From: Polyangiales bacterium
Lineage (GTDB): Bacteria > Myxococcota_A > Polyangia > Polyangiales > Ga0077539
Length of the DNA: 64,000 nucleotides
Assembly (NCBI GenBank): GCA_044229975.1
Contig: JBGARZ010000026.1
Span: 32,001-96,000 of the forward strand
Direction of reading: 5' to 3'
Shown: in pieces, positions 1 through 64,000 of the stretch
Layout of the letters: every line of letters begins with the position of its first letter
Position numbering within the stretch: position 1 is the first letter of the stretch
Made by a program: the position numbers and the translations under genes
Notes under the pieces: model-generated
The model's input: the letters and a program-made list of their open reading frames with translations, nothing else
Told to the model about the DNA's origin: nothing
The model's database searches: none

Positions 1-1
1 G

Positions 2-298
2 CGCCCGACGGAGGGCATCTGCGGGTCGCTGATCAACGTCGGCAGCGGCACAGGGGCCTGCCCCGACGGCGCCGACATGAGGCCGCGCACGGTGTCGGGC
101 GACAACCTGGGCTTGTGCATCGTCCGCGACTGCGAGCGAAACGATCAATGCGCACCGGGGCTGGTGTGCGTGCACCCCGAGGACTCCGCGACGGGAGTGC
201 GCGTTGATCTCCCTCGCACGTGCAGCTACCCGACCGCCCTGCAACCGGGCGGGGCCACGGGCGATGCGGGCGTGCGCGCGGACGTCGCGATGGACTGA
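2..298 (+). CDS. Partial (5'-truncated) Cys-rich, probably secreted protein
   Basis: Frame open from base 2 (RPTEGICGSLINVGSGTGACPDG...LCIVRDCERNDQCAPGLVCVH) to TGA at 296-298; Cys spacing typical of myxobacterial extracellular repeats. Confidence 0.55.
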   Translation, partial: RPTEGICGSLINVGSGTGACPDGADMRPRTVSGDNLGLCIVRDCERNDQCAPGLVCVHPEDSATGVRVDLPRTCSYPTALQPGGATGDAGVRADVAMD

Positions 299-436
299 CG
301 GCGACCGGCTCCGCTCGTTCTCGTCAGCGGGCGTGAGCGGTCGCACCCGTCGCTTCGCGACGGTGAGGCGGGTACTGCCAGAGTGGGAGGGAGCGCCGGT
401 CGCTGATGACTGGCGAGGAGGAGAGCGAGCGAGAGC

Positions 437-1318
437 TCAGCCCATCATGGACTTGAGCGTCTCGGCCATCTGGGCAGGCGTCGGGGCGACCTTGATGCCC
501 GCCGCCTCGAAGGCCTCGATCTTGTCGATCGCGCGGCCCTTGCCGCCAGAGATCACCGCGCCGGCGTGGCCCATGCGCTTGCCCGGCGGGGCCGTCGTGC
601 CCGCGATGAAGCCCGCGACGGGCTTCTTCATGTTGGCCTTCACCCACGCCGCCGCGCGCTCTTCGGCGCCGCCGCCGATCTCGCCGATCATGATGACCCC
701 TTCGGTCTGCGGGTCGTCGTTGAAGAGCTTGAGCACGTCGATGAAGTCGGTGCCGTTCACCGGGTCGCCGCCGATGCCGACGCAGGTGCTCTGGCCGATG
801 CCGAGCGCGCTGAGCTGACCGACCGCCTCGTAGGTGAGCGTGCCCGAGCGCGACACCACACCGATCGGGCCCACCTTGTGGATGTGCCCGGGCATGATGC
901 CGATCTTGCACAGCCCCGGCGTGATGACGCCCGGACAGTTGGGCCCGATGAGCCGCAGGTCCTTGTTGAGACGGTGCTCCAGCGCGCGGCGCACCTTCAC
1001 CATGTCCATCACCGGGATGCCCTCGGTGATGCACACGATGAGGGACACCCCGGCATCGGCCGCTTCGAGAATCGCGTCCGCCGCGCCCGCCGGCGGCACG
1101 AAGATCACCGACGCGTTGGCGCCGGACTGCTTCACCGCGTCGCCCACGGTGTTGAACACCGGGACGCTGTTTTCAAAGGTGGTTCCGCCTGCGCCAGGGG
1201 TGACGCCGCCGACCACCTTGGTGCCGTACGCGAGCATCTGCTTCGCGTGAAACGAGCCGAACTTCCCCGTGATGCCCTGCACCACCAGGCGCGTGTCCGC
1301 GCCGACCAGGATCGCCAT
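437..1318 (-). CDS. sucD: Succinyl-CoA synthetase alpha subunit
   Basis: [34 protein letters not shown] and the MGHAGA phospho-His motif. Confidence 0.97.
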
Positions 1319-1327
1319 CGGTTTCCT

Positions 1328-2539
1328 CTACTTCCCGTTCACGAGGCTGGTGATCTTCTGCGCGCCGTCGAGCATGCTCGACGCCGGGGTGATCGCGAGG
1401 CCGCTGTCGGCGAGCAGCTTGCGCCCCTCTTCGACGTTGGTGCCTTCGAGGCGCACCACCAGCGGAACCTTCAGCCCGAGGGCCCTGGTCGCGTTGATGA
1501 CGCCCTGCGCGATCACGTCGCACTTCATGATGCCGCCGAAGATGTTCACGAAGATCCCCTTCACCGACGGTGAGCTCAGGATGATCGTGAACGCCTTGGT
1601 CACCGCCTCTTCCGTGGCGCCGCCGCCGACGTCGAGGAAGTTCGCGGGCGTCCCGCCGCAGTGGGCGATGATGTCCATCGTCGCCATCGCGAGGCCCGCG
1701 CCGTTGACGAGGCAGCCGATGTTGCCGTCGAGCGACACGTACGAGAGGCCCGCCTTCTTGGCTTCGAGCTCCGTCGGGTCTTCCTCGCCCGGATCACGCA
1801 GCTCTTCCCAGCCCTTGTGGCGGAAGTCGGCGTTGTCGTCGAAGTTGATCTTCGCATCGAGCGCCATCACCCCGCCGTCGGTGGTGGTGATGAGCGGGTT
1901 CACCTCGACGAGGGAGCAGTCCTCCTCGACGAAGAGCTTGTAGAGCGCCGACAGGAGCGCCGCGAACTTGCCGACCTGGTCCTTGGTGAGACCGAGACCG
2001 AAGCCCAGCTCGCGCGACTGGTACGGCATGAGGCCCGCCGTCGGGTCGACCCACACCTTCAGGATCTTCTCCGGCGTGGTCGCCGCGACGTGCTCGATGT
2101 CCATGCCCCCTTCGGCGCTGGCCATCACGACCACCTTGCGGGTGTCGCGGTCGACCAGCATGCCCAGGTACATCTCGCGGGCGATGCCAATCCCCTGCTC
2201 GATGAACACCGTGCGCACGGTCTGACCCTCGGGGCCCGTCTGGATGGTCACCAGCTTGCCGCCGAGCATCCGCCACGCCGCATCGCGCGCCGCGTCTGCG
2301 CCGCCCTTGCACACCTCGACGCCGCGCGAGACGACGTGGTCGCCCTTGTGCACCTGACCCTTGCCGCGGCCGCCCGCGTGGATCTGCGACTTCACCACGA
2401 CCAACGGTTGACCCGTCTGCGCGGCGAGCTTCTCGGCCGCCGCCTTGGCCTCGTCGGGCGTGGTCGCGGCGATGCCGAGCGGTACGGGGATGCCGTACTT
2501 CCGGAAGATCTCCTTGCCCTGATACTCGTGGATCTTCAC
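1328..2539 (-). CDS. sucC: Succinyl-CoA synthetase beta subunit
   Basis: [53 protein letters not shown]; directly upstream of sucD. Confidence 0.97.
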
Positions 2540-2543
2540 GGGT

Positions 2544-3497
2544 TCAGCTCTGCTGCGCGGAGAGGCGCTTGGCCACGTCGACCACGCCGCGCACGCTCTC
2601 GGCGCTCTTGGCGAGCATCGCCTTCTCGGCGTCGCTCAGCTCGATCTCGACGATGCGCTCGACGCCGTTGCCGCCGATGACGACGGGCACGCCGAGGTAC
2701 ATGTCCTTGTAGCCGTACTGCCCGTCGAGGTACGCGGCGCCCGCGAGCAGGCGCTTCTGGTCGAGGAGGAACGCCTCGGCCATCACCATCGCGCCCATCG
2801 CCGGGGCGTAGTAGGCGCTGGTGCCCATGAGCTTCACGATCTCGCCGCCGCCGCCGCGGGTGCGGTTCTCGATGGCGTCGAGCTTCTCGCTGGAGATGAA
2901 CTGCGACACCGGCACGCCGTTGATGGTGCAGTAGCCGCGCGCGGGCACCATGTCGTCGCCGTGGCCGCCGAGCACCATGGCGCGGACGTCCTTCGGAGAG
3001 ACCTTCGCCTCGGCGGCGAGGAAGTGCGTGAGGCGCGCCGAGTCGAGCACGCCGGCCATGCCGACCACGCGCTCCTTGGCGAAGCCCGTCCACTGCTGGA
3101 AGGCCCACACCATCACGTCGAGGGGGTTGGAGATGACGATGGTGAACGCGTCGGGGCAGTGCTTCTTGGCGTTTTCGGCGACGTTCTTGATGATCGGGAG
3201 GTTGATGCCGACGAGGTCGTCGCGGCTCTGGCCCGGCTTGCGCGGAACGCCCGCGGTGATGATCACCACGTCGGCCCCGGCGCAGTCGGCCCAGTCCGAG
3301 GTGCCGATGATCGACGAGTCGTCGCCCGTGATCGCGCTGTTCTGCATCAGGTCGAGGGCCTTGCCCTTCGCGAAGTCGGCCTTCGAGGGGATGTCGAAGA
3401 GCACCACGTCGCCGAGCTGCTTGCGCGCCGCGATGGCCGCGAGCTCGCCGCCGATGTTGCCTGCGCCGATGAGCGCGATCTTGTTCCGCTTCGCCAT
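2544..3497 (-). CDS. mdh: Malate dehydrogenase (LDH-like type)
   Basis: [12 protein letters not shown]ossmann motif, [29 protein letters not shown]; start trimmed to the ATG at 3497, which has GGAG upstream. Confidence 0.95.
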
Positions 3498-3648
3498 GAC
3501 GATGGATCTCCGTGTCGGTAGAGGTGTTGGCGGCGCCGTTGCGCACGCCGGATCGGCGCCCGATGTGGGCCCCTCGATGGGAGGGGCAAGGCCGGGCGGG
3601 GCGGGAATGTGCCCGCGCGATCGCCGTTCGTAAAGGGCTTCCGACCGG

Positions 3649-5577
3649 TCAGCGCTGCGGCACGCCGAAGGGGAAGAGGATGGTGGAATTGCCGCCGTTG
3701 CTGCTTCCGCCGCTCCCGAGGTTGCGGCCCATGCGCCACGCCTTCGAGGTGCGGGTGAGGCCCGTGGCATCGGCGTCGACCGGGAAGCGCGCCGCCGACA
3801 GCGCCGCCTGCACGCAGCGCTGCACCCGCGCGGTGCTCCCGCGCGCCGAGCGGAAGGTGACCTCGCTGCTCATGACGGTGCCCGTCGCGTTGCTGAAGGT
3901 CACCACGGCGGCGCACTCCTCGGCGACGTTGCGGTCGGCGCGAAGGCACGCAAACACCGCGGCGTCGACGGTGGTGATGGCCGTGAGCGCGCGCCCCGAG
4001 TAGTCGCGCGCCGGGGCGGGCGTCGTCGGTGCGGGAGCCGACGGCACCGCCGGAACCTCCGTGGGCGTCGGGTCGAGGTGGATGGGCGCAACGGGCGTGC
4101 TCGGGCCGACGGGAGCGACGACGGGCTGACGGCCGCTGGTGATCCACCAGAAGACACCACCGGCGAGGAGGACCATCACGAAGGCGATGCCGAGGGTGAT
4201 GGCGCGCGTGGAGACGCCCGTTGAGGGCGCGACCTTGGGGCGCGCGAGCGGTCCGATGGCCGCGGGCGGCGGTGCGACGTCGAGGGAGCGCGGCGGCGGC
4301 GCGGCCGACAGATCGAGCGAGCCACCGGGTGCGCCGAGCGGGGGAAGACCGGGCGCCGCGGGCCCGCCGAGCGGCGTGAGCGGCGGAGCGGCGAGGTCGA
4401 GGCCGGGCAACGGTGCGCCGAATCCACCCGCGGGCGCAGCCGCTGGCATGGGCTGCATGGGCTGCGCGGGTTGCATTGCCTGAGCAGGCGCCGCCATCGG
4501 GTTGAGGCCCGCGGGAGCCTCGCGGGTCGGAGGAGGCATCGTGGCGAGGCGGCCTGCCATCACACCAGCAGGCGGCGCCGTCGGGTCGGGCGCGGGCGCG
4601 GGCGGTGCGGTGGGCGCGCGCCACGGAACCTCCGGGATGGTGCGCGCGAGCACGCGGACGAACTCCGACGCGTCGAAGCCCGGAGAGAGTCCGTGGATGA
4701 GCGCCCTGAGCTGTTGCGCGAGCAGGCCGGCGGACTGGGTGCGCTGCGCGGGGTCGAGCGCGAGCGCCGAGAGCACCACGGCGTCGAAGGGCTGCGGCAC
4801 CTGCGGGTCGACCCGCGACGGCGCGTCGAAGCGACCCGCGAGGATGACCTGCCGCGCGGCGTTGGGGTCGGAGCGCGGCACCAGCGGGCGCACCAGCAGC
4901 ATCTCCCAGAGCACCACGCCGAGCGCGAACACGTCCACGCGCCAATCCACGGGCGCCCCCGTGAGCAGCTCGGGCGCGGCGTAGGCGAGCTTGGTCACCG
5001 TGGCGCCGGGGGCCGCGCCGCTGAGCACGGCGCGCGCGACGCCGAAATCCGACACCTTCACGGTGCCTTCGAGGGACACGAGGAGGTTCTGCGGCGAGAC
5101 GTCGCGATGAACGATCTGGAGCGAGCGGCGTTGTTCGTCCTCGCGGCGATGCGCGTAGTCGAGCCCCGTCGCGGCTTCGGCGACGAGGTAGGCCACCGCG
5201 ACGGGAGGCAGGCGCTGGCCGCGCTCGGCGCAGGCTTTGAGCACACGGGCCGCGGTGGTGCCCTCGACGTATTCGAGCGCGAGGTAGGCTTCGGGCTGAT
5301 CGCCGAAGTCGAGCACCTGCACCACGTTGGGATGCTCGAGGTACGCATTGATGCGCGCCTCGTGAAGGAAGCGCGCGCGGAGGTTGGGGTCGCCCTGGAG
5401 CCGCGGCAGGATGCGCTTGACCGCGGCGCGCGTGCGAAAACCCCCGTTGGCCTCCCGCTCGGCGCGGTACACCTCTCCCATGCCGCCGCGCCCGAGCAGC
5501 TCGATCAACCGGTATCCGCCGATCGTCGCGGGAGGCGGCGGCTCCCCATGGCCCTGCGCTGGATTGGGGCTCGTCAC
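3649..5577 (-). CDS. Membrane Ser/Thr protein kinase with Pro-rich linker, TM helix and Cys-containing C-terminal domain (AgmX/TonB-C-like)
   Basis: GRGGMGEVY, AVKRI, HRDVSPQN, DFG, APE; TM segment AITLGIAFVMVLLAGGVFWWI; GTG start at 5577 inferred. Confidence 0.85.
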   Translation of the reverse strand: MTSPNPAQGHGEPPPPATIGGYRLIELLGRGGMGEVYRAEREANGGFRTRAAVKRILPRLQGDPNLRARFLHEARINAYLEHPNVVQVLDFGDQPEAYLALEYVEGTTAARVLKACAERGQRLPPVAVAYLVAEAATGLDYAHRREDEQRRSLQIVHRDVSPQNLLVSLEGTVKVSDFGVARAVLSGAAPGATVTKLAYAAPELLTGAPVDWRVDVFALGVVLWEMLLVRPLVPRSDPNAARQVILAGRFDAPSRVDPQVPQPFDAVVLSALALDPAQRTQSAGLLAQQLRALIHGLSPGFDASEFVRVLARTIPEVPWRAPTAPPAPAPDPTAPPAGVMAGRLATMPPPTREAPAGLNPMAAPAQAMQPAQPMQPMPAAAPAGGFGAPLPGLDLAAPPLTPLGGPAAPGLPPLGAPGGSLDLSAAPPPRSLDVAPPPAAIGPLARPKVAPSTGVSTRAITLGIAFVMVLLAGGVFWWITSGRQPVVAPVGPSTPVAPIHLDPTPTEVPAVPSAPAPTTPAPARDYSGRALTAITTVDAAVFACLRADRNVAEECAAVVTFSNATGTVMSSEVTFRSARGSTARVQRCVQAALSAARFPVDADATGLTRTSKAWRMGRNLGSGGSSNGGNSTILFPFGVPQR

Positions 5578-5650
5578 GTCAGCGCGGGATGCTCTCGCCT
5601 CCTCCTTCACGGCGCAAGCGAATGGTGCACGGCGCCTTGCGGTCACCGCG

Positions 5651-5998
5651 TTGGTGTGCGGTCTGATGGCGTGTTCCGCGGGCTCGCCCGGCCTGGGCAA
5701 CCTCGGTGGATCGTGGCCGGGCGGCATCGGCGCGACGCTCCGTCACCGCGAGGCGGAGGGAGTGCTGCTGCTCGACCGCGTGCCAGAGAGCGGCGCCGCG
5801 GCGCGGGCGGGGTTGCGTCACGGGGCGCGCATCGTGGCGATCGACGGCGAGCCGGTGCGGGGCCACACGTCGGCCGAGCTCGTCACGCGACTCCGCGGCG
5901 AGGTGGGCACCACCGTCGTGCTGCGGGTGCAGGGCGACGGCGGCGATCGCGACGTGCGCGTCGAGCGGGCGCCGTATGCCCGCGACGCGGGCCGTTGA
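5651..5998 (+). CDS. Small PDZ-domain protein, possible lipoprotein
   Basis: GGIGATL, AARAGLRHGARIVAIDG and LRGEVGTTVVLRV resemble a CtpA-type PDZ; LMAC lipobox-like. Start uncertain. Confidence 0.65.
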   Translation: MVCGLMACSAGSPGLGNLGGSWPGGIGATLRHREAEGVLLLDRVPESGAAARAGLRHGARIVAIDGEPVRGHTSAELVTRLRGEVGTTVVLRVQGDGGDRDVRVERAPYARDAGR

Positions 5999-6062
5999 CC
6001 TCCCCGCGCCGACCACGGTAGGGACGTGACCCGCCGCGACGCGTGGCACTGGAGATTTCATC

Positions 6063-6974
6063 GTGAGCGTTTTGATCGTTGGATCGATGGCCGTCGACAC
6101 CGTGGAGTTCGCGAGCACGGGTGAGTCGCACGAGCTCGTCGGCGGTTCGGCCACCTTCGCCTCGCTCGCCGCGGGCCTCTACACCGACGTGCGGATGGTG
6201 GGCGTGGTCGGCAAGGACTTCCCCGAGTCGACCCTGAAGACCCTCGCGGGCCGCCGCGTCGACCTCGCGGGCGTGCAGGTGGTGGAGGGCGAGACCTTCC
6301 GCTGGCACGGCCGCTACAACGCCGACCTCTCGTCGCGCGAGTCGCTCGCCACGCATCTCAACGTGTTCGAGCACTTCCGCCCGACGCTGCCGGAGTCGTA
6401 CCGCACGTCGCGCGTCGTGCTGCTCGGCAACATCCACCCCGACCTCCAGTCCGAGGTGCTCGACCAGGTGCAGAAGCCCGAGCTCGTCGTCGCCGACACG
6501 ATGAACTTCTGGATCCACGGCACCCCCGACGCGCTCCGCCGGCTGCTGCGCCGCGTCGACCTCCTGGTCATCAACGAGGAAGAGGCGCGCGACCTCTCCG
6601 GCCACAAGACCATCGCCAAGGTGGGCAAGGCGCTGCGAGCCCTCGGCCCGGCGCGCGTGGTGGTGAAGCAGGGCGAGTACGGCGCGTTTCTGTTCGACGA
6701 GCACGGGGCCTTCCACGCGCCGGCGTTTCCGCTGGAAGACGTGGTCGACCCGACGGGCGCGGGCGACACCTTCGCGGGCGCGATGCTCGGCTACCTCGAC
6801 GCGCAGGGCGCCATCACGGGCGCGGCCCTGCGTCGCGCGGTGGTGCACGGATCGGCGGTCGCGTCGCTGTGCGTCGAGCGCTACGGCACCGCGGGGCTCG
6901 TCGAGGCCACCGCGGCGCAGGTCGAAGAGCGCGTCACGGCCTTCGCGCGCCTCGTGCACTACGAGTCGCTCTGA
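6063..6974 (+). CDS. PfkB/ribokinase-family carbohydrate or nucleoside kinase
   Basis: VGSMAVD, GGSATF, NEEEA and the DPTGAGDTFAG PfkB signature. Confidence 0.92.
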   Translation: MSVLIVGSMAVDTVEFASTGESHELVGGSATFASLAAGLYTDVRMVGVVGKDFPESTLKTLAGRRVDLAGVQVVEGETFRWHGRYNADLSSRESLATHLNVFEHFRPTLPESYRTSRVVLLGNIHPDLQSEVLDQVQKPELVVADTMNFWIHGTPDALRRLLRRVDLLVINEEEARDLSGHKTIAKVGKALRALGPARVVVKQGEYGAFLFDEHGAFHAPAFPLEDVVDPTGAGDTFAGAMLGYLDAQGAITGAALRRAVVHGSAVASLCVERYGTAGLVEATAAQVEERVTAFARLVHYESL

Positions 6975-7093
6975 CCGCGACGCGCCGAGCGCTTGCGGGC
7001 GTTGGAGGCTTCGCGTACGGTCCGCGCCGCGCGGGTTAGCGGGGCTTCCTTGACCTCGCGCGCATCCCTCGGACAGCGATCGCGGAGGTTTCC

Positions 7094-8101
7094 ATGAACC
7101 GGTATTCGACCCTTCTTCTCTCTGGCCTTCTCGCCGGCTCCATCGGCGCCTGCAGCAGCGACCCGGCCGTCCCCACCGACGCCGGCAACCCTGCCGGTGA
7201 CACCGGCGTCACGGGCGACGGCGGCGCCTGCACCCCCAACACCATCGCCATGCCGGCGGCGAGCACCACCGGCTGCACGGCCCCGACGGTCGACGGCGGC
7301 GCGGTGCCCTTCTACCAGTGCGGCAGCGAAAACCTCTGTCCCCCCGGCCGCTTCACCAACCCCGCGATGGCCCCGGGCTTCCGCCTCACGTACATCAAGA
7401 TCGTCGCGCCCGAGGCGCTCGCCAGCATGGCGATTCTCTCGGTCATCAACCCGACGCTCGCGCGCGGCTCCTTCCTCTGGGGCCTCAAGCTCGACCTCGC
7501 GTCCAACACCTTCCGCACCGGCGGCCTCAACCCGATGTTCACCCGCGGCACGCGGGGCGTCGGCCTGATGGACGGCACCTACTCCTTCTTCAACAACAAC
7601 GGCCCTGGCGCCGAGCCCGCCCGCTACAACCCCATCATGGGCGCCGTCACGGTGACCGGCGACCGCGCCAGCACGGCGATGGTGACCACCACGGTCAACA
7701 TCCCGATCTTCAGCGACGAGGCCGGCACCATGCTGCTGACCCAGCTCCCCATGGACAACGCGCGCATCAGCAACGTGCACCTCACGGCCGACCGCGGCTG
7801 CATCGGCGGCGGCATCCCCTCGGGCGGTCGCTACACCGAGACCACCAGCCGCTGGCTCACCGAAGACAGCTGCGACAACCCCTACGGCACCGTCGACGCG
7901 GACATCACGGTCGAAAACGCGAAGACCGTGAGCGTCACCATCGGCGGCAGCCCGACGCCCCTCTGCAACATCATCTCGGGCGCCAACTGCATGACCGACC
8001 CGCAGTCGGGCTGGCCGCGCCAGCCCAACGCGACGGTCAACGGCATGCCCGCGTACCACCTGCGCGCGAACTTCGCCGCCATCTCCGCCAACATCCAGTG
8101 A
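7094..8101 (+). CDS. Cys-rich lipoprotein of unknown function
   Basis: GGAGG RBS, signal peptide ending SIGA|C, DAG/DTG linker, several Cys, strong GC3 codon bias. Confidence 0.75.
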   Translation: MNRYSTLLLSGLLAGSIGACSSDPAVPTDAGNPAGDTGVTGDGGACTPNTIAMPAASTTGCTAPTVDGGAVPFYQCGSENLCPPGRFTNPAMAPGFRLTYIKIVAPEALASMAILSVINPTLARGSFLWGLKLDLASNTFRTGGLNPMFTRGTRGVGLMDGTYSFFNNNGPGAEPARYNPIMGAVTVTGDRASTAMVTTTVNIPIFSDEAGTMLLTQLPMDNARISNVHLTADRGCIGGGIPSGGRYTETTSRWLTEDSCDNPYGTVDADITVENAKTVSVTIGGSPTPLCNIISGANCMTDPQSGWPRQPNATVNGMPAYHLRANFAAISANIQ

Positions 8102-8165
8102 CCCCGCGCGCCGCGGGCCTCACCGCGGTGTCGTCTCCCCTCCCCCCGACATTCATGCGCTGCTG

Positions 8166-8224
8166 AGACTCGTCACGAGTCTGCACGTCACGGCTTTACC
8201 GCGAGCGCGCGGTCGCCGTAGTCT
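8166..8224 (+). promoter_or_regulatory. Perfect palindrome plus possible sigma70-type promoter upstream of the 1402-aa gene
   Basis: AGACTCGT-C-ACGAGTCT at 8166-8182; TTTACC-N18-TAGTCT at 8195-8224. Confidence 0.4.
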
Positions 8225-8318
8225 CGCGCCACTCGCTTCTGGTCGGTGGCGCTGGTGGCATGCGCATCGACCCTCTCATTGCAGCCGCGCGGGTCGCGGC
8301 AAGAGGACAAAGGCCCCT

Positions 8319-11300
8319 ATGTGGTCGACGCTGCACAAGGTGTACTGGATGCTCGCCGTGATCCTGATTTCAGGGTGCGGCGGCGGTGGTTGTTCGGGCT
8401 GTGCGGGCGGGGCCATCGCGCCGATCCCGGGCGGCTACCCCCTCGCGCCTGAGACGCGCATCCCGCGCGCCGCGCAGATCCGTTTGACGGAGGGCGGCCT
8501 CAACCGCATCGAGGCCGTCGCGCCGAGCCTGCTCGGCGGGCTTGTCGGCTCGGGCATCCCGGTGCCCACCATCTCGCAGAACCTCTCCGTCGGCCGCGCC
8601 ATCGTGTGCCCGTCGGGCAGCTGCCCCATCCGCATCACGCTGCCCGCCACCAACGCGCTCGACCTCGGCTTCGCCGAGCCCAACGCCATTGGTGTTCGGG
8701 CACGCGTCGAGATCAACGGCGACATCCCCATCCGCGCCTGCGTCGGCTCGTGCAACGACCGCTGCGGCGGAACCTTCTGCGGCACCATCGCGTCGCCCAC
8801 GCTCAACATCAACACGGCGCGCGGCGGGCACCCGTACATCGGCCTGTCGACGCGGGCGACCATCCGCCGCGACACGCACGCGCAGCGGCTCAACTACCAC
8901 CGCGCCGACATCGTCTCCCCGACGGGCTCGGGCGACGCCGTGCAGGAGACGCCCGGCGAGGGCATCGAAAACGAAGACATCTCCTGCAACGACAGCTGGG
9001 TCTGCGGGATCATCAACCTCCTCCGCGGCACCATCGTCGGCCTCGTGCGCGACCAGATCAGCGGCGCGCTCGGCCCCATCGCCGACGCGCTCGCGATGAG
9101 CGACACCAACCCGCCGGGCTGCCCGACGGGTACCACCGCCCGCAGCGGCTCGTGCGTGTACCCCGACAACACCAACGTGCCGACGCTGCTCGGCACCGAC
9201 GGCGCGGGCAACTTCGGCGCCCTCTTCGCGTCGCTCTCGCCGGGCGTGCGCGCCAACGTCGCCTACACCCTCGCGGCGGGTGATCCCACCGCGGACTCGC
9301 AGGTCATCAACGGCGGCATGTCCATCAACATGTTCGGCGCGATGCAGTCGGCGGGTCACAACGCCTGCGTGCCGCGCCTCCCCGCGCCGGCCATCCCGAC
9401 CATCCCCGAGTACATGGCCCTGCGCGGCAACGTGGTGCCCGGCACCATGACCCCCATCGACCTCGGCATCGGCATCGCGGAGGAGTTCCTCAACTACTCG
9501 GCGTTCCAGCTGTGGGACGCGGGCACGCTCTGCCTCGGCGTCGGCACCAACCTCAGCCAGCAGATCTCGGCGGGCACCTTCGCCATCCTCCCGGCGCTCT
9601 CCTCGATGCGCCAGATCCTCTTCCCCGCCACCACCGGTCCGGTGGCCATCGTACTGCGCCCGCAGCAGCCCCCGGCCGTCCGCATCGGCCGCGGCACCAA
9701 CGTCGACACCGACCCGCTGCTCGGCATCCGCCTGCCGCGCCTCGCGCTCGACTTCTACGCCTGGAGCGAGGAGCGCTACGTGCGCTTCATGACCCTGACC
9801 ACCGACGCCGTCGTCGGCGTCAACCTCGAAGCCGACGCGGGCGGTCTGCTGCCGCGCCTCGGGCAGCTCCGCACCGAGAACATCACGGTCTCCAACAACA
9901 CGCTGCTCTCCAACAACCCGGCCCTCATCGGCACCTCGCTGTCGGCCATCCTGGGCCCGGCGCTCGGCATGCTGGGCGGCAGCTTGAGCCCCATCGCGAT
10001 CCCGGGCTTCGACGTCCCGGGCAGCGGCGGCTCCACCCTCGGCCGCGTGGCCATCAACATCCCCGCTGGCGGCGTGCAGGGCGTGACCGAGGGCAGCAAC
10101 CGCTTCCTCGGACTCTTCGCGGGCATCGCGTTCACCCCGGCGGGCTCGCGGCCCAGCACCGCGACCCTCGACACCATCGCGACCCTCGACGCCGTGCGCG
10201 TCGAGCCGGCGTTCTTCCGCTCGGCGGCGGGCTTCACGCAGGAGAACCTCCCCCACGTGGCCTTCCACGTGAGCTCGCCCAACGACCTCGGCCACCCGGT
10301 CGAGTACTCGTGGCGCATCGACCGCCAGACCTGGTCGAGCTTCAGCACCGAGACCCAGTACGACATCCAGGACTTCGCCTTCGCGGGCCCCGGTCGTCAC
10401 ACCATCGCGGTGCGCGCGCGCATCGCGGGTGAGCCCAGCACGGCCGACAGCGAGCCGGCGCAGTTCACCTTCATCATCGACCCCGTCGCGCCGGAGCTCT
10501 CCGCGCACCTCGACCAGGGCGCCGTCATCGCCGAGGCGACCGACAACCAGAACACCGCGCTGGAGTATTCGTTCCAGTTCGACAACGGCCCCGCCTCGGA
10601 GTGGGGCGCGTCGGATCGCGCGGACGTCCCCGAGGGCGCGACCCGCATCGTGGTGCGCGTCCGCGACGCCTCGGGCAACGTCACCGAGCGCATCATCAAC
10701 CGCCAGTCCCTCATCCGCGGCGGCGCCACCACCGACTCCGGGAGCGGCGGCTGCGGCTGCCGCGTGGCGGGCGCCTCCAGCAACAGCAGCGGTCGCGGAT
10801 CGGCGGGCCTGCTCGGGCTCTTCGCCGCGGGCGTGGTGATCGCGGCGCGTCGTCGTCGCCGGGCCAGCGCCCGCGTCGCGGCGGCGCTCGTCGCCGCCAC
10901 CGGCGCCGTCGCCGTCGGTTGCGCGGACACCAACACCGCCACCAACGCCGACGGCGGCGACGGCGGCGGCGTCGTAGGCGACAACGGCATGGTCGACCCG
11001 ATGGACGGCGGCGCCACCACCTGCGAGTCGGGGCAGAACCTCTGCGCGTCGTCGGGCATGTGCACGACCCCGCCCGCGTGCCCCGAGTGCATGCCGGGCT
11101 TCGGGCCGATGGGCGCGCCGACCTTCACGGCCGCGACCTGCGCGTACGACACCTCCGCGTGCAGTTGCGTGCGGCTGCCCCCGCTGCCCCCCGGCGCGGT
11201 GGGCTCTCACCTGCACATGGCCGCCGCGGCCGATGGTGCCATCTGGATGTCCGCGTACTCGCCGGGCGAGCCGACGGACGTCGCCCGCTACGGAGACCTC

Positions 11301-12527
11301 GTGGTCGGCCGCTGGGCGCAGGAGACGAGCTCGGTGGCGTGGACCCACGTCGACGGCGTTCCGGCGACGGGGATGGTGACGGGCGACCCGATGGGCTGGC
11401 GCAACGGCGTCAGCACGCCGGGCGACGACGTCGGGCGCTTCAACAGCATCGCCCTCAACGCCGCCAACCAGCCGCGGGTCGCGTACTGGGACACCACCAA
11501 CGACAAGCTGAAGTTCGCGGCCTTCGATGGCACCGCGTGGTCGGCGCACACCGTCGACGCGCAGGGCTCCAACGGCCGCTACGCCTCGCTCGCGCTGCTC
11601 GCCGACGGCACGCCGCTCGTCGCGTACCGCGCGGTGGCCGTGTCCGCCGACGGCCAGGTGCGGTCGGTGGTGCGCGTCGCTCGCGGCAACAGCGCGACGC
11701 CCGCCCGCGCCACCGACTGGACCATCTCCGACGCCGTGACGCTCCCCAGCCGATGCCGCGCTACCGATTGCGCGACGGGTCAGTCGTGCGTGGAGAGCAC
11801 GGGCCGCTGCGCCCCCGCGGGCACCTGCGCCGCCACCTGCGGCTCGGGTCAGGCGTGCGTGGGCACCACCTGCCAGGACATCATCGAGCGCACCTTCGTC
11901 GAAGACCTGCCCCCCGGCGCGCTCTTCATCAACCTGCTCATCGACGGCATGGGCCGTCCGGCGCTGGTGTTCTACAACCGCGACCGCGGCAACCTGATGT
12001 TCGCGCAGGGCAACGCGATGGGGATGTTTGCGGCGCCGGTGATCCTCGACGGCGAAGGCGCGATGGCGCGCGACACCGGCGACCGGGGCATCTCGGCGAC
12101 CGCGACGGTGGAGGGTGCCAACACCATCCACGTGGCCTACGTCGACGGCTGGGAGGAGCGGCTGATGTACCTCCGCGTCGTCAACGGAGCGCCCATGGGC
12201 GCGCCCGCGGTGGTCGACGACGGCTCTGGCGTCGGGACGACCATGAGCTTCGAAGACGGTCGGCACATCGTGGGTGACGGCGCCTCGGTGATCGTCGGCA
12301 CCGGCGGTCTTCGCATCGCCTACCAGGACGCCACCGTCGGAACGCTCCGTCTCGCGTCCCTCACGGGCTCGGGGATGGCCGCCACGTGGACGCGCTCGGT
12401 GGTCGACTCGATGAACCACACGGGCTATTGGGCCTCGACCTCGCGCGGCTTCATCGGAACCTACTGGCGCGACCTGTCCGACTCGTCGATGCGGCGCTGG
12501 GGCGTGCGGGTCTTCCCGCTGCCCTGA
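8319..12527 (+). CDS. 1402-aa multidomain lipoprotein: BPI/LBP-like N-region, Ig-like domains, internal MYXO-CTERM-like motif, second lipobox, Cys-rich and beta-repeat C-region
   Basis: N-terminal lipobox ISG|C; internal GGCGC-linker-TM-RRRRR followed by VAAALVAATGAVAVG|C; uninterrupted ORF with coding-type codon bias. Confidence 0.8.
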   Translation: MWSTLHKVYWMLAVILISGCGGGGCSGCAGGAIAPIPGGYPLAPETRIPRAAQIRLTEGGLNRIEAVAPSLLGGLVGSGIPVPTISQNLSVGRAIVCPSGSCPIRITLPATNALDLGFAEPNAIGVRARVEINGDIPIRACVGSCNDRCGGTFCGTIASPTLNINTARGGHPYIGLSTRATIRRDTHAQRLNYHRADIVSPTGSGDAVQETPGEGIENEDISCNDSWVCGIINLLRGTIVGLVRDQISGALGPIADALAMSDTNPPGCPTGTTARSGSCVYPDNTNVPTLLGTDGAGNFGALFASLSPGVRANVAYTLAAGDPTADSQVINGGMSINMFGAMQSAGHNACVPRLPAPAIPTIPEYMALRGNVVPGTMTPIDLGIGIAEEFLNYSAFQLWDAGTLCLGVGTNLSQQISAGTFAILPALSSMRQILFPATTGPVAIVLRPQQPPAVRIGRGTNVDTDPLLGIRLPRLALDFYAWSEERYVRFMTLTTDAVVGVNLEADAGGLLPRLGQLRTENITVSNNTLLSNNPALIGTSLSAILGPALGMLGGSLSPIAIPGFDVPGSGGSTLGRVAINIPAGGVQGVTEGSNRFLGLFAGIAFTPAGSRPSTATLDTIATLDAVRVEPAFFRSAAGFTQENLPHVAFHVSSPNDLGHPVEYSWRIDRQTWSSFSTETQYDIQDFAFAGPGRHTIAVRARIAGEPSTADSEPAQFTFIIDPVAPELSAHLDQGAVIAEATDNQNTALEYSFQFDNGPASEWGASDRADVPEGATRIVVRVRDASGNVTERIINRQSLIRGGATTDSGSGGCGCRVAGASSNSSGRGSAGLLGLFAAGVVIAARRRRRASARVAAALVAATGAVAVGCADTNTATNADGGDGGGVVGDNGMVDPMDGGATTCESGQNLCASSGMCTTPPACPECMPGFGPMGAPTFTAATCAYDTSACSCVRLPPLPPGAVGSHLHMAAAADGAIWMSAYSPGEPTDVARYGDLVVGRWAQETSSVAWTHVDGVPATGMVTGDPMGWRNGVSTPGDDVGRFNSIALNAANQPRVAYWDTTNDKLKFAAFDGTAWSAHTVDAQGSNGRYASLALLADGTPLVAYRAVAVSADGQVRSVVRVARGNSATPARATDWTISDAVTLPSRCRATDCATGQSCVESTGRCAPAGTCAATCGSGQACVGTTCQDIIERTFVEDLPPGALFINLLIDGMGRPALVFYNRDRGNLMFAQGNAMGMFAAPVILDGEGAMARDTGDRGISATATVEGANTIHVAYVDGWEERLMYLRVVNGAPMGAPAVVDDGSGVGTTMSFEDGRHIVGDGASVIVGTGGLRIAYQDATVGTLRLASLTGSGMAATWTRSVVDSMNHTGYWASTSRGFIGTYWRDLSDSSMRRWGVRVFPLP

Positions 12528-12549
12528 CCTCGCGATGAACTGAACCGAT

Positions 12550-12590
12550 CGACGGGCGCGTCGCGATCAACCGATCGCCCGCGCCCGTCG
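12550..12590 (+). terminator. GC-rich hairpin between the large lipoprotein gene and the tRNA
   Basis: CGACGGGCGCG pairs with CGCGCCCGTCG, with inner stem GCGATC/GATCGC; only a weak U tail. Confidence 0.45.
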
Positions 12591-12601
12591 GCTTCTGACA
12601 A

Positions 12602-12689
12602 GTCGGCGTGGCGGAATGGCATACGCAGGTGGCTTAAAACCACCGGGGACGACAGTCTCGTGCGGGTTCGACCCCCGCCGCCGATACCA
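12602..12689 (+). tRNA. tRNA-Leu, anticodon TAA (reads UUA)
   Basis: Acceptor stem GTCGGCG/CGCCGAT, anticodon arm GGTGG-CTTAAAA-CCACC, long variable arm, GGTTCGAC T-loop, encoded ACCA end. Confidence 0.95.
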
Positions 12690-12702
12690 GAGCTGTGGAT
12701 GA

Positions 12703-12718
12703 GGGAGGGAGGGAGGGA
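12703..12718 (+). repeat. (GGGA)4 microsatellite inside a purine tract
   Basis: GGGAGGGAGGGAGGGA read directly; 12701-12740 is almost all purine. Confidence 0.8.
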
Positions 12719-12741
12719 GAGGACGAGGCGGGAGGGGAAGC

Positions 12742-12996
12742 TCAGCTCGCGAGGGCGGTGAGCTTCTCTTCGACGAAGCGATGCACGCTGGTGAGCGTGG
12801 AGATGTTCTTGAACTCGCTCTCGGCGATCTTGAGGTGATAGCGCCGCTCGATGTCCGAGATGATCTCGATGGCCTGCATCGAGTCGACGCCGAGCTCGCG
12901 CAGCGGAACGTCGTCGCCGATGGCGTCGGCGTCCTTCTCGATGACCTCGGCGATGAGGGCGCGGAGGTCTTCCTTCAAGCTGACCGGGGTGGACAT
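12742..12996 (-). CDS. Acyl carrier protein 2
   Basis: 84 aa, acidic, LGVDSM phosphopantetheine motif; GGAG upstream of the ATG. Confidence 0.9.
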   Translation of the reverse strand: MSTPVSLKEDLRALIAEVIEKDADAIGDDVPLRELGVDSMQAIEIISDIERRYHLKIAESEFKNISTLTSVHRFVEEKLTALAS

Positions 12997-13010
12997 GGCG
13001 GCTGCTCCGT

Positions 13011-13256
13011 TCACGCGTTGGTGCGCTTCTGAACCAGGTCGACGAGCTGCGCGACGGTGGAGATGCCCACGAGCTGGTCGTCCGGAATCTGGATCTTGAA
13101 CTCGCGCTCCATCTCACCAACGATCTCGAGCATCCCAAGGGAGTCGATGCCGAGGTCGCTGATCGCCGTCTTGTCGTTGGGCAGTGGGATGTCCTTCTCG
13201 GCGACCTTGCTGGCGATCTCGCGGAAGGTGGTGAGCAACTGGTCTCGTGCGATCAT
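13011..13256 (-). CDS. Acyl carrier protein 1
   Basis: About 81 aa, DLGIDSLGMLEIVGEMEREFKIQIPDD; start trimmed from the long ORF. Confidence 0.9.
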   Translation of the reverse strand: MIARDQLLTTFREIASKVAEKDIPLPNDKTAISDLGIDSLGMLEIVGEMEREFKIQIPDDQLVGISTVAQLVDLVQKRTNA

Positions 13257-13327
13257 CGGGGCGACGCGCTCCATGGGGTGGTCATTGGGTGAGCGGCGAA
13301 GAGGCGCGCTCCAGGCGAGCGGTTCAT

Positions 13328-13343
13328 CGCAGCGATCGTGCCT
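13328..13343 (-). promoter_or_regulatory. Candidate sigma54 (-24/-12) promoter for the ACP pair
   Basis: Minus strand AGGCACG-ATCG-CTGCG has GG-N10-GC spacing; a TTGACA lies just upstream at 13347-13352. Confidence 0.4.
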
Positions 13344-13447
13344 GCCTGTCAAGGCGCGCAACCCCCGAGAACACAAGCGTTTCGTGCACGTCTGAAGTGC
13401 GTAGTCGGCGTGGCGGTGGGCACCCCTTTTCGCGCCCCGCCCACGGC

Positions 13448-13477
13448 TTGCTGGCGTCGCGGCGCATCGGCTATAGC
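13448..13477 (+). promoter_or_regulatory. Candidate sigma70-type promoter for the KS operon (near-leaderless)
   Basis: TTGCTG-N18-TATAGC ending 9 nt before the ATG at 13486; no RBS visible. Confidence 0.3.
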
Positions 13478-13485
13478 CCGCGCCG

Positions 13486-14733
13486 ATGGCACCTCGGGTC
13501 CTCATCACCGGGATGGGCGTGGTCAGCTCGATCGGGCTGGGCCGCGAGGCGTTCTGGCGTTCGCTCTCCCGTGGCGTGAGCGGCACCTCGCCCATCGCCT
13601 CCTTCGACACGTCGCGCCTCGGCCGCTCGCTCGCCGCCGAGGTGCAGGGCTTCCGTCCCACGGATCACCTCTCGGCCGTCGAGGCGACGCGCGCCGGTCG
13701 CTGCGCCGCCTTCGCGATGGCCGCCGCTCGCATGGCCGTGCGCGACGCGGGCCTCGGCGACGCTGCGCTCCGCACCGAGCGCGCCAGCGTCGTGCTCGGA
13801 ACCACCATGGGCGAGGCCGACGTCTGCGGGCTCCTCGACGCGCGGTGGATCCACGACGGCGCCGACGCGATGTCGGCGCGGGTGATTCCGAAGTACGCGC
13901 CGTACCTGCTCGCGATGGAGACGGCGCGCGCGCTCGGCTGTCGCGGCACGGTGCTCACGCTGCCGGCGGCATGCGCAGCGGGCAACTACGCCATCGGGTA
14001 CGCGAGCGATCTCATCCGCGCGGGCCGCGCCGACGTGGTCATCACGGGCGCCTCGGAGATGCTGCAAGAACTTCAGTTCGCGGGCTTCGTCCGGCTGGGC
14101 GCGGTCGCCCCGGAGCGCTGCCAGCCCTTCGACCTCGAACGCCAGGGTCTCATCGTCGGCGAAGGCGCCGGGGTGCTGGTGCTGGAGTCCGAGGCCCACG
14201 CGGTGCGCCGCGGCGCGACGGCGCTCGCCGAGGTCGGCGGCTACGGCCTCGCGTGCGACGCCTTCCACATCACGCGACCCGAACCCTCCGGCGCGGGGAT
14301 CATCCACGCCATCCGCGAGTCCATCCGTCGCTCGGGGCTGACGGCGACGGACGTGGACTTCATCAACGCCCACGGCACGGCGACCAAGGCCAACGACGTG
14401 GTGGAGTCGACGGCGGTGCGTGAAGTGTTTGGCGGGCGAGCGGTTCCGCTCACGTCGGTGAAGAGCCTCATCGGGCACTGCATGGGCGCGGCGAGCGCCA
14501 TCGAGGCGGTGAGCTGCGTCGAGACCATCCTCACGGGCGTCTATCCACCGACCGTGGGCTACACGACGCCCGACCCGGAGTGCGACGTGGCCGTGGTCGC
14601 CAACGAGGCGGGACGTGGGCGCGCCGACGTGGTGCTCAACCATTCTCTGGCCTTCGGTGGCTACGACGCGGTGGTGCTCTTCGCGAAGCCCGATCGCCTG
14701 CCGCCGCCCGACGCGCGTGAGGTGTCGGCGTGA
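13486..14733 (+). CDS. Beta-ketoacyl-ACP synthase (FabF-like / type II KS-alpha)
   Basis: VLITGMGVVS, catalytic AA-C-AAG, NAHGTAT, KSLIGHCMGA, SLAFGG. Confidence 0.93.
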   Translation: MAPRVLITGMGVVSSIGLGREAFWRSLSRGVSGTSPIASFDTSRLGRSLAAEVQGFRPTDHLSAVEATRAGRCAAFAMAAARMAVRDAGLGDAALRTERASVVLGTTMGEADVCGLLDARWIHDGADAMSARVIPKYAPYLLAMETARALGCRGTVLTLPAACAAGNYAIGYASDLIRAGRADVVITGASEMLQELQFAGFVRLGAVAPERCQPFDLERQGLIVGEGAGVLVLESEAHAVRRGATALAEVGGYGLACDAFHITRPEPSGAGIIHAIRESIRRSGLTATDVDFINAHGTATKANDVVESTAVREVFGGRAVPLTSVKSLIGHCMGAASAIEAVSCVETILTGVYPPTVGYTTPDPECDVAVVANEAGRGRADVVLNHSLAFGGYDAVVLFAKPDRLPPPDAREVSA

Positions 14734-15884
14734 CCCCGCTCGCCCTCACCGGCTTCGGCGTCGCCTCGCCCCTCGGCCTCGGCTGGGATGCCTTTCGCGC
14801 GAGCCTCGCGGCCCCGCCGGGCGGCGCGTTTACGACGACCCCGACGAGCTTCACGCACCCGCCGCACCCGGCCCTGCGCCTCGCGGAGATCGCCAACTTC
14901 GACCCGCGCCCCATCGTCGGCGACAAGGGTCTGCGCAACAACGATCGGCTCACCCGCCTGCTCCTCGTGGCGGCGCGGCTCGGCCTCGACCACGCGGGCG
15001 TGAAGCGCGAAGCGGCCTTCATCGCGCTCGGCCCCACGGAGGTCGGCGTGTGCGCGTCGACGGCGTACGGGAGCCTGGAGGCCATCCACGAGCTCGACAC
15101 GGTCTCGCGGCTCGAAGACCCGCGGTACATCAACCCGGCGCGCTTCCCCAACACGGTCATCAACAGCTCCGTCGGGTACGTGAGCATCTGGGAAGACCTG
15201 CGCGCCCTCAACGCGACCATCACCAACGGCCCCACCGGGGGCCTCGACGCCTTCGACGCCGCGTCGCTCTGGCTCGCCGCGGGGCGCGCGAAGGCCGTGC
15301 TCACGGGTGGCGCCGAGGCGTCGTCCGAGGGGCTGTGGCACGCGCTTCGACGACTCGGCGTGCTCGACGAGACGCCCGCGACCTGGGCGCCCGGCGACCC
15401 CGCCTCGCGAGGGCTGCGGCTCGGTGAGGGCGCGTGTCTGATGGTGCTCGAAGAGACCGCTGCGGCGAGGGCGCGAGGCGCGACGGTCCACGCGGAGGTC
15501 GTCGGGTACGGCGCGGCGTTTGAGCCGACGGACGACAGCGCGCCGATGGTTCATGTGAGCGGCGAGGCGCTGGCGCGTGCGGTGCGGATGGCGCTCGCGG
15601 ACGCAGGCATCGAGCGCTCGCGGGTGGCGATGGCAGTGAGCGGACTCGGCGGGCTACCGGCCCTTGATGGGCCCGAGCGCGCTGCGATCGCCGCGGTGCT
15701 GGACGGCGTCGAGATCAAGACGCCGAAGTCGTGGTGCGGTGAGACGCTCGGCGCGGCGGGGGCCTTCGGGGTCGCCGCGGCGAGCGCATGGTTGGCGGAC
15801 CGGAGCGCGGGCGACTGCGCGGTAGTGACATCCGTCGGGTTCTACGGAAACGCGTCGGCGCTGGTGGTTCGACGTGCGGAGTGA
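14730..15884 (+). CDS. Catalytically inactive KS homolog (chain-length-factor-like)
   Basis: TGFGVASPLG, NPARFPNTV, GEGA; Cys replaced (NGPTGG) and both His lost (SGLGG, GETLGA); GTGA overlap with the KS. Confidence 0.85.
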   Translation: MTPLALTGFGVASPLGLGWDAFRASLAAPPGGAFTTTPTSFTHPPHPALRLAEIANFDPRPIVGDKGLRNNDRLTRLLLVAARLGLDHAGVKREAAFIALGPTEVGVCASTAYGSLEAIHELDTVSRLEDPRYINPARFPNTVINSSVGYVSIWEDLRALNATITNGPTGGLDAFDAASLWLAAGRAKAVLTGGAEASSEGLWHALRRLGVLDETPATWAPGDPASRGLRLGEGACLMVLEETAAARARGATVHAEVVGYGAAFEPTDDSAPMVHVSGEALARAVRMALADAGIERSRVAMAVSGLGGLPALDGPERAAIAAVLDGVEIKTPKSWCGETLGAAGAFGVAAASAWLADRSAGDCAVVTSVGFYGNASALVVRRAE

Positions 15885-15887
15885 GCG

Positions 15888-17120
15888 ATGAGCTGGATCG
15901 ATGACAAGGCCCACGAGGGTCTGGCGAGGGTGCGCGAGGCGCGCGAGGCCGGGGTGTATCCGTTCTTCCGGGCCTTCGAGAGCGGGGGATTGCGGACGAC
16001 GGTCGAGGGTCACGCCTTCGTCAACTTCAGCTCCAACGACTACCTCGGGCTCACCAACCACCCGAAGGTGAAGGAGGCCGCCAAGCGCGCGGTGGACGTC
16101 TTCGCGTGTGGGCTGTCGAGCTCGCGCGTGCAGGCCACCACCACGGCCCACGTGGAGATCGAAGACCGCCTCGCGAAGTACTTTGGCTTCGAGAAGGCGC
16201 TCGTCACCACCACGGGCTACCAGGCAATGGTCGCGACCATCATGGCGCTCGCCGACCGCGACACGGCGCTCATCCTCGACAACCTGTCGCACGCCTGCAT
16301 CCTCGACGGGACGTTCCTCGCGGCGGGCACGCCGGGCCGTGCGCCCGAGGTGCGCTTCTTCAACCACAACAGCGCGCGCTCGCTGGAGCGGGTGCTCAAG
16401 TCGCGCGAGCGCCCCAACGCGCTGGTGCTGGTCGAGGGCATCTACTCGCTCGACGGCGACATGGGGAAGCTCGCCGAGATCATCGAGGTGTGCGACCGCC
16501 ACGGCGCCGTTCTCGTCGTCGACGACGCCCACGGCTCCGGGACGCTCGGCACCCACGGGCGCGGCATCCTCGAACACCTCGGCCTGGAGGGTCGCGCGCC
16601 CATCGTGGTGTCGACCTTCTCCAAGGTCTTCGGCGGCATCGGCGGCATCATCCTCGGCGGCACCGAGGTCATCGACCACATCAAGCACACCGCGCGCAGC
16701 TTCGTGTTCAGCGCGACGCTCCCGGTGCCCATCGTGGCGGCGGCGTCGACCATCCTCACCATGCTGGAGGAGGAGGGCCCCGCCCTGGTCGCGGAGCTCC
16801 ACGACAACGCGAAGTACATGCGGGCACAGCTCCTCGACCGCGGCTTCGACCTCGGCGCGAGCGATACGCACATCATGCCGGTGATGGTGCGCGACGAGCG
16901 CAAGGCGATGATGCTCCACCACCTGCTCTACGAGCGCGGCGTGTACCTCGTCCCCATCACGTACCCCGGCGTGAAGGTCGGCGAGGAGCGCCTGCGGGTC
17001 AACGTCACCCGCGGCCACACCCGCGCCGAGATGGCGCTCGCGCTGTCGTGCCTCGAAGAGCTGGGCGCCGCCTGCGAGATCCGCAAGCAGGACGCGCAGC
17101 CCGCAGCCCCCATCGCCTGA
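15888..17120 (+). CDS. PLP-dependent alpha-oxoamine synthase (serine palmitoyltransferase/BioF/KBL family)
   Basis: SNDYLG, SHACILDG, EGIYSLDGD, DDAHG, TFSK (PLP Lys), RLRV. Confidence 0.9.
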   Translation: MSWIDDKAHEGLARVREAREAGVYPFFRAFESGGLRTTVEGHAFVNFSSNDYLGLTNHPKVKEAAKRAVDVFACGLSSSRVQATTTAHVEIEDRLAKYFGFEKALVTTTGYQAMVATIMALADRDTALILDNLSHACILDGTFLAAGTPGRAPEVRFFNHNSARSLERVLKSRERPNALVLVEGIYSLDGDMGKLAEIIEVCDRHGAVLVVDDAHGSGTLGTHGRGILEHLGLEGRAPIVVSTFSKVFGGIGGIILGGTEVIDHIKHTARSFVFSATLPVPIVAAASTILTMLEEEGPALVAELHDNAKYMRAQLLDRGFDLGASDTHIMPVMVRDERKAMMLHHLLYERGVYLVPITYPGVKVGEERLRVNVTRGHTRAEMALALSCLEELGAACEIRKQDAQPAAPIA

Positions 17121-17172
17121 GCGCTTCTTGAGCGACGGGCCGCGAGCCCGTAGCGTCGCGCCGGTTCCTGTC

Positions 17173-19458
17173 ATGTCGCCGACCCGCACCCACGTCCCCT
17201 GGCCCGAGCTCGCCGCGCTCGGCGCGCTCTTCGTCGCCGTCGCGGCGTGGAGCGGATCGGGCCGCCCGGTGGACCCGCGCGGGATGTCCCTCGCCGCGGT
17301 CGCGGTGCTCATCGCGCTCTCGCCCCGTCGGCTCACCAAGGTCGGCCACGGCGCGCAGGCCGAGGCCATCGCCGTCGCCGCTGCGCTCGGCGCGCTCTCC
17401 GTCGCCACCGTGGTCGCAGGCTTCGGCCCGCCTTCTGCGGCGCTCCGCATCGCCCACGCCCTCGCCTCGGGCGAGCTGCTCGGGCTCTCCACGGTGCTCG
17501 CCTTCGCGCAGCCCATGCGCACGTCGTCGCTGCGCCGCGCCGCGCTCCCGGGCCTCTTCGTCGCCGCGCTCGGAACCGCTGGGCTCTGGCCCGGCGCCGT
17601 CCATTGGTTCCCGGGTGCGCGTGCGCTTGCGCCCGCTGCGGCGGCCATCGCGGCGCTGCTGCACCTCGCTGCGCTCCAGCGACCGACCCCGCCCGTCGAG
17701 CGCGCCCGCTGGATCTACCCCACCCTCGGCGTCACCGCCCTCGCCCTCGCCACCGTTGCGCGGGCCCTCTCGGGGTCGGGCGACGGTGCGCTCTTCGCGT
17801 GGGGTCTCGGGGTCGCGGCTCACGTCGTCGGCCTCGTGGTCGGACACGCCGACGCCTCCGCGGCGAAGGCGGGTCCCTTCGCGCGGCGCACCTTCGCGGC
17901 CTGCCTTGGGTTCATGGCGGGAGCCGTGGCGCTGGTTTTCGGTCCCGACGCGCCGATGACGGCGATGGGCGTCGGGCTCGGCGTCGCCGCCTTTGTATTG
18001 CCGCTCATCGATCGCTGGTACCGGCCCGTCGAGGGTCGCCTGCTCGACGCCTGCGACCGCATCGAACGCAACCTCGCGCGCGCGGAGGGCCTCGATGAGC
18101 TCGCGGCGGCGGTGCTCGATCCGCTGCGCGAGGCGGCGCGAAATCTGCGAGCGCCCGCGGCGTTCTGGGTGCTCGACGGCGCGCGGGTGCTGAGGGTCGA
18201 CGTCGCGGGGACCCCGTCGGTCGGAGCGTTTTCCATCGAGGCCGAGAAGGCGCTGGTGACGTGGCTGCGAACGCGCCCGTCGGTGGTCTTCACCGACACG
18301 CTGCGGCCTCACCTCGTGCAACGTCCGGAGCTGCGGCCCGTGGCCGACGCGCTCGACGCGCATGAAGCCTTCGCGGCGGTTCCGCTGTGCGACGCCGACC
18401 AGCTCCTCGGGGTGGTGCTCGTCCCGCGCGGCGAGCGATCGACGCCCGCGAGCTTCGAGGAGGAGAGTCGCCTGGAGGTCGTTCGGCGGCTGGTGGAGGG
18501 AGCGCTGCTCCGCATCCTGGCGGCGGAGCGATCGGCCGCGCGGGCGGCAGAGGCGCAGCGTCGTGAGGCCGTGGAGAAGCGTCGCGCGGAGGATGCCGAG
18601 CGCGAGCTCACCCGCGTGGGCGCGCTGGTGGTGGAGTCGTCGTCCGTGGCGGCGCTCGGAACGCTCGCGACGAAGTGGGTCGCGTACGCCCCGGCCTCGC
18701 GGGTGTTTCAGTCGGCGCTCGACGCGCTCGCGACGACGGACGGACCGGTGGCGCTCGTCACGACGGCCAACGTGTCGGCGCGCGCGGCCGCGGCGCGACT
18801 GCACGCGCAGGGCCCGCGGGCGGCGCGCGGGCTGATGGTGTTCGACGCGTCGTCGGTGGACATGCGGGCGGTGCTGCCGGCGCTGCTCGGCGACGCGCGC
18901 GGTGAGGCGCCCTCCCCCGGTTGGCTGGAGCGCGCGGTGGGCGCGACGCTGCTCATCGAGAACGTGGTGGCCCTGGGTCACGAGGGGCTGACGGCGCTCG
19001 CGGGGGCGCTCGACCGCGGCGTCGGTCGTCGCCTCGGAGACCAGACGGCCTACGCCGTGGACGTGCGGGTGATCGTGACGCTGCCGAAGGAGCCGTCGGA
19101 GTGCGACCTGCCGGTGTCCCTGCTCCGCCGACTCATCGACCGCACGGCGCGGGTGCCGTCGCTGCGCGAGCGATCGGACGACCTCGAGTCACTCGTGTAC
19201 GCGACCATCGACCGCGCCTGCCGCTGCGCCGACCGCAGCCCCCTCGGCATCGCGCCTGACGCGCTCGCGGCGCTGCGCGCGCACGCCTGGCCCGGTGAGC
19301 TGCCCGAGCTCGATGCCGTCATCGCCCACGCCGTCGCCCACGCCCGCGGCTCGCGCATCCAGACGGACGATCTGCCGCCGGTCGTGCGCGCGTCGGTGTT
19401 CACGATCGCGCGCCGTGACGACGACGAGCACGACCGCGGCGCCAGCTACGACGACTGA
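17173..19458 (+). CDS. Multi-TM protein with GAF-like region and degenerate sigma54-activator AAA+ domain
   Basis: About 8 hydrophobic helices, then GWLERAVGATLLIENV, VDVRVI, VPSLRERSDD, HAWPGELPEL; Walker A, GAFTGA and HTH absent. Start 17128 or 17173. Confidence 0.7.
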   Translation: MSPTRTHVPWPELAALGALFVAVAAWSGSGRPVDPRGMSLAAVAVLIALSPRRLTKVGHGAQAEAIAVAAALGALSVATVVAGFGPPSAALRIAHALASGELLGLSTVLAFAQPMRTSSLRRAALPGLFVAALGTAGLWPGAVHWFPGARALAPAAAAIAALLHLAALQRPTPPVERARWIYPTLGVTALALATVARALSGSGDGALFAWGLGVAAHVVGLVVGHADASAAKAGPFARRTFAACLGFMAGAVALVFGPDAPMTAMGVGLGVAAFVLPLIDRWYRPVEGRLLDACDRIERNLARAEGLDELAAAVLDPLREAARNLRAPAAFWVLDGARVLRVDVAGTPSVGAFSIEAEKALVTWLRTRPSVVFTDTLRPHLVQRPELRPVADALDAHEAFAAVPLCDADQLLGVVLVPRGERSTPASFEEESRLEVVRRLVEGALLRILAAERSAARAAEAQRREAVEKRRAEDAERELTRVGALVVESSSVAALGTLATKWVAYAPASRVFQSALDALATTDGPVALVTTANVSARAAAARLHAQGPRAARGLMVFDASSVDMRAVLPALLGDARGEAPSPGWLERAVGATLLIENVVALGHEGLTALAGALDRGVGRRLGDQTAYAVDVRVIVTLPKEPSECDLPVSLLRRLIDRTARVPSLRERSDDLESLVYATIDRACRCADRSPLGIAPDALAALRAHAWPGELPELDAVIAHAVAHARGSRIQTDDLPPVVRASVFTIARRDDDEHDRGASYDD

Positions 19459-19463
19459 CCCGG

Positions 19464-20168
19464 TCAGTTGGGGAGGTCGCGCGGGTCGACGCCGCCGCGG
19501 ATGACACGGAGCTTCGGGCCGCTGTCCTTGCGGGCGCGCGCCGGACGCGGATCGCGCGTGTTGCCCGCCACCACGCCGACGAGGTACCCGGCGAGCGCCA
19601 GCACCGACTCGGGGCTCTTGTAGACGAGGAAGCTGAGCCCGACGAAGACGCCGTAGAACGCTGCGCACTGACGCCCCGTGAGGGAGCCGAGCGTGAGAAA
19701 CGACACGCGCTGCTTGCCGGTGGACATGCACCAGGCCGCACCGAGCATCGCGCTCGCCGCCGCGGGTGACCACGCGCGCTGCACCCAGAAGGGCGTGTAG
19801 ACGGCCCCGACGGCCATGAACACCACGGCGCCGATGAGCACCGCGACGGTCATCGTGATCGCGAGGCGCCGCAGCCCCCATCGAAGCTCCATCGGGCTGC
19901 CGACGAACCACAGGGTGAGGGCAGTCCAGAGGATCCCCTGGATGCCCTGCGGGTCGTGCAGCAGCGCGTGCGTCACGAGGCGCCACACCTGCCCCTGGGC
20001 GACGCGCGACGGGATGAGCACCAGCGCCGCGAAGGGCCCGTTGGGGTCGACGGAGCCGCCCGACCCGATCAGCGCCTCGATGAGCCACACGGCCACGAAG
20101 AACGCCGTCAGCATCTTCATCGATCGCGAGAACGGCGGGAGTTCGATCTTCACGTTCGGCGAGCTCAT
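19464..20168 (-). CDS. Rhomboid-like membrane protein, probably inactive
   Basis: GQVWRLVTHALLH and LWFVGSPMELRWG match rhomboid L1/TM2; GxSG and the catalytic His are not evident. Confidence 0.75.
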   Translation of the reverse strand: MSSPNVKIELPPFSRSMKMLTAFFVAVWLIEALIGSGGSVDPNGPFAALVLIPSRVAQGQVWRLVTHALLHDPQGIQGILWTALTLWFVGSPMELRWGLRRLAITMTVAVLIGAVVFMAVGAVYTPFWVQRAWSPAAASAMLGAAWCMSTGKQRVSFLTLGSLTGRQCAAFYGVFVGLSFLVYKSPESVLALAGYLVGVVAGNTRDPRPARARKDSGPKLRVIRGGVDPRDLPN

Positions 20169-20222
20169 GGATCCGTACATTGACAGCGGAGACGGTCCGG
20201 CGATACGCCCGTCGCCGCACCG

Positions 20223-20954
20223 ATGCACCATGTGATCTACGGTTTCCTCGTCACGTTCCACCACCAGACGCCCAACGCGGGGGCGGGGCACGCGCCGGGC
20301 ACCCTGGAGCTCATCGCGCAAGCGACGCTCCCGGTGAAGCTGGTGCTCGCGCTCCTGCTCTTCTTCTCGCTGATCTGCTGGTACATCATCGGATACAAGT
20401 GGCTCTATCTCCGCCGCGCCTTCGCGGAGAACGAAGCCTTCCTCGTGATCTTCGAGCAGACGCGGCAGCTCAACGTCGCCGCCGAGGCCGCCTCACAGCG
20501 CCCGCGCAGCCCCGTCGCGGCGATGTACCGCGCGGGCTACGACGAGCTCCTGCGCGTGAAGGCCGCGTCCGATGGTGAAGACGCCCCGGGCATCGAAAAC
20601 GTCGAGCGCGCCCTGCGCCGCGCCCACGCCCGGCAGACCACCGTGCTCGAAAGCATGATCCCCTTCCTGGCGACCACCGGCAGCACGGCCCCCTTCATCG
20701 GCCTCTTCGGAACCGTCTACGGCATCATGCACGCCTTCGTGCAGCTCTCCGCGTCGCGCGACACCGCGACCATCGACCGCGTCGGCCCCGGCATCGCCGA
20801 GGCGCTCTTCACCACCGCCGTCGGCCTGGTCGCCGCCATCCCCGCGGTCATCGCGTACAACTACTTCGTGCGCCGCCTCCGCATCATCACGACGGAGATG
20901 GACATCTTCGGCAACGACTTCCTCAACATCGTGCGCCGGCACATCCTGAAGTAG
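20223..20954 (+). CDS. tolQ: TolQ/ExbB proton channel
   Basis: FLATTGSTAPFIGLFGTVYGIM, PGIAEALFTTAVGLVAAIPAVIAYN. Confidence 0.9.
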   Translation: MHHVIYGFLVTFHHQTPNAGAGHAPGTLELIAQATLPVKLVLALLLFFSLICWYIIGYKWLYLRRAFAENEAFLVIFEQTRQLNVAAEAASQRPRSPVAAMYRAGYDELLRVKAASDGEDAPGIENVERALRRAHARQTTVLESMIPFLATTGSTAPFIGLFGTVYGIMHAFVQLSASRDTATIDRVGPGIAEALFTTAVGLVAAIPAVIAYNYFVRRLRIITTEMDIFGNDFLNIVRRHILK

Positions 20955-20963
20955 CCGACGGCC

Positions 20964-21407
20964 ATGTCGTTCTCCACCAACAGCGGCGGCGGCACGGGGC
21001 CGATGAGCGAGATCAACGTCACGCCGCTCGTCGACGTGATGCTCGTGCTGCTCATCATCTTCATGGTGACCGCCCCGATGGTGCAGGCCGGCCTCCGGGT
21101 CGACCTCCCCAACGCCGAGGCCCCGGCCATCCCCAACGCCGAGCAGAAGCTCCGCATCACCATCGGTCACGAGGACGCCAACGTCCCCACGTCGCCCATC
21201 GCCGTCTGGATCGGCCGCGACAAGACCACCCTCGAACGCCTCACCGAGCAGCTCCGCGCCAACGCCATCGTGCAGCGCGACCACGAGGCGTACATCCAGG
21301 CCGACGAGAGCATTCCCTACGGCATCGTCGTGCGCGTGCTCGCCGCGATGCGCACGGCCGGGGTCGAGCGACTCGGCATCGTCACCGACCCCCTCACCAG
21401 TCAGTAA
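20964..21407 (+). CDS. tolR: TolR/ExbD
   Basis: SEINVTPLVDVMLVLLIIFMVTAPM, QADESIPYG. Confidence 0.9.
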   Translation: MSFSTNSGGGTGPMSEINVTPLVDVMLVLLIIFMVTAPMVQAGLRVDLPNAEAPAIPNAEQKLRITIGHEDANVPTSPIAVWIGRDKTTLERLTEQLRANAIVQRDHEAYIQADESIPYGIVVRVLAAMRTAGVERLGIVTDPLTSQ

Positions 21408-21410
21408 CGG

Positions 21411-22004
21411 TCACGCCGCGGCGTCGAGGCCCATCTGCTCGCGCAGCGCGCAGCGCGTGCGCCACAGCTTGCTCTTCACGGCCGCGACCGGCTGCCCCAC
21501 GGCGTCGGCGATCTCCGCGCAGGACTCTCCGCCGATGGAGCGTTCGAGGAGGGCGCGCTTGTCCGTGGGCAGGGCCTCCAGGCGATCGCTCACCCGGTCG
21601 AGGTCGACGCGGGCCATCACGTACGACTCCGGGTCGCGGAACGCGGTGCCCGCTTCGAGGTTCTGCTCGCACTCGGCGCCCGCGTGCTCGCCGAGCCGAT
21701 CGACCCCGCGCTTGCGGGCCGCCGCACGTCGCCGCTGGTAGAGCGCCGCGTTGACCACGATGCTGTACATCCAGCTCGCGACGGCCGCGTCGCCGCGGAA
21801 GCGCTCGGCGTGGCGGAGGGCGCTCACCATTCCCTCCTGCACCGCGTCCCAGGCGTCGTCCTCGTTGCGCGTCACCCGCAGCGCCGCGTGAAAGAGCCGC
21901 GACTCGTACGACCGGAAGGCCGCTTCGACGGTGCGCTTGATCTCCGGCGCCACTGCCACGAGACCCACGACCTGACGACCGCCACCACTCTGAACTTCCA
22001 CCAC
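21411..22004 (-). CDS. ECF RNA polymerase sigma factor
   Basis: Region 2 DAWDAVQE...FRGDAAVASWMYSIVVN; region 4 SCAEIADAVGQPVAAVKSKLWR; GGAGG upstream of the GTG. Confidence 0.9.
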   Translation of the reverse strand: MVEVQSGGGRQVVGLVAVAPEIKRTVEAAFRSYESRLFHAALRVTRNEDDAWDAVQEGMVSALRHAERFRGDAAVASWMYSIVVNAALYQRRRAAARKRGVDRLGEHAGAECEQNLEAGTAFRDPESYVMARVDLDRVSDRLEALPTDKRALLERSIGGESCAEIADAVGQPVAAVKSKLWRTRCALREQMGLDAAA

Positions 22005-22051
22005 GCTCGTTCAACCTCCGTCTCGGCTCCGGCCGATGTGCCCAACCTTTG

Positions 22052-22067
22052 AGCAACGTCGGTGCCA
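22052..22067 (-). promoter_or_regulatory. Sigma54 (-24/-12) promoter for the ECF sigma gene
   Basis: Minus strand TGGCAC-CGACG-TTGCT matches TGGCAC-N5-TTGC exactly, 48 nt upstream of the start. Confidence 0.8.
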
Positions 22068-22257
22068 TCCGGGAAAGACCGCGAACGTGCCTTCGCGACC
22101 ACCGACGAGGTCCACGTTCTGTGACCCCCGGCGATGCCATCGGAGGGACCACGGCATCGTTTCGTTGCACTGCGCGACGGGGCGACGGGGTGGAGCGTCT
22201 GTCCAAGGCTCGTCGGCGGCGGAGGGTTCTGGTAGTGCAACCACAGGAGCCGCGACC

Positions 22258-23184
22258 GTGACCACGCCCCCGACGCTGCGACCGCCCCCCTCGCTCGACC
22301 CGAGCGTCCCGGGCATCTCCCGACCGTCGGTTCCGTTCGCGGTCGGCGTGCCGTCCGCGCCGCCGCCCCCGTCGCCGCTGCGACAGCGAGAGCGGGTCAC
22401 CTCCAGCGATGGGTCGGGCGTGGCGATGGGCCTCTTCGCGGCGGTGGTGGTGCACGGCCTCGTGGTGTTGTTGTCGGTGCGGCTGGGGCACGCCGAGGGC
22501 AACGTCGCCACGCGACCCCACGACGCGCGCGAAGACCAGATCCTGGAGACGCACCTCCTTCAACAGGGCGGCGGGGTGTTCGATCCGCGGCAGCAGGTGC
22601 ACCGGGAGGTTCCGATTCGCGCCGAGCGCGAGGCGCCGCAGGCGGTGACGCCGACCGCCGACCCCACGCAGGTTCGCCTCGCCCCCGACGCCGGCCCGCA
22701 GGACTACATGGCCGCGATCACCCAGCGCACCCGCCGCGGATCGGGCAATCAAGACCTCGCCGAGATGGATCGCATCGCGCACATGGCAGCGCTGGAGCAG
22801 GCGGCCGATCCCACGGTCGCCGGCCCGGGTGATCCCACGGGCAGCGCGCACGGCGACACCACCGACCCGGCGCTCGCGACCCGCGGCGCCGGAACGAAGA
22901 TCGACCGCTTCCTGCGCGACCACATCCGCACGTCGGCGACGCTCACTGGCAGCGAGTCGCGCGAGGTGGTGTTTCGCATCCGCCTCGACGCGACGGGCGC
23001 CATCGAGTTGGCCGAGCAGGGTGCGTCATCGGGCAACGAGAGCCTCGACGGCGACATCCTCGGTCAGGCGCAGCGCCTCGCCACCGACCACGCCCGCATC
23101 CCCGACCTCACGCCCGAAGAACTCCAGAGCGTGGCCGGGCGCACCATCAACATCCGCGTCCCCATGGCGGGCATCACGCACTGA
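22258..23184 (+). CDS. TolA/TonB-like energy transducer
   Basis: Pro-rich N-terminus, single TM with His (AAVVVHGLVVLL), C-terminal FRIRLDATG...SSGNESLD; lies before tolB; AGGAG before the GTG. Confidence 0.7.
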   Translation: MTTPPTLRPPPSLDPSVPGISRPSVPFAVGVPSAPPPPSPLRQRERVTSSDGSGVAMGLFAAVVVHGLVVLLSVRLGHAEGNVATRPHDAREDQILETHLLQQGGGVFDPRQQVHREVPIRAEREAPQAVTPTADPTQVRLAPDAGPQDYMAAITQRTRRGSGNQDLAEMDRIAHMAALEQAADPTVAGPGDPTGSAHGDTTDPALATRGAGTKIDRFLRDHIRTSATLTGSESREVVFRIRLDATGAIELAEQGASSGNESLDGDILGQAQRLATDHARIPDLTPEELQSVAGRTINIRVPMAGITH

Positions 23185-23240
23185 CGTTCCGCGCGTCTCG
23201 CTTCGCTTCGAGGGGGAGTGTCCGTTAGAGTGCGCGGACG

Positions 23241-24527
23241 ATGCGACGGCAGCTCCCCTGGCTTCTCATCTCGGTCGCTGCGGCGGCCGCGGTGCTCCCC
23301 CCACTGCTCTCGGACGCGCAGCCGCTGCCGCCCACTCCACCGACGCCGCCGGGCAACGGCGAGCTCACCATCACCCTGTCGGGTCTCGAAGCGCGGCTCC
23401 TCCCGGTGGCCATCCCCGCCTTTCGCGGCACCGGGGGCGACGCCGTCTCCGCCATCGTCTCCAACGACCTGCGACTGAGCTCGCTCTTCCGCGTGCTCGA
23501 CGCGCGATCGTTTACCGCCGACCTCGACGCCGAGGGTCTCAACATCACCCCGGCCTCGTGGACCACCGTCGGCGCCACCGCCGTCGTGAAGGCCATGGTC
23601 ACCGGCTCCGGCGACGCGACCCGCATCGAGCTCAAGGTATGGGAGCCCGGCAGCCCCGCCGCGCCGCGCCTCACGCGCACCTACGGCCCCGGCGCGCCCC
23701 GCGCCCTCGCCCACCGCATCGCCAACGACCTCATCCTGCTCTACACGCGCACGGCGGGCGTGTTCGGGACGCGCATCGCGTTTGCGCGGCGCACGGGCAA
23801 CGGCCGCAAGCAGATCTTCTCCGTCGACTGTGATGGAGAAAACCTCTCGCAGGTCTCGGCGGGTCGGCGCCTCAACTTCACGCCCGCATGGGGCCCCGGC
23901 GGCATCTACTTCTCGTCGCAGACGCCCGACGGCTTCCTCGCGCTCTTCCGCCAGGGGCGCAGCGAGCCCGTGCTGCGCGCCGACGGGCTCGTGATGGGCG
24001 CGGCCTTCGGCGGCGGGCGCATGGCCGTGGTGCTCACCCGCGACGGCAACAGCGAGATCTACGTGGGCGGCACCGACGGGTCGAGCCTGCGCCGGCTCAC
24101 CAACGACTCCGGCGCGGACATCACCCCGGTGTGGTCGCCCGATGGGTCGAAGATCGCGTTCGTGAGCGACCGCTCGGGCGGGCCGCAGGTGTACGTGATG
24201 GACGCGGGCGGCGGCGGACAGCGCCGGGTGAGCTTCCAGGGCACGTACAACACCGGGCCCTCGTGGGCGCCCGACAGCAACACCCTCGCCTACGCGAGCC
24301 GCGGCAACGGCGGCACCGACATCTTTACGGTGGGCGTAAACGGCGGCGCGGTGCGTCGGCTCACCGAGGGTCAGGGGAGCAACACCGACCCGACGTACTC
24401 GCCCGACGGCCGGATGATCGCGTTCAGCTCCTCGCGTGGCGGCATCTTCCTGATGAACCAGGACGGCCTCAACCAGCAGCGCATCCTGCCCGGCACGGCG
24501 GAGGGTCTGCGCTGGGAGCCGCGATGA
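23241..24527 (+). CDS. tolB: TolB periplasmic beta-propeller protein
   Basis: Signal peptide, TolB_N (PVAIPAF, NDLRLS, AHRIAND, GVFGTRIAF), PD40 repeats (PVWSPDGSKIAFVSDRSG). Confidence 0.9.
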   Translation: MRRQLPWLLISVAAAAAVLPPLLSDAQPLPPTPPTPPGNGELTITLSGLEARLLPVAIPAFRGTGGDAVSAIVSNDLRLSSLFRVLDARSFTADLDAEGLNITPASWTTVGATAVVKAMVTGSGDATRIELKVWEPGSPAAPRLTRTYGPGAPRALAHRIANDLILLYTRTAGVFGTRIAFARRTGNGRKQIFSVDCDGENLSQVSAGRRLNFTPAWGPGGIYFSSQTPDGFLALFRQGRSEPVLRADGLVMGAAFGGGRMAVVLTRDGNSEIYVGGTDGSSLRRLTNDSGADITPVWSPDGSKIAFVSDRSGGPQVYVMDAGGGGQRRVSFQGTYNTGPSWAPDSNTLAYASRGNGGTDIFTVGVNGGAVRRLTEGQGSNTDPTYSPDGRMIAFSSSRGGIFLMNQDGLNQQRILPGTAEGLRWEPR

Positions 24528-25453
24528 CCGCGCGCTGGTCGACCGCGCTGTCCGCGCTCGCGGCGGTGGCGCTGGCTACGACCACCGCGGCCGCCCAATG
24601 CGACGTGCCCGACGCCGGTGACCCCGACGACCTCGGAACGCTCCGCGACACCTTCCCCGCCGACGAGGGCCTCGACGTCCCCACCGACAGCCCCGTGCGC
24701 CTGCGCTTCACGGGCTTCGTCCCGGCGGGCGCCTCGGTCTGCGTGAGCACCGCCGGGCGCATGGGGTGCCTCCCGGGCGCCGTCACCCTCGTCGGCGATG
24801 AGCTCGTGTGGACGAGCGGGGGAGGGCCGTTTGAGCCCTACACCAACTACCGCATCGACTACCGCGACTCGCTCAACAGCTTCCCCATCCGCTTTCGCGC
24901 CGGGCGCGGTCCGTCCGCGGGCCCACCTCCCTTCGCGGGCATCCGGGGCGCCACCGCCCGCGCCGTCGGTGGCGACTCGTGTGACGCCAATGCCTTCGAC
25001 ATCACGGTGCGCTTCAACCGCGTGACCTTCGACGCCGCGCTCGGCACGCCGTGGCCCGAGAGCGACGTCGAGTACGTGATCTACGCGACGCGCGGCCCGG
25101 GCATCGCGGGCCCGCGCGAGCGTGACCGGGTGCGCCTCCAGAGCTCTGGTTCGTCGACCGACGCGCAGGCCCAACGAACGTTCCGCATCAGCGGGCAGGA
25201 GGGGTCCGGGCCCGTGTGCTTCAGCGTGCAGGCCCTCGATCCGCTCGGGCGCGTGACCACCAACACGCGGGAGGAGTGCGTCGACCCCTCGCAGGGCAAC
25301 TACTTCCAGGGCTGCTCGGCCTCGCCCAACGCGCGACCCACGCGCTGGCCCGGCCTCGCCTGCGCGGCCCTCGCGCTGGCCATCGTCGGACGACGGCGGC
25401 AGCGGGCGCTGGTGTCGGCGCGGCGGTTGACGGTAGGGTCCGCGGCGTCGTGA
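24524..25453 (+). CDS. Secreted Ig-like protein with MYXO-CTERM-like C-terminal anchor
   Basis: ATGA overlap with tolB; signal peptide; TFPADEGLDVPTDSPVRLRF (Big_5-like); C-terminal GCSAS...hydrophobic...RRRQR. Confidence 0.7.
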   Translation: MTARWSTALSALAAVALATTTAAAQCDVPDAGDPDDLGTLRDTFPADEGLDVPTDSPVRLRFTGFVPAGASVCVSTAGRMGCLPGAVTLVGDELVWTSGGGPFEPYTNYRIDYRDSLNSFPIRFRAGRGPSAGPPPFAGIRGATARAVGGDSCDANAFDITVRFNRVTFDAALGTPWPESDVEYVIYATRGPGIAGPRERDRVRLQSSGSSTDAQAQRTFRISGQEGSGPVCFSVQALDPLGRVTTNTREECVDPSQGNYFQGCSASPNARPTRWPGLACAALALAIVGRRRQRALVSARRLTVGSAAS

Positions 25454-26106
25454 CCGTCCTTCTCGTTGGCGTCGCTGGTGGCAGCGGATCAGGCAAGAGC
25501 ACCATCGCCCGCTCGCTCGTGGAGTCGTTGCCCTCGCAGCACGTCACCGCCATCGAGCACGACGCCTACTACAACGACGTCGGGCACCTCTCGTACGAGG
25601 AACGCGCGCGCATCAACTTCGACCACCCCGAGTCGCTCGACAACCAGCTCTTCTGCGACCACCTCGACGCGCTGCGCGCGGGGCGCTCGGTGGAGAAGCC
25701 GCGCTACGACTTCTCGACGCACACCCGCACCGCGCAGACCGACCGGCTCGACCCGTCGCCCATCGTGGTGGTCGAAGGCATCCTGGTGCTCGCGCTGCCC
25801 GCCATCCGCGAGCGCCTCGACGTGAAGCTCTACGTCGACACCGACGCCGACATCCGGCTGATGCGCCGCATACGACGCGACCTCGAACAGCGCGGGCGAA
25901 CCTTCGCCCAGGTGCGGCAGCAGTACTACGAGTCCGTGCGACCGATGCACCTGGCCTTCGTCGAGCCGTCCAAGCGCTTCGCGGACATCATCATCCCCGA
26001 AGGGGGTCAAAACCGGGTGGCCCGCGAGATGATCCTCGCGATGCTCCAGAAGTTCGTGCGCGACGTCGACCTCGCCCGCACCGAAGCCATCACCCGAGAG
26101 GATTGA
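25450..26106 (+). CDS. udk: Uridine kinase
   Basis: GVAGGSGSGKST, DAYY, NFDHP, EGIL, RRIRRD, FVEPSKRFADIIIP. Confidence 0.95.
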   Translation: MTVLLVGVAGGSGSGKSTIARSLVESLPSQHVTAIEHDAYYNDVGHLSYEERARINFDHPESLDNQLFCDHLDALRAGRSVEKPRYDFSTHTRTAQTDRLDPSPIVVVEGILVLALPAIRERLDVKLYVDTDADIRLMRRIRRDLEQRGRTFAQVRQQYYESVRPMHLAFVEPSKRFADIIIPEGGQNRVAREMILAMLQKFVRDVDLARTEAITRED

Positions 26107-26119
26107 AGGTTCGCTCCCC

Positions 26120-26482
26120 ATGACCCGAATCGCCATCGCCGGAACCGACCGGATCGTGGTCGCCGCCGCAGGCGCCTCGCTGCTCGAAACCCTCCAGACC
26201 GAGGGCTATCCCATCGCGACCTCGTGCGGGGGCGTGGCCACCTGCGGGCTCTGCAAGGTCACCATCAAGGAGGGCAAGGAGCAGCTCTCCCCGATCTGTC
26301 CCGAGGAGATCAACCACCTCGGGTCCATCGCCAAGATCGTCGGGCTGCGCCTCGCGTGTCAGGCCCGCTGCTCGGGCGAGGGTGAGGTCAAGGTGGAGGT
26401 CCCCGAGGTCGAGGACGTCGCCGCTCGCAAGGCCGCCAAGGCCGAGCGCCTCCGTCAGCTCCGCAACCCCGGCCGCCGCTGA
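26120..26482 (+). CDS. 2Fe-2S ferredoxin
   Basis: CGGVATCGLC...RLACQ (CX5CX2C...C). Confidence 0.88.
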   Translation: MTRIAIAGTDRIVVAAAGASLLETLQTEGYPIATSCGGVATCGLCKVTIKEGKEQLSPICPEEINHLGSIAKIVGLRLACQARCSGEGEVKVEVPEVEDVAARKAAKAERLRQLRNPGRR

Positions 26483-26533
26483 CCGACGCCATCGGCTTCC
26501 GGTCGGCGCACGGCGCGGGGTAGAACGTCCCGC

Positions 26534-27409
26534 GTGATGCGCCCAGCTCTCGTCGCGATGCTGATGTCGGTGGTTCCGGTCGTGGCAGCGGCCGACCCGC
26601 TGGTGGTTCATACGGCGACGCCATCCAACGGTCGCGGCATCACGTCGGCCCAGCGCGTGACGCTGGCCGACGCCGTCGCCGAGGTGATCGCGAGCGGGCA
26701 GCCCGAGGTGTTGCGCGCGTCGGAGACCCACGCGCGGGTGGAGACCCTCACGCCCGCAGCGCTCACCTGCGACGCGGCGGACTGCGCGAGCTCGCTCGTG
26801 ACGACGCTTCATGCGCGCGGCGTGGTGCTGGTCTCCGTCGCCCGCGCTCGCAACCGGGTGACGCTCACGCTCCGCTGGATCGACGCGCAGGGCGCCGTCC
26901 GCAATGAGCAGCACGCCGAGGAGGTCGTCGCCGAGTGGGACGACGCCATCGCGCTCGCAAGGGTGAGCGCCCGCGCGTTGCTCACAGCGATGCCCGCCGC
27001 TCCGCCGATGCCCGCGCCGACGGTGCTGCCGCCGACGCCGACGCCCGCGGTGGTGGCACCCATCGCGCCTCCGCCTGCACCGACCACGCGCACGGTCGTC
27101 ACGCGTCGGCCGGTCGAGGCGATCATCGGCGGTGCGCTCGTCGCGGGCGGCGCGGTCGCGCTCACCATCGGGTCCATCGCGATGGGGCAAGACGGCGGCG
27201 ATACGGGGCGGACGGTGCAGCACGGCAGCGAGGTCTATGTCGCCACGACCAGGGACACGGTGCTGGTGATCGCGGGCGCGGCGGCCGTGGCGGGCGGGGT
27301 GTTTCTGTTGGTCGACGGACTGCGCGCGCGACGCTCGGAGGAGCGGCTCTCGCTGCGCACGCTTCCTCTCAACGGCGGCGGTTGGGTCGGCATCGGAGGG
27401 GCGTTTTGA
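26534..27409 (+). CDS. Secreted/outer-surface hypothetical protein
   Basis: Signal peptide, CDAADC, Pro-rich linker, hydrophobic hairpin and terminal GGAF as in myxobacterial PEGA-type proteins. Confidence 0.65.
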   Translation: MMRPALVAMLMSVVPVVAAADPLVVHTATPSNGRGITSAQRVTLADAVAEVIASGQPEVLRASETHARVETLTPAALTCDAADCASSLVTTLHARGVVLVSVARARNRVTLTLRWIDAQGAVRNEQHAEEVVAEWDDAIALARVSARALLTAMPAAPPMPAPTVLPPTPTPAVVAPIAPPPAPTTRTVVTRRPVEAIIGGALVAGGAVALTIGSIAMGQDGGDTGRTVQHGSEVYVATTRDTVLVIAGAAAVAGGVFLLVDGLRARRSEERLSLRTLPLNGGGWVGIGGAF

Positions 27410-28194
27410 TGGACACCGACCGTCTGCGCGCGCTCGTCGAAGCGGCCCGAACGGTGCCCGCGCCGTACCGCGCCGTCATCGCCACCGACGCCGACGGAAC
27501 CCTCTGGGAAGGTGACATCGGCGACGACCTCTTCCTCGAAGCGCTCGCCCATCACCCCATCGGCCCCGACGCCCGCGAAGGTCTGCGCCGCGGTGCGCTG
27601 GAGGTCTTTGGTGACGAGGGTCCGACCGAACCGCGCGAGCTCGCCCTCGCCTTCATCGCGGCCTATCGCGCCGGGCGCGTGAGCATCGAGCGCATCTGTG
27701 CGCTCCAGGCGGAGTCGCTCGGCGATCGCCCCGCGGCGGAGTTCGATGGCCTCATCGAGACGGTCGCCGCCCGGGTCGCGCTCCGCATCCGTCCCGCCGT
27801 CAGGGTCATCGTCGAGGAGGCCGCGCGCGTGGGTGTCGCGGTACACGTCGTCACCGGCAGCCTCGGCCTCGCGGTCTCCACCGCCCTCCGAGTCGGTGGC
27901 TTGACCCACGCCTCCGCCGCGGGCGGGACGCTCGTCGTGCGGGATGGTCGGGTGCTTCCGTCGCTGGTCGGGCCGATTCCGTTGCATGGCGGCAAGGTCA
28001 CGGCCCTCCAAGCGGCGGGCGCGTGGCCACCCGCGCTGGGCATGGGCGACGGCGGTTGGGACTCGACCTTCCTCCGTGGGTGCGCGGTTCCGTTGCTCGT
28101 CCACCCGACGCCTGCACTGCTCGACGCCATGGCCGCGACCGCGGGAGTGATGATCCTGCGCGATGGGCACGTCACACCGCTTCCTTCCCCGTGA
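27409..28194 (+). CDS. HAD-superfamily hydrolase
   Basis: DADGTLW motif I, VTGS motif II, Lys, GDGGWD motif IV; TGATG overlap. Confidence 0.8.
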   Translation: MDTDRLRALVEAARTVPAPYRAVIATDADGTLWEGDIGDDLFLEALAHHPIGPDAREGLRRGALEVFGDEGPTEPRELALAFIAAYRAGRVSIERICALQAESLGDRPAAEFDGLIETVAARVALRIRPAVRVIVEEAARVGVAVHVVTGSLGLAVSTALRVGGLTHASAAGGTLVVRDGRVLPSLVGPIPLHGGKVTALQAAGAWPPALGMGDGGWDSTFLRGCAVPLLVHPTPALLDAMAATAGVMILRDGHVTPLPSP

Positions 28195-28216
28195 TGGTTC
28201 GCCGAAGAGGTTCTCC

Positions 28217-29491
28217 ATGAAGACCGGACTGCTCGTCGCTGCGCTCTCCCTGCTCCCCGCGGTCGCCTCCGCCCAGGAGTCTGCCCTCGCCGCCCTGCGC
28301 GCCAACGCCTCGAACCCCGCGGGTGCTCTCGCCCTCGGTCGCGCGCTGCGCCGCGCCGGTCGCTTCGACGAGGCGGTGCGCGTCCTCAACGGCGTGCGCG
28401 ACCCGTCCCTGCGGCAGAGCGCGCAGTGGGAGGTCGCCCGCGTGCGCTTCGACCAGGGCAACTTCCGACCGGCCCAGGCCGCCTGCAACGCCCTCCCCGC
28501 GGGTCCACAGCGCCGCGTGTGCATGGCCCGCGCAAACCTCGTGTGGCACCGCGTGGCCCTCGCCGACCGTGAGCTCAACGCCGCCCGATCGATGAGCGCG
28601 GGCGACGGTGAGCTCCAGCTCGCGACCGCCGACGCGCGACGCATGGCCGCCGACCTGCCCGCCGCCGAGGCCGCCTACCGCGAGGCCGCGCAGGCGCTGC
28701 CCGACCGCGCCGATCCGCAGCTGGGTCTAGGCGCGCTCGCCGAGCTCGCCGGGCAGCTCGACGCGGCCGAAGCGGCGTACCGGCGCGCGGTGTCCGTCGA
28801 CGCGAGCGACCCGCAGTCGGCGCTAGCACTCGGGCGCTTTCTGCTGCGTCGGCGCAACAACGCGACGGAGGCTCTGCCGCTCTTGCAGCGAGCCGCGACC
28901 GATCGAACGCAGTGGCCCGAGGCGCTGACGGCGCTGGGTGACGCGCTGCTCGCCAACGGCGACGCGGCGACGGCGCGCAGCTCCTTCGAAAACGCCCTGC
29001 GGCTCTCTCCCACGCAGCCGGGCGCGCAGGCGGGCCTCGGGCGCGCGCTGATCGCGCAGCAGCAGTGGGCCGCGGCCGAGGCGCCGTTTCGCGCGGCGAT
29101 GGCCCAGGTCGGAACCGACGCGTCGGCCTACGCGGGTCTCGCCGATGTGCTGGAGCACACCAACCGCGAACAGGAGGCGATGCAGGCGTGGGACGCCGCC
29201 ATCGACCGCGCGCCTACCGACCCGGCGATTCGCCTGCGCGCCGCCGACCTCGCGCACCGCACCCAGCAGAACGCCCTCGCCCGCGCGTACATCGACCGGG
29301 TGCTCACCGACGCGCCCCGCAACGCCTCGGCGCTGCTGCTCCGCGGCGTCATCGCGGCGGAAGACGGCGACCGCAACGCCGCGCGCACCGCCCTCACCGC
29401 GGCCCTGAGCGGCGACGGCCCCATCGACCGCGAGCTCGCCGAGCGTCGATTGCGCGAGCTCGACCAGCCCACGCGACCGCGCCGCCGGTAG
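28217..29491 (+). CDS. Secreted TPR-repeat protein
   Basis: Signal peptide (ASA|QE) followed by repeated Ala/Leu-rich TPR helices. Confidence 0.85.
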   Translation: MKTGLLVAALSLLPAVASAQESALAALRANASNPAGALALGRALRRAGRFDEAVRVLNGVRDPSLRQSAQWEVARVRFDQGNFRPAQAACNALPAGPQRRVCMARANLVWHRVALADRELNAARSMSAGDGELQLATADARRMAADLPAAEAAYREAAQALPDRADPQLGLGALAELAGQLDAAEAAYRRAVSVDASDPQSALALGRFLLRRRNNATEALPLLQRAATDRTQWPEALTALGDALLANGDAATARSSFENALRLSPTQPGAQAGLGRALIAQQQWAAAEAPFRAAMAQVGTDASAYAGLADVLEHTNREQEAMQAWDAAIDRAPTDPAIRLRAADLAHRTQQNALARAYIDRVLTDAPRNASALLLRGVIAAEDGDRNAARTALTAALSGDGPIDRELAERRLRELDQPTRPRRR

Positions 29492-29494
29492 ACG

Positions 29495-30166
29495 ATGCTT
29501 CGCCACGCCATCGCCATCGCGCGGAAGGACCTCCTCATCGAGCTGCGGGTGCGCGAGGTGGTCCCGACGATGACCTTGTTCGCGACGCTGGTCGCGGTGC
29601 TCGCGTCGATGTCGCTCTTCGTCGACGAGGACACCGGGCGCCGCGTCGCGCCGGGCGTCCTGTGGATCGCGGTGGCCTTCGCGGGGACGCTGGGCCTCTC
29701 GCGCACCTGGGACCGCGAGCGGGAGGAAGGCGCCCTGCGCGCGGTGCTGCTCTCCCCCATCTCCCCGGCCTCCATCTTCGTCGGCAAGGCCATCGGGGCG
29801 CTGGTGTTCGTGCTCATCACCGGGTGCGTCGCGGCGCTGCTCGTCGCGCTCCTTCTGCACGCCCCGCTCTTCGAGCACCTCGGTCCCTTCGCGGTGCTGC
29901 TCTTCCTCGGCACCGTCGGCTTCGTCGCGGCCGGAACCCTCTTCGGCGCCCTCGTCGCCCGCACCCGCGCCCGAGACCTGCTGCTCGCCGTGGTGCTCTA
30001 TCCGCTCGTCTCGCCGGCGCTGCTCTGCGGAGTCGTGGCGACGCGCGACCTCTTCGGCGGCGCCTCGGTCGGACAGATCGCCGACTGGTTCAAGCTGCTG
30101 GTGATCTTCGACCTAGTGTTTATTGGCGGGGGCGTGGCGCTGCTCCCGACGCTGCTCTCGGAGTGA
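29495..30166 (+). CDS. ccmB: Heme exporter protein B
   Basis: ARKDLLIELR, APGVLWI, REREEGAL, LLLAVVLYPLVSP; six TM helices. Confidence 0.88.
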   Translation: MLRHAIAIARKDLLIELRVREVVPTMTLFATLVAVLASMSLFVDEDTGRRVAPGVLWIAVAFAGTLGLSRTWDREREEGALRAVLLSPISPASIFVGKAIGALVFVLITGCVAALLVALLLHAPLFEHLGPFAVLLFLGTVGFVAAGTLFGALVARTRARDLLLAVVLYPLVSPALLCGVVATRDLFGGASVGQIADWFKLLVIFDLVFIGGGVALLPTLLSE

Positions 30167-30173
30167 AGAGGCG

Positions 30174-31100
30174 CTACCAGGCGTAGACCGCGGCCTCGCC
30201 GTGACGGCGCACGAGGCCGTCGACGTACTCCGCGAGGATGTCGCGGCGGCGCAGCAGCGAGCGGAGCTGGAGCGCCGTAAGCGGAGGGAAGGTGCGGTCG
30301 GGGTCGAGGGACATCTCGGCGCGCACCGACGCCTCGGTCATGGCGCGGGCGCGGGTGATGACCGCTCGGTTGAAGCGCTGCGTGCGTTGGAGCATCGAGC
30401 GCGAGCGCTGTAGCAGACCGTCGACGAAGGGCTCCTCGAAGCCGCCGTTGTTGTCGCGGTAGATGAGGTGCCCCTGCGCGTCCATCGGGACGTTGGCGCC
30501 GCTCCAGCGATCCCAGTTGCCGGTCAGGAAGTCGAAGACCAGCAGCGTCGAGATCTCCTCGGCGCGCTGTGACTGATCGGGCGGCAGCGGTCGGCCCTGA
30601 CGCAGCCAGCGTGACCAGCGCTCCTGCTCCTGCGGGTCGTCGATGCGCGACGGCCGCAGCACCGGCACCCAATAGATGGCCGCGCCCCGCGCCGTGTTGT
30701 CGCGGTCGAAGAGCACCGGGCTGTCGGGCGCGAGCCGCAGCGTCGCCCGCGGGACGGCGCGCGAGATGGCCGGCGGCACCCGCGTGAGACCGAGCAGGCG
30801 GTTGAGCCGGTAGGCCGCGATCTCGCCGCGGTAATGGTCGCCGTGGCTGGAGGTGCGGGGCTTCCACGCCGCGTCGATGCCGCCCTCCAGGCGGAAGTGG
30901 AGGTTCACGCTGGTGCTGCCGACGTTCTGTCGGCCGAGCACCCGCGCGCTGCGGATGGCCTCCAGGATGCGCGTCTCGGAGACACCTCCGAAGGTCCGAC
31001 CATCGGCCACGACGGCAGGCGGAGGGGACGGTTGCGAGAGCCCGACCAGCGGGCCGAGGCCGATCGCGAGGCTCAGGAGGGGTGAGATCCAACGACGCAT
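30174..31100 (-). CDS. Secreted atypical kinase, FAM20/four-jointed-like
   Basis: Signal-peptide-like N-terminus; AWKPR, EIAAYRLNRLLGLTRVPP, FDFLTGNWDR, RDNNGGF. Confidence 0.75.
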   Translation of the reverse strand: MRRWISPLLSLAIGLGPLVGLSQPSPPPAVVADGRTFGGVSETRILEAIRSARVLGRQNVGSTSVNLHFRLEGGIDAAWKPRTSSHGDHYRGEIAAYRLNRLLGLTRVPPAISRAVPRATLRLAPDSPVLFDRDNTARGAAIYWVPVLRPSRIDDPQEQERWSRWLRQGRPLPPDQSQRAEEISTLLVFDFLTGNWDRWSGANVPMDAQGHLIYRDNNGGFEEPFVDGLLQRSRSMLQRTQRFNRAVITRARAMTEASVRAEMSLDPDRTFPPLTALQLRSLLRRRDILAEYVDGLVRRHGEAAVYAW

Positions 31101-31244
31101 GTCGGCCGCGAGAGCTAGCACGACCGACCCGAACGCCGGAATTCAGTGGAGTCCATCAAAGCGCGTGACGGACGCGCGGGGCGCGGCATTCCCTCGCGTG
31201 ACCCTTGACCTGTCCGCGCGCCTGAGAAATGGTCCCGGCCCGCC

Positions 31245-32066
31245 ATGCGTCACCCCCCCTTCGCCGTCGCTTCGTTGGTCCTCGTCTGTGGCGCTGTGGC
31301 CGGCGTCGTGATGGCCCAGCCCCGGCCTCGTCCGCCCGTGCGCCCGGTGCGCGCCGACGCCGGCGTGGTCGCCGATGGCAGCGCCCCCGCGGCCGATGCC
31401 TCGACCCCTGCGACCGACGCCTCGGCGACGCCCGCCGCGAGCCTCGACGGCGCGACCCCCGCGACGCCCGTCAGCCTCGAAGACGGCGGCGTGCGCGTGG
31501 GCGACGCGTCCATCCCGATGCGCCAGCTCGGCACGGGCACGGTGATCCACTTCCCGGTGCCCGAGCAGCTCGCCCGCACGGCGGTGCCGGTGTTCGCGCA
31601 GATCCGCTCGACGGCGCCCATCGACCACGTCTCGCTCTTCTACCGCGGCGTCGGCGCGCGGCGGTACACCGAGGTCCGCATGCCCGCGCTCGGGCAGCAG
31701 TTTCGCCTGCCGTCGGGCTTCGGCGCGATGATCCCCTGCGACGACATCTTCCCGCCGCGGGTCGAGTACTACGTCGCAGCCATCGACTCGTCGGGCGCCT
31801 CCAACGGCGGCGCGGGCACGGCCGAGTCCCCCGTCCAGGTGGACATCGTCGACCGCCGCTCGTACGCCGCGCCGACGCTCCCCGGTCAGCCTCCGCCGCG
31901 CACCTGCGGCTCGCTCGCACAGACCGCCACCGTCCGCGACGCGGGCAGCGGCCCGGCCGTCATCGAGCGCGGCACCAACGACCTCGGCGAGCCCTGCCGC
32001 ACCAACAACGAGTGCCGACGCGGCCTGCGCTGCGGCCTCAACCACCAGTGCGTCTTCGACCGCTAG
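31245..32066 (+). CDS. Secreted protein with Ig-like core and C-terminal Cys-rich module
   Basis: Signal peptide, VEYYVAAID, terminal GEPCRTNNECRRGLRCGLNHQC. Confidence 0.7.
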   Translation: MRHPPFAVASLVLVCGAVAGVVMAQPRPRPPVRPVRADAGVVADGSAPAADASTPATDASATPAASLDGATPATPVSLEDGGVRVGDASIPMRQLGTGTVIHFPVPEQLARTAVPVFAQIRSTAPIDHVSLFYRGVGARRYTEVRMPALGQQFRLPSGFGAMIPCDDIFPPRVEYYVAAIDSSGASNGGAGTAESPVQVDIVDRRSYAAPTLPGQPPPRTCGSLAQTATVRDAGSGPAVIERGTNDLGEPCRTNNECRRGLRCGLNHQCVFDR

Positions 32067-32067
32067 C

Positions 32068-32125
32068 ATTGCCAGTCTGGCAATCGCCCTCCGCGATGAC
32101 CCGCACCTCACCTGCCAGATCGGCA
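32068..32125. promoter_or_regulatory. Two related palindromes, candidate enhancer sites upstream of the T2SS operon
   Basis: ATTGCCAG-T-CTGGCAAT (32068-32084) and TGCCAGATCGGCA (32113-32125), centres 43 bp apart. Confidence 0.55.
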
Positions 32126-32190
32126 CCCGTCACCCCCGGCGCCAACCCGCGGTCCCGCAGCGGACCCGGGGTTTCCCGCGCCCACCAGGG

Positions 32191-32206
32191 TGGCACGGGC
32201 AGCGCA
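32191..32206 (+). promoter_or_regulatory. Candidate sigma54 promoter of the gsp operon
   Basis: TGGCACG-GGCA-GCGCA with GG-N10-GC spacing, 17 nt before the gspC ATG. Confidence 0.6.
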
Positions 32207-32222
32207 TAGGACACCCCCACCG

Positions 32223-33281
32223 ATGGCTCGCTGGCTCAACAACATCGAAGGGGTCCTTCGACGCTACCCCTGGGTCATCCCCCTGGGGGCATTGGTTCCG
32301 TGCGCGTACTTCGCGGCGCGTGGCACCAACGACCTCGTGGCCGCCCAGCTCTTCGCGGCCGACACCGACGCGCTGGCGCGGGCCCTCCCGGCCTCCGCCG
32401 CCGGGGCGACGCCGGGCGAGCCCGTGGCCAACCACCACGTGCGCGACCGCACGGCGATCATCCACCGCAACGTCTTCGACTCCGACGCGGGCTGCCTCGA
32501 CTGCGACGCGGGCCCCGCCGACGTGGTCGAGGTCGCCAACGACGGCACGCCACCGCCGCCCGAAGAGACCTTCCCCCCAGAGGCCTGCTACCCCGCGCCT
32601 CCCGGCGACGGGCGCGTGCGACCGGGGCCCTGCGAGACCGCGGCACGCATCGTCGGCGCGGTGGAGAGCGACGACCTGCTGTGGTCGTTCGTGCTGGTGA
32701 AGGACACCCCGACGGCGTCGGCGATGCCCTACCGCTTCGGCTCCACCCTCGACGGTCGCAACGTCGGCATCGTCTCGTGGTGCCGCGGACTCGGGGCCTA
32801 CGTGCTCCTCCGCCCGCCCGGCGGTCAGCGCTGCTTCCTCGCGCAGAACATGCCTCCGCGCACGGCCCCCGCCGCGCCTGCGGCGCCCGTCGCAGCCGCC
32901 GCGGCCCCGGCCGCCGATGGTGCGCTCGGGGGTGTGCTGGAGGGCATCGAGCGGGTGAGTAACAACGAGTTCAACGTCCGTCGCAGCACCGTCGACCGCA
33001 TCCTGGAGAGCCAGGCCGAGCTCATGCGGACGACGCGCATCATGCCCGTCGACCAGGGCGGGCGCGTCATCGGCGTGCAGCTCTTCGGGGTGCGCGGCAA
33101 CTCGCTGCTGGGCCGCCTCGGGATGCAGAACGGCGACGTCCTCAACCGCATCAACGGCCTCGACATCGGCTCGCCCGACCGCGCGCTCGAGGCCTACTCC
33201 CGGCTCCGCACCAGCGACAATCTCCAGGTGTCCGTCACCCGCAACGGGCAGCCCGTCAACATCGACTTCCACATCCGCTGA
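32223..33281 (+). CDS. gspC: Type II secretion protein C (TM, HR region, PDZ)
   Basis: N-terminal TM, RNVFDS, C-terminal PDZ (LGMQNGDVLNRING); first gene of the gsp cluster. Confidence 0.88.
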   Translation: MARWLNNIEGVLRRYPWVIPLGALVPCAYFAARGTNDLVAAQLFAADTDALARALPASAAGATPGEPVANHHVRDRTAIIHRNVFDSDAGCLDCDAGPADVVEVANDGTPPPPEETFPPEACYPAPPGDGRVRPGPCETAARIVGAVESDDLLWSFVLVKDTPTASAMPYRFGSTLDGRNVGIVSWCRGLGAYVLLRPPGGQRCFLAQNMPPRTAPAAPAAPVAAAAAPAADGALGGVLEGIERVSNNEFNVRRSTVDRILESQAELMRTTRIMPVDQGGRVIGVQLFGVRGNSLLGRLGMQNGDVLNRINGLDIGSPDRALEAYSRLRTSDNLQVSVTRNGQPVNIDFHIR

Positions 33282-33287
33282 GCACGC

Positions 33288-35861
33288 ATGACCCGCCGAC
33301 CATCGACCGCCTCGTCCCTCATCGCGCTCTGCGCCGCCCTCGCCGCCCTGCTCGCGCACGCCGCGGTCGCAGTCGCGCAGCCGGGCCCGACGCCCACCCG
33401 ACCCGACCGGCTCAACCCGGGCATCGTGCAGGCGCAGCCGCCGACGGTGGCGCCGCGCACGCCCGCGGTCCCGGTCGCGCGCCCCGCGGCGACGCCAGTC
33501 GCGCGCCCCGCGGCGACGCCCGTCGCCGCCCCCACGCGCACCGGAACCGGCCCTGGTCAGCAGGTCGCCCCGACACCCGGCATCCAGTCGGTCATCGGCG
33601 CGGCGGGGGCCAACCCCAACATGCACGAGTTCGATCCGGGCATGGAGTACCAGGCGCTGCCGCCGGGGGCGCGCATCACGTTCAACCTCCAGGACGCTGA
33701 CCTCCCCGACCTCATCCGCGCCATCGGCAACATCACGGGCCGACGCTTCATCCTCCCGGGCAAGGTGCGGTCGATCAAGACCACCATCTACTCGCCCACC
33801 AAGGTCACGCCCGCCGAGGCCTACCAGGCCTTCCTCTCGGTGCTCGCGGTCAACGGGATGACCGTCGTCCCGTCGGGTCGCTACCTCAAGGTCGAGGAGA
33901 CCGCCGGGGCCGCCACGCAGGTGCTCCCCACCTACGGCGCCGGGCAGGACGCGCCCGCCGACGACCGCTTCATCACCCGCGTGGTGCGCCTGCGAAGCAT
34001 CTCCGCCGACGACGCCTCGACGGTGCTCGGGCACTTCAAATCGCGCGACGGAGACATCACCCCGTACGCGGCCACCAACACGCTCATCATCACCGACCTC
34101 GCGGCCAACATCCGACGGATGCTCCAGATTCTCGGGGAGGTCGACGTCGGTGGGGTCGGCGAGCAGATCTGGGTCGAGCCAGTGCACTACGCGCTCGCCA
34201 GTGAGCTCGCGACGCGCATCACCGAGATCCTCGGCGGCGGCACCGGCGCGGCCGCGGCGGCTCGTCCCGCGGGCGCAGCGGCGACGTCGGAGGTACGCCT
34301 CGGGCGCATCCTCTCGGACGACCGCACCAACAGCCTCGTCATCGTGGCCACGCAGCGGATGTACATCCGCGTGCTCGAGCTGCTCCGCCGCCTCGACGTC
34401 TCCATCGACGGCGAAGGCCAGGTGAGGGTGCTCCGCCTCCAGCACGGCGACGCCGACGAGATGGCGACCGTCCTCAACAACATCACCAACGGCGGCCGTC
34501 AGGCGGGCGCCCCCGCGGCGGGCGCGGCGCGCGGCACCAACGCGGTCTTCGAAGGACCGGTCCGCATCACGGCCGACAAGCCCTCCAACGCGCTGGTCAT
34601 CACCTCGTCGCCGCGTGACTACGTCGCTCTCCGTCGGGTCATCGACGAGCTCGACCGGTCGCGCCGGCAGGTGTTCATCGAGGCCGTCGTGATGGAGCTG
34701 TCCATCAACCGCTCCAACCGCCTCGGGCTCAACTTCCACGGCGCCCTGCCCCTCGACGAGAGCGGCCAGGAGGGCATCGCGCTCGGCGGCTTCAACCCCC
34801 TGTCGAGCATCATTCCTGGCGCCGACGCGCTCACGGGCCTCGCCCTCGGCGTGCGCGGCCAGCAGGTCGCCGGCTCGCAGAACCTCATCCCCGGCATCGG
34901 CGTGTCCATCCCGGCCTTCGGCGTGACCCTCAACGCCCTCGCCTCGACGGGCGACGCCAACGTCCTCTCGATGCCGCACATCCTCGCGACGGACAACTCG
35001 CCCGCCGACATCAACGTCGGGCAGAACGTCCCCCTCCAGACCAACATCGGCGGCATCGCGTCGGGCCTCACCGGCGCCGCGGGCGCGCAGGCGGGTGCGC
35101 TCGGCGGCCTGCTCGGCGGGCTCGGCGGCGCGGGCTTCGCGGCGCCCCGCCAGGACGTCGGCACGAAGATCCGCATCATCCCGCACATCAACGACTCCAA
35201 CGAGGTGCGCCTGGAGATCGACGAGGAGATCTCCGAGGTGGGCGCCTCCAGCGGTCAGCTCGGCGCGGTGACCATCAACCGCCGCACGGCCAAGACCGTC
35301 ACCGTGGTGCGCGACCAGAACACCGTCGTGATCGGCGGCCTCATCCGCAACACCGACACCAACAGCGAGACACGCATCCCCATCCTCGGGGACATCCCCA
35401 TCCTCGGCGCGCTCTTCCGGCGCACCGAGCGCGCGGTGCAGCGCTCCAACCTCCTGCTCATCCTCACGCCCTACGTCATCCGCGACCAGAGCGACCTGCG
35501 CCGCATCTTCGAGCGCAAGATGCGCGAGCGGCAGGAGTTCCTCGACCGGTACTTCGTCTTCGGCGACCAGGACTACGAGCCGCCGCGCGACTACTCGCGC
35601 ACCAACGGTCTGGTCGAGGAGATCCGGCAGTCCATCCGCGAGCTGCGCACGCGCGCCGAGCTCGAAGCCAACGCCCGCCCGGTGCGACCGGCGCCGCACA
35701 TGCCCGGCGAGAGCATCGAGCTCCCGGTCGAGATGCGCCCCTCGTCGGGCCCGCCCAGCGCCGCCGCCCCCGCCGCGCCGGTCGCCGGTGCCCCGGCCCT
35801 CGCGCCCGCTCCGGCCATCGTCGCCCCGGCGATCGCCCTGCCCGTCGCCACGCCTCCGTAG
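33288..35861 (+). CDS. gspD: Type II secretion secretin D
   Basis: FNLQDADL N0 domain, TNSLVIV repeats, QVFIEAVVMEL, VVIGGLI, IPILGDIPILGALFR. Confidence 0.95.
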   Translation: MTRRPSTASSLIALCAALAALLAHAAVAVAQPGPTPTRPDRLNPGIVQAQPPTVAPRTPAVPVARPAATPVARPAATPVAAPTRTGTGPGQQVAPTPGIQSVIGAAGANPNMHEFDPGMEYQALPPGARITFNLQDADLPDLIRAIGNITGRRFILPGKVRSIKTTIYSPTKVTPAEAYQAFLSVLAVNGMTVVPSGRYLKVEETAGAATQVLPTYGAGQDAPADDRFITRVVRLRSISADDASTVLGHFKSRDGDITPYAATNTLIITDLAANIRRMLQILGEVDVGGVGEQIWVEPVHYALASELATRITEILGGGTGAAAAARPAGAAATSEVRLGRILSDDRTNSLVIVATQRMYIRVLELLRRLDVSIDGEGQVRVLRLQHGDADEMATVLNNITNGGRQAGAPAAGAARGTNAVFEGPVRITADKPSNALVITSSPRDYVALRRVIDELDRSRRQVFIEAVVMELSINRSNRLGLNFHGALPLDESGQEGIALGGFNPLSSIIPGADALTGLALGVRGQQVAGSQNLIPGIGVSIPAFGVTLNALASTGDANVLSMPHILATDNSPADINVGQNVPLQTNIGGIASGLTGAAGAQAGALGGLLGGLGGAGFAAPRQDVGTKIRIIPHINDSNEVRLEIDEEISEVGASSGQLGAVTINRRTAKTVTVVRDQNTVVIGGLIRNTDTNSETRIPILGDIPILGALFRRTERAVQRSNLLLILTPYVIRDQSDLRRIFERKMRERQEFLDRYFVFGDQDYEPPRDYSRTNGLVEEIRQSIRELRTRAELEANARPVRPAPHMPGESIELPVEMRPSSGPPSAAAPAAPVAGAPALAPAPAIVAPAIALPVATPP
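33474..33521 (+). repeat. 24-bp tandem duplication in the gspD linker (VARPAATP x2)
   Basis: GTCGCGCGCCCCGCGGCGACGCC occurs twice in tandem. Confidence 0.7.
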
Positions 35862-35886
35862 GCTGTTTCCTGGAGAGACCCCGACG

Positions 35887-37677
35887 ATGACCTCCGCGAA
35901 CTACATGGCCGACGTCTTCCACCGCCACGGGGTGGTGACCCCCGAGCGGCTGGCCGAGGCGATGGCCCAGGTCGAGCGCGAGCGCAGCGGAACGCTCCTC
36001 GACGTGCTCTCGCGCAACGGCGTCGACGAGGCCCCGTTGAGCCGCTCGCTCGCCCTGGAGCTGGGCTTCGACTTCCTCGACCCGCTCCCGCGCACCGACC
36101 AGATGCCCGTCGCGCTGCTCCGCGAGTCGGGCTTCGACTTCGGCTTCGCGCGGCAGAAGCAGATGATCCCGGTGCGCGAAGAGCCCGACGGCAGGCTGCT
36201 CATCGCGCTCGGCAACCCCCTCGACACGGTCGGCATCGACGACCTGCGGATGGTGTTTCAGCGCGAGCTGGAGTCCGTCGCGGCGACGCCGAGCGCGGTG
36301 CTCGACGCCATCAACCGCGCGCAGGCGGAGATCAACCGCACCAACGAGCTCACGCACCAGGGCGCGCACGACGCGAGCGAGGAGCGCACCGACATCCTGG
36401 AGAGCGACGAGGACGCGCAGATCATCCGCTGGGTGAACTCGCTCTTCGTCGAGGCCGTGAAGGAGCGCGCCAGCGACATCCACATCCAGCCCGACGCCGG
36501 CCAGGTCGCCGTGCGCTACCGCATCGACGGGCGCCTCTACCAGATGCGCACCGCGCCGAAGAGCGTGCTGCCCTCCATCGTGGCCCGCGTGAAGATCATG
36601 TCGGGCCTCAACATCGCCGAGAAGCGGCTCCCGCAGGACGGGCGCATCGGCTTCAAGATCGGCGCGAAGGAGATCGACATCCGCGTGAGCAGCATCCCCA
36701 TCGGCCAGGGGGTGGGCGAGCGCATCGTGATGCGCATCCTGAACAAGGCCTCGGTGATGCTGGAGCTCACCGACCTGGGCTTCGCGCCCGACCGCCTGGA
36801 GCGCATGCACCAGCTCATCGACCTGCCCGAGGGGATCATCCTCGTGACCGGTCCGACGGGCTCGGGGAAGACCACGACGCTCTACGCGTGCCTCAACAAG
36901 ATCAACACCCCCGACGTGAACATCCTCACGGCGGAAGACCCCATCGAGTACGACATCACCGGGCTCTCGCAGATGCAGGTCAACCCGCGCATCGGGCTCA
37001 CCTTCGCGTCGTGCCTCCGCGCCTTCCTCCGGCAAGACCCGGACGTGGTCATGGTCGGTGAGATCCGCGACAAGGAGACGGCCGAGATCGCCGTGCACGC
37101 GTCGCTCACGGGCCACCTCGTGCTGTCGACGATCCACACCAACGACGCCGCCGGCGCGGTCACCCGCCTCGTCGAGATGGGCATCGAGAACTTCCACCTC
37201 ACGAGCTCGCTCAAGGCCATTCTCGCGCAGCGCCTCGTGCGCGTGCTGTGCCCGCTCTGCAAGGAGCCGTACACCCCGCGCGAGGTCGACCTCGCCCGCA
37301 TCGGCGTCGACGCCGAGCGCCTCGCGGCCAAGCTCGCCCGCCCGGAGACCCGCTACGGTCGCAGCGCGTTTGGCGGGTCGCCCGCGGCCAAGGTCGCGGC
37401 GCGCATCGCGGCCGGGGCGCCGGTGACCATCTACCGGGCGCGCGGCTGCGCGGCCTGCCAGAACACCGGCTACCAGGGCCGCACCGGCATCTACGAGCTG
37501 CTGCTGGTGAGCGACGCCGTGCGCCTGCTGGTGCTGAAGAACGTCGACTCCCCGACCATCCGCCGCGCGGCCATCGAGGAGGGCATGGACACGCTGCGCG
37601 ACGACGGGGTGCGCAAGGTCTTCGAGGGTCACACGACGCTCGAAGAGGTGCTCGCGGCCACGCAGGACGACGTCTAG
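35887..37677 (+). CDS. gspE: Type II secretion ATPase E
   Basis: ASDIHI, EKRLPQDGRI, GPTGSGKTTTLY, EDPIEY, LRQDPDVVMVGEIRD, CxxC...CxxC. Confidence 0.95.
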   Translation: MTSANYMADVFHRHGVVTPERLAEAMAQVERERSGTLLDVLSRNGVDEAPLSRSLALELGFDFLDPLPRTDQMPVALLRESGFDFGFARQKQMIPVREEPDGRLLIALGNPLDTVGIDDLRMVFQRELESVAATPSAVLDAINRAQAEINRTNELTHQGAHDASEERTDILESDEDAQIIRWVNSLFVEAVKERASDIHIQPDAGQVAVRYRIDGRLYQMRTAPKSVLPSIVARVKIMSGLNIAEKRLPQDGRIGFKIGAKEIDIRVSSIPIGQGVGERIVMRILNKASVMLELTDLGFAPDRLERMHQLIDLPEGIILVTGPTGSGKTTTLYACLNKINTPDVNILTAEDPIEYDITGLSQMQVNPRIGLTFASCLRAFLRQDPDVVMVGEIRDKETAEIAVHASLTGHLVLSTIHTNDAAGAVTRLVEMGIENFHLTSSLKAILAQRLVRVLCPLCKEPYTPREVDLARIGVDAERLAAKLARPETRYGRSAFGGSPAAKVAARIAAGAPVTIYRARGCAACQNTGYQGRTGIYELLLVSDAVRLLVLKNVDSPTIRRAAIEEGMDTLRDDGVRKVFEGHTTLEEVLAATQDDV

Positions 37678-37684
37678 GTCGACG

Positions 37685-38974
37685 ATGGCGCACTTCGCAT
37701 ACACGGGCGTCGACGCGAAGGGGAAGACGGTCCGCGGGACGGTCGACGCCGACGACGTGAAGGGCGTCCGGCAGGCGCTGCGGCGGCAGGGGATCTTCCT
37801 CGACGAGGCCACGCCGCTCGCGGAGGCGAAGGCCGCCGAAGCGCGCATGAAGGCCGCGGCGGGCACGGTGGCCCAGGTCGGGCTCGCCGTCTCGGCGCCG
37901 GGCTTGTACAGGTTCTTCAATCGGGTCCGGCGCATCGTGTCCAACCCGGGGCAGGCGGTGGCGCTCTCGACGCGGCAGCTCGCCACGCTGGTGAAGGCGG
38001 GCATCCCGCTGGTGGAGTCGCTCACGGCGCTCATCGAGCAGCTCGAAAACGAGGAGCTGCGCGAGGCGTACACCGACGTGCGCGACCGGGTGAACGAGGG
38101 CACCGGCTTCGCGACGGCGCTGGCCCAGCACCCGCGGATGTTTCCCGGGCTCTACATCTCGATGGTGGCCGCGGGCGAGGCGTCGGGGACGCTCGAAGCG
38201 GTGCTCCTGCGCCTCGCGGACTTCATGGAGAGCCAGGTCAAGCTCAAGGGCAAGATCGTGGGCGCGCTCGCGTACCCGGCGTTCATGGCGCTCATGGGCA
38301 TCGGCATCGTCGGGATGATGATGGTGGTGGTGGTCCCGAAGGTGAGCGCCATCTTCGACGACTTCCGGCAGGCGCTGCCCTGGTACACGGCGCTGCTCAT
38401 CGGCGTGTCCAACTTCGTGGCGCGCTTCTGGTGGCTGGTGATCCTCCTCGGCGGGCTCGCGGGGTACCTCTTCTCGCGCTGGCAGAAGACCCCGGAGGGG
38501 GCGTTTCGCTGGGACGCCTTCCGGCTGCGGGTGCCGGTGTTTGGCGAGCTCACGCGCATGGTCGCCATCTCGCGCTTCACCCGCACCCTCGCCACGCTGC
38601 TCGCCTCGGGCGTGCCGCTCCTCAAGGCGATGGACATCGTCAAGAACGTCATGGAAAACCGCGTTCTCGAAGCGGTGATCACCGAGGCGACGGTGTCCAT
38701 CAAGGAGGGCGAGAGCATCGCCGAGCCGCTCAAGCGCTCGGGGAGATTCCCCCCGATGGTCACGCAGATGATCACCGTGGGCGAGCGCAGCGGCGAGCTG
38801 GAGTCGATGCTCGAAGCCATCGCGGGCTCGTACGACAGCGCCATCGACGCGCGCGTCGCGGTGCTCACCTCGCTGCTCGAACCCGTGATGATCCTGGTGA
38901 TGGGGTCGACGTCCGGTGGCATCGCGTTCGCGATCCTGATGCCGCTGCTCCAGCTCAACGAGTTCGCCAATTGA
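37685..38974 (+). CDS. gspF: Type II secretion inner-membrane protein F
   Basis: TRQLATLVKAGIPL, GEASGTL, ALAYP, GERSGEL, LLEP. Confidence 0.95.
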   Translation: MAHFAYTGVDAKGKTVRGTVDADDVKGVRQALRRQGIFLDEATPLAEAKAAEARMKAAAGTVAQVGLAVSAPGLYRFFNRVRRIVSNPGQAVALSTRQLATLVKAGIPLVESLTALIEQLENEELREAYTDVRDRVNEGTGFATALAQHPRMFPGLYISMVAAGEASGTLEAVLLRLADFMESQVKLKGKIVGALAYPAFMALMGIGIVGMMMVVVVPKVSAIFDDFRQALPWYTALLIGVSNFVARFWWLVILLGGLAGYLFSRWQKTPEGAFRWDAFRLRVPVFGELTRMVAISRFTRTLATLLASGVPLLKAMDIVKNVMENRVLEAVITEATVSIKEGESIAEPLKRSGRFPPMVTQMITVGERSGELESMLEAIAGSYDSAIDARVAVLTSLLEPVMILVMGSTSGGIAFAILMPLLQLNEFAN

Positions 38975-38997
38975 GCCAGCGGCGCCGACCCGAGAGC

Positions 38998-39402
38998 GTG
39001 GTGGAGTTCACCTGGGAGCGGCGCAACCGCTGGTGGTCGTGGCTGTCCATGCGCCACGCGCGGGCGCTCGTCGGCGGGGCCGTTGCGGTGAGCGCGGTGC
39101 TGCTCGCGGTGTCCGTCAACGCCCACACCCGGCGGGTGCACGCGACGCGCGCCTCGATCGTGTCGGTGCAGCGCGCGACCGAGGCCTTCCGCGCCGACCA
39201 CGGGCGCTGCCCGAGCGGCGTCGCCGAGCTGGTGCACCCGCCCGAAGGGTCGCGCGGGGCGCGGCGCTACCTCGCCCGGGCGCGCGTCGACGCGTGGGGC
39301 AGAGACTTTCTCTACACATGTCCGGGGGGGAAGTTCCCAGCCTCGGCCGACGTTGTTTCGGGCGGGCCGGAAGGTTCCTTCGGGCTCGATCGCGTCGAAT
39401 GA
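38998..39402 (+). CDS. GspG-like pseudopilin lacking a prepilin cleavage motif
   Basis: FRADHGRCP, YL...DAWGRDFLY, DVVSGGPEG resemble the GspG head; no G|FTLxE. Start uncertain. Confidence 0.7.
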   Translation: MVEFTWERRNRWWSWLSMRHARALVGGAVAVSAVLLAVSVNAHTRRVHATRASIVSVQRATEAFRADHGRCPSGVAELVHPPEGSRGARRYLARARVDAWGRDFLYTCPGGKFPASADVVSGGPEGSFGLDRVE

Positions 39403-39434
39403 TCCACACCACCCACAGCCAAGGAGCCATCGGG

Positions 39435-39860
39435 ATGAACACCCTGCGACGTCAGCTCTCTCTCGCCCTGCGCGCCCTCGCGCGCCCGGCGCCCCGCCGC
39501 CGCATGCGCGGCATGACCCTCGTCGAGATCATGATCGTGGTCGTGATCATGGGGCTCATCGCGAGCGCCGTGGGCCTCGCGGTCTTCGACCAGGCCAAGA
39601 AGGCCAAGAAGGACACGGCGGGCCAGGAGGTTCGCACCATGGAGCACGCCATCGAGCTGTGGCGGCAGGATCATCCCCAGGGATGTCCCAACGTCGAGCG
39701 CCTGGTCTCCGACGGCGTGCTCAACCGCCGCCAGCGCACCAAGGACCCGTGGGACAACGAGTACATGATCTCGTGCGAGGGCGGCGAGGCCAACGTGCAC
39801 TCCAAGGGCCCCGACGGCATCGACGGCAACGAGGACGACGTCCCGCAGCGCCGCAACTAG
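39435..39860 (+). CDS. gspG: Major pseudopilin G
   Basis: AAGGAG RBS; RG|MTLVEIMIVVVI, KDPWDNEY, SKGPDGIDGNEDD. Confidence 0.9.
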   Translation: MNTLRRQLSLALRALARPAPRRRMRGMTLVEIMIVVVIMGLIASAVGLAVFDQAKKAKKDTAGQEVRTMEHAIELWRQDHPQGCPNVERLVSDGVLNRRQRTKDPWDNEYMISCEGGEANVHSKGPDGIDGNEDDVPQRRN

Positions 39861-39865
39861 ACCCA

Positions 39866-40615
39866 ATGCCGTGTGAGCCCGCCGACGCAGCGTCTCCTCC
39901 GCGCCCCTCGACGGGTGCGCCGGCGCGCTCGCGCGGGTTCACGCTCCTCGAGATCATGATCGTGGTGCTGCTCGCGGGGCTCATGGCGTCGAGCGCGGTG
40001 GTGGGCTTCGGCGCCACCCGCCGCGGTCGCCTGCGGGCGGGCGCCGCGAGGGTCGCCGCGGCGATGCGCTTCGCCTACGTGCACGCGCTCACCACGGGCC
40101 GGGCGACGCGCCTCGTGATCTCCCTCGGCGACAACAAGATCTGGCTGGAGGACACCGAGGACGCGCACGTGCTCGACCCCAACGACCCGCTGCGCGCGGG
40201 CGGGGCGGTCATCGACGCGGCGCAGGTGGAGGAGCTCGCGCGGCGCGAGGCGGCGGCCATCAACGAGATGCGTCCGCGGGCGCCGCGGGCGGAGTTCGCG
40301 CGGCCGGCGGGCAACCGCTACCGGGTGCGCGAGCTGGAGGGCGTGGTGTTCTCGCGGCTGTACACGTCGCACGACGCCGAGCCGAGGGTGCGCGGCGACG
40401 GGTACGTGTTCTTCTTCACGGGCGGGGCGGCCGAGCCCGCGGTGGTGCACCTCCAGGGCGGCAACGACGAGACGTACTCCGTGATGCTGCACGGCGCGTC
40501 GGGTCGGCCGGAGATCTTCGACCACGCCATCGAGCTTCCTTCCATCGACGAAAACGCCAGCGACGAGCGCGACACCGACCTGCGCGACCAGACCATCCAC
40601 GAGGCGGCGCCGTGA
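39866..40615 (+). CDS. gspH: Minor pseudopilin H
   Basis: RG|FTLLEIMIVV; position after gspG. Confidence 0.8.
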   Translation: MPCEPADAASPPRPSTGAPARSRGFTLLEIMIVVLLAGLMASSAVVGFGATRRGRLRAGAARVAAAMRFAYVHALTTGRATRLVISLGDNKIWLEDTEDAHVLDPNDPLRAGGAVIDAAQVEELARREAAAINEMRPRAPRAEFARPAGNRYRVRELEGVVFSRLYTSHDAEPRVRGDGYVFFFTGGAAEPAVVHLQGGNDETYSVMLHGASGRPEIFDHAIELPSIDENASDERDTDLRDQTIHEAAP

Positions 40616-41445
40616 GCAAGCGCGGACAGGCTGGCTTCACGCTCATCGAGGTGATGTTCGCCATCGCGATCCTGGCGATGGCGATGACGGTGGTGTTCAG
40701 CTCCAACATCATCGCGGCGCGCAGCACCATGCACTCGCGCGAGCTCACCCGCGCGACGCTGATGGCGCGCTGCCGGCTCACCGAGGTCGAGGCGTACCTC
40801 GTCCGCAACCAGCTCCCGCCCACCGACCAGACGCTCGAAGACCCGGCGCAGACGGGCGAAGAGCCCTGCTGCACCGACGGCGTCGTCTGCGAGGCCAAGG
40901 TCGAGCGCATCGAGCTCCCCAACCCCGCGACGGTCGAGACCGCGGCGGGCAACCAGATGCTCGGTCAGGCCGCGGGCGCAGCAGCGGCGGCGGGATCATC
41001 TTTCGGCGGAGCGACCGGCGTGCGCTCGTCGGGCGACGGCGGCACACCCCTCGGTGCGCTCGCGGGTGCGATGAGCATGATGGGCGGCGCGACCGGCGGC
41101 TCCAGCGGTGGCAGCGGGTCGAGCCTCGCGGGCGCGGGCGCCCCCTCCCCCCGCGACATGGCCGGAACGCTCCTCACCACGGTGTACCCCTCGGTGAAGC
41201 CGCTGCTGGAGGGCGCCATCCGTCGGCTCACCATCACGGTGCGGTGGCACGAGGGCGAGCGCGAGCACTCCTTCGACGTGGTGGAGTACGTCACCAACCC
41301 CGGTCAGACGTTGCCGAGCAACGAGCTCCTCAACCAGTTGCAGGGCGGCGCCGCCGGGCAGACCACGCCGGGCCAGACGACGACGCCGACCAACCAGACC
41401 GGGACGGGAACGGCCGCGCCGAGCCTGCTGGGGTTGCCGCGATGA
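40612..41445 (+). CDS. gspI: Minor pseudopilin I
   Basis: AG|FTLIEVMFAIAIL, IRRLTITVRW; GTGA overlap. Confidence 0.8.
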   Translation: MSKRGQAGFTLIEVMFAIAILAMAMTVVFSSNIIAARSTMHSRELTRATLMARCRLTEVEAYLVRNQLPPTDQTLEDPAQTGEEPCCTDGVVCEAKVERIELPNPATVETAAGNQMLGQAAGAAAAAGSSFGGATGVRSSGDGGTPLGALAGAMSMMGGATGGSSGGSGSSLAGAGAPSPRDMAGTLLTTVYPSVKPLLEGAIRRLTITVRWHEGEREHSFDVVEYVTNPGQTLPSNELLNQLQGGAAGQTTPGQTTTPTNQTGTGTAAPSLLGLPR

Positions 41446-42143
41446 AGCGATCGCGCGCACGGCGAGGGCTCACGCTGCTGGAGGTGCTCATCGCGTCGGC
41501 CATCCTCATCATGGTGTCGACGATGATCTGGGCGTCCTTCGACCAGACCTCGCGGCTGCGCGCGCGCATCGGGTACCGCCAGGAAAACGACTACCTCATG
41601 CGCACGGCCATGGGGCGCATCACGCGCGACCTGCGCGGCGCGTACCTCTCGCTGCACGTCAACCAGACGCAGACCCTGCTCGCGGCGACGACGCAGTTCA
41701 TGGGGCGCGGCGGTGGTTCGGGCGGCTCGGCGCTCGACATGGCGACGTTTACCCACCGTCGGCTGCGCCGCGGGAGCCACGAGGGCGACGCCTGCGAGGT
41801 GGGCTACAGCCTCGGCGAGCGCCGCGGCTCCAACGGGCGGGGCTTCGACCTCCTGCGTCGCGAGCAGGCGCGCATCGACACCGACCCGCAGCACGGCGGC
41901 ATCATCGACGTGCTGGTGCCGGGCGTTCGTCGCTTCGAGCTCAAGTACTACGACGCCACGAGCCAGCAGTGGGTCGACCAGTGGGACACCACGCAGGCCG
42001 CCGGGCAGCCCGGACGCCTTCCGGCGGTGGTGCGGGTGCTCATCGCCATCGAGGAGGGCGAGCGCATGCAGGAGCGCGTCTACAGCACCGAGACGCCGCT
42101 CATCATGACCCGCGTGCTCACCTTCGGATTGCCCATCTACTGA
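41442..42143 (+). CDS. gspJ: Minor pseudopilin J
   Basis: RG|LTLLEVLIA, ITRDLRGA, WVDQWD, LPAVVRV; ATGA overlap. Confidence 0.85.
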   Translation: MKRSRARRGLTLLEVLIASAILIMVSTMIWASFDQTSRLRARIGYRQENDYLMRTAMGRITRDLRGAYLSLHVNQTQTLLAATTQFMGRGGGSGGSALDMATFTHRRLRRGSHEGDACEVGYSLGERRGSNGRGFDLLRREQARIDTDPQHGGIIDVLVPGVRRFELKYYDATSQQWVDQWDTTQAAGQPGRLPAVVRVLIAIEEGERMQERVYSTETPLIMTRVLTFGLPIY

Positions 42144-43561
42144 TGACCCCCGAGACCGCCACCCCGAAGCCTCCGCGGAAGCTGCGCCCCAAGCGTCGGC
42201 GCGGCGCGGTCGCGTCGCGGGGCAAGCCCGGCGTGGCGCTCATCATGGTGCTGGCGGCCATCTCGTTGATGTTCGTGCTGGCCGAGCAGACCCGCGACGA
42301 GGTGGAGGTCTACGCGCTGTCGGCGGGCGTCGCGCGCGACCAGCTCATCGCCGAGGCGCAGGCCCGCAGCGCGGTCAACCTCGCGCGGGTGGTGCTCAAC
42401 GCCGAGCCCGTCATCCGCCGCATCATCGCGCCCATCCTGACGCCGCTCATGGCCATGATGGGCCGCGGCCTCGCGGCGCCGCCGCAGATCCCGGTGTGGG
42501 AGCAGGCCGACCTCATCATCGGACCGTTTCGCTCGCAGGAGGGTGCTTCGGCGCTGGGTGATCTCGCGCGGGTGAGCTTCGACACGGCGAAGAACCTCGG
42601 CGGACTCACGGGGCTCGCGCCGGTGGTCATCATCGACGAGGACTCGCGCATCAACGTCAACAGCGCGGTGCGCTCGTCGGTGGCGCAGATCCTCCTGGCG
42701 CGGCAGCTCTCGGGCCTCGTGGTGAACCCCGCGCTCAACGGGTTCTTCGAGCAGCGCGACCCCGACGGGCAGTTCACCGACCGCCCGACGCTGCTCTCCA
42801 ACGTCATCGACTACATCGACTTCGACGAGACGGCCTTCGACGCGCAGACGCTGCTCTCCAACAACGGCGGCGTCGCGTCGAGCGCGCCGGAGGACAGCTT
42901 CTACCAGCGGCTGCGCCCGGTCGGTCGGCGCCGCAACGCGCCGCTCGACAGCATCAACGAGCTGAGGATGATTCGCGGCTTCGGCGACGACGACCTCTGG
43001 CACTCGGTGGTCGACCCCGACCCCGGAAACCCCCGGCGGCGCACCATCACGGTGTGGGGTCAGGGGTCGGTCAACGTGAACACCGCCAACGCCCAGACGC
43101 TGCTCGCGCTGGTGTGTGCGTACTCGCCCGACGCGCCGCAGTGCACCGACCCGTCGCAGGCGTCGGTGTTCATCACGACCATCACCATGGTGCAGGGGCT
43201 CACGCTCTCCATGGGCATTCCGCTCTTCACGTCGGCGTCGAACTTCGTCGCCACGGTGCAGGGTCGGCCGCCGCTCGGGCCGATGCTCACGCAGCTCGGG
43301 ATGCAGCCCTTCGTGGTGCGCGACGCCGCGGGGCTGGAGCGCTCGGTCACCGTGGAGAGCAAGGTGTTCTCGGTGTACGGCGAGGCCGAGGTGGGCGCGG
43401 CGCACGTGCGGGTGCACGCGGTGATCGACATGCGACCGCAGCCCGAGCTGCCGTCGACCTTCATGCGGGCGGCCGGAATGAACATCGCAACGACGGCCTC
43501 CGGCGGCCTCGGAGTGACGTCCGCGCAGGGCGGCACCGTGATCTACTGGCGGGAAGACTGA
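42143..43561 (+). CDS. gspK: Minor pseudopilin K
   Basis: PG|VALIMVL, DEDSRINVN, NAPLDSINELRMIRGF, VNVNTA. Confidence 0.88.
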   Translation: MTPETATPKPPRKLRPKRRRGAVASRGKPGVALIMVLAAISLMFVLAEQTRDEVEVYALSAGVARDQLIAEAQARSAVNLARVVLNAEPVIRRIIAPILTPLMAMMGRGLAAPPQIPVWEQADLIIGPFRSQEGASALGDLARVSFDTAKNLGGLTGLAPVVIIDEDSRINVNSAVRSSVAQILLARQLSGLVVNPALNGFFEQRDPDGQFTDRPTLLSNVIDYIDFDETAFDAQTLLSNNGGVASSAPEDSFYQRLRPVGRRRNAPLDSINELRMIRGFGDDDLWHSVVDPDPGNPRRRTITVWGQGSVNVNTANAQTLLALVCAYSPDAPQCTDPSQASVFITTITMVQGLTLSMGIPLFTSASNFVATVQGRPPLGPMLTQLGMQPFVVRDAAGLERSVTVESKVFSVYGEAEVGAAHVRVHAVIDMRPQPELPSTFMRAAGMNIATTASGGLGVTSAQGGTVIYWRED

Positions 43562-43568
43562 GGACGGG

Positions 43569-45104
43569 ATGGCGCGCTACCTGGGCATCGAGGTGACGGA
43601 GACGCAGCTGAAGGGCGCGGTGTTGAAGACCGCGTACAAGAAGCTGGTGGTGGAGGGCGCGTTCGCGGTCAACCGACCGCCGGGCCCGGAGGGTCTCACC
43701 CACGCGACGCGCGACCTCGCGTCGCTGGTGCAGGGGCTCCTCGCGAGCACGTCGCCGGGCGCGAAGCCCGCCGAGCTCGACGGCATCTACGCGGCGCTGC
43801 CGGGGCACGAGGCGTCGGTGCGCGCCATCGAGCTGCCGCGCGTGGTGTGGAAGCGCGGCGAGAAGGCGCTGCTGGCCGAGCTCGAAGGCGCGGTGCCCTT
43901 CGACGTCGACGACGCCGTCATCGACGCGCAGATCACGGCGCCGGGCGACCCGGTTCCGCTGCTGGCGGTGGCGGCGATTCGCGAGCGGGTGAGGTCGCAC
44001 CTCGACGCGATGATCCTCGGGGGTCTCGAGCCGCGTGAGCTCGGCGTGGCGCCGATGGCGCTGGGCGAGCTGGCGGCGGAGATCCCCGAGCTGGCGGCCG
44101 CGGGCCCGGTGTTGTTGGTCTACGCGCAGGACGCGCGGGCCGAGGTGGTGGTGCTGAAGGCCGGCGTGACGGTGTTTGCGCGCACGGTGACGGGGCTCAC
44201 GACACCGGCCGCGAGGGCGCGCGGGATGCGGCAGAGCGTCGGCGCGTGGGTGGCGACGGGCGGCGGTCCGATCGAGTGCGCGTACCTCTGCGGCATGGAC
44301 GCGACCTGGGTGCAGGAGCCCGTGCTGGAGGCCACGCGGCTGCCGCCCGAGAAGGTGATGCCCATGCCGAGCGGGGCCATCCAGCTCGGCGCGTCGGCGG
44401 GGCAGACGGCGCTCTGGGAGTCGCCGGTGGCGGTGGCGCTCGCGGCGCGGGGCCTCGGGCGCTTCAAGCGCATCGACCTGCGCAAGGGAACCTTCGCGGT
44501 GTCGGGCGGCGCCCAGGTGCTGCGCGAGCGCGCGCCGTACCTGGTGGCGGCGGCGATGGCGATGGTGGCGTTCTGGGGTGTGGCGAGCTGGGCGCGGTAC
44601 CAGGGGCTCGCGGCCGAGCGCACGCGGTTGCAGGCCACGCTGCGGACGGTGACGCAGGAGGTGTACGGCGAAGCCATCGACGACCCCGAGCTGGCGATGA
44701 GCCGGGCTCGCGGCACCGGGCGCAACGACGACGTCGACCCGCTGCCCGCGGCGGACGCGTACGACGTGCTGGGGGTCATCTCGACGCGCATCAACGACAC
44801 GGTGAGGCACGACGTCGAACAGCTCGACATCCGCAACGAGCACGTGCAGATGCAGGGCGTGGTGAACACCCTGGCCGACCGCGACAAGGTGGTGGAGTGG
44901 CTCGGGCAGTACCCGTGCTTCCCCGAGCTGCGGCCCGGGGTCGTGACCACCACGCCGGGCGACAACCGGCAGAAGTACACGTTGGACATCGAGTTCCGGT
45001 GCCCGGGGTCGGCGGCCGAGCAGGCGCGCACCGGGACGACCACCGGGACCACGCGGGCTCCGGGCAGCTCGACGCAAGGAGGCCAGAGTGGCGGCGGCGC
45101 TTAG
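43569..45104 (+). CDS. gspL: Type II secretion protein L (actin-like cytoplasmic domain, TM, periplasmic domain)
   Basis: YLGIEV N-terminus, ELEGAVPFDVDDAVID, IDLRKG before the TM; operon position. Confidence 0.8.
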   Translation: MARYLGIEVTETQLKGAVLKTAYKKLVVEGAFAVNRPPGPEGLTHATRDLASLVQGLLASTSPGAKPAELDGIYAALPGHEASVRAIELPRVVWKRGEKALLAELEGAVPFDVDDAVIDAQITAPGDPVPLLAVAAIRERVRSHLDAMILGGLEPRELGVAPMALGELAAEIPELAAAGPVLLVYAQDARAEVVVLKAGVTVFARTVTGLTTPAARARGMRQSVGAWVATGGGPIECAYLCGMDATWVQEPVLEATRLPPEKVMPMPSGAIQLGASAGQTALWESPVAVALAARGLGRFKRIDLRKGTFAVSGGAQVLRERAPYLVAAAMAMVAFWGVASWARYQGLAAERTRLQATLRTVTQEVYGEAIDDPELAMSRARGTGRNDDVDPLPAADAYDVLGVISTRINDTVRHDVEQLDIRNEHVQMQGVVNTLADRDKVVEWLGQYPCFPELRPGVVTTTPGDNRQKYTLDIEFRCPGSAAEQARTGTTTGTTRAPGSSTQGGQSGGGA

Positions 45105-45723
45105 TACGGTACGGGGCGCGTTCGCGGGGCTGTCGCCGCGCGAGAAGCGGCTGCTCATCGCCCTCGCGGCGGTGTTCGCGACGCTGCTCTTCATGGGCTT
45201 CTGGGTGTTTACGAAGCGTCGGCTCGACGCGATCGACACCGAGCGCGCGGACATGGTCGAGGCGCTGCGGGTCATCCAGCGGTCGCGTCCGCGCATCGCC
45301 GCGCGCAACCAGCAGCGCGACGCGCTCATCGCGCGCTACCGCACCAAGGCCCCGCCCCTCACGAGCTACGTCGAGGAGCAGGCGCACGCGGCCAACGTGC
45401 AGGTGGTCGAGGCGCGCGACCGTCCCAACACCCCGAGCGGCGTGCACTTCACGCAGCGCAGCGTCTCGATCCGTCTACGGCAGGTGAGCCTGGAGGCCAT
45501 CGCGGACTTCTTCGAGCGCATCGAGGCCGCGAGCTTCCCCATCGCCATCACGTCGGTGCGCATCCGTCGGCGCTTCGGCGAGGCCAACAAGTACGACGTC
45601 GACGACCTCGTGATCACCACCTACGACCGCAACACCCAGGCCCGGGTCAACGCCCTGACCGCCGGCTCCGGCAACACCCCCGCGGGCACCACGGGCGCGG
45701 CCCGACGCGAGGCGCCGCGATGA
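45088..45723 (+). CDS. gspM: Type II secretion protein M
   Basis: LSPREKRLL followed by TM; ferredoxin-like C-terminal pattern. Confidence 0.8.
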   Translation: MAAALSTVRGAFAGLSPREKRLLIALAAVFATLLFMGFWVFTKRRLDAIDTERADMVEALRVIQRSRPRIAARNQQRDALIARYRTKAPPLTSYVEEQAHAANVQVVEARDRPNTPSGVHFTQRSVSIRLRQVSLEAIADFFERIEAASFPIAITSVRIRRRFGEANKYDVDDLVITTYDRNTQARVNALTAGSGNTPAGTTGAARREAPR

Positions 45724-46784
45724 AGGAGCGACTGCTGGCCCTGCGGCCCATCCTGCTCCGGGTCATCGGGTACCCGGCGTTCTTCATGTTCTTCTTCGTG
45801 CTGTTTCTCTACCTGACCTTTCCGTGGGACCGGCTGCGCGAGTACATCGTCGCGACCGCCGAAGCGCCGCGCCAGACCACCTCCGGGCGCACCACGCCGT
45901 CCAACATGGAACTCTCCATCGGCTCGCTCTCCCCGACCTTCCTCCCCGGGGTCGAGGCGCGCGACGTGCGGGTCACCTTCCTCCCGCAGCGCTCCACCGA
46001 CCGCCCGACGGTGATGAACCTCGACAAGCTCCGACTGCGCCTCGGAGTCTTCGCCCTGCTCGCGCAGCGGGCGAGCATCTCGTTCTCGGTCGTCGGCATG
46101 GGCGGCACCATCGACGGCAGCGCCTCCGTCGCCCTCGGCAAGCCCGCCACGCCGCGCATCTCTCCGCTGCGCGCCTTCGAGGTCACCCTCGCGGACGTTC
46201 GCGTCGGCGAGGTCGCCCCGCTCGTCGCGATGGTGGGCCTCCCGCTGGGCGGCAACCTCTCGGGCAACGTCACCGTCGACATCCCCGAAGGCGACGTCTC
46301 GCAGACCACCGGCAGCGTGCGGCTCACCGCCGACCGCCTCACCGTGGGCAATGGCCAGGCGCAGTTCCAGATCCCCCACTTCGGCGGCGTGACCATCGAG
46401 CAGATCCGCGCCGGGCGGCTCACGGCCAACGCGGACATCCGCCGCGGCGTGGTGCAGTTCACCAGCGTGTCGGCGCACTCCGAGGAGTTCGACCTCCAGA
46501 TGGACGGCCGCATCGACCTGCGCCCCAACTTCGCCGACAGCGCCCTCAACCTCGGGATGCGCTTCCGCCTCACGGACGTCTACCGCGCCAAGAGCGAGCA
46601 GGCCGGGCGCATCATGTCGGTGATGGACATGGCCCCCGACCTGCGCCGCGCGCGACGCCCCGACGGGCTCTTCGCCTTCCGTTGCAGCGGCACCTTCGAC
46701 CGCTCCATCAACTGCCCCCCAGACTCCCGCGCCTCGGCCACCCCTGCTCCAGGCGTCGCCATGCCCGCGGGCTTCGCCCCCTGA
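45720..46784 (+). CDS. gspN: Type II secretion protein N
   Basis: TM ending FLYLTFPWDRL, then beta-rich domain; last gene of the cluster. Confidence 0.8.
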   Translation: MKERLLALRPILLRVIGYPAFFMFFFVLFLYLTFPWDRLREYIVATAEAPRQTTSGRTTPSNMELSIGSLSPTFLPGVEARDVRVTFLPQRSTDRPTVMNLDKLRLRLGVFALLAQRASISFSVVGMGGTIDGSASVALGKPATPRISPLRAFEVTLADVRVGEVAPLVAMVGLPLGGNLSGNVTVDIPEGDVSQTTGSVRLTADRLTVGNGQAQFQIPHFGGVTIEQIRAGRLTANADIRRGVVQFTSVSAHSEEFDLQMDGRIDLRPNFADSALNLGMRFRLTDVYRAKSEQAGRIMSVMDMAPDLRRARRPDGLFAFRCSGTFDRSINCPPDSRASATPAPGVAMPAGFAP

Positions 46785-46930
46785 CCACTCGCTCCGCCTT
46801 CGCGTCGAAGCGCACATCTGCCCACGTTTTCGGGCGATTTGATTGCTGGTAGGGTCCGACACAATCGCCGGTCGCGAGGGGCTCCAAACTGGATTCCCGC
46901 GACGCCCTGCGTAGGATCGTCCCTTCGCCC

Positions 46931-48196
46931 GTGATGTGGTCCTGGCTCCAACGTCGCCCGCTCGTCGCGTACCTCGCGTACCGCACGCTCGCGCTCACCT
47001 GGGCCTTCGCGCCGTTTCAGGTCTCGTACCTCCAGCACCGCGGGCTCTCGGTCGCCGACGTCTTCGACCTCAACGTGGTGTTCTGCATCGCCGCGGTCGC
47101 CTTCGAGGTGCCCACCGGCATGCTCGCCGACCGCTACGGCCGCCGGCCCGCCATGAGCGTCGGCGCGTTCGTGATGTCGCTCGCGTGCACGCTCTTCGTC
47201 TTCGGCCACTCGTTCAGCGCCTTCGCCGCGGCCAACGTGCTCTGCGCGCTCTCGATGTGCCTCTCGTCGGGCGCCGACTCGGCCTACCTCTACGACCAGC
47301 TCGCCTCGCAGCGGAAGCTCTCGCTCTACCCCCGCTGGGAGGGCTGGTCGACCGCCGCCAAGAGCCTCGGCAACCTCGTCGCGGTGCTCCTCGGCGCGCT
47401 GCTCTCGCAGTACGTCCACCCCGCGCTCGCCTTCGTGCTCACGGCCGTCACCACGGCCGTCGCGGGCTTCGTCGCGCTCTCGCTCCCCGAGCGACACACC
47501 GTGCACGACGGGCACGTCACGCTGCACCTCCGCCGCGCGTTTCACACGCTGCGCACCGACGGTCGGCTCTCCAGCATCGTGGCCTTCGGGGCCGTCGCCT
47601 TCGTGCTCCTGCGCCTCTCGCTCTTCGCCGATCAGCCGCACATCGAGTCGCACCTCCACGGCGACTGGCTGCGCAACCCGTACCTCACCGTCGGCCTCCT
47701 CGCCGCCGCCAAGGAGGCGGGCACGGCGCTCGTCGCGGGCAGCGCGGGGACGCTGTTCTCGCGCGTTCGGTCGCGCACGATCGCGGTGACGCTCGGGGTC
47801 GGGCTCACCGCGGCGTACCTGCTCATGGGCGAGGCCCACGGCGTCGTGTGCATCGTCGTGATGGTGCTGCTCGCCAGCGCCTTCGGCGTGTTTTCGCCGC
47901 TCATGCGCGCCCTGATGAACCGCCTCATCCCCGACGACCGTGACCGCGCCACGCTGCTGTCCGTCGAGGGCATGGGGCGCCGCCTGCTCTTCGCCGCGAT
48001 GTCGCCGCTCTTCGGCCGTGCGGTCGAAGCGTCTTCCCTGCACGCCACCTTCTCTGGCACCGCGTGGGTGGCCGCCGTCGCCTTCGTGGTGCTGGGCGTG
48101 TCGGCGTGGTTGGCCTTTCGCGCGCCCGCCTCCGCCGTCGCAGTCACCTCGACGTCGTCGCGCCCGTCGTCCCCGGCCGTGTCGCTCGCCCGCTGA
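46931..48196 (+). CDS. MFS transporter
   Basis: EVPTGMLADRYGRR motif A, SGADSAYLYD, about 12 TM helices. Confidence 0.9.
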   Translation: MMWSWLQRRPLVAYLAYRTLALTWAFAPFQVSYLQHRGLSVADVFDLNVVFCIAAVAFEVPTGMLADRYGRRPAMSVGAFVMSLACTLFVFGHSFSAFAAANVLCALSMCLSSGADSAYLYDQLASQRKLSLYPRWEGWSTAAKSLGNLVAVLLGALLSQYVHPALAFVLTAVTTAVAGFVALSLPERHTVHDGHVTLHLRRAFHTLRTDGRLSSIVAFGAVAFVLLRLSLFADQPHIESHLHGDWLRNPYLTVGLLAAAKEAGTALVAGSAGTLFSRVRSRTIAVTLGVGLTAAYLLMGEAHGVVCIVVMVLLASAFGVFSPLMRALMNRLIPDDRDRATLLSVEGMGRRLLFAAMSPLFGRAVEASSLHATFSGTAWVAAVAFVVLGVSAWLAFRAPASAVAVTSTSSRPSSPAVSLAR

Positions 48197-48200
48197 CGTG

Positions 48201-48545
48201 ATGCGCCACCGGGTCAGGTTCGTGCTCGACGCGGAGCTGCACGTCGCCCCGATGGTCGACGAGACGGAGCGCGACGAGGCGCCACCCGACGCCATGCGCC
48301 GCGAGGAAGAACACCTCGCGCAATGGGTGCTGATGACCCCGACGCGCATCGACGCGGCGTACGTGTTCGACGCGGCCTACGTCGCGGCGCACCCGGAGAG
48401 CCTCGACGAGCGGCACCTCGCGCTGTTGCATGCGCTGCTGGTGTTCAAGCTCTTCGACGACGGCGAGGTGATCGTTCCGCCGCAGCAGGTGGAGGCCGCG
48501 CTGCGGTGGCCTGCGATCGACCGTCCGCGCCGCGCGCTGCGCTGA
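48201..48545 (+). CDS. Hypothetical protein
   Basis: Fills the gap between co-oriented genes with normal composition; no motif recognised. Confidence 0.5.
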   Translation: MRHRVRFVLDAELHVAPMVDETERDEAPPDAMRREEEHLAQWVLMTPTRIDAAYVFDAAYVAAHPESLDERHLALLHALLVFKLFDDGEVIVPPQQVEAALRWPAIDRPRRALR

Positions 48546-48581
48546 GTTGTAACCGTGGGCTCGACGGCGCGTAGGTGCACC

Positions 48582-49037
48582 ATGAGCCCGCACACCACAT
48601 TCGTCGCCGTCGTCCTCGCCGCCCTGCTCCTCGCGGGCTGCACCGATGATCAAGACCCGGCCGGAGCCGCGATGCTCTGGAACCGCATCCACACCGAGAA
48701 CTACCGCTCGTGGACCCGCGCGCCGGGCTACCCCGGCCGACGCGACTCCGACACGCTGCACAGCGATCAGGTGGAGATCTACGTCAACGCGGTGGTCGCC
48801 GACGCGCTCGCCGCGGGTCGGCCCCTGACGTCGTGGCCCGTCGGGTCGCTCATCGTGAAGGACGGCTGGGACTCCGACGGGCTCGCGCTCGTCGCGGCGA
48901 TGGAGCGCCGGAGCACCGGCTGGTACTGGGCCGAGTGGCGACCGACGGGGTCGTCGGCGTACTCGGGCGCGCCGTCGATCTGCATCGACTGTCACGCGTC
49001 GGGGCAGGACGGTGTGCGCGCCTTCGGGCTGCCCTGA
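48582..49037 (+). CDS. Cytochrome P460-family c-type cytochrome lipoprotein
   Basis: Lipobox LAG|C, YRSW, IYVN, WPVGSLIVKD, GWYWAEW, C-terminal CIDCH. Confidence 0.8.
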   Translation: MSPHTTFVAVVLAALLLAGCTDDQDPAGAAMLWNRIHTENYRSWTRAPGYPGRRDSDTLHSDQVEIYVNAVVADALAAGRPLTSWPVGSLIVKDGWDSDGLALVAAMERRSTGWYWAEWRPTGSSAYSGAPSICIDCHASGQDGVRAFGLP

Positions 49038-49050
49038 CCGAACGCTTGAC

Positions 49051-49560
49051 TCAGCCCGCCTCGGCCATCGCCTCGCCGTGGAAGGCCGACCGTGGGCACA
49101 GCGCCTTCACCGTCACCCGGCCCGGCACCGAGGTGTCGCACGCCAGCCCGCACCGACCCTCGTACGCGATGCGCGCGAGCCCGAGGCCCGTCGCGCCCGG
49201 CCGGTTCTCCGCGTAGACCCGCGCGAGCGCGGCGGAGTACGCCGCAGCGGGCGTCTCGAAGGACCCCACCCACGCGACCCGCTCCGCCAGCAACGTCATG
49301 TGACCGGTGGCCTCGTCGACGACGTTGGTCACGGCGATCTCCACGCCGTCGTCACGGTGCTCGATGGCGAGCGCCACGCTCGACGCGGGCCGCGAATACT
49401 TGATGGCGTTTTCCAGCAGCTCCTCGCTCACCATCGCGAGCGCGTCGCGCAGGTTGTCGTCGCCGAAGAGCGCCAGCACCAGCAGGCCAACAGCCTCGCG
49501 CGCGGGGTCGATCTTCGACCAGTCGGCCGGGATGTCGAGCGAGAGATGGAGCGCCGTCAC
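49051..49560 (-). CDS. SiaB/RsbW-like GHKL switch kinase (copy 1)
   Basis: N-box ELLENAIKY, G-box GLGLARIAYEG; GTGA overlap with the upstream gene. Confidence 0.75.
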   Translation of the reverse strand: MTALHLSLDIPADWSKIDPAREAVGLLVLALFGDDNLRDALAMVSEELLENAIKYSRPASSVALAIEHRDDGVEIAVTNVVDEATGHMTLLAERVAWVGSFETPAAAYSAALARVYAENRPGATGLGLARIAYEGRCGLACDTSVPGRVTVKALCPRSAFHGEAMAEAG

Positions 49561-49949
49561 GCGCCGGCCTCGTCGACGGACAGCAGCACGAAGAGCCCGT
49601 CGGGCTTCACGAAGACCCGCAGCGCGTCGAAGCTGAGCCGCTGCCACTGCCGCTTGGGGTCGGACACCACCACCAGCCGAACGCCCCGCTGCTGCGCCGT
49701 CTGGATGAGGTTGATGAGGCTCGCGATGGTGGAGCTGTTGAAGTGCCCGAGCGCCTCGAAGCGCAGCTCCAGCGGGGCGCTCAGCGAGGCGGCGAGGTCG
49801 AGCGCCTGCTCCAGGTACGGGAGGATGAGCTGGTCGGCCTGGCGGGCGTTGCTCTTGCCGCTCCAGGCGAGGCGCACCGCGGAGGGGGTCTCCCTCACCG
49901 TGGCTTCGATGCGGAGGTCACCGGAGACGAGGTCTTGCAGGGTGTTCAT
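49557..49949 (-). CDS. SiaC/STAS-like phospho-switch protein (copy 1)
   Basis: LAWSGKS, FEALGHFNSSTI, WQRLSFDALRVF; resembles the SiaC YFNTSS site as recalled. Confidence 0.7.
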   Translation of the reverse strand: MNTLQDLVSGDLRIEATVRETPSAVRLAWSGKSNARQADQLILPYLEQALDLAASLSAPLELRFEALGHFNSSTIASLINLIQTAQQRGVRLVVVSDPKRQWQRLSFDALRVFVKPDGLFVLLSVDEAGA

Positions 49950-49996
49950 GCGTTGGGTTTCAGGAGGCTGTGGCAGAGGGGATGGTGGAGGGACAT

Positions 49997-50956
49997 CTAC
50001 GGGGACGGTCGACCGACGAGCTCGATGCCGAGCAGGGTGACGTCGTCGGTGAGCCCCTGCTTCCCGACGAAGCTCTCCAGCTGCGTCACCGCGCGCTGCA
50101 CCACCGCGTCGAGGTCGCCCTCGCCCGCGAGCGCGCCGAGCACCCGGTCGACGCCAAACTCCTCGTCGCCGACCCACTCCTCGACGAGCCCGTCGCTGAA
50201 GAGGAAGAGCCGGTCGCCGCGCTCGGCGTCGAAGGTCACCGAGGGGAAGTCCACGCCCGTCATCACGCCGAGGAAGGGCCCCGGCTGGTACATCTGCCGA
50301 CCCTCTCCGCGCACCACGTGGACGAGCGGCGGGTGCGCAGCCGTCGCGTAGGTCACGCGCGCGCCATCTCCCCCGGGGCGCACGTCGAAGCACGCCGCAG
50401 TGCAGTGCAGCTCCAGCCCTGGATAGACCGAGGCGATCTGCTCGTTGAGGCCCGCGAGCACCTCCCTCGGCGTCGCCGCGTCGCGGACGCCGTCGTACTC
50501 CGACTTCAGGATCATCGTGCGCAGCGCGGCCTGCACCCCGTGCCCGATGGCGTCGGCGATGAACACCCGCCACCCGCCACCGTCGAGCGCGCTCACGCTG
50601 TAGAGGTCGCCGCCCACCTCCTCGGCCGGGCGGTACGCCACCGCGAAGCGGAGCACGTCGCTCACCGGCGGACGCGGCAGGATGCGCTGCTGGAAGGTGC
50701 GGGCCTGCGCGAGGTCTTCGCTCAGGCGACGGTCCTTCTCTTCGAGCACGCGGAGGGCGGAGGCGAGGTTGGCGTTGGCCTCGTTGACCCGCGCGTTGGC
50801 GGCGGCGAGCTCGGCCGCGTACTCCTCCATCTCCAGCACCCGGCGCTGCTGCGCGGCCATCGCCTTGGCGGCGACGCGGGTCTTCTGATCGAGCTGCTCG
50901 CGCAGCCGGCGGTTTTCGTCGGCGAGGTCTTCCTGGTGGAGCGTGAGCAGGCTCAT
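49997..50956 (-). CDS. Coiled-coil + PP2C (SpoIIE/RsbU-type) phosphatase
   Basis: ARTFQQRILP, VGGDLY, IADAIGHG, FSDGLVE, DDVT. Confidence 0.9.
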   Translation of the reverse strand: MSLLTLHQEDLADENRRLREQLDQKTRVAAKAMAAQQRRVLEMEEYAAELAAANARVNEANANLASALRVLEEKDRRLSEDLAQARTFQQRILPRPPVSDVLRFAVAYRPAEEVGGDLYSVSALDGGGWRVFIADAIGHGVQAALRTMILKSEYDGVRDAATPREVLAGLNEQIASVYPGLELHCTAACFDVRPGGDGARVTYATAAHPPLVHVVRGEGRQMYQPGPFLGVMTGVDFPSVTFDAERGDRLFLFSDGLVEEWVGDEEFGVDRVLGALAGEGDLDAVVQRAVTQLESFVGKQGLTDDVTLLGIELVGRPSP

Positions 50957-52110
50957 GGCTTCTCTCCAAACACCAGCGCCGTCAGCGTGGTGTTGACCGC
51001 GAGGCCGTTGAACACCTCGAAGGACACGTTGAAGCCCGCGGAGGGCGGGCCCGCGGCGAGCGTTGCGCCGATCGCGTCGAGCTTGCCGAGCGCCTGCGCG
51101 AACCACGTCCGTCCGCCGCAGTGGAAGAGCAGCGCGGCCTTCGGGTTGGGCACCCGCGCGGGGATCTCCTCGGCCAGGAAGCGCCGCGTCGTCTCGACCA
51201 TGTCGTCGAGGCGCATGATCTCCATCTCGGTGCCCTCCTCCAGCAGGTTGGCGAAGACGATGGAGCCATCGGGCAAGGGCTTCCACGGCGCGCGCACGAT
51301 GTACTCGCGCCCCATCTTGATGGCCGTCGGCCGCATCGCGAAGCCCTTCGGCAGACCGAACTCCAGCTCGTCGATTCCGACGCCGAGGATCTCCGCGTAG
51401 CGCGCGGCGGCGGGCTTGCCGTCGATCTCCAGCGCGCGGGTGCAGGCCGCGTCGACCCGCGTGACGGTGAGCATCTCGCCGGTGGGCGAGTACCAGTGCG
51501 AGCGCATCGCCGCGAAGGGCGCGTCGGACTTGAACAGCGCCGTCAGGACGCCGTCGGTGAGCACCTCGCCGTCGACGTGGAGGACGGGCTGGGACACGCC
51601 GTCCATCGGGCCCGAGGCGCCGCCGCCCACGAGGGTCACGTCGGCGCCGCCGGAGAGCATGCCGATGAGGAGTTCTTCCTTCTTCATGCGCGAGCCGTCG
51701 TCGATGACGAGGCCGACGTGGCTGCGGCGGTCGAGGTCGGAGGCGCGTACGCCGAGGTCGTCGCAGGCGTTTTTCATCGCCGCGGCGCCGGCCGCGATGG
51801 CGTCGTTGCTCAGGTCGCGCCCGAGGCCGAGGCCCACCTCGAAATCCCCCGAGAGGGCGCCGAGCACCACCGTGCCGTCGTGGAAGCCGTCGCGGTCGAG
51901 CTCTCCCGTGGTGGTCGCGCCCACGAGCCGGGTGCCCTTCGGCAGCCGCTCGCGCACCGCGCGGTTGAGCGCGAGCTGGTCGCGGTCAAACGAGGCAAAC
52001 ATCGTCACGAGCTTGGGCGTGTCCCCGGAGAGCGCGGAGAGCAGCGCCTCCGCCGCCGCGTTCGGATCCGTGAGTGTGGTGCGCACCGACTGGAACGACG
52101 TCTTCGACAT
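50953..52110 (-). CDS. FIST-domain (NosP-like) sensor
   Basis: LVGATTTGE, LVGGGAS, VTRVD...LEIDGKPAA, LFHCGGR, NTTLTALVF. Confidence 0.85.
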   Translation of the reverse strand: MSKTSFQSVRTTLTDPNAAAEALLSALSGDTPKLVTMFASFDRDQLALNRAVRERLPKGTRLVGATTTGELDRDGFHDGTVVLGALSGDFEVGLGLGRDLSNDAIAAGAAAMKNACDDLGVRASDLDRRSHVGLVIDDGSRMKKEELLIGMLSGGADVTLVGGGASGPMDGVSQPVLHVDGEVLTDGVLTALFKSDAPFAAMRSHWYSPTGEMLTVTRVDAACTRALEIDGKPAAARYAEILGVGIDELEFGLPKGFAMRPTAIKMGREYIVRAPWKPLPDGSIVFANLLEEGTEMEIMRLDDMVETTRRFLAEEIPARVPNPKAALLFHCGGRTWFAQALGKLDAIGATLAAGPPSAGFNVSFEVFNGLAVNTTLTALVFGEKP

Positions 52111-52219
52111 AGGGCCCCGCGAGGGTCGCACCAGTGAGCGCGCGGTTCCAGGGGCGATTGGGCGCCATGGTGTGACACGGGTGCCCCCCAGTGTTGGGTT
52201 TGGGGATATCGTCCCGGCG

Positions 52220-53623
52220 ATGTCGGTGCAGGACCAGACGGTCGACGCGAGCGTCGGGGACCATCCAGAGCGCCTGGAGTCCCAGCGCCCCGGGGTGATG
52301 GTGATCTTCTCGGCGGCGCGCCCGGCGTGCACCGCCATCGCGCTGGAGGACGGCGCGCTGGAGATCGGCCGAGGCCCGGTGGGCCACGTGACGCTCGACG
52401 ACACGCGTCTGTCGCGCAAACACGGCCGCATCGCGCGCACGGCCGATGGTTGGACCATCGAAGACCTCGGCAGCCGCAACGGGACGTGGCTCGATGGGGT
52501 TCCGGTGACGACGGCCGTGACGGTGGCGGCGCCGCGGGTCGTGCGCATGGGCGACACGCTGCTGCTGCCCGTGGCCGACATCACGCCCTTCGCCGGCCAC
52601 CGGCCGTCGCGAGAGAGTGGTCCCGTCGCGGGGCCGACGTTGCTCCGTGCGTGGCAGGCCATCGCGCGCCTCGCGCGCGCGGTCGAAGCGCTGCACATCA
52701 CCGGCGAGAGCGGCGCCGGCAAGGAGCTCGCGGCGCGCACCTTCCACGACGCGGGGCCGCGGAGCACCGGGCCCTTCGTGGCCGTCAACTGCGCGGCCAT
52801 CCCCGAGGGCGTGGCCGAGCGCTTGTTGTTCGGGGCGCGCAAGGGAGCCTTCTCGGGCGCGGTCGCCGACGCCGAGGGCTACGTGCAGGCGGCCCACGGC
52901 GGGACGCTCTTCCTCGACGAGGTCTCGGAGCTCGACCTGTCGGTGCAGGCCAAGCTCCTGCGGGTGCTGGAGACGCACAAGGTGATGGCCCTCGGCGCGA
53001 CCAAGGCGCAGGACGTCGACGTTCGCATCGTGTCGGCGACGCACCGCGACCTCCGCGCGCAGGTGGCCGCGGGCAAGATGCGCGAAGACCTCTACTTCCG
53101 CATCGGGCGGCCGTGCGTGGCGCTGCCGCCGCTGCGATCGCGGGGCGACGAGGTGCCGTGGCTGGTCGAGCGCGCGGTGCGGAAGGCGCTGCCCGAGGCG
53201 AGCGCGCACGTCACGCTGGTGGAGGCGTGCCTGCTGCGAGAGTGGCCGGGCAACGTGCGCGAGCTGTTTGCCGAACTCCAGGGCGCCGCCCAGGAGGCGC
53301 AGGCCGAGGGGCGCACCGTCGTCGAGGCGCGGCACCTGCCCGAGACGGCGGGGAGGGCCTTTCGGGCGAGCCAGGTTCCGGCGGAGGTGACGTCCGACGG
53401 CGCAGCGGCGACGGCGTCGAAGGCCCCGCGGGTGTCGCGACCGCCCCCGGAGCCCGCGGAGATCATCGCCGCCCTCCAGGACCAGCAGGGAAACATCTCT
53501 CGCGCCGCGCGGGCGCTCGGCCTGCATCGCACGCAGCTCCGGCGGCTGTTCGAGCGGCACGGCATCGAGCCGCGGCGGTACGGGGCCGACGGGACGGCGC
53601 CCGAGCCCGACGAGCCCGAGTGA
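52220..53623 (+). CDS. FHA-domain sigma54 enhancer-binding protein
   Basis: FHA (IGRG, SRKH, DLGSRNGT), GESGAGKE, GAFSGA, LFLDEV, WPGNVREL, Fis-type HTH. Confidence 0.93.
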   Translation: MSVQDQTVDASVGDHPERLESQRPGVMVIFSAARPACTAIALEDGALEIGRGPVGHVTLDDTRLSRKHGRIARTADGWTIEDLGSRNGTWLDGVPVTTAVTVAAPRVVRMGDTLLLPVADITPFAGHRPSRESGPVAGPTLLRAWQAIARLARAVEALHITGESGAGKELAARTFHDAGPRSTGPFVAVNCAAIPEGVAERLLFGARKGAFSGAVADAEGYVQAAHGGTLFLDEVSELDLSVQAKLLRVLETHKVMALGATKAQDVDVRIVSATHRDLRAQVAAGKMREDLYFRIGRPCVALPPLRSRGDEVPWLVERAVRKALPEASAHVTLVEACLLREWPGNVRELFAELQGAAQEAQAEGRTVVEARHLPETAGRAFRASQVPAEVTSDGAAATASKAPRVSRPPPEPAEIIAALQDQQGNISRAARALGLHRTQLRRLFERHGIEPRRYGADGTAPEPDEPE

Positions 53624-53631
53624 TCGGGGCA

Positions 53632-53664
53632 GATTGACCCGCGGGTCGACCGGCGATTGACCCG
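53632..53664. promoter_or_regulatory. 10-bp direct repeat overlapping a 12-bp palindrome
   Basis: GATTGACCCG at 53632 and 53655; GACCCGCGGGTC at 53636-53647. Confidence 0.4.
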
Positions 53665-53736
53665 ACGGGAGTCCTTCGGGTACGCGCCACGGGCAGGAGG
53701 CGCGTAAGGTGCCGCTTCGAAGGGACCCGTAGACCG

Positions 53737-56700
53737 TTGTCCGAGCCGTTGCTGTCCTCGCGCTTCACCGTCCTCCGCAAGCTCGGTAGCGGCGGCTTTG
53801 GCGCCGTCTTCGAGGTGCAGGATCGGGCGCGCGAGCAGCGGGTGGCGCTGAAGAAGCTGGTGCGCGTCGACCCGGCGGCGATCTACCGCTTCAAGCAGGA
53901 GTTCCGAGCGCTGGCGGAGGTGCGGCACCCCAACCTGGTGCGCCTGCACGAGCTCTTCTGCGACGACGGCGAGTGGTACCTCACCATGGACCTCGTCAAC
54001 GGCGTCGACCTGCACGCCTGGCTCCGCGGCCCGTCGAGCACCCCGCCCCCGCGGCTCCCGACGATGCACCCGGCCAACGCCGCGACGATGCCCATCGACG
54101 AGCACACCACCTCGCCGTTGAACCACCTGCCCGCGGGCCCGATGACCCTCGTCCCGAAGCCCCCGTGGCGCTTCGACGAGGCGCGGGTGCGCGCGGTGTT
54201 TCCGCAGATCGCGCTGGGCGTGCAGGCGCTCCACGAGGCCCGCTGGCTGCACCGCGACCTCAAGCCCTCCAACGCCATGGTCACGGCCGACGGGACGGCG
54301 GTGCTCCTCGACTTCGGGCTCGTCGCCAGCACCCTCTCCGACGCGCCGCCCTCGCTCGACCACGAGGTCATCGGGACGCCCACGTACATGTCCCCGGAGC
54401 AGGCGTGCGACGGCCCCATCACGGCCGCCAGCGACTGGTACGCCGTCGGCGTCATGCTCTACGAGGCGCTCACCGGGTCGGCGCCGTTCACCGGGTCGAT
54501 GTTTCAGGTGCTGCACCACAAGTGCACCCGCGAGGTCGACGACCCGCGACCCCTCCACCCGGGCCTGCCGGACGACCTCGTCGAGCTGTGCCTCGCGATG
54601 CTCTCGCTCCACCCCGAGCGCCGCCCGTCGGGGCCGGAGGTGCTGCGCCGCCTCCTGCCCGAACGCCCCACCGAGGACGTCACCCCGTCCGGCGTGCGGG
54701 AGCTCCCCTTCGTCGGGCGCTCGCGCCACCTCGATGTGCTGCGCGCCCGCCTCGCCGAGGCCGAGTCCGGCCGTCCCGCCTTCGTCGAGATCTCCGGGCG
54801 CTCGGGCATGGGCAAGAGCGCCCTCGCCCGGAGGTTTCTCTCCGAGCTCGTCAACCGTCCCGGCGCCGTCGTGCTCCGTGGCCGATGCCACGCCCACGAG
54901 GCCGTCCCCTACAAAGCCTTCGACGGCGTCGTCGACGGGCTCACCCGCCGCCTGCTCGCCCTCGGCGACGAGCGCGCCTCCGTCATCCCCGACGACGCGC
55001 TCTCCACCCTCGCCCGCCTCTTCCCCTCGCTCTCGCGCCTGCCCCGCGAGTCGTCGCTCAACGAGGCCCCGCCCGCCCGCGACGCCGCCGAGCTCCGCCG
55101 CCTCGCCTTCGCCGCCCTCCAGCGCGCCCTCACCCGCCTCGCCGCCCGCGGAACCGTCGCCATCGTCGTCGACGACCTCCAGTGGGGCGACGCCGACAGC
55201 GCCGCGCTGCTCATCGAGCTCCTCGCCCCGCCGCACGCCCCGCCGGTGCTCTTCGTCGCCTGCCACCGCAGCGAGGAGGCGGCCCACAGCCCGATGCTCC
55301 GCCTCCTGCGCGACGCCCGCGCCCGCGGTGCGCTGGCCGAACCCACCGTGGTGGAGGTCGGTCCGCTCGACGACGACGACGCCTTCGACCTCGCGCGCGC
55401 CCTCCTGCCCGAGGCGCCCGAGGCCGCCGCGCGGGCCGTCGTGCGCGAGGCCGGCGGCAACCCCCTCTTCGTGCAGGAGCTCGCCCGCTCGATGGCCGGC
55501 GGCCGCACCAGCGACGGAGCCCTCACCCTCGCGGGGGTGCTCGCGACGCGCGTGGGTCGACTGCCGCCCGACGCCCGCACGCTGCTCGGCGTCGTCGCCC
55601 TCGCGGGTCACCCCCTCGACGAACGCCTCGCCCGCGACGCAGCCGACCTCAACGCCCTCGCCTTCGATCGCGCGCTCCGGGCGCTGCTCGCGACGCAGCT
55701 CCTGCGGCCTGGTGGGGCGGGCGCCCGCTCGACGCTCGAAGCCACGCACGACGCCATCCGCGACGCGGCCCTCGTGGGCCTCTCGCCCGAGACGCTCGCC
55801 GCGCTGCACCGCAGCCTCGCGCGGGTGCTGGAGGTCGATCCGCACACCGAGCCCGATGCCCTGGCGTTGCACCTGCGCGCGCTCGGCGAGCACGCCGAGG
55901 CTCAACGCCTCGATGAGCTCGCGGGCGACCGCGCCGTCGATGCGCTCGCCTTCGACCGCGCCGCGGCCCTCTTCCGACGCGCGCTCACCCCCGATGCTCC
56001 GCCGCACGCGGGCGCGCTGCGGGTGAAGCTCGGCGACGCCCTCGCCCACGCGGGCCTCGGGGCCGAGGCCGCGCGCGCCTACCTGCTCGCGGCCGCCGAT
56101 ATGTCGCCCTCCGCGGCCCTGGAGCTCGAACGCCGCGCCGCCGAGCAGCTCCTCCGCTCGGGCCACGTCGACGAGGGGGTCGAGGTCATCCGCAGCGTGC
56201 TGCTCGCGCTGGGCATGGTGTTTCCGGAGTCGTCGGAGGCGGCGCGGGCGTCGCTCGACGCGCGGCGGGCGTCGCTCGACGAGCAGGGCCACACCTTCGA
56301 CGAGCGGGCCGCCGTCGCGCGCGACCCGCAGGCCCTCGCGCGCCTCGACGTGTGCTGGTCGGTGGGCAACGGCCTCGGCGGCGTGTCGCCCATCGTGGGT
56401 GCCGACTTCCACGCCCGACACGTCGAGCTCGCGCTGCAGGCGGGCGACGTGGCGCGCGTGGCGCGAGCCCTCTCGTGGGGCGCGATGCTGGCGGCGATGG
56501 AGGGCGGCACCGGGGCGCTGCGCGCGGACGCGCTCGCGGAGCAGGCGGAGTCCATGGCCGAGCGGGCGGAGCACTCGCACGCGCTGGGCTGGTCAGTCGC
56601 GGCGGCGGCCGTGACGGCGTTTTGCGAGGGGCAGTGGCGGCGGGCGGCGCAGCTCTGCGAGTACGGCGCGGCCCTCTTCCGCGAGCGCTGCGTCGACATC

Positions 56701-57477
56701 GCGTGGGAGCTGGGCGAGCTGGAGGTGCGCTGGCACCTGCCCGCCCGCGCCTACCGCGGCGAGCTCCAGCTCCTGGCCGACCGCGCCGCGCAGGCCGCGC
56801 GCGAGGCGGCGGCGCGGGGCGATCGGTACAACCTCACCAACGTTCGGACGACGGTGCTGCCGCTCGTGCACCTCTCCCACGATCAGCCCGCCGAGGCGCG
56901 GCGCATGGTGACCGAGACCATCGCGACATGGTCGACGAGCGGGTTTCACCTCCAGCACGCCAACGCCGCGCTCGCGCTCGCGCAGGTCGCGATCTACGAA
57001 GGCGACGCGGCGCGGGCCACCTCCGAGCTGACCGCGTTGCGACGCTCCCTCGATGCTGCGCTCTTCATGGGGATGCTCGTGGTGCGCGCGCCCTGGCACC
57101 ACCTCCGCGGGGTGGCCGCCGTGGCCGCGAGCGCGGGCGTGACGGGGCCGGCGCGGCGGGCGTTGCTGCGTGAAGCGGTGCGGTCGGCGCGAGCGCTGCG
57201 CGCCGAGGGCCGCGAGTGGACCGAGGGGCTGGCGCTCTGCGTGGCGGGCGGGGTGCACCTCGCGCGGGGCGAGACGGCGCGCGCGATCGCGGCGTGGCAG
57301 CGGGCGGCCGAGACGCTCACGGGGACGGAGATGGCCCTGCACGCGCTGGCGGCGCGGCGAGCGGGCGCGCGGGCCGCGGGTGATGTGTCGGCGGTGGCCG
57401 ACATCGAGCAGGCGATGGCAGCGTGCGGGGTGGCGGCGCCCGCGCGGTGGGGCGCGCTCGTGGTGCCGGAGTTGTGA
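53737..57477 (+). CDS. Ser/Thr kinase fused to STAND-type AAA ATPase and helical repeats
   Basis: GSGGFGAVF, HRDLKPSN, DFG, GTPTYMSPE; FVGR, GRSGMGKS, IVVDDLQW, GGNPLFV. Confidence 0.9.
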   Translation: MSEPLLSSRFTVLRKLGSGGFGAVFEVQDRAREQRVALKKLVRVDPAAIYRFKQEFRALAEVRHPNLVRLHELFCDDGEWYLTMDLVNGVDLHAWLRGPSSTPPPRLPTMHPANAATMPIDEHTTSPLNHLPAGPMTLVPKPPWRFDEARVRAVFPQIALGVQALHEARWLHRDLKPSNAMVTADGTAVLLDFGLVASTLSDAPPSLDHEVIGTPTYMSPEQACDGPITAASDWYAVGVMLYEALTGSAPFTGSMFQVLHHKCTREVDDPRPLHPGLPDDLVELCLAMLSLHPERRPSGPEVLRRLLPERPTEDVTPSGVRELPFVGRSRHLDVLRARLAEAESGRPAFVEISGRSGMGKSALARRFLSELVNRPGAVVLRGRCHAHEAVPYKAFDGVVDGLTRRLLALGDERASVIPDDALSTLARLFPSLSRLPRESSLNEAPPARDAAELRRLAFAALQRALTRLAARGTVAIVVDDLQWGDADSAALLIELLAPPHAPPVLFVACHRSEEAAHSPMLRLLRDARARGALAEPTVVEVGPLDDDDAFDLARALLPEAPEAAARAVVREAGGNPLFVQELARSMAGGRTSDGALTLAGVLATRVGRLPPDARTLLGVVALAGHPLDERLARDAADLNALAFDRALRALLATQLLRPGGAGARSTLEATHDAIRDAALVGLSPETLAALHRSLARVLEVDPHTEPDALALHLRALGEHAEAQRLDELAGDRAVDALAFDRAAALFRRALTPDAPPHAGALRVKLGDALAHAGLGAEAARAYLLAAADMSPSAALELERRAAEQLLRSGHVDEGVEVIRSVLLALGMVFPESSEAARASLDARRASLDEQGHTFDERAAVARDPQALARLDVCWSVGNGLGGVSPIVGADFHARHVELALQAGDVARVARALSWGAMLAAMEGGTGALRADALAEQAESMAERAEHSHALGWSVAAAAVTAFCEGQWRRAAQLCEYGAALFRERCVDIAWELGELEVRWHLPARAYRGELQLLADRAAQAAREAAARGDRYNLTNVRTTVLPLVHLSHDQPAEARRMVTETIATWSTSGFHLQHANAALALAQVAIYEGDAARATSELTALRRSLDAALFMGMLVVRAPWHHLRGVAAVAASAGVTGPARRALLREAVRSARALRAEGREWTEGLALCVAGGVHLARGETARAIAAWQRAAETLTGTEMALHALAARRAGARAAGDVSAVADIEQAMAACGVAAPARWGALVVPEL

Positions 57478-57510
57478 TACGCACGGCGCGAGGCAGGTGA
57501 GAGCGACACG

Positions 57511-57879
57511 ATGGATGATTTGAAGACGGCCGATCTGGCCATCGCAGTGAAGGAGCTCAGCGAGCCGCCGACGCTGGTGCTCTCGTGGAGCGGCCGCAGC
57601 GCCGACCGCTACCCCAACCGGGTGCTGGGGCCGTTTTTCGCGGAGGCGCTCGACCGGGCGACGGCGATGGGCGCGGCGATGGAGATGCACTTCCACGCGC
57701 TGGAGCACTTCAACTCGTCGACCATCACCGCCGTCATCGAGCTCATCCAGGAGGCGCGCGCGCGCAACGTGCGGCTGGTGATCGCGTACGACGGCGCCGT
57801 GAAGTGGCAGCGGCTGAGCTTCGATGCGATGCGGGTGTTCAACCGCGGCGACGCGCTGCTGGAGCTGCGACCGTCATGA
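57511..57879 (+). CDS. SiaC/STAS-like phospho-switch protein (copy 2)
   Basis: LSWSGRS, FHALEHFNSSTI, WQRLSFDAMRVF; clear paralog of 49557-49949. Confidence 0.7.
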   Translation: MDDLKTADLAIAVKELSEPPTLVLSWSGRSADRYPNRVLGPFFAEALDRATAMGAAMEMHFHALEHFNSSTITAVIELIQEARARNVRLVIAYDGAVKWQRLSFDAMRVFNRGDALLELRPS

Positions 57880-58388
57880 GCGCCAACGACTTCCGCTTCT
57901 TCATCGACGTCCCGGTGAGCACACAGTGGGGCAACATCGAGCTGCTGCGATCGTCGGTGCAAAACTGCCTGGCGGCGGTGTTCTCCGACGTGGCCGGGCG
58001 CGACGCGATCGCGATGGTGACGGGAGAGTTGCTGGAAAACGCCGTGAAGTACGGCTGCTGGACGCACGGCGACGGGGTGTTCCGGTTGCAGGTGTGGGGC
58101 GACGAAGAGGCGGGGCACATCCAGGTGGAAAACCCGGTGGACGCTGACGACTCCGGCCCCAAGCGCGTGCAGGAGCTCATCGCGTGGATGCAGACCTTCG
58201 ATACGCCCGAGGAGGCCTATCACGCGCGGCTGCTCCAGGTGGCCGCGGCGCCGCGCGGGTCGGCAGGGGGCCTCGGCCTCGCGCGCGTCGTCTACGAAGG
58301 CGGCTGCCGGCTGAGGGCAGAGATCGTGGGGGACAAGTTTCGCGTGGTGGCCGACATGCCGATGAAGCAGCCCGACGAGACGGCGTAG
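57876..58388 (+). CDS. SiaB/RsbW-like GHKL switch kinase (copy 2)
   Basis: ELLENAVKY, GLGLARVVYEG; ATGA overlap; paralog of 49051-49560. Confidence 0.75.
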   Translation: MSANDFRFFIDVPVSTQWGNIELLRSSVQNCLAAVFSDVAGRDAIAMVTGELLENAVKYGCWTHGDGVFRLQVWGDEEAGHIQVENPVDADDSGPKRVQELIAWMQTFDTPEEAYHARLLQVAAAPRGSAGGLGLARVVYEGGCRLRAEIVGDKFRVVADMPMKQPDETA

Positions 58389-58415
58389 GCGCTCGGTGGG
58401 TCGCCCGATGCGTCC

Positions 58416-60410
58416 CTACCAGATGTTGGTCACGCTGACGCCGAAGCGAGCCCGTGAGCCCGCGCTGAAGGCGCGCGTGGGCGACGACGGAAGCGCGCCG
58501 CTCGCCGGGTCGTAGCCGTACACGCGACCATCGGTGGTCGAGTCGCGTGGAGCGCCGACGAACAACCCCCGCGTGCTCGGGTCGAGGTTGGCGATGGCAG
58601 CACCGAAGCCGGTGTCGGCGCCGGGTCCGTCGAGGTCGGTGCGTCGGAGCGCGGCGCTCAGTGTTCGTGCGCCGTGGAGCACCGTCACCCGCCCGGTGAC
58701 GCTGAGCGAGGGGGCGCTCGCGCCGATGTCCCCGATGGCGTCGCCGTCGATGTCGCCGAGGCCGGTGAGGGCGGCGCCGAAGTGTCCCGCGGGTATCGAC
58801 GGGGCCGTCAGCGTGGCGGCGGCGTTGGTGTTGACGCCGAGGCCGTTGCCGACATGGATCAGCACCCTGCCGCGGGTGGTGCCGTCGCCGGGGGCGCCGA
58901 TGGCGAGGTCCGAGAAGCCGTCGTCGTTGATGTCGCCGACGTGGACCACGACCGAACCGAAGAAGCTCGTCGGGTCGCCGTCGAGGTTCAGTCGATTGTA
59001 GGCGGCGGGGAAGATGCCCATGTCCGTCCCGCGAAACACGTAGACGCCGCCGCGGTCGGACGGAACGCCCCGCGCCCCGACCACCACGTCGCTGTGCGTC
59101 TCGGCGTCGAAGTCCGCCTGCCCCGCGACCGACCAGCCGAAGTTGGCGCCGACCTCATTGGCGCCCGTGAGCGTCACCCAGACCGACGGGTCGAGGCCGC
59201 TGCGACGCCCGCGGTAGACGAACGCGCGACCGCGACCGCCGACGGCCTGGGGCTGCCCCACGATGACGTCCGCGTAGCCGTCCACGTTGGTGTCGCCGGC
59301 GCCATCGAGGGAGAAGCCGAAGGAGAGTCCCTCCGTGGCGACGAGGCCCGCGCCGCGGCGCAGCGCGAGCCCGGCGGCTCCATGGAAGATCTCGACGGTG
59401 CCTTGCGAGGTGGACTCGTCGTAGGCCGAGACCCCGAGGTCGGTGTAGCCGTCGCCGTCGACGTCGCCGACGCACGCGACCACGGCGCCGAAGCCCGGCG
59501 CGCCATCGGCGGAGGTGAGCACCAGATCGGGCGCGGGGAGCGTCGTGCCGAAGGGGCCGCGCCAGACGTACACACGACCGGCGCCGCTGTTCGCGCCGGG
59601 ACCGCCAACCGCGACGTCCGCGTTGCCATCTCCGTCGAGGTCGAGGACGGAGCCGAAGGCGTTTTCGCGCGGCGGTCGGAGCGGTGAGACCCAGAACTCC
59701 CAGGTGTCGCTCCAGAGGTCCGTGTGCGCGCCCGAGAAGAGGAGACCGCGCATGCGCCAGAAGTGGGCGCCGACGGCGAGGTCGGCGGTGACGGTTCCGA
59801 CGTAGCCGCGCTGGTCGAAGGCGGCCTCGGGCATGGTGCACGCGCGGTCGCGGCAGACCTGCACCGACGCGCCGACGAGCGGGCCCGCGAGGTCCCACCG
59901 CAGCGTCGGACGGGCGACGGTCACCATCGACCCGACGGGCGGACCAATGGGCCGCGGCGCGAAGACACCGCTGTCCGCTGGGGGAACATCGATCGGCACA
60001 TCGACGGAAACGTCGACGGGAGCGACCGCATCCATGACGACAACAACGTCGGGTGGAGGAACATCCACCGCCTGAACGTCGGGCACGTCCGCGGGCGGCA
60101 CGTCAGCAACGTCCATGGTCTGAACGTCGGGTACATCCGCCGTCGGAACATCGACCCCGGCATCGATCGCCGGTCGGTCGTCCGCGGGTGCATCGACGCG
60201 GTCGTCGATCGCGACGTCGGTGGCCATCACGTCGAGGGCCGTGTCCCCGCCGACATCGCGCCCGACGTCTGCCGCGCCGAGGTCGACCGCCTCGTCGGCG
60301 TCGGGCACGTCGATGGAGTGGGTGCGAAACCCCGGGCAGCCCGCGACCGTCGCGACCAGGAGCGCGAGGTGGAGGCAGCGAAGCGCAGACAGACCAGGCA
60401 GGCTCGGCAT
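58416..60410 (-). CDS. FG-GAP (integrin-alpha-like propeller) lipoprotein with acidic Asp/Val/Pro linker
   Basis: Lipobox VAG|C; repeated GDxxGDGxxD...VGAP units with FG motifs; start 60410 inferred. Confidence 0.85.
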   Translation of the reverse strand: MPSLPGLSALRCLHLALLVATVAGCPGFRTHSIDVPDADEAVDLGAADVGRDVGGDTALDVMATDVAIDDRVDAPADDRPAIDAGVDVPTADVPDVQTMDVADVPPADVPDVQAVDVPPPDVVVVMDAVAPVDVSVDVPIDVPPADSGVFAPRPIGPPVGSMVTVARPTLRWDLAGPLVGASVQVCRDRACTMPEAAFDQRGYVGTVTADLAVGAHFWRMRGLLFSGAHTDLWSDTWEFWVSPLRPPRENAFGSVLDLDGDGNADVAVGGPGANSGAGRVYVWRGPFGTTLPAPDLVLTSADGAPGFGAVVACVGDVDGDGYTDLGVSAYDESTSQGTVEIFHGAAGLALRRGAGLVATEGLSFGFSLDGAGDTNVDGYADVIVGQPQAVGGRGRAFVYRGRRSGLDPSVWVTLTGANEVGANFGWSVAGQADFDAETHSDVVVGARGVPSDRGGVYVFRGTDMGIFPAAYNRLNLDGDPTSFFGSVVVHVGDINDDGFSDLAIGAPGDGTTRGRVLIHVGNGLGVNTNAAATLTAPSIPAGHFGAALTGLGDIDGDAIGDIGASAPSLSVTGRVTVLHGARTLSAALRRTDLDGPGADTGFGAAIANLDPSTRGLFVGAPRDSTTDGRVYGYDPASGALPSSPTRAFSAGSRARFGVSVTNIW

Positions 60411-60421
60411 CGCGTCGTCGC

Positions 60422-61447
60422 TCAGAACCGCAGGGTACAGCCGACGCCACCAGGCGCGGGCACGCATGTCACCGCGGACGTTCGCTCACCTGGCGCGGCG
60501 CTGCCCGCTCGCACCCAGGCGTAGACCGCGCCCGCCGCGAAGACCCCCGCCGCAACGCCAGTGACGATGGCCGCCGTGCTCGTCGCTCCGACGTCGCTGT
60601 GGGCCGAGACGCAGTCCGCGCCGCCGATGGGGAGCCCGCTCGCCGCGTCGACGAAGCATCGGTCGTCGCCCTGAAACGCGTCGTAGCGCGACTGCCGGAC
60701 GATGAGCGAGACCACCGCTCCGACGGCGAGCGCGGAGGCCGTGATCGTGGTGGCCCAGGCGACCGGACGCCACGCCGTCGATGGCCGCGGCGAGGGCGCG
60801 GCCCTGGGCGGAAGCACCATCACGGGCGCGGGCGGCGACACCACCGGCACGGGCACCGCAACCACCACCGGCGGCGTGACGGGCGTCGCCGGTGCCTCGG
60901 GCTGCATCGGCATCTCTTCGCGCGCCACCTGCCCCGCGACGATGGTGACGTCGCGACGAACGACGTAGTAGCCCGCGAGGCGCAGCTCGACCCGCAGCGC
61001 ACCAACCGGCGCCCAGACGGAGGCCGTCATCGGGAGCGTCCCGACGGCCGTGCCGTCGATGAGCACCTGCGCCCCTGGAACACCTCCGCTGATCTGGAGC
61101 TGACCAAGGTGCTCGCGGATGCGCGCGAGGTCGGCGTCGAGGCGGGCGCGGCGCGACTCGACCCAGTCGTCGTCGTGTCCGGTGAGCGCCTCGCGGAGGT
61201 CGCGCTCGGCATCGACCCAACGACCCTGCGCCTGCTCGGCCCACGCGAGCTGCACCCGAACCCGCGGCTGCGGGCACCGCTGCGCCAGGTCACGAAACAA
61301 GGTCAGCGCGTCCGCGTCGCGGCCCTCGCGGCGTAGCGCCACGCCGTCGCGAACGCCGCTCGCGCAGCGGTCGGCCGTCTGCGCGAGCGCCGCCGAGGGG
61401 AGCGCCGCCATCCAGCACGCGAGGATGACCGAAGACCGCACGCTCAC
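60422..61447 (-). CDS. Secreted TPR/PEGA-domain protein
   Basis: Signal peptide, helical region, PEGA (GVPGAQVLIDG...RVELRLAGY), hydrophobic hairpin, terminal LRF; GTGA overlap with the kinase. Confidence 0.8.
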   Translation of the reverse strand: MSVRSSVILACWMAALPSAALAQTADRCASGVRDGVALRREGRDADALTLFRDLAQRCPQPRVRVQLAWAEQAQGRWVDAERDLREALTGHDDDWVESRRARLDADLARIREHLGQLQISGGVPGAQVLIDGTAVGTLPMTASVWAPVGALRVELRLAGYYVVRRDVTIVAGQVAREEMPMQPEAPATPVTPPVVVAVPVPVVSPPAPVMVLPPRAAPSPRPSTAWRPVAWATTITASALAVGAVVSLIVRQSRYDAFQGDDRCFVDAASGLPIGGADCVSAHSDVGATSTAAIVTGVAAGVFAAGAVYAWVRAGSAAPGERTSAVTCVPAPGGVGCTLRF

Positions 61448-62829
61448 TCCTCGATGGGCGCGCCGTTGGCGCCGAGCTGCCGACGCGCCGTCCGCACGGT
61501 CGATCGCGGACGCGGCGCCGAACGGATCGGCGCCACCACGACGGGCGGCGCGACGACGGGCGCCGGGTCGGGCGACGCGACGACAGGGACCGGTGCGGGT
61601 GACGGATCGGGAGCGCGGGCGATCACGGGCGCGGGCTCTACCACGACCGGCGCCAGCGGCCGACGAGAGACGGGCGTCGCGGGCACTCGCGGGGTCGCCA
61701 CCCACCACAGCACGGCCGCGGCGCCGGTCGCGAGCAGCAGACCGCCGACGAGGGCGGCGCGCCGGCGCGAGGGAGGCATCGGGCGCACGACGGCCTGGAG
61801 CGAATCGGGGTCGGGCGTGGGGGGCGACACCACGACATCGACGGGCGGAGGGGGCGCTACGGGCGGAGGCTCTTCGACGGCGGGCGGATCGGCGTGGAAG
61901 ATGGGGCCCCACGACGCGCGAGACGGCGGTGACGCGAAGGGGAGCAGGGCGCGCGCGAGGTCGTCGACGGAGGCGTAGCGGGCGCTGATGTCGACGCTCG
62001 CGGCGCGCATCACGACGGCCTCGAAGCCCTCCGGGATCTCGGGGCGAACCGCGCGCGGCGTGACCATCGTGCCCGACACGATGTTGCGCAGCACGACGTA
62101 GAGGGACTTGCCGTCGAAGGCCCGGCGGCCGGTGACGCACTCCGAGAGGATCACCCCGAGGGTGTACTGATCGCTCGGGGCCTGGGCGCTGCGCGGGTCC
62201 TGCGCCTGCTCGGGGGACATGTACCAGGGCGTTCCGATGAGGGCGCCGGTGGCGGTGAGGCCGTCGACGTCGAGGCTGTCGACCTTGGACACGCCGAAGT
62301 CGAGCACCTTCACCTGCTCGCGCCCGAGGCCGTCGCGCGACAGGAAGATGTTGGCGGGCTTCAGGTCGCGATGAACGATGCCCTCCGCATGCGTCGCGGT
62401 CACCGCCGCGCAGACCGGCAGCATCACCTCCACGGTGCGCGTGACGGAGAGCGCGCCGTCTCGCGCGATGACCTCCGCCAGCGTCTCGCCCTCCAGAAAC
62501 TCCATCACGAGGTACGGGACCCCGTTGAGGATGCCGTGGTCGGAGACGTCCACCACGTGCGGGTGGCGCAGCCGCGAGGTGGCCCTCCCCTCGGTCACGA
62601 AGCGCGCCCTCGCCCGCGGGTCGTCGGCGATGCGACGGTGCAGCGCCTTCAGCGCCACGCGCTTGCCGAGCTCGCGGTGCTTCGCCTCGTACACGGCGCC
62701 CATGCCGCCTCGCCCGATGCACCGCACGATGGCGTACGCGCCAAACGCCGACCCCGGCGGGAGCGTCGGGTCGCGCTCGCTGCCCTCCGACTCGTCCGAG
62801 GGCGTTGGCTCTGTCTGCTGCGCACCCAC
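61444..62829 (-). CDS. Membrane Ser/Thr protein kinase
   Basis: GRGGMGAVY, VALK, HRDLKPAN, DFG, GTPWYMSPE, TM, Pro-rich tail ending GANGAPIEE; start inferred. Confidence 0.9.
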   Translation of the reverse strand: MGAQQTEPTPSDESEGSERDPTLPPGSAFGAYAIVRCIGRGGMGAVYEAKHRELGKRVALKALHRRIADDPRARARFVTEGRATSRLRHPHVVDVSDHGILNGVPYLVMEFLEGETLAEVIARDGALSVTRTVEVMLPVCAAVTATHAEGIVHRDLKPANIFLSRDGLGREQVKVLDFGVSKVDSLDVDGLTATGALIGTPWYMSPEQAQDPRSAQAPSDQYTLGVILSECVTGRRAFDGKSLYVVLRNIVSGTMVTPRAVRPEIPEGFEAVVMRAASVDISARYASVDDLARALLPFASPPSRASWGPIFHADPPAVEEPPPVAPPPPVDVVVSPPTPDPDSLQAVVRPMPPSRRRAALVGGLLLATGAAAVLWWVATPRVPATPVSRRPLAPVVVEPAPVIARAPDPSPAPVPVVASPDPAPVVAPPVVVAPIRSAPRPRSTVRTARRQLGANGAPIEE

Positions 62830-62922
62830 TCGTCGACGGCCTCGTGGCGCCGGAGCATACCCGATTGGCACCGCGCGGGAATCTTGCGAGTCGCCCGTCC
62901 GCGGTCGCATGGTGCGCGCCGC

Positions 62923-63609
62923 ATGGCCCTCCGACTGGTGCGATCTGGCGACGGCGACGACACCACCTCCACGGGCGGCGACGATGCCGCGACGTATCCC
63001 TTCGGGGAGACGCCGTTGGTGGTGACCTTCGCGGCGAGCGACGACCTCCGCGGGCTGCGCGCCGACCAGCGCCTCTCGCTCGCGGCGACGCCCGAGATCT
63101 CCCCCGACGACGCCTACCTCGTGCTGCCCAACCGGGCGCGCGACCAGCTCGTGACGGCCTTTGCGCGCGGCGAGTCGGGCCGCGTGGCGCAGTGGTTCTC
63201 CGAGGCGTGGGTGGTGCGCGCGGAGGTCGACGGAGGCCGGGCCCCGCGGCTCTTCATCGGCGCCCTGTGGCGCGCCACCGACCTGATCGCGGGCCGCTCG
63301 GGTCGGGTGGTCTCCATGGGCGGCGTCGGCGACGCGATGCGGATCATCAACCGCCTCCCCTTCATCGAGTCGCTGGCCCGCGGCGGGCTGCTCGATGCGC
63401 GCGGGGCGCAGATGATCCTGTCGCGCGGCAGCTATGTGGGCGTGTCGCGCCTGGGCATGCCCGAGCTCGGCCTCGGCCCCGACACGGTCGAGCCCACCTT
63501 CGTGTGGACCGAGCGCGAGGGTCACGGCACCCGCGTCCGGGTCGCGCTCTCCGCCGCCGAAGACGACGCCCCCGTCGCGCTGCTCTCGCCGCTCACCCTC
63601 GTCGCCTGA
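62923..63609 (+). CDS. Hypothetical protein
   Basis: Normal-composition ORF (MALRLVRSG...) divergent from the kinase; no motif recognised. Confidence 0.55.
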   Translation: MALRLVRSGDGDDTTSTGGDDAATYPFGETPLVVTFAASDDLRGLRADQRLSLAATPEISPDDAYLVLPNRARDQLVTAFARGESGRVAQWFSEAWVVRAEVDGGRAPRLFIGALWRATDLIAGRSGRVVSMGGVGDAMRIINRLPFIESLARGGLLDARGAQMILSRGSYVGVSRLGMPELGLGPDTVEPTFVWTEREGHGTRVRVALSAAEDDAPVALLSPLTLVA

Positions 63610-63726
63610 GCGCCGCCGTTCTGCGGGGGAATATCGCCCCTCGGCTGCGGTTGAGTGCCGACCGTGGACGCTGCGCGCGAAGCCCCGTAAGGTGCGCCGT
63701 CCAATCCAGCGCGAGGATGCCGAGAC

Positions 63727-64000
63727 GTGACGACGAAGACCCGCAGCGGCACCGAGCCTGAGGGCGCGAAGCCGAGCCCGACGAAGCGGAAGATGCCCGG
63801 CGCGAAGCCACGCCCCACGAAGGCGCGCGCCGCGAAGGCCCCCACCCCGCGCGAGGAGTCCGAGGAGGAGGAGCCGAAGTCGGCGCGCTCGTCCGACGAT
63901 GAGCTGGAGACCAACGACGACGGCGACGACGCGGTGGTCGGCGAGATCGCGGGCGACCTCGGGGGCGACGACGACGGCGGAGCGGATGTTCGCATCGCGG
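63727..64000 (+). CDS. Partial CDS running off the window, basic then acidic low-complexity N-terminus
   Basis: GTG at 63727 opens VTTKTRSG...KRKMPGAKPR...EESEEEE...DDGDD with no stop; identity cannot be determined. Confidence 0.5.
   Translation, partial: MTTKTRSGTEPEGAKPSPTKRKMPGAKPRPTKARAAKAPTPREESEEEEPKSARSSDDELETNDDGDDAVVGEIAGDLGGDDDGGADVRIA

Follow-up and report, generated by a model that had tools for sequence, protein, structure and literature searches.

What does a ketosynthase pair that leads into an amino acid-condensing enzyme make for a myxobacterium? The question is raised by five genes of a Polyangiales genome (G000), lying in a window of 64,000 nucleotides (the whole stretch of DNA analysed): two acyl carrier proteins (ACP2 and ACP1), an active ketosynthase (KS), a KS homologue without the catalytic triad (the chain length factor, CLF), and a PLP-dependent alpha-oxoamine synthase (AOS). 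Our preferred reading, to which we assign a probability of roughly 0.6, is that a fatty acid carried on ACP1 is extended by KS-CLF onto ACP2 and condensed with serine by AOS, which would stand in for Spt and supply ceramide-type envelope lipids with their 3-keto long-chain base.

Gene content and organization of the cluster

On the minus strand, ACP2 (12742..12996, DSM motif; Pfam PP-binding, 1e-15) and ACP1 (13011..13256, DSL motif; Pfam PP-binding, 2e-13) stand in tandem, 28% identical to each other and divergent from KS, in agreement with the two distinct carriers described in the first-pass annotation. For ACP2 the ATG at 12996 is the preferred start, with an upstream GTG at 13014 also open and relatives beginning at the equivalent Met; for ACP1 the ATG at 13256 is preferred and 13274 is also open. 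On the plus strand, KS (13486..14733) carries Cys163-His296-His331 and the gate residue Phe390, and CLF (14730..15884) has Pro168, Ser304, and Glu338 at the triad positions. The two reading frames overlap via GTGA, and three bases separate the CLF stop from the AOS start at 15888 (AOS, 15888..17120). Both the triad residues and this arrangement bear out the earlier description of an active KS coupled to a dead homologue and followed by an oxoamine synthase. All five reading frames are uninterrupted (GC3 0.89-0.96), and a scan for promoters and terminators gave no match.

Pfam scans of the 49 window ORFs identified sucCD, tol-pal, T2SS genes, and kinases as neighbours; bio genes, cyclases, KR, and DH were, as previously noted, not among the matches. 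Nor was a dedicated KR or DH found among 34 scanned proteins of relative loci, so the cluster lacks the KR and DH pair that marks a highly reducing type II PKS. FabD and FabZ gave no match with the distant queries used. A tRNA-Leu adjoins ACP2. A genomic island or recent transfer was ruled out, as GC content resembles that of the flanks and synteny is kept within the family; a plasmid search returned no match above 39%, and homologue searches returned generic names only.

Relationship of the KS-CLF pair to known heterodimers

The KS triad and gate are kept in 35 of 36 scored orthologues, the exception being a broken partial. The best PDB matches of KS are 9S5H_B (362 bits), the ishigamide KS (296), and FabF (at most 275); CLF matches 9S5H_C best (141 bits; next 112). 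Residue numbering suggests that 9S5H/9S5I are amxFabF2/amxFabFmut, the membrane-lipid KS/CLF heterodimer of anammox bacteria, for which C8 probes were preferred over C16 and decarboxylation was the only activity detected (bioRxiv 10.64898/2026.05.19.726425). Two tunnel residues of the anammox CLF (Phe135 and Val139) are identical in the Polyangiales CLF (Phe139 and Val143) and conserved in 15 of 15 CLF rows. The predicted CLF model (pLDDT 87) has a thiolase fold; a fold search with it listed FabF-type matches without 9S5H, and atlas matches named only KS domains. With an active KS, a coupled homologue devoid of the triad, and Phe and Val lining the tunnel, the pair has the sequence hallmarks of a KS-CLF of the highly reducing or anammox type and would form a condensing heterodimer. 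Its nearest relatives are the anammox and ishigamide (Iga11/Iga12) pairs, which share the dead triad, and not aromatic or aryl-polyene PKS. What sets the cluster apart from the anammox and ishigamide systems is that it terminates in an oxoamine synthase and encodes neither FabZ nor radical SAM nor a KR/DH of its own.

Position of AOS among alpha-oxoamine synthases

AOS carries the GVYPFFR and TFSK246 motifs; His135, Asp212, His215, Lys246, and Arg370 identify it as an alpha-oxoamine synthase (fold-type I PLP enzyme). S. multivorum SPT (SmSPT) is its best PDB match both by sequence (232 bits) and by structure, where the predicted model (pLDDT 92) gave a Z score of 54.6 and an rmsd of 1.3 over 388, compared with 52.1 and 2.1 for Kbl and 48.6 and 2.2 for BioF. 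AOS falls below every NCBIfam cut-off, reaching 317 of 640 (Spt-CFB), 273 of 500, and 223 of 670 bits on the Spt models; canonical-type myxobacterial Spts are also under the Spt cut-off but reach 450-560 bits. We rejected HMM ranking as proof that AOS is an Spt because the genome's own Kbl scores almost equally on Spt-CFB (309 bits vs 317). AOS is not a Kbl either, as it obtains only 254 of the 493 bits required, against 658 for the genome's Kbl, and lacks the TLGK and FSN motifs.

In quick SH-aLRT trees, computed without bootstrap, AOS and its orthologues group by themselves and do not fall within canonical Spt. A 36-row tree, from which 41 of the original 68 rows were omitted (long branches L191, L193, L194, L195, and L208, plus redundant rows) and to which 9 were added, places it as sister to Spt against BioF + Kbl (SH-aLRT 96), while the fuller 68-row tree does not resolve its position. 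The sister clade of AOS is found in clusters of PKS type that also encode HMG-CoA synthase, ECH, SDRs, and PPTase.

Grouping with BioF would have undone the original interpretation, and the trees place AOS outside BioF. G000 has a separate bioF directly upstream of bioD, plus bioB, as well as a separate Kbl, and AOS neither lies with bio genes nor is needed by them. A biotin route, with a fatty acyl-AMP ligase (FAAL) and KS-CLF building pimeloyl-ACP for AOS as a second BioF, is therefore extremely improbable, despite a BioF-model score near the Spt-model score (311 vs 317 bits; slightly higher on BioF in two orthologues) and the C8 preference of the anammox relative. AOS also occurs in 18 of 20 listed genomes without a bioD match, including g5 (bioD in 0 of 6) and g7 (0 of 2).

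Compared with SmSPT and canonical myxobacterial Spt, AOS shares YPxF, Ser81-Arg82, TFSK, and FSA (SmSPT numbering), and SmSPT Asn52, Ser81, His138, Thr241, Ser243, and Lys244 are all retained. It differs by Gly80 to Ser (29 of 29 clade rows), deletion of Phe83, Asn117 to Met, a change at the Met271 position, a BioF-like ERLR, and a PLP motif reading STFSKV instead of G-T-F-S-K-S. The Lys280 and Ala82 typical of cysteate acyltransferases (CapB/SulA) are replaced by Ala276 and Ser79, which sets AOS apart from those enzymes. Such a remodelled pocket could mean that the same assembly line uses alanine or glycine, yielding 1-deoxy-type bases or another aminoketone lipid; SmSPT itself is reported to use Ala and Gly weakly. 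We regard a switch from serine as quite unlikely given that Ser81, Ser243, Asn52, and the FSA motif persist, although first-shell swaps failed to turn a cysteate enzyme to serine use (PMC13692747), so that residues predict amino-acid choice poorly either way.

Distribution across Polyangiales

A survey of 121 Polyangiales genomes returned exactly one match per genome at E<=1e-70: in 106 genomes it belongs to the AOS clade (64-87% identity), in the other 15 it is a canonical-type Spt, and no genome has both or neither. A second survey of 176 genomes, overlapping the first, found the AOS clade in 83, canonical-type Spt (assigned by score band) in 92, and only a sister paralogue in one; again, no genome had both. 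CLF accompanies AOS in 88 of the 106 genomes and was found in none of the 15 with canonical Spt. Nor did any of 5 large canonical-Spt genomes contain it, and the genera g192, g195, and g198, whose genomes are large, combine a canonical-type Spt with no CLF. Since the canonical-Spt genomes represent two families whose Spts form one clade, the swap between AOS and canonical Spt may reflect only one or two events. We conclude that AOS is not a canonical Spt but probably occupies the Spt place. The SPT-like label given earlier fits this likely role and an affinity nearer to Spt than to BioF or Kbl, and fails for membership in the canonical family.

The genes co-occur across the order, a prediction on which the original interpretation depended. 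KS and CLF are adjacent in all 37 relative loci; in 30 of them AOS comes next, in the same orientation as CLF, in 6 it lies elsewhere, and in one it is cut off by a contig end. The KS-CLF-AOS arrangement is not due to chance, and the cluster belongs to the core gene content of the order rather than to an island. A 1.8 Mb genome retains the entire gene set plus FAAL, and one carrier is in culture, Labilithrix luteola DSM 27648 (locus L087). Many relatives have a FAAL inside the cluster, and a desaturase, methyltransferase, or thioesterase may be added; only 2 of 37 loci include the methyltransferase, and no match was found to a methyltransferase in L. luteola or to a desaturase in G000.

The carriers appear to have separate roles. 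In relatives, ACP1 comes after FAAL, and the G000 protein is the only match in its genome to E. coli BL21 AcpR, a weak one (E 1.6e-5); it is likely the FAAL-loaded primer carrier. ACP2 is the likely acyl donor of AOS: in the genus g18, where AOS is kept in 16 of 16 genomes and ACP1, FAAL, and CLF were not found, it is the sole cluster partner retained beside AOS. KS-CLF is therefore not needed for the role of AOS. One could accordingly divide the cluster, with AOS and ACP2 substituting for Spt and FAAL-ACP1-KS-CLF acting separately: the latter would make a special fatty acid that the thioesterase sets free and that ends up in the N-acyl chain or a different lipid, and not in the base backbone. 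Besides g18, this division would account for the 6 of 37 loci in which AOS has moved away and ACP2 remains with KS-CLF, and for the thioesterase downstream of ACP2 in 10 of 37. We nevertheless judge it unlikely, because AOS stands behind CLF on the same strand in most loci and CLF is missing from every canonical-Spt genome of the first survey, though these have a bCerS-like gene and would need N-acyl chains.

Partner genes and the proposed ceramide context

A bCerS-like GNAT gene is present in 119 of the 121 genomes, as a single gene in G000 (G000:C32:944733-945926, GNAT match). The protein shares 35% identity (E 1.6e-71) with YghO, which lies beside the FAAL-epimerase-ACP-spt operon of E. coli BL21 and which, from its position, we take to be a probable bCerS. 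It is also 48-51% identical to the product of a gene beside canonical-type Spt: canonical Spt directly precedes the bCerS-like gene in 4 of the 15 canonical-Spt genomes of the first survey, those whose loci showed it, and in G297, and the gene adjoins a clade AOS in G026. We take the G000 GNAT to be a probable bCerS, so that the genome would hold this homologue of the bacterial ceramide pathway. Candidates for CerR include several extended SDRs (26-35%), one located 4 kb from the bCerS-like gene. In G000 (93% complete), lpxC, lpxB, and lpxK were not found, and lpxC, the gene for the standard lipid A enzyme, reached the family cut-off in none of the 121 genomes. A FAAL candidate lies outside the cluster (G000:C38:214709-216376, 50%); it falls at the base of the FAAL tree, which does not resolve it as the orthologue of the in-cluster FAALs.

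There is precedent for an Spt that receives its acyl chain from an ACP and an acyl-ACP synthetase dedicated to it (PMC9386255). The AasR-AcpR-Spt system of Caulobacter crescentus and E. coli BL21, with bCerS and CerR (PMC9386255, PMC11324152), shares with our cluster an adenylating ligase, a dedicated ACP, and an oxoamine synthase, and G000 likewise has bCerS-like GNAT and CerR-like SDR candidates. In contrast, the cluster adds a second ACP and the KS-CLF pair, its bCerS-like and SDR genes are unlinked, and AOS, which belongs to a separate clade, shares just 34% identity with E. coli Spt.

The cluster might also resemble a dissociated prodiginine-type line. RedL, in prodiginine synthesis, places a ligase, an ACP, a KS, a second ACP, and an oxoamine synthase in one line, and the order FAAL-ACP-KS-ACP-AOS follows it. 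PigH has two carrier domains and a serine-using PLP domain (PMC3870968). A beta-ketoacyl chain condensed with glycine or serine would then cyclise, the product being a pigment or signal such as an alkyl-pyrrolinone with no relation to ceramide, a route compatible with the lack of KR and DH and with the PKS-type surroundings of the AOS sister clade. Unlike RedL/PigH, however, the cluster encodes separate proteins, has a CLF where those systems use a modular KS-AT, lacks proline-loading and condensing genes, and is distributed as core genome. Such a product would not explain why AOS and canonical-type Spt exclude each other, why a bCerS-like gene is kept almost universally in genomes with no other Spt, why genomes of 1.8-3.4 Mb retain the cluster, or why 16 genomes have AOS and no KS, and we consider it very unlikely.

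Sorangium cellulosum So ce56 reportedly contains sphingolipids with a C9-methyl C20 sphingosine. The cluster was considered as their source, since a desaturase, a methyltransferase, and an elongase would fit, and dropped, in view of the canonical Spt and missing CLF of g192, g195, and g198 and of the Spt type of S. cellulosum. Its sphingolipids have been measured and its Spt was placed with the Bacteroidetes type (PMC9386255); its lipids therefore provide no test of the cluster.

Proposed pathway and implications

In the pathway we favour, FAAL would load a fatty acid onto ACP1, and the KS-CLF heterodimer would join this acyl group to ACP2-bound malonyl, lengthening the chain by two carbons or more. 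With no dedicated reductase or dehydratase in the cluster, any subsequent reduction would draw on the enzymes of fatty acid synthesis. From acyl-ACP2 and L-serine, AOS would then form a 3-keto long-chain base, possibly a non-standard one, which the bCerS-like GNAT would N-acylate and a CerR-like SDR reduce; the resulting ceramide-type lipids would serve an outer membrane that has no LPS. More tentatively, and on balance doubtfully, KS-CLF may leave a 3-oxo, 3-hydroxy, or trans-2-enoyl group on acyl-ACP2 that the remodelled AOS accepts, so that a sphingosine-type (4E-unsaturated or 5-oxygenated) base is built on the carrier without an oxygen-dependent C4 desaturase. If so, most of the order would make its main envelope lipid by a polyketide-like route, tuned by the optional ACP-bound desaturase and methyltransferase.

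Overall, the cluster resembles a set of housekeeping genes for envelope lipids more than one for a specialised metabolite. Its five small soluble proteins and the ligase are open to reconstitution, and a cultured carrier with measurable lipids exists. The potential of bacteria to make sphingolipids is predicted via Spt-clade proteins. Homologues outside the Spt clade have been treated in such screens as probably uninvolved (PMC11334938), and a chain length factor in a fatty acid pathway was called a first by the 2026 anammox preprint (bioRxiv 10.64898/2026.05.19.726425). If our preferred reading is true, most Polyangiales lineages would use an enzyme clade that Spt-clade screens may miss, and that clade would be coupled to a chain length factor.

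Organization and conservation of the cluster

All five genes claimed in the first-pass annotation were found: two acyl carrier proteins on the reverse strand, ACP2 (12742-12996, DSM motif) and ACP1 (13011-13256, DSL motif), and, on the forward strand, an active ketosynthase (KS, 13486-14733; Cys163, His296, His331), a dead KS homologue or chain length factor (CLF, 14730-15884; Pro168, Ser304 and Glu338 at the KS triad positions) and an alpha-oxoamine synthase (AOS, 15888-17120). As was also claimed, bio genes, cyclases, KR and DH were all absent from Pfam scans of the 49 window ORFs, which showed housekeeping genes surrounding the cluster in this 10.0 Mb genome (93% complete).

A gene for a membrane-anchored GAF and degenerate sigma-54 activator (17128-19458, +) starts 7 bases past AOS, is likely co-transcribed with it, and still adjoins it in several genera of family f1. 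A tRNA-Leu(TAA) (12602-12689, +) lies just beyond the ACP2 3' end, with no island signs there. Genes for a secreted-looking 1402-aa protein (8319-12527, +; an internal MYXO-CTERM-like segment, then 550 further residues) and a lipoprotein-like 335-aa protein (7094-8101, +), neither matching a Pfam family, are syntenic with the cluster across much of f1. Tol-pal-type genes lie at 20223-24527, and the type II secretion genes GspD, E, F and J, with ORFs lacking assignment, at 33288-46784 (+). Immediately before the window lies a distinct cluster (L244, G000:C35:11500-31400), which we take to be aryl-polyene-like and which contains three KS, a short Ketoacyl-synt_2 CLF, an ACP, a halogenase-like flavoprotein, a lipid A-type acyltransferase, a LolA-like protein and DUF3261.

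Co-occurrence in other genomes, a check named in the first-pass annotation, was borne out: KS directly precedes CLF in all 37 loci retrieved around CLF orthologues, and AOS follows CLF in 30. Additional genes in these loci encode a fatty acyl-AMP ligase (FAAL, 11), 4HBT thioesterase (10), acyl-ACP desaturase (8) and CMAS methyltransferase (2). In 80 named loci, whose genomes partly overlap this set and many of which are incomplete, we counted at least 73 KS, 61 AOS, 61 ACP2, 53 ACP1, 41 FAAL, 21 thioesterases and 4 desaturases. In a phylum sample, CLF occurred in 16/151 genomes, these 16 all being Polyangiales; most of its named relatives came from records of Polyangiales, Polyangiaceae, Sandaracinaceae and Labilithrix. 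An 88-aa conserved protein without a Pfam family lies just beyond ACP2 in 5/37 loci (L030, L031, L039, L050, L056) and has no match in the source genome. Frameshifts in AOS, KS or CLF of L027 (G002), L043 (G037), L050 (G021) and L034 (G025) are possibly sequencing errors.

A 1.8 Mb single-contig genome retains FAAL-ACP1-ACP2 and KS-CLF-AOS. Genus g18 keeps only ACP2 and AOS of the cluster (CLF and FAAL each in 0/16 genomes; no ACP1 orthologue in 5/5 examined), which suggests that ACP2 serves AOS and that FAAL-ACP1-KS-CLF forms an upstream unit.

Identity of the oxoamine synthase

Besides AOS, the source genome carries two members of the oxoamine synthase family, a Kbl (658 bits, above its family cut-off) and a BioF-type enzyme whose gene immediately precedes bioD; bioB lies elsewhere. 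AOS formed its own clade in trees (SH-aLRT 99-100). A 68-row tree did not resolve its placement, and a 36-row tree, built after removal of long branches, joined AOS and its sister group to serine palmitoyltransferase (Spt) against BioF and Kbl (SH-aLRT 96). The named check against BioF separated the two enzymes. No bioD match was found in 21/121 order genomes; 18 of the 20 listed among these carry the window's AOS. Lys280 and Ala82, which bind cysteate in CapB-type enzymes (PMC13692747), are Ala and Ser in AOS.

The proposed likeness to Spt held in part. The best solved relative by sequence is S. multivorum SPT (232 bits, versus 224 for a Thermus-type BioF/Kbl enzyme), and the predicted AOS model also matched it best (Z 54.6, rmsd 1.3; Kbl Z 52.1; BioF Z 48.6). 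Of the SPT residues described in PMC10196870, Asn52, Ser81, His138, Thr241, Ser243 and Lys244 are kept, whereas Gly80 is Ser in 29/29 rows of the AOS clade, Phe83, a wall of the acyl site, is missing and Asn117 is Met. AOS fell under every NCBIfam cut-off, scoring 317 bits on the Spt model versus 309 for the genome's own Kbl. Judged by its separate clade and sub-cut-off scores, AOS is not a canonical Spt. In 3/5 loci, its sister group (L230-L234 in G304, G286, G309, G298 and G299; 43-47% identity) occurs within PKS-type clusters, where ACP plus PPTase, or else SDRs, adjoin it; one locus has HMG-CoA synthase and ECH.

Either-or distribution with canonical Spt

Each of 121 order genomes (>=90% complete, including the unpublished G239) had exactly one match at E<=1e-70, at 64-87% identity in 106 and 38-41% in 15; the latter are exactly those with a 67-100% match to canonical-type Spt (450-460 bits on the Spt model). 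CLF was present in 88/106 AOS-clade genomes and 0/15 canonical-type genomes; the 18 AOS-clade genomes without a CLF match comprise 16 of g18, one with a divergent CLF beside AOS and one 90% complete. Without G239, these counts are 105/120 for the AOS clade, 87/105 for CLF and 118/120 for the bCerS-like GNAT gene discussed below. An overlapping set of 176 genomes (>=97% complete; canonical type called by score band, with a subset tree-checked) gave 83 AOS-clade, 92 canonical-type and one fragmented genome in which the sister paralogue was the sole match. Two matches occurred in 6/176; the extra ones inspected (all except that of G299) were sister paralogues or, in two cases, partial duplicates. 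These counts scored 10-16 candidates per genome, and kin genomes are not independent; the swap may represent one or two events, because the canonical Spts of both families form one clade. Canonical-type Spts of family f17 (L145-L147, L184, L235-L238) carry an N-terminal extension of 120-180 residues.

Canonical-type Spt precedes the GNAT gene in several loci, and an epimerase-type SDR once. The GNAT gene was present in 119/121 order genomes irrespective of AOS type. In the source genome it is single-copy and shares 35% identity with YghO of E. coli BL21, which adjoins a FAAL-epimerase-ACP-spt operon; from a presumed equivalence with YghO, we infer that it is bCerS, the N-acyltransferase described for Caulobacter (PMC11324152). 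We found no lpxC, lpxB or lpxK in the source genome, while control genomes were positive, and lpxC reached the family cut-off in 0/121 order genomes. Divergent, sub-cut-off LpxC-like genes (47-127 of 187 bits) occur in 24/121, mostly in f11 and f17. Sorangium has been described as having sphingolipids in place of LPS (PMC10572746). A genome that has a bCerS-like gene and lacks canonical Spt, and in which we found no lipid A pathway, needs a source of long-chain bases; the window's AOS is the only candidate for it.

Proposed pathway

Most likely, FAAL would load ACP1, KS-CLF would extend the acyl chain onto ACP2, AOS would add serine, and the bCerS-like enzyme with an SDR would finish a ceramide-type lipid. 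In the source genome, neither the FAAL candidate (C38; 50% to in-cluster FAALs, without settled orthology; best match of E. coli AasR) nor a CMAS homologue (C23, 56%) is linked to the cluster, and no desaturase match was found.

Both KS and CLF best matched PDB 9S5H, followed by the ishigamide KS. The code does not appear in the preprint text, and 9S5H is probably the Brocadia amxFabF2/FabFmut pair, because residue numbering agrees (bioRxiv 10.64898/2026.05.19.726425). According to the preprint, Phe135 and Val139 of the dead subunit give the tunnel its shape and C8 probes are quicker to react than C16; C16 can still be modelled into it, and decarboxylation was the only activity detected. The tunnel Phe and Val are kept in 15/15 CLF rows. 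Together, these data support a heterodimeric elongase, whose chain length the comparison does not fix, and to some extent disfavour one that extends a C14-C16 primer just once.

We found no publication on this cluster in the open full-text literature, the scope of our search. Its layout recalls RedL. It also recalls PigH (PMC3870968). We likened the cluster to the AasR-AcpR-Spt system (PMC9386255), from which it would differ in an extra elongase, a second carrier and an AOS that is not a canonical Spt. The cluster is real and conserved, and in these Polyangiales it would start ceramide-type lipids in place of canonical Spt.
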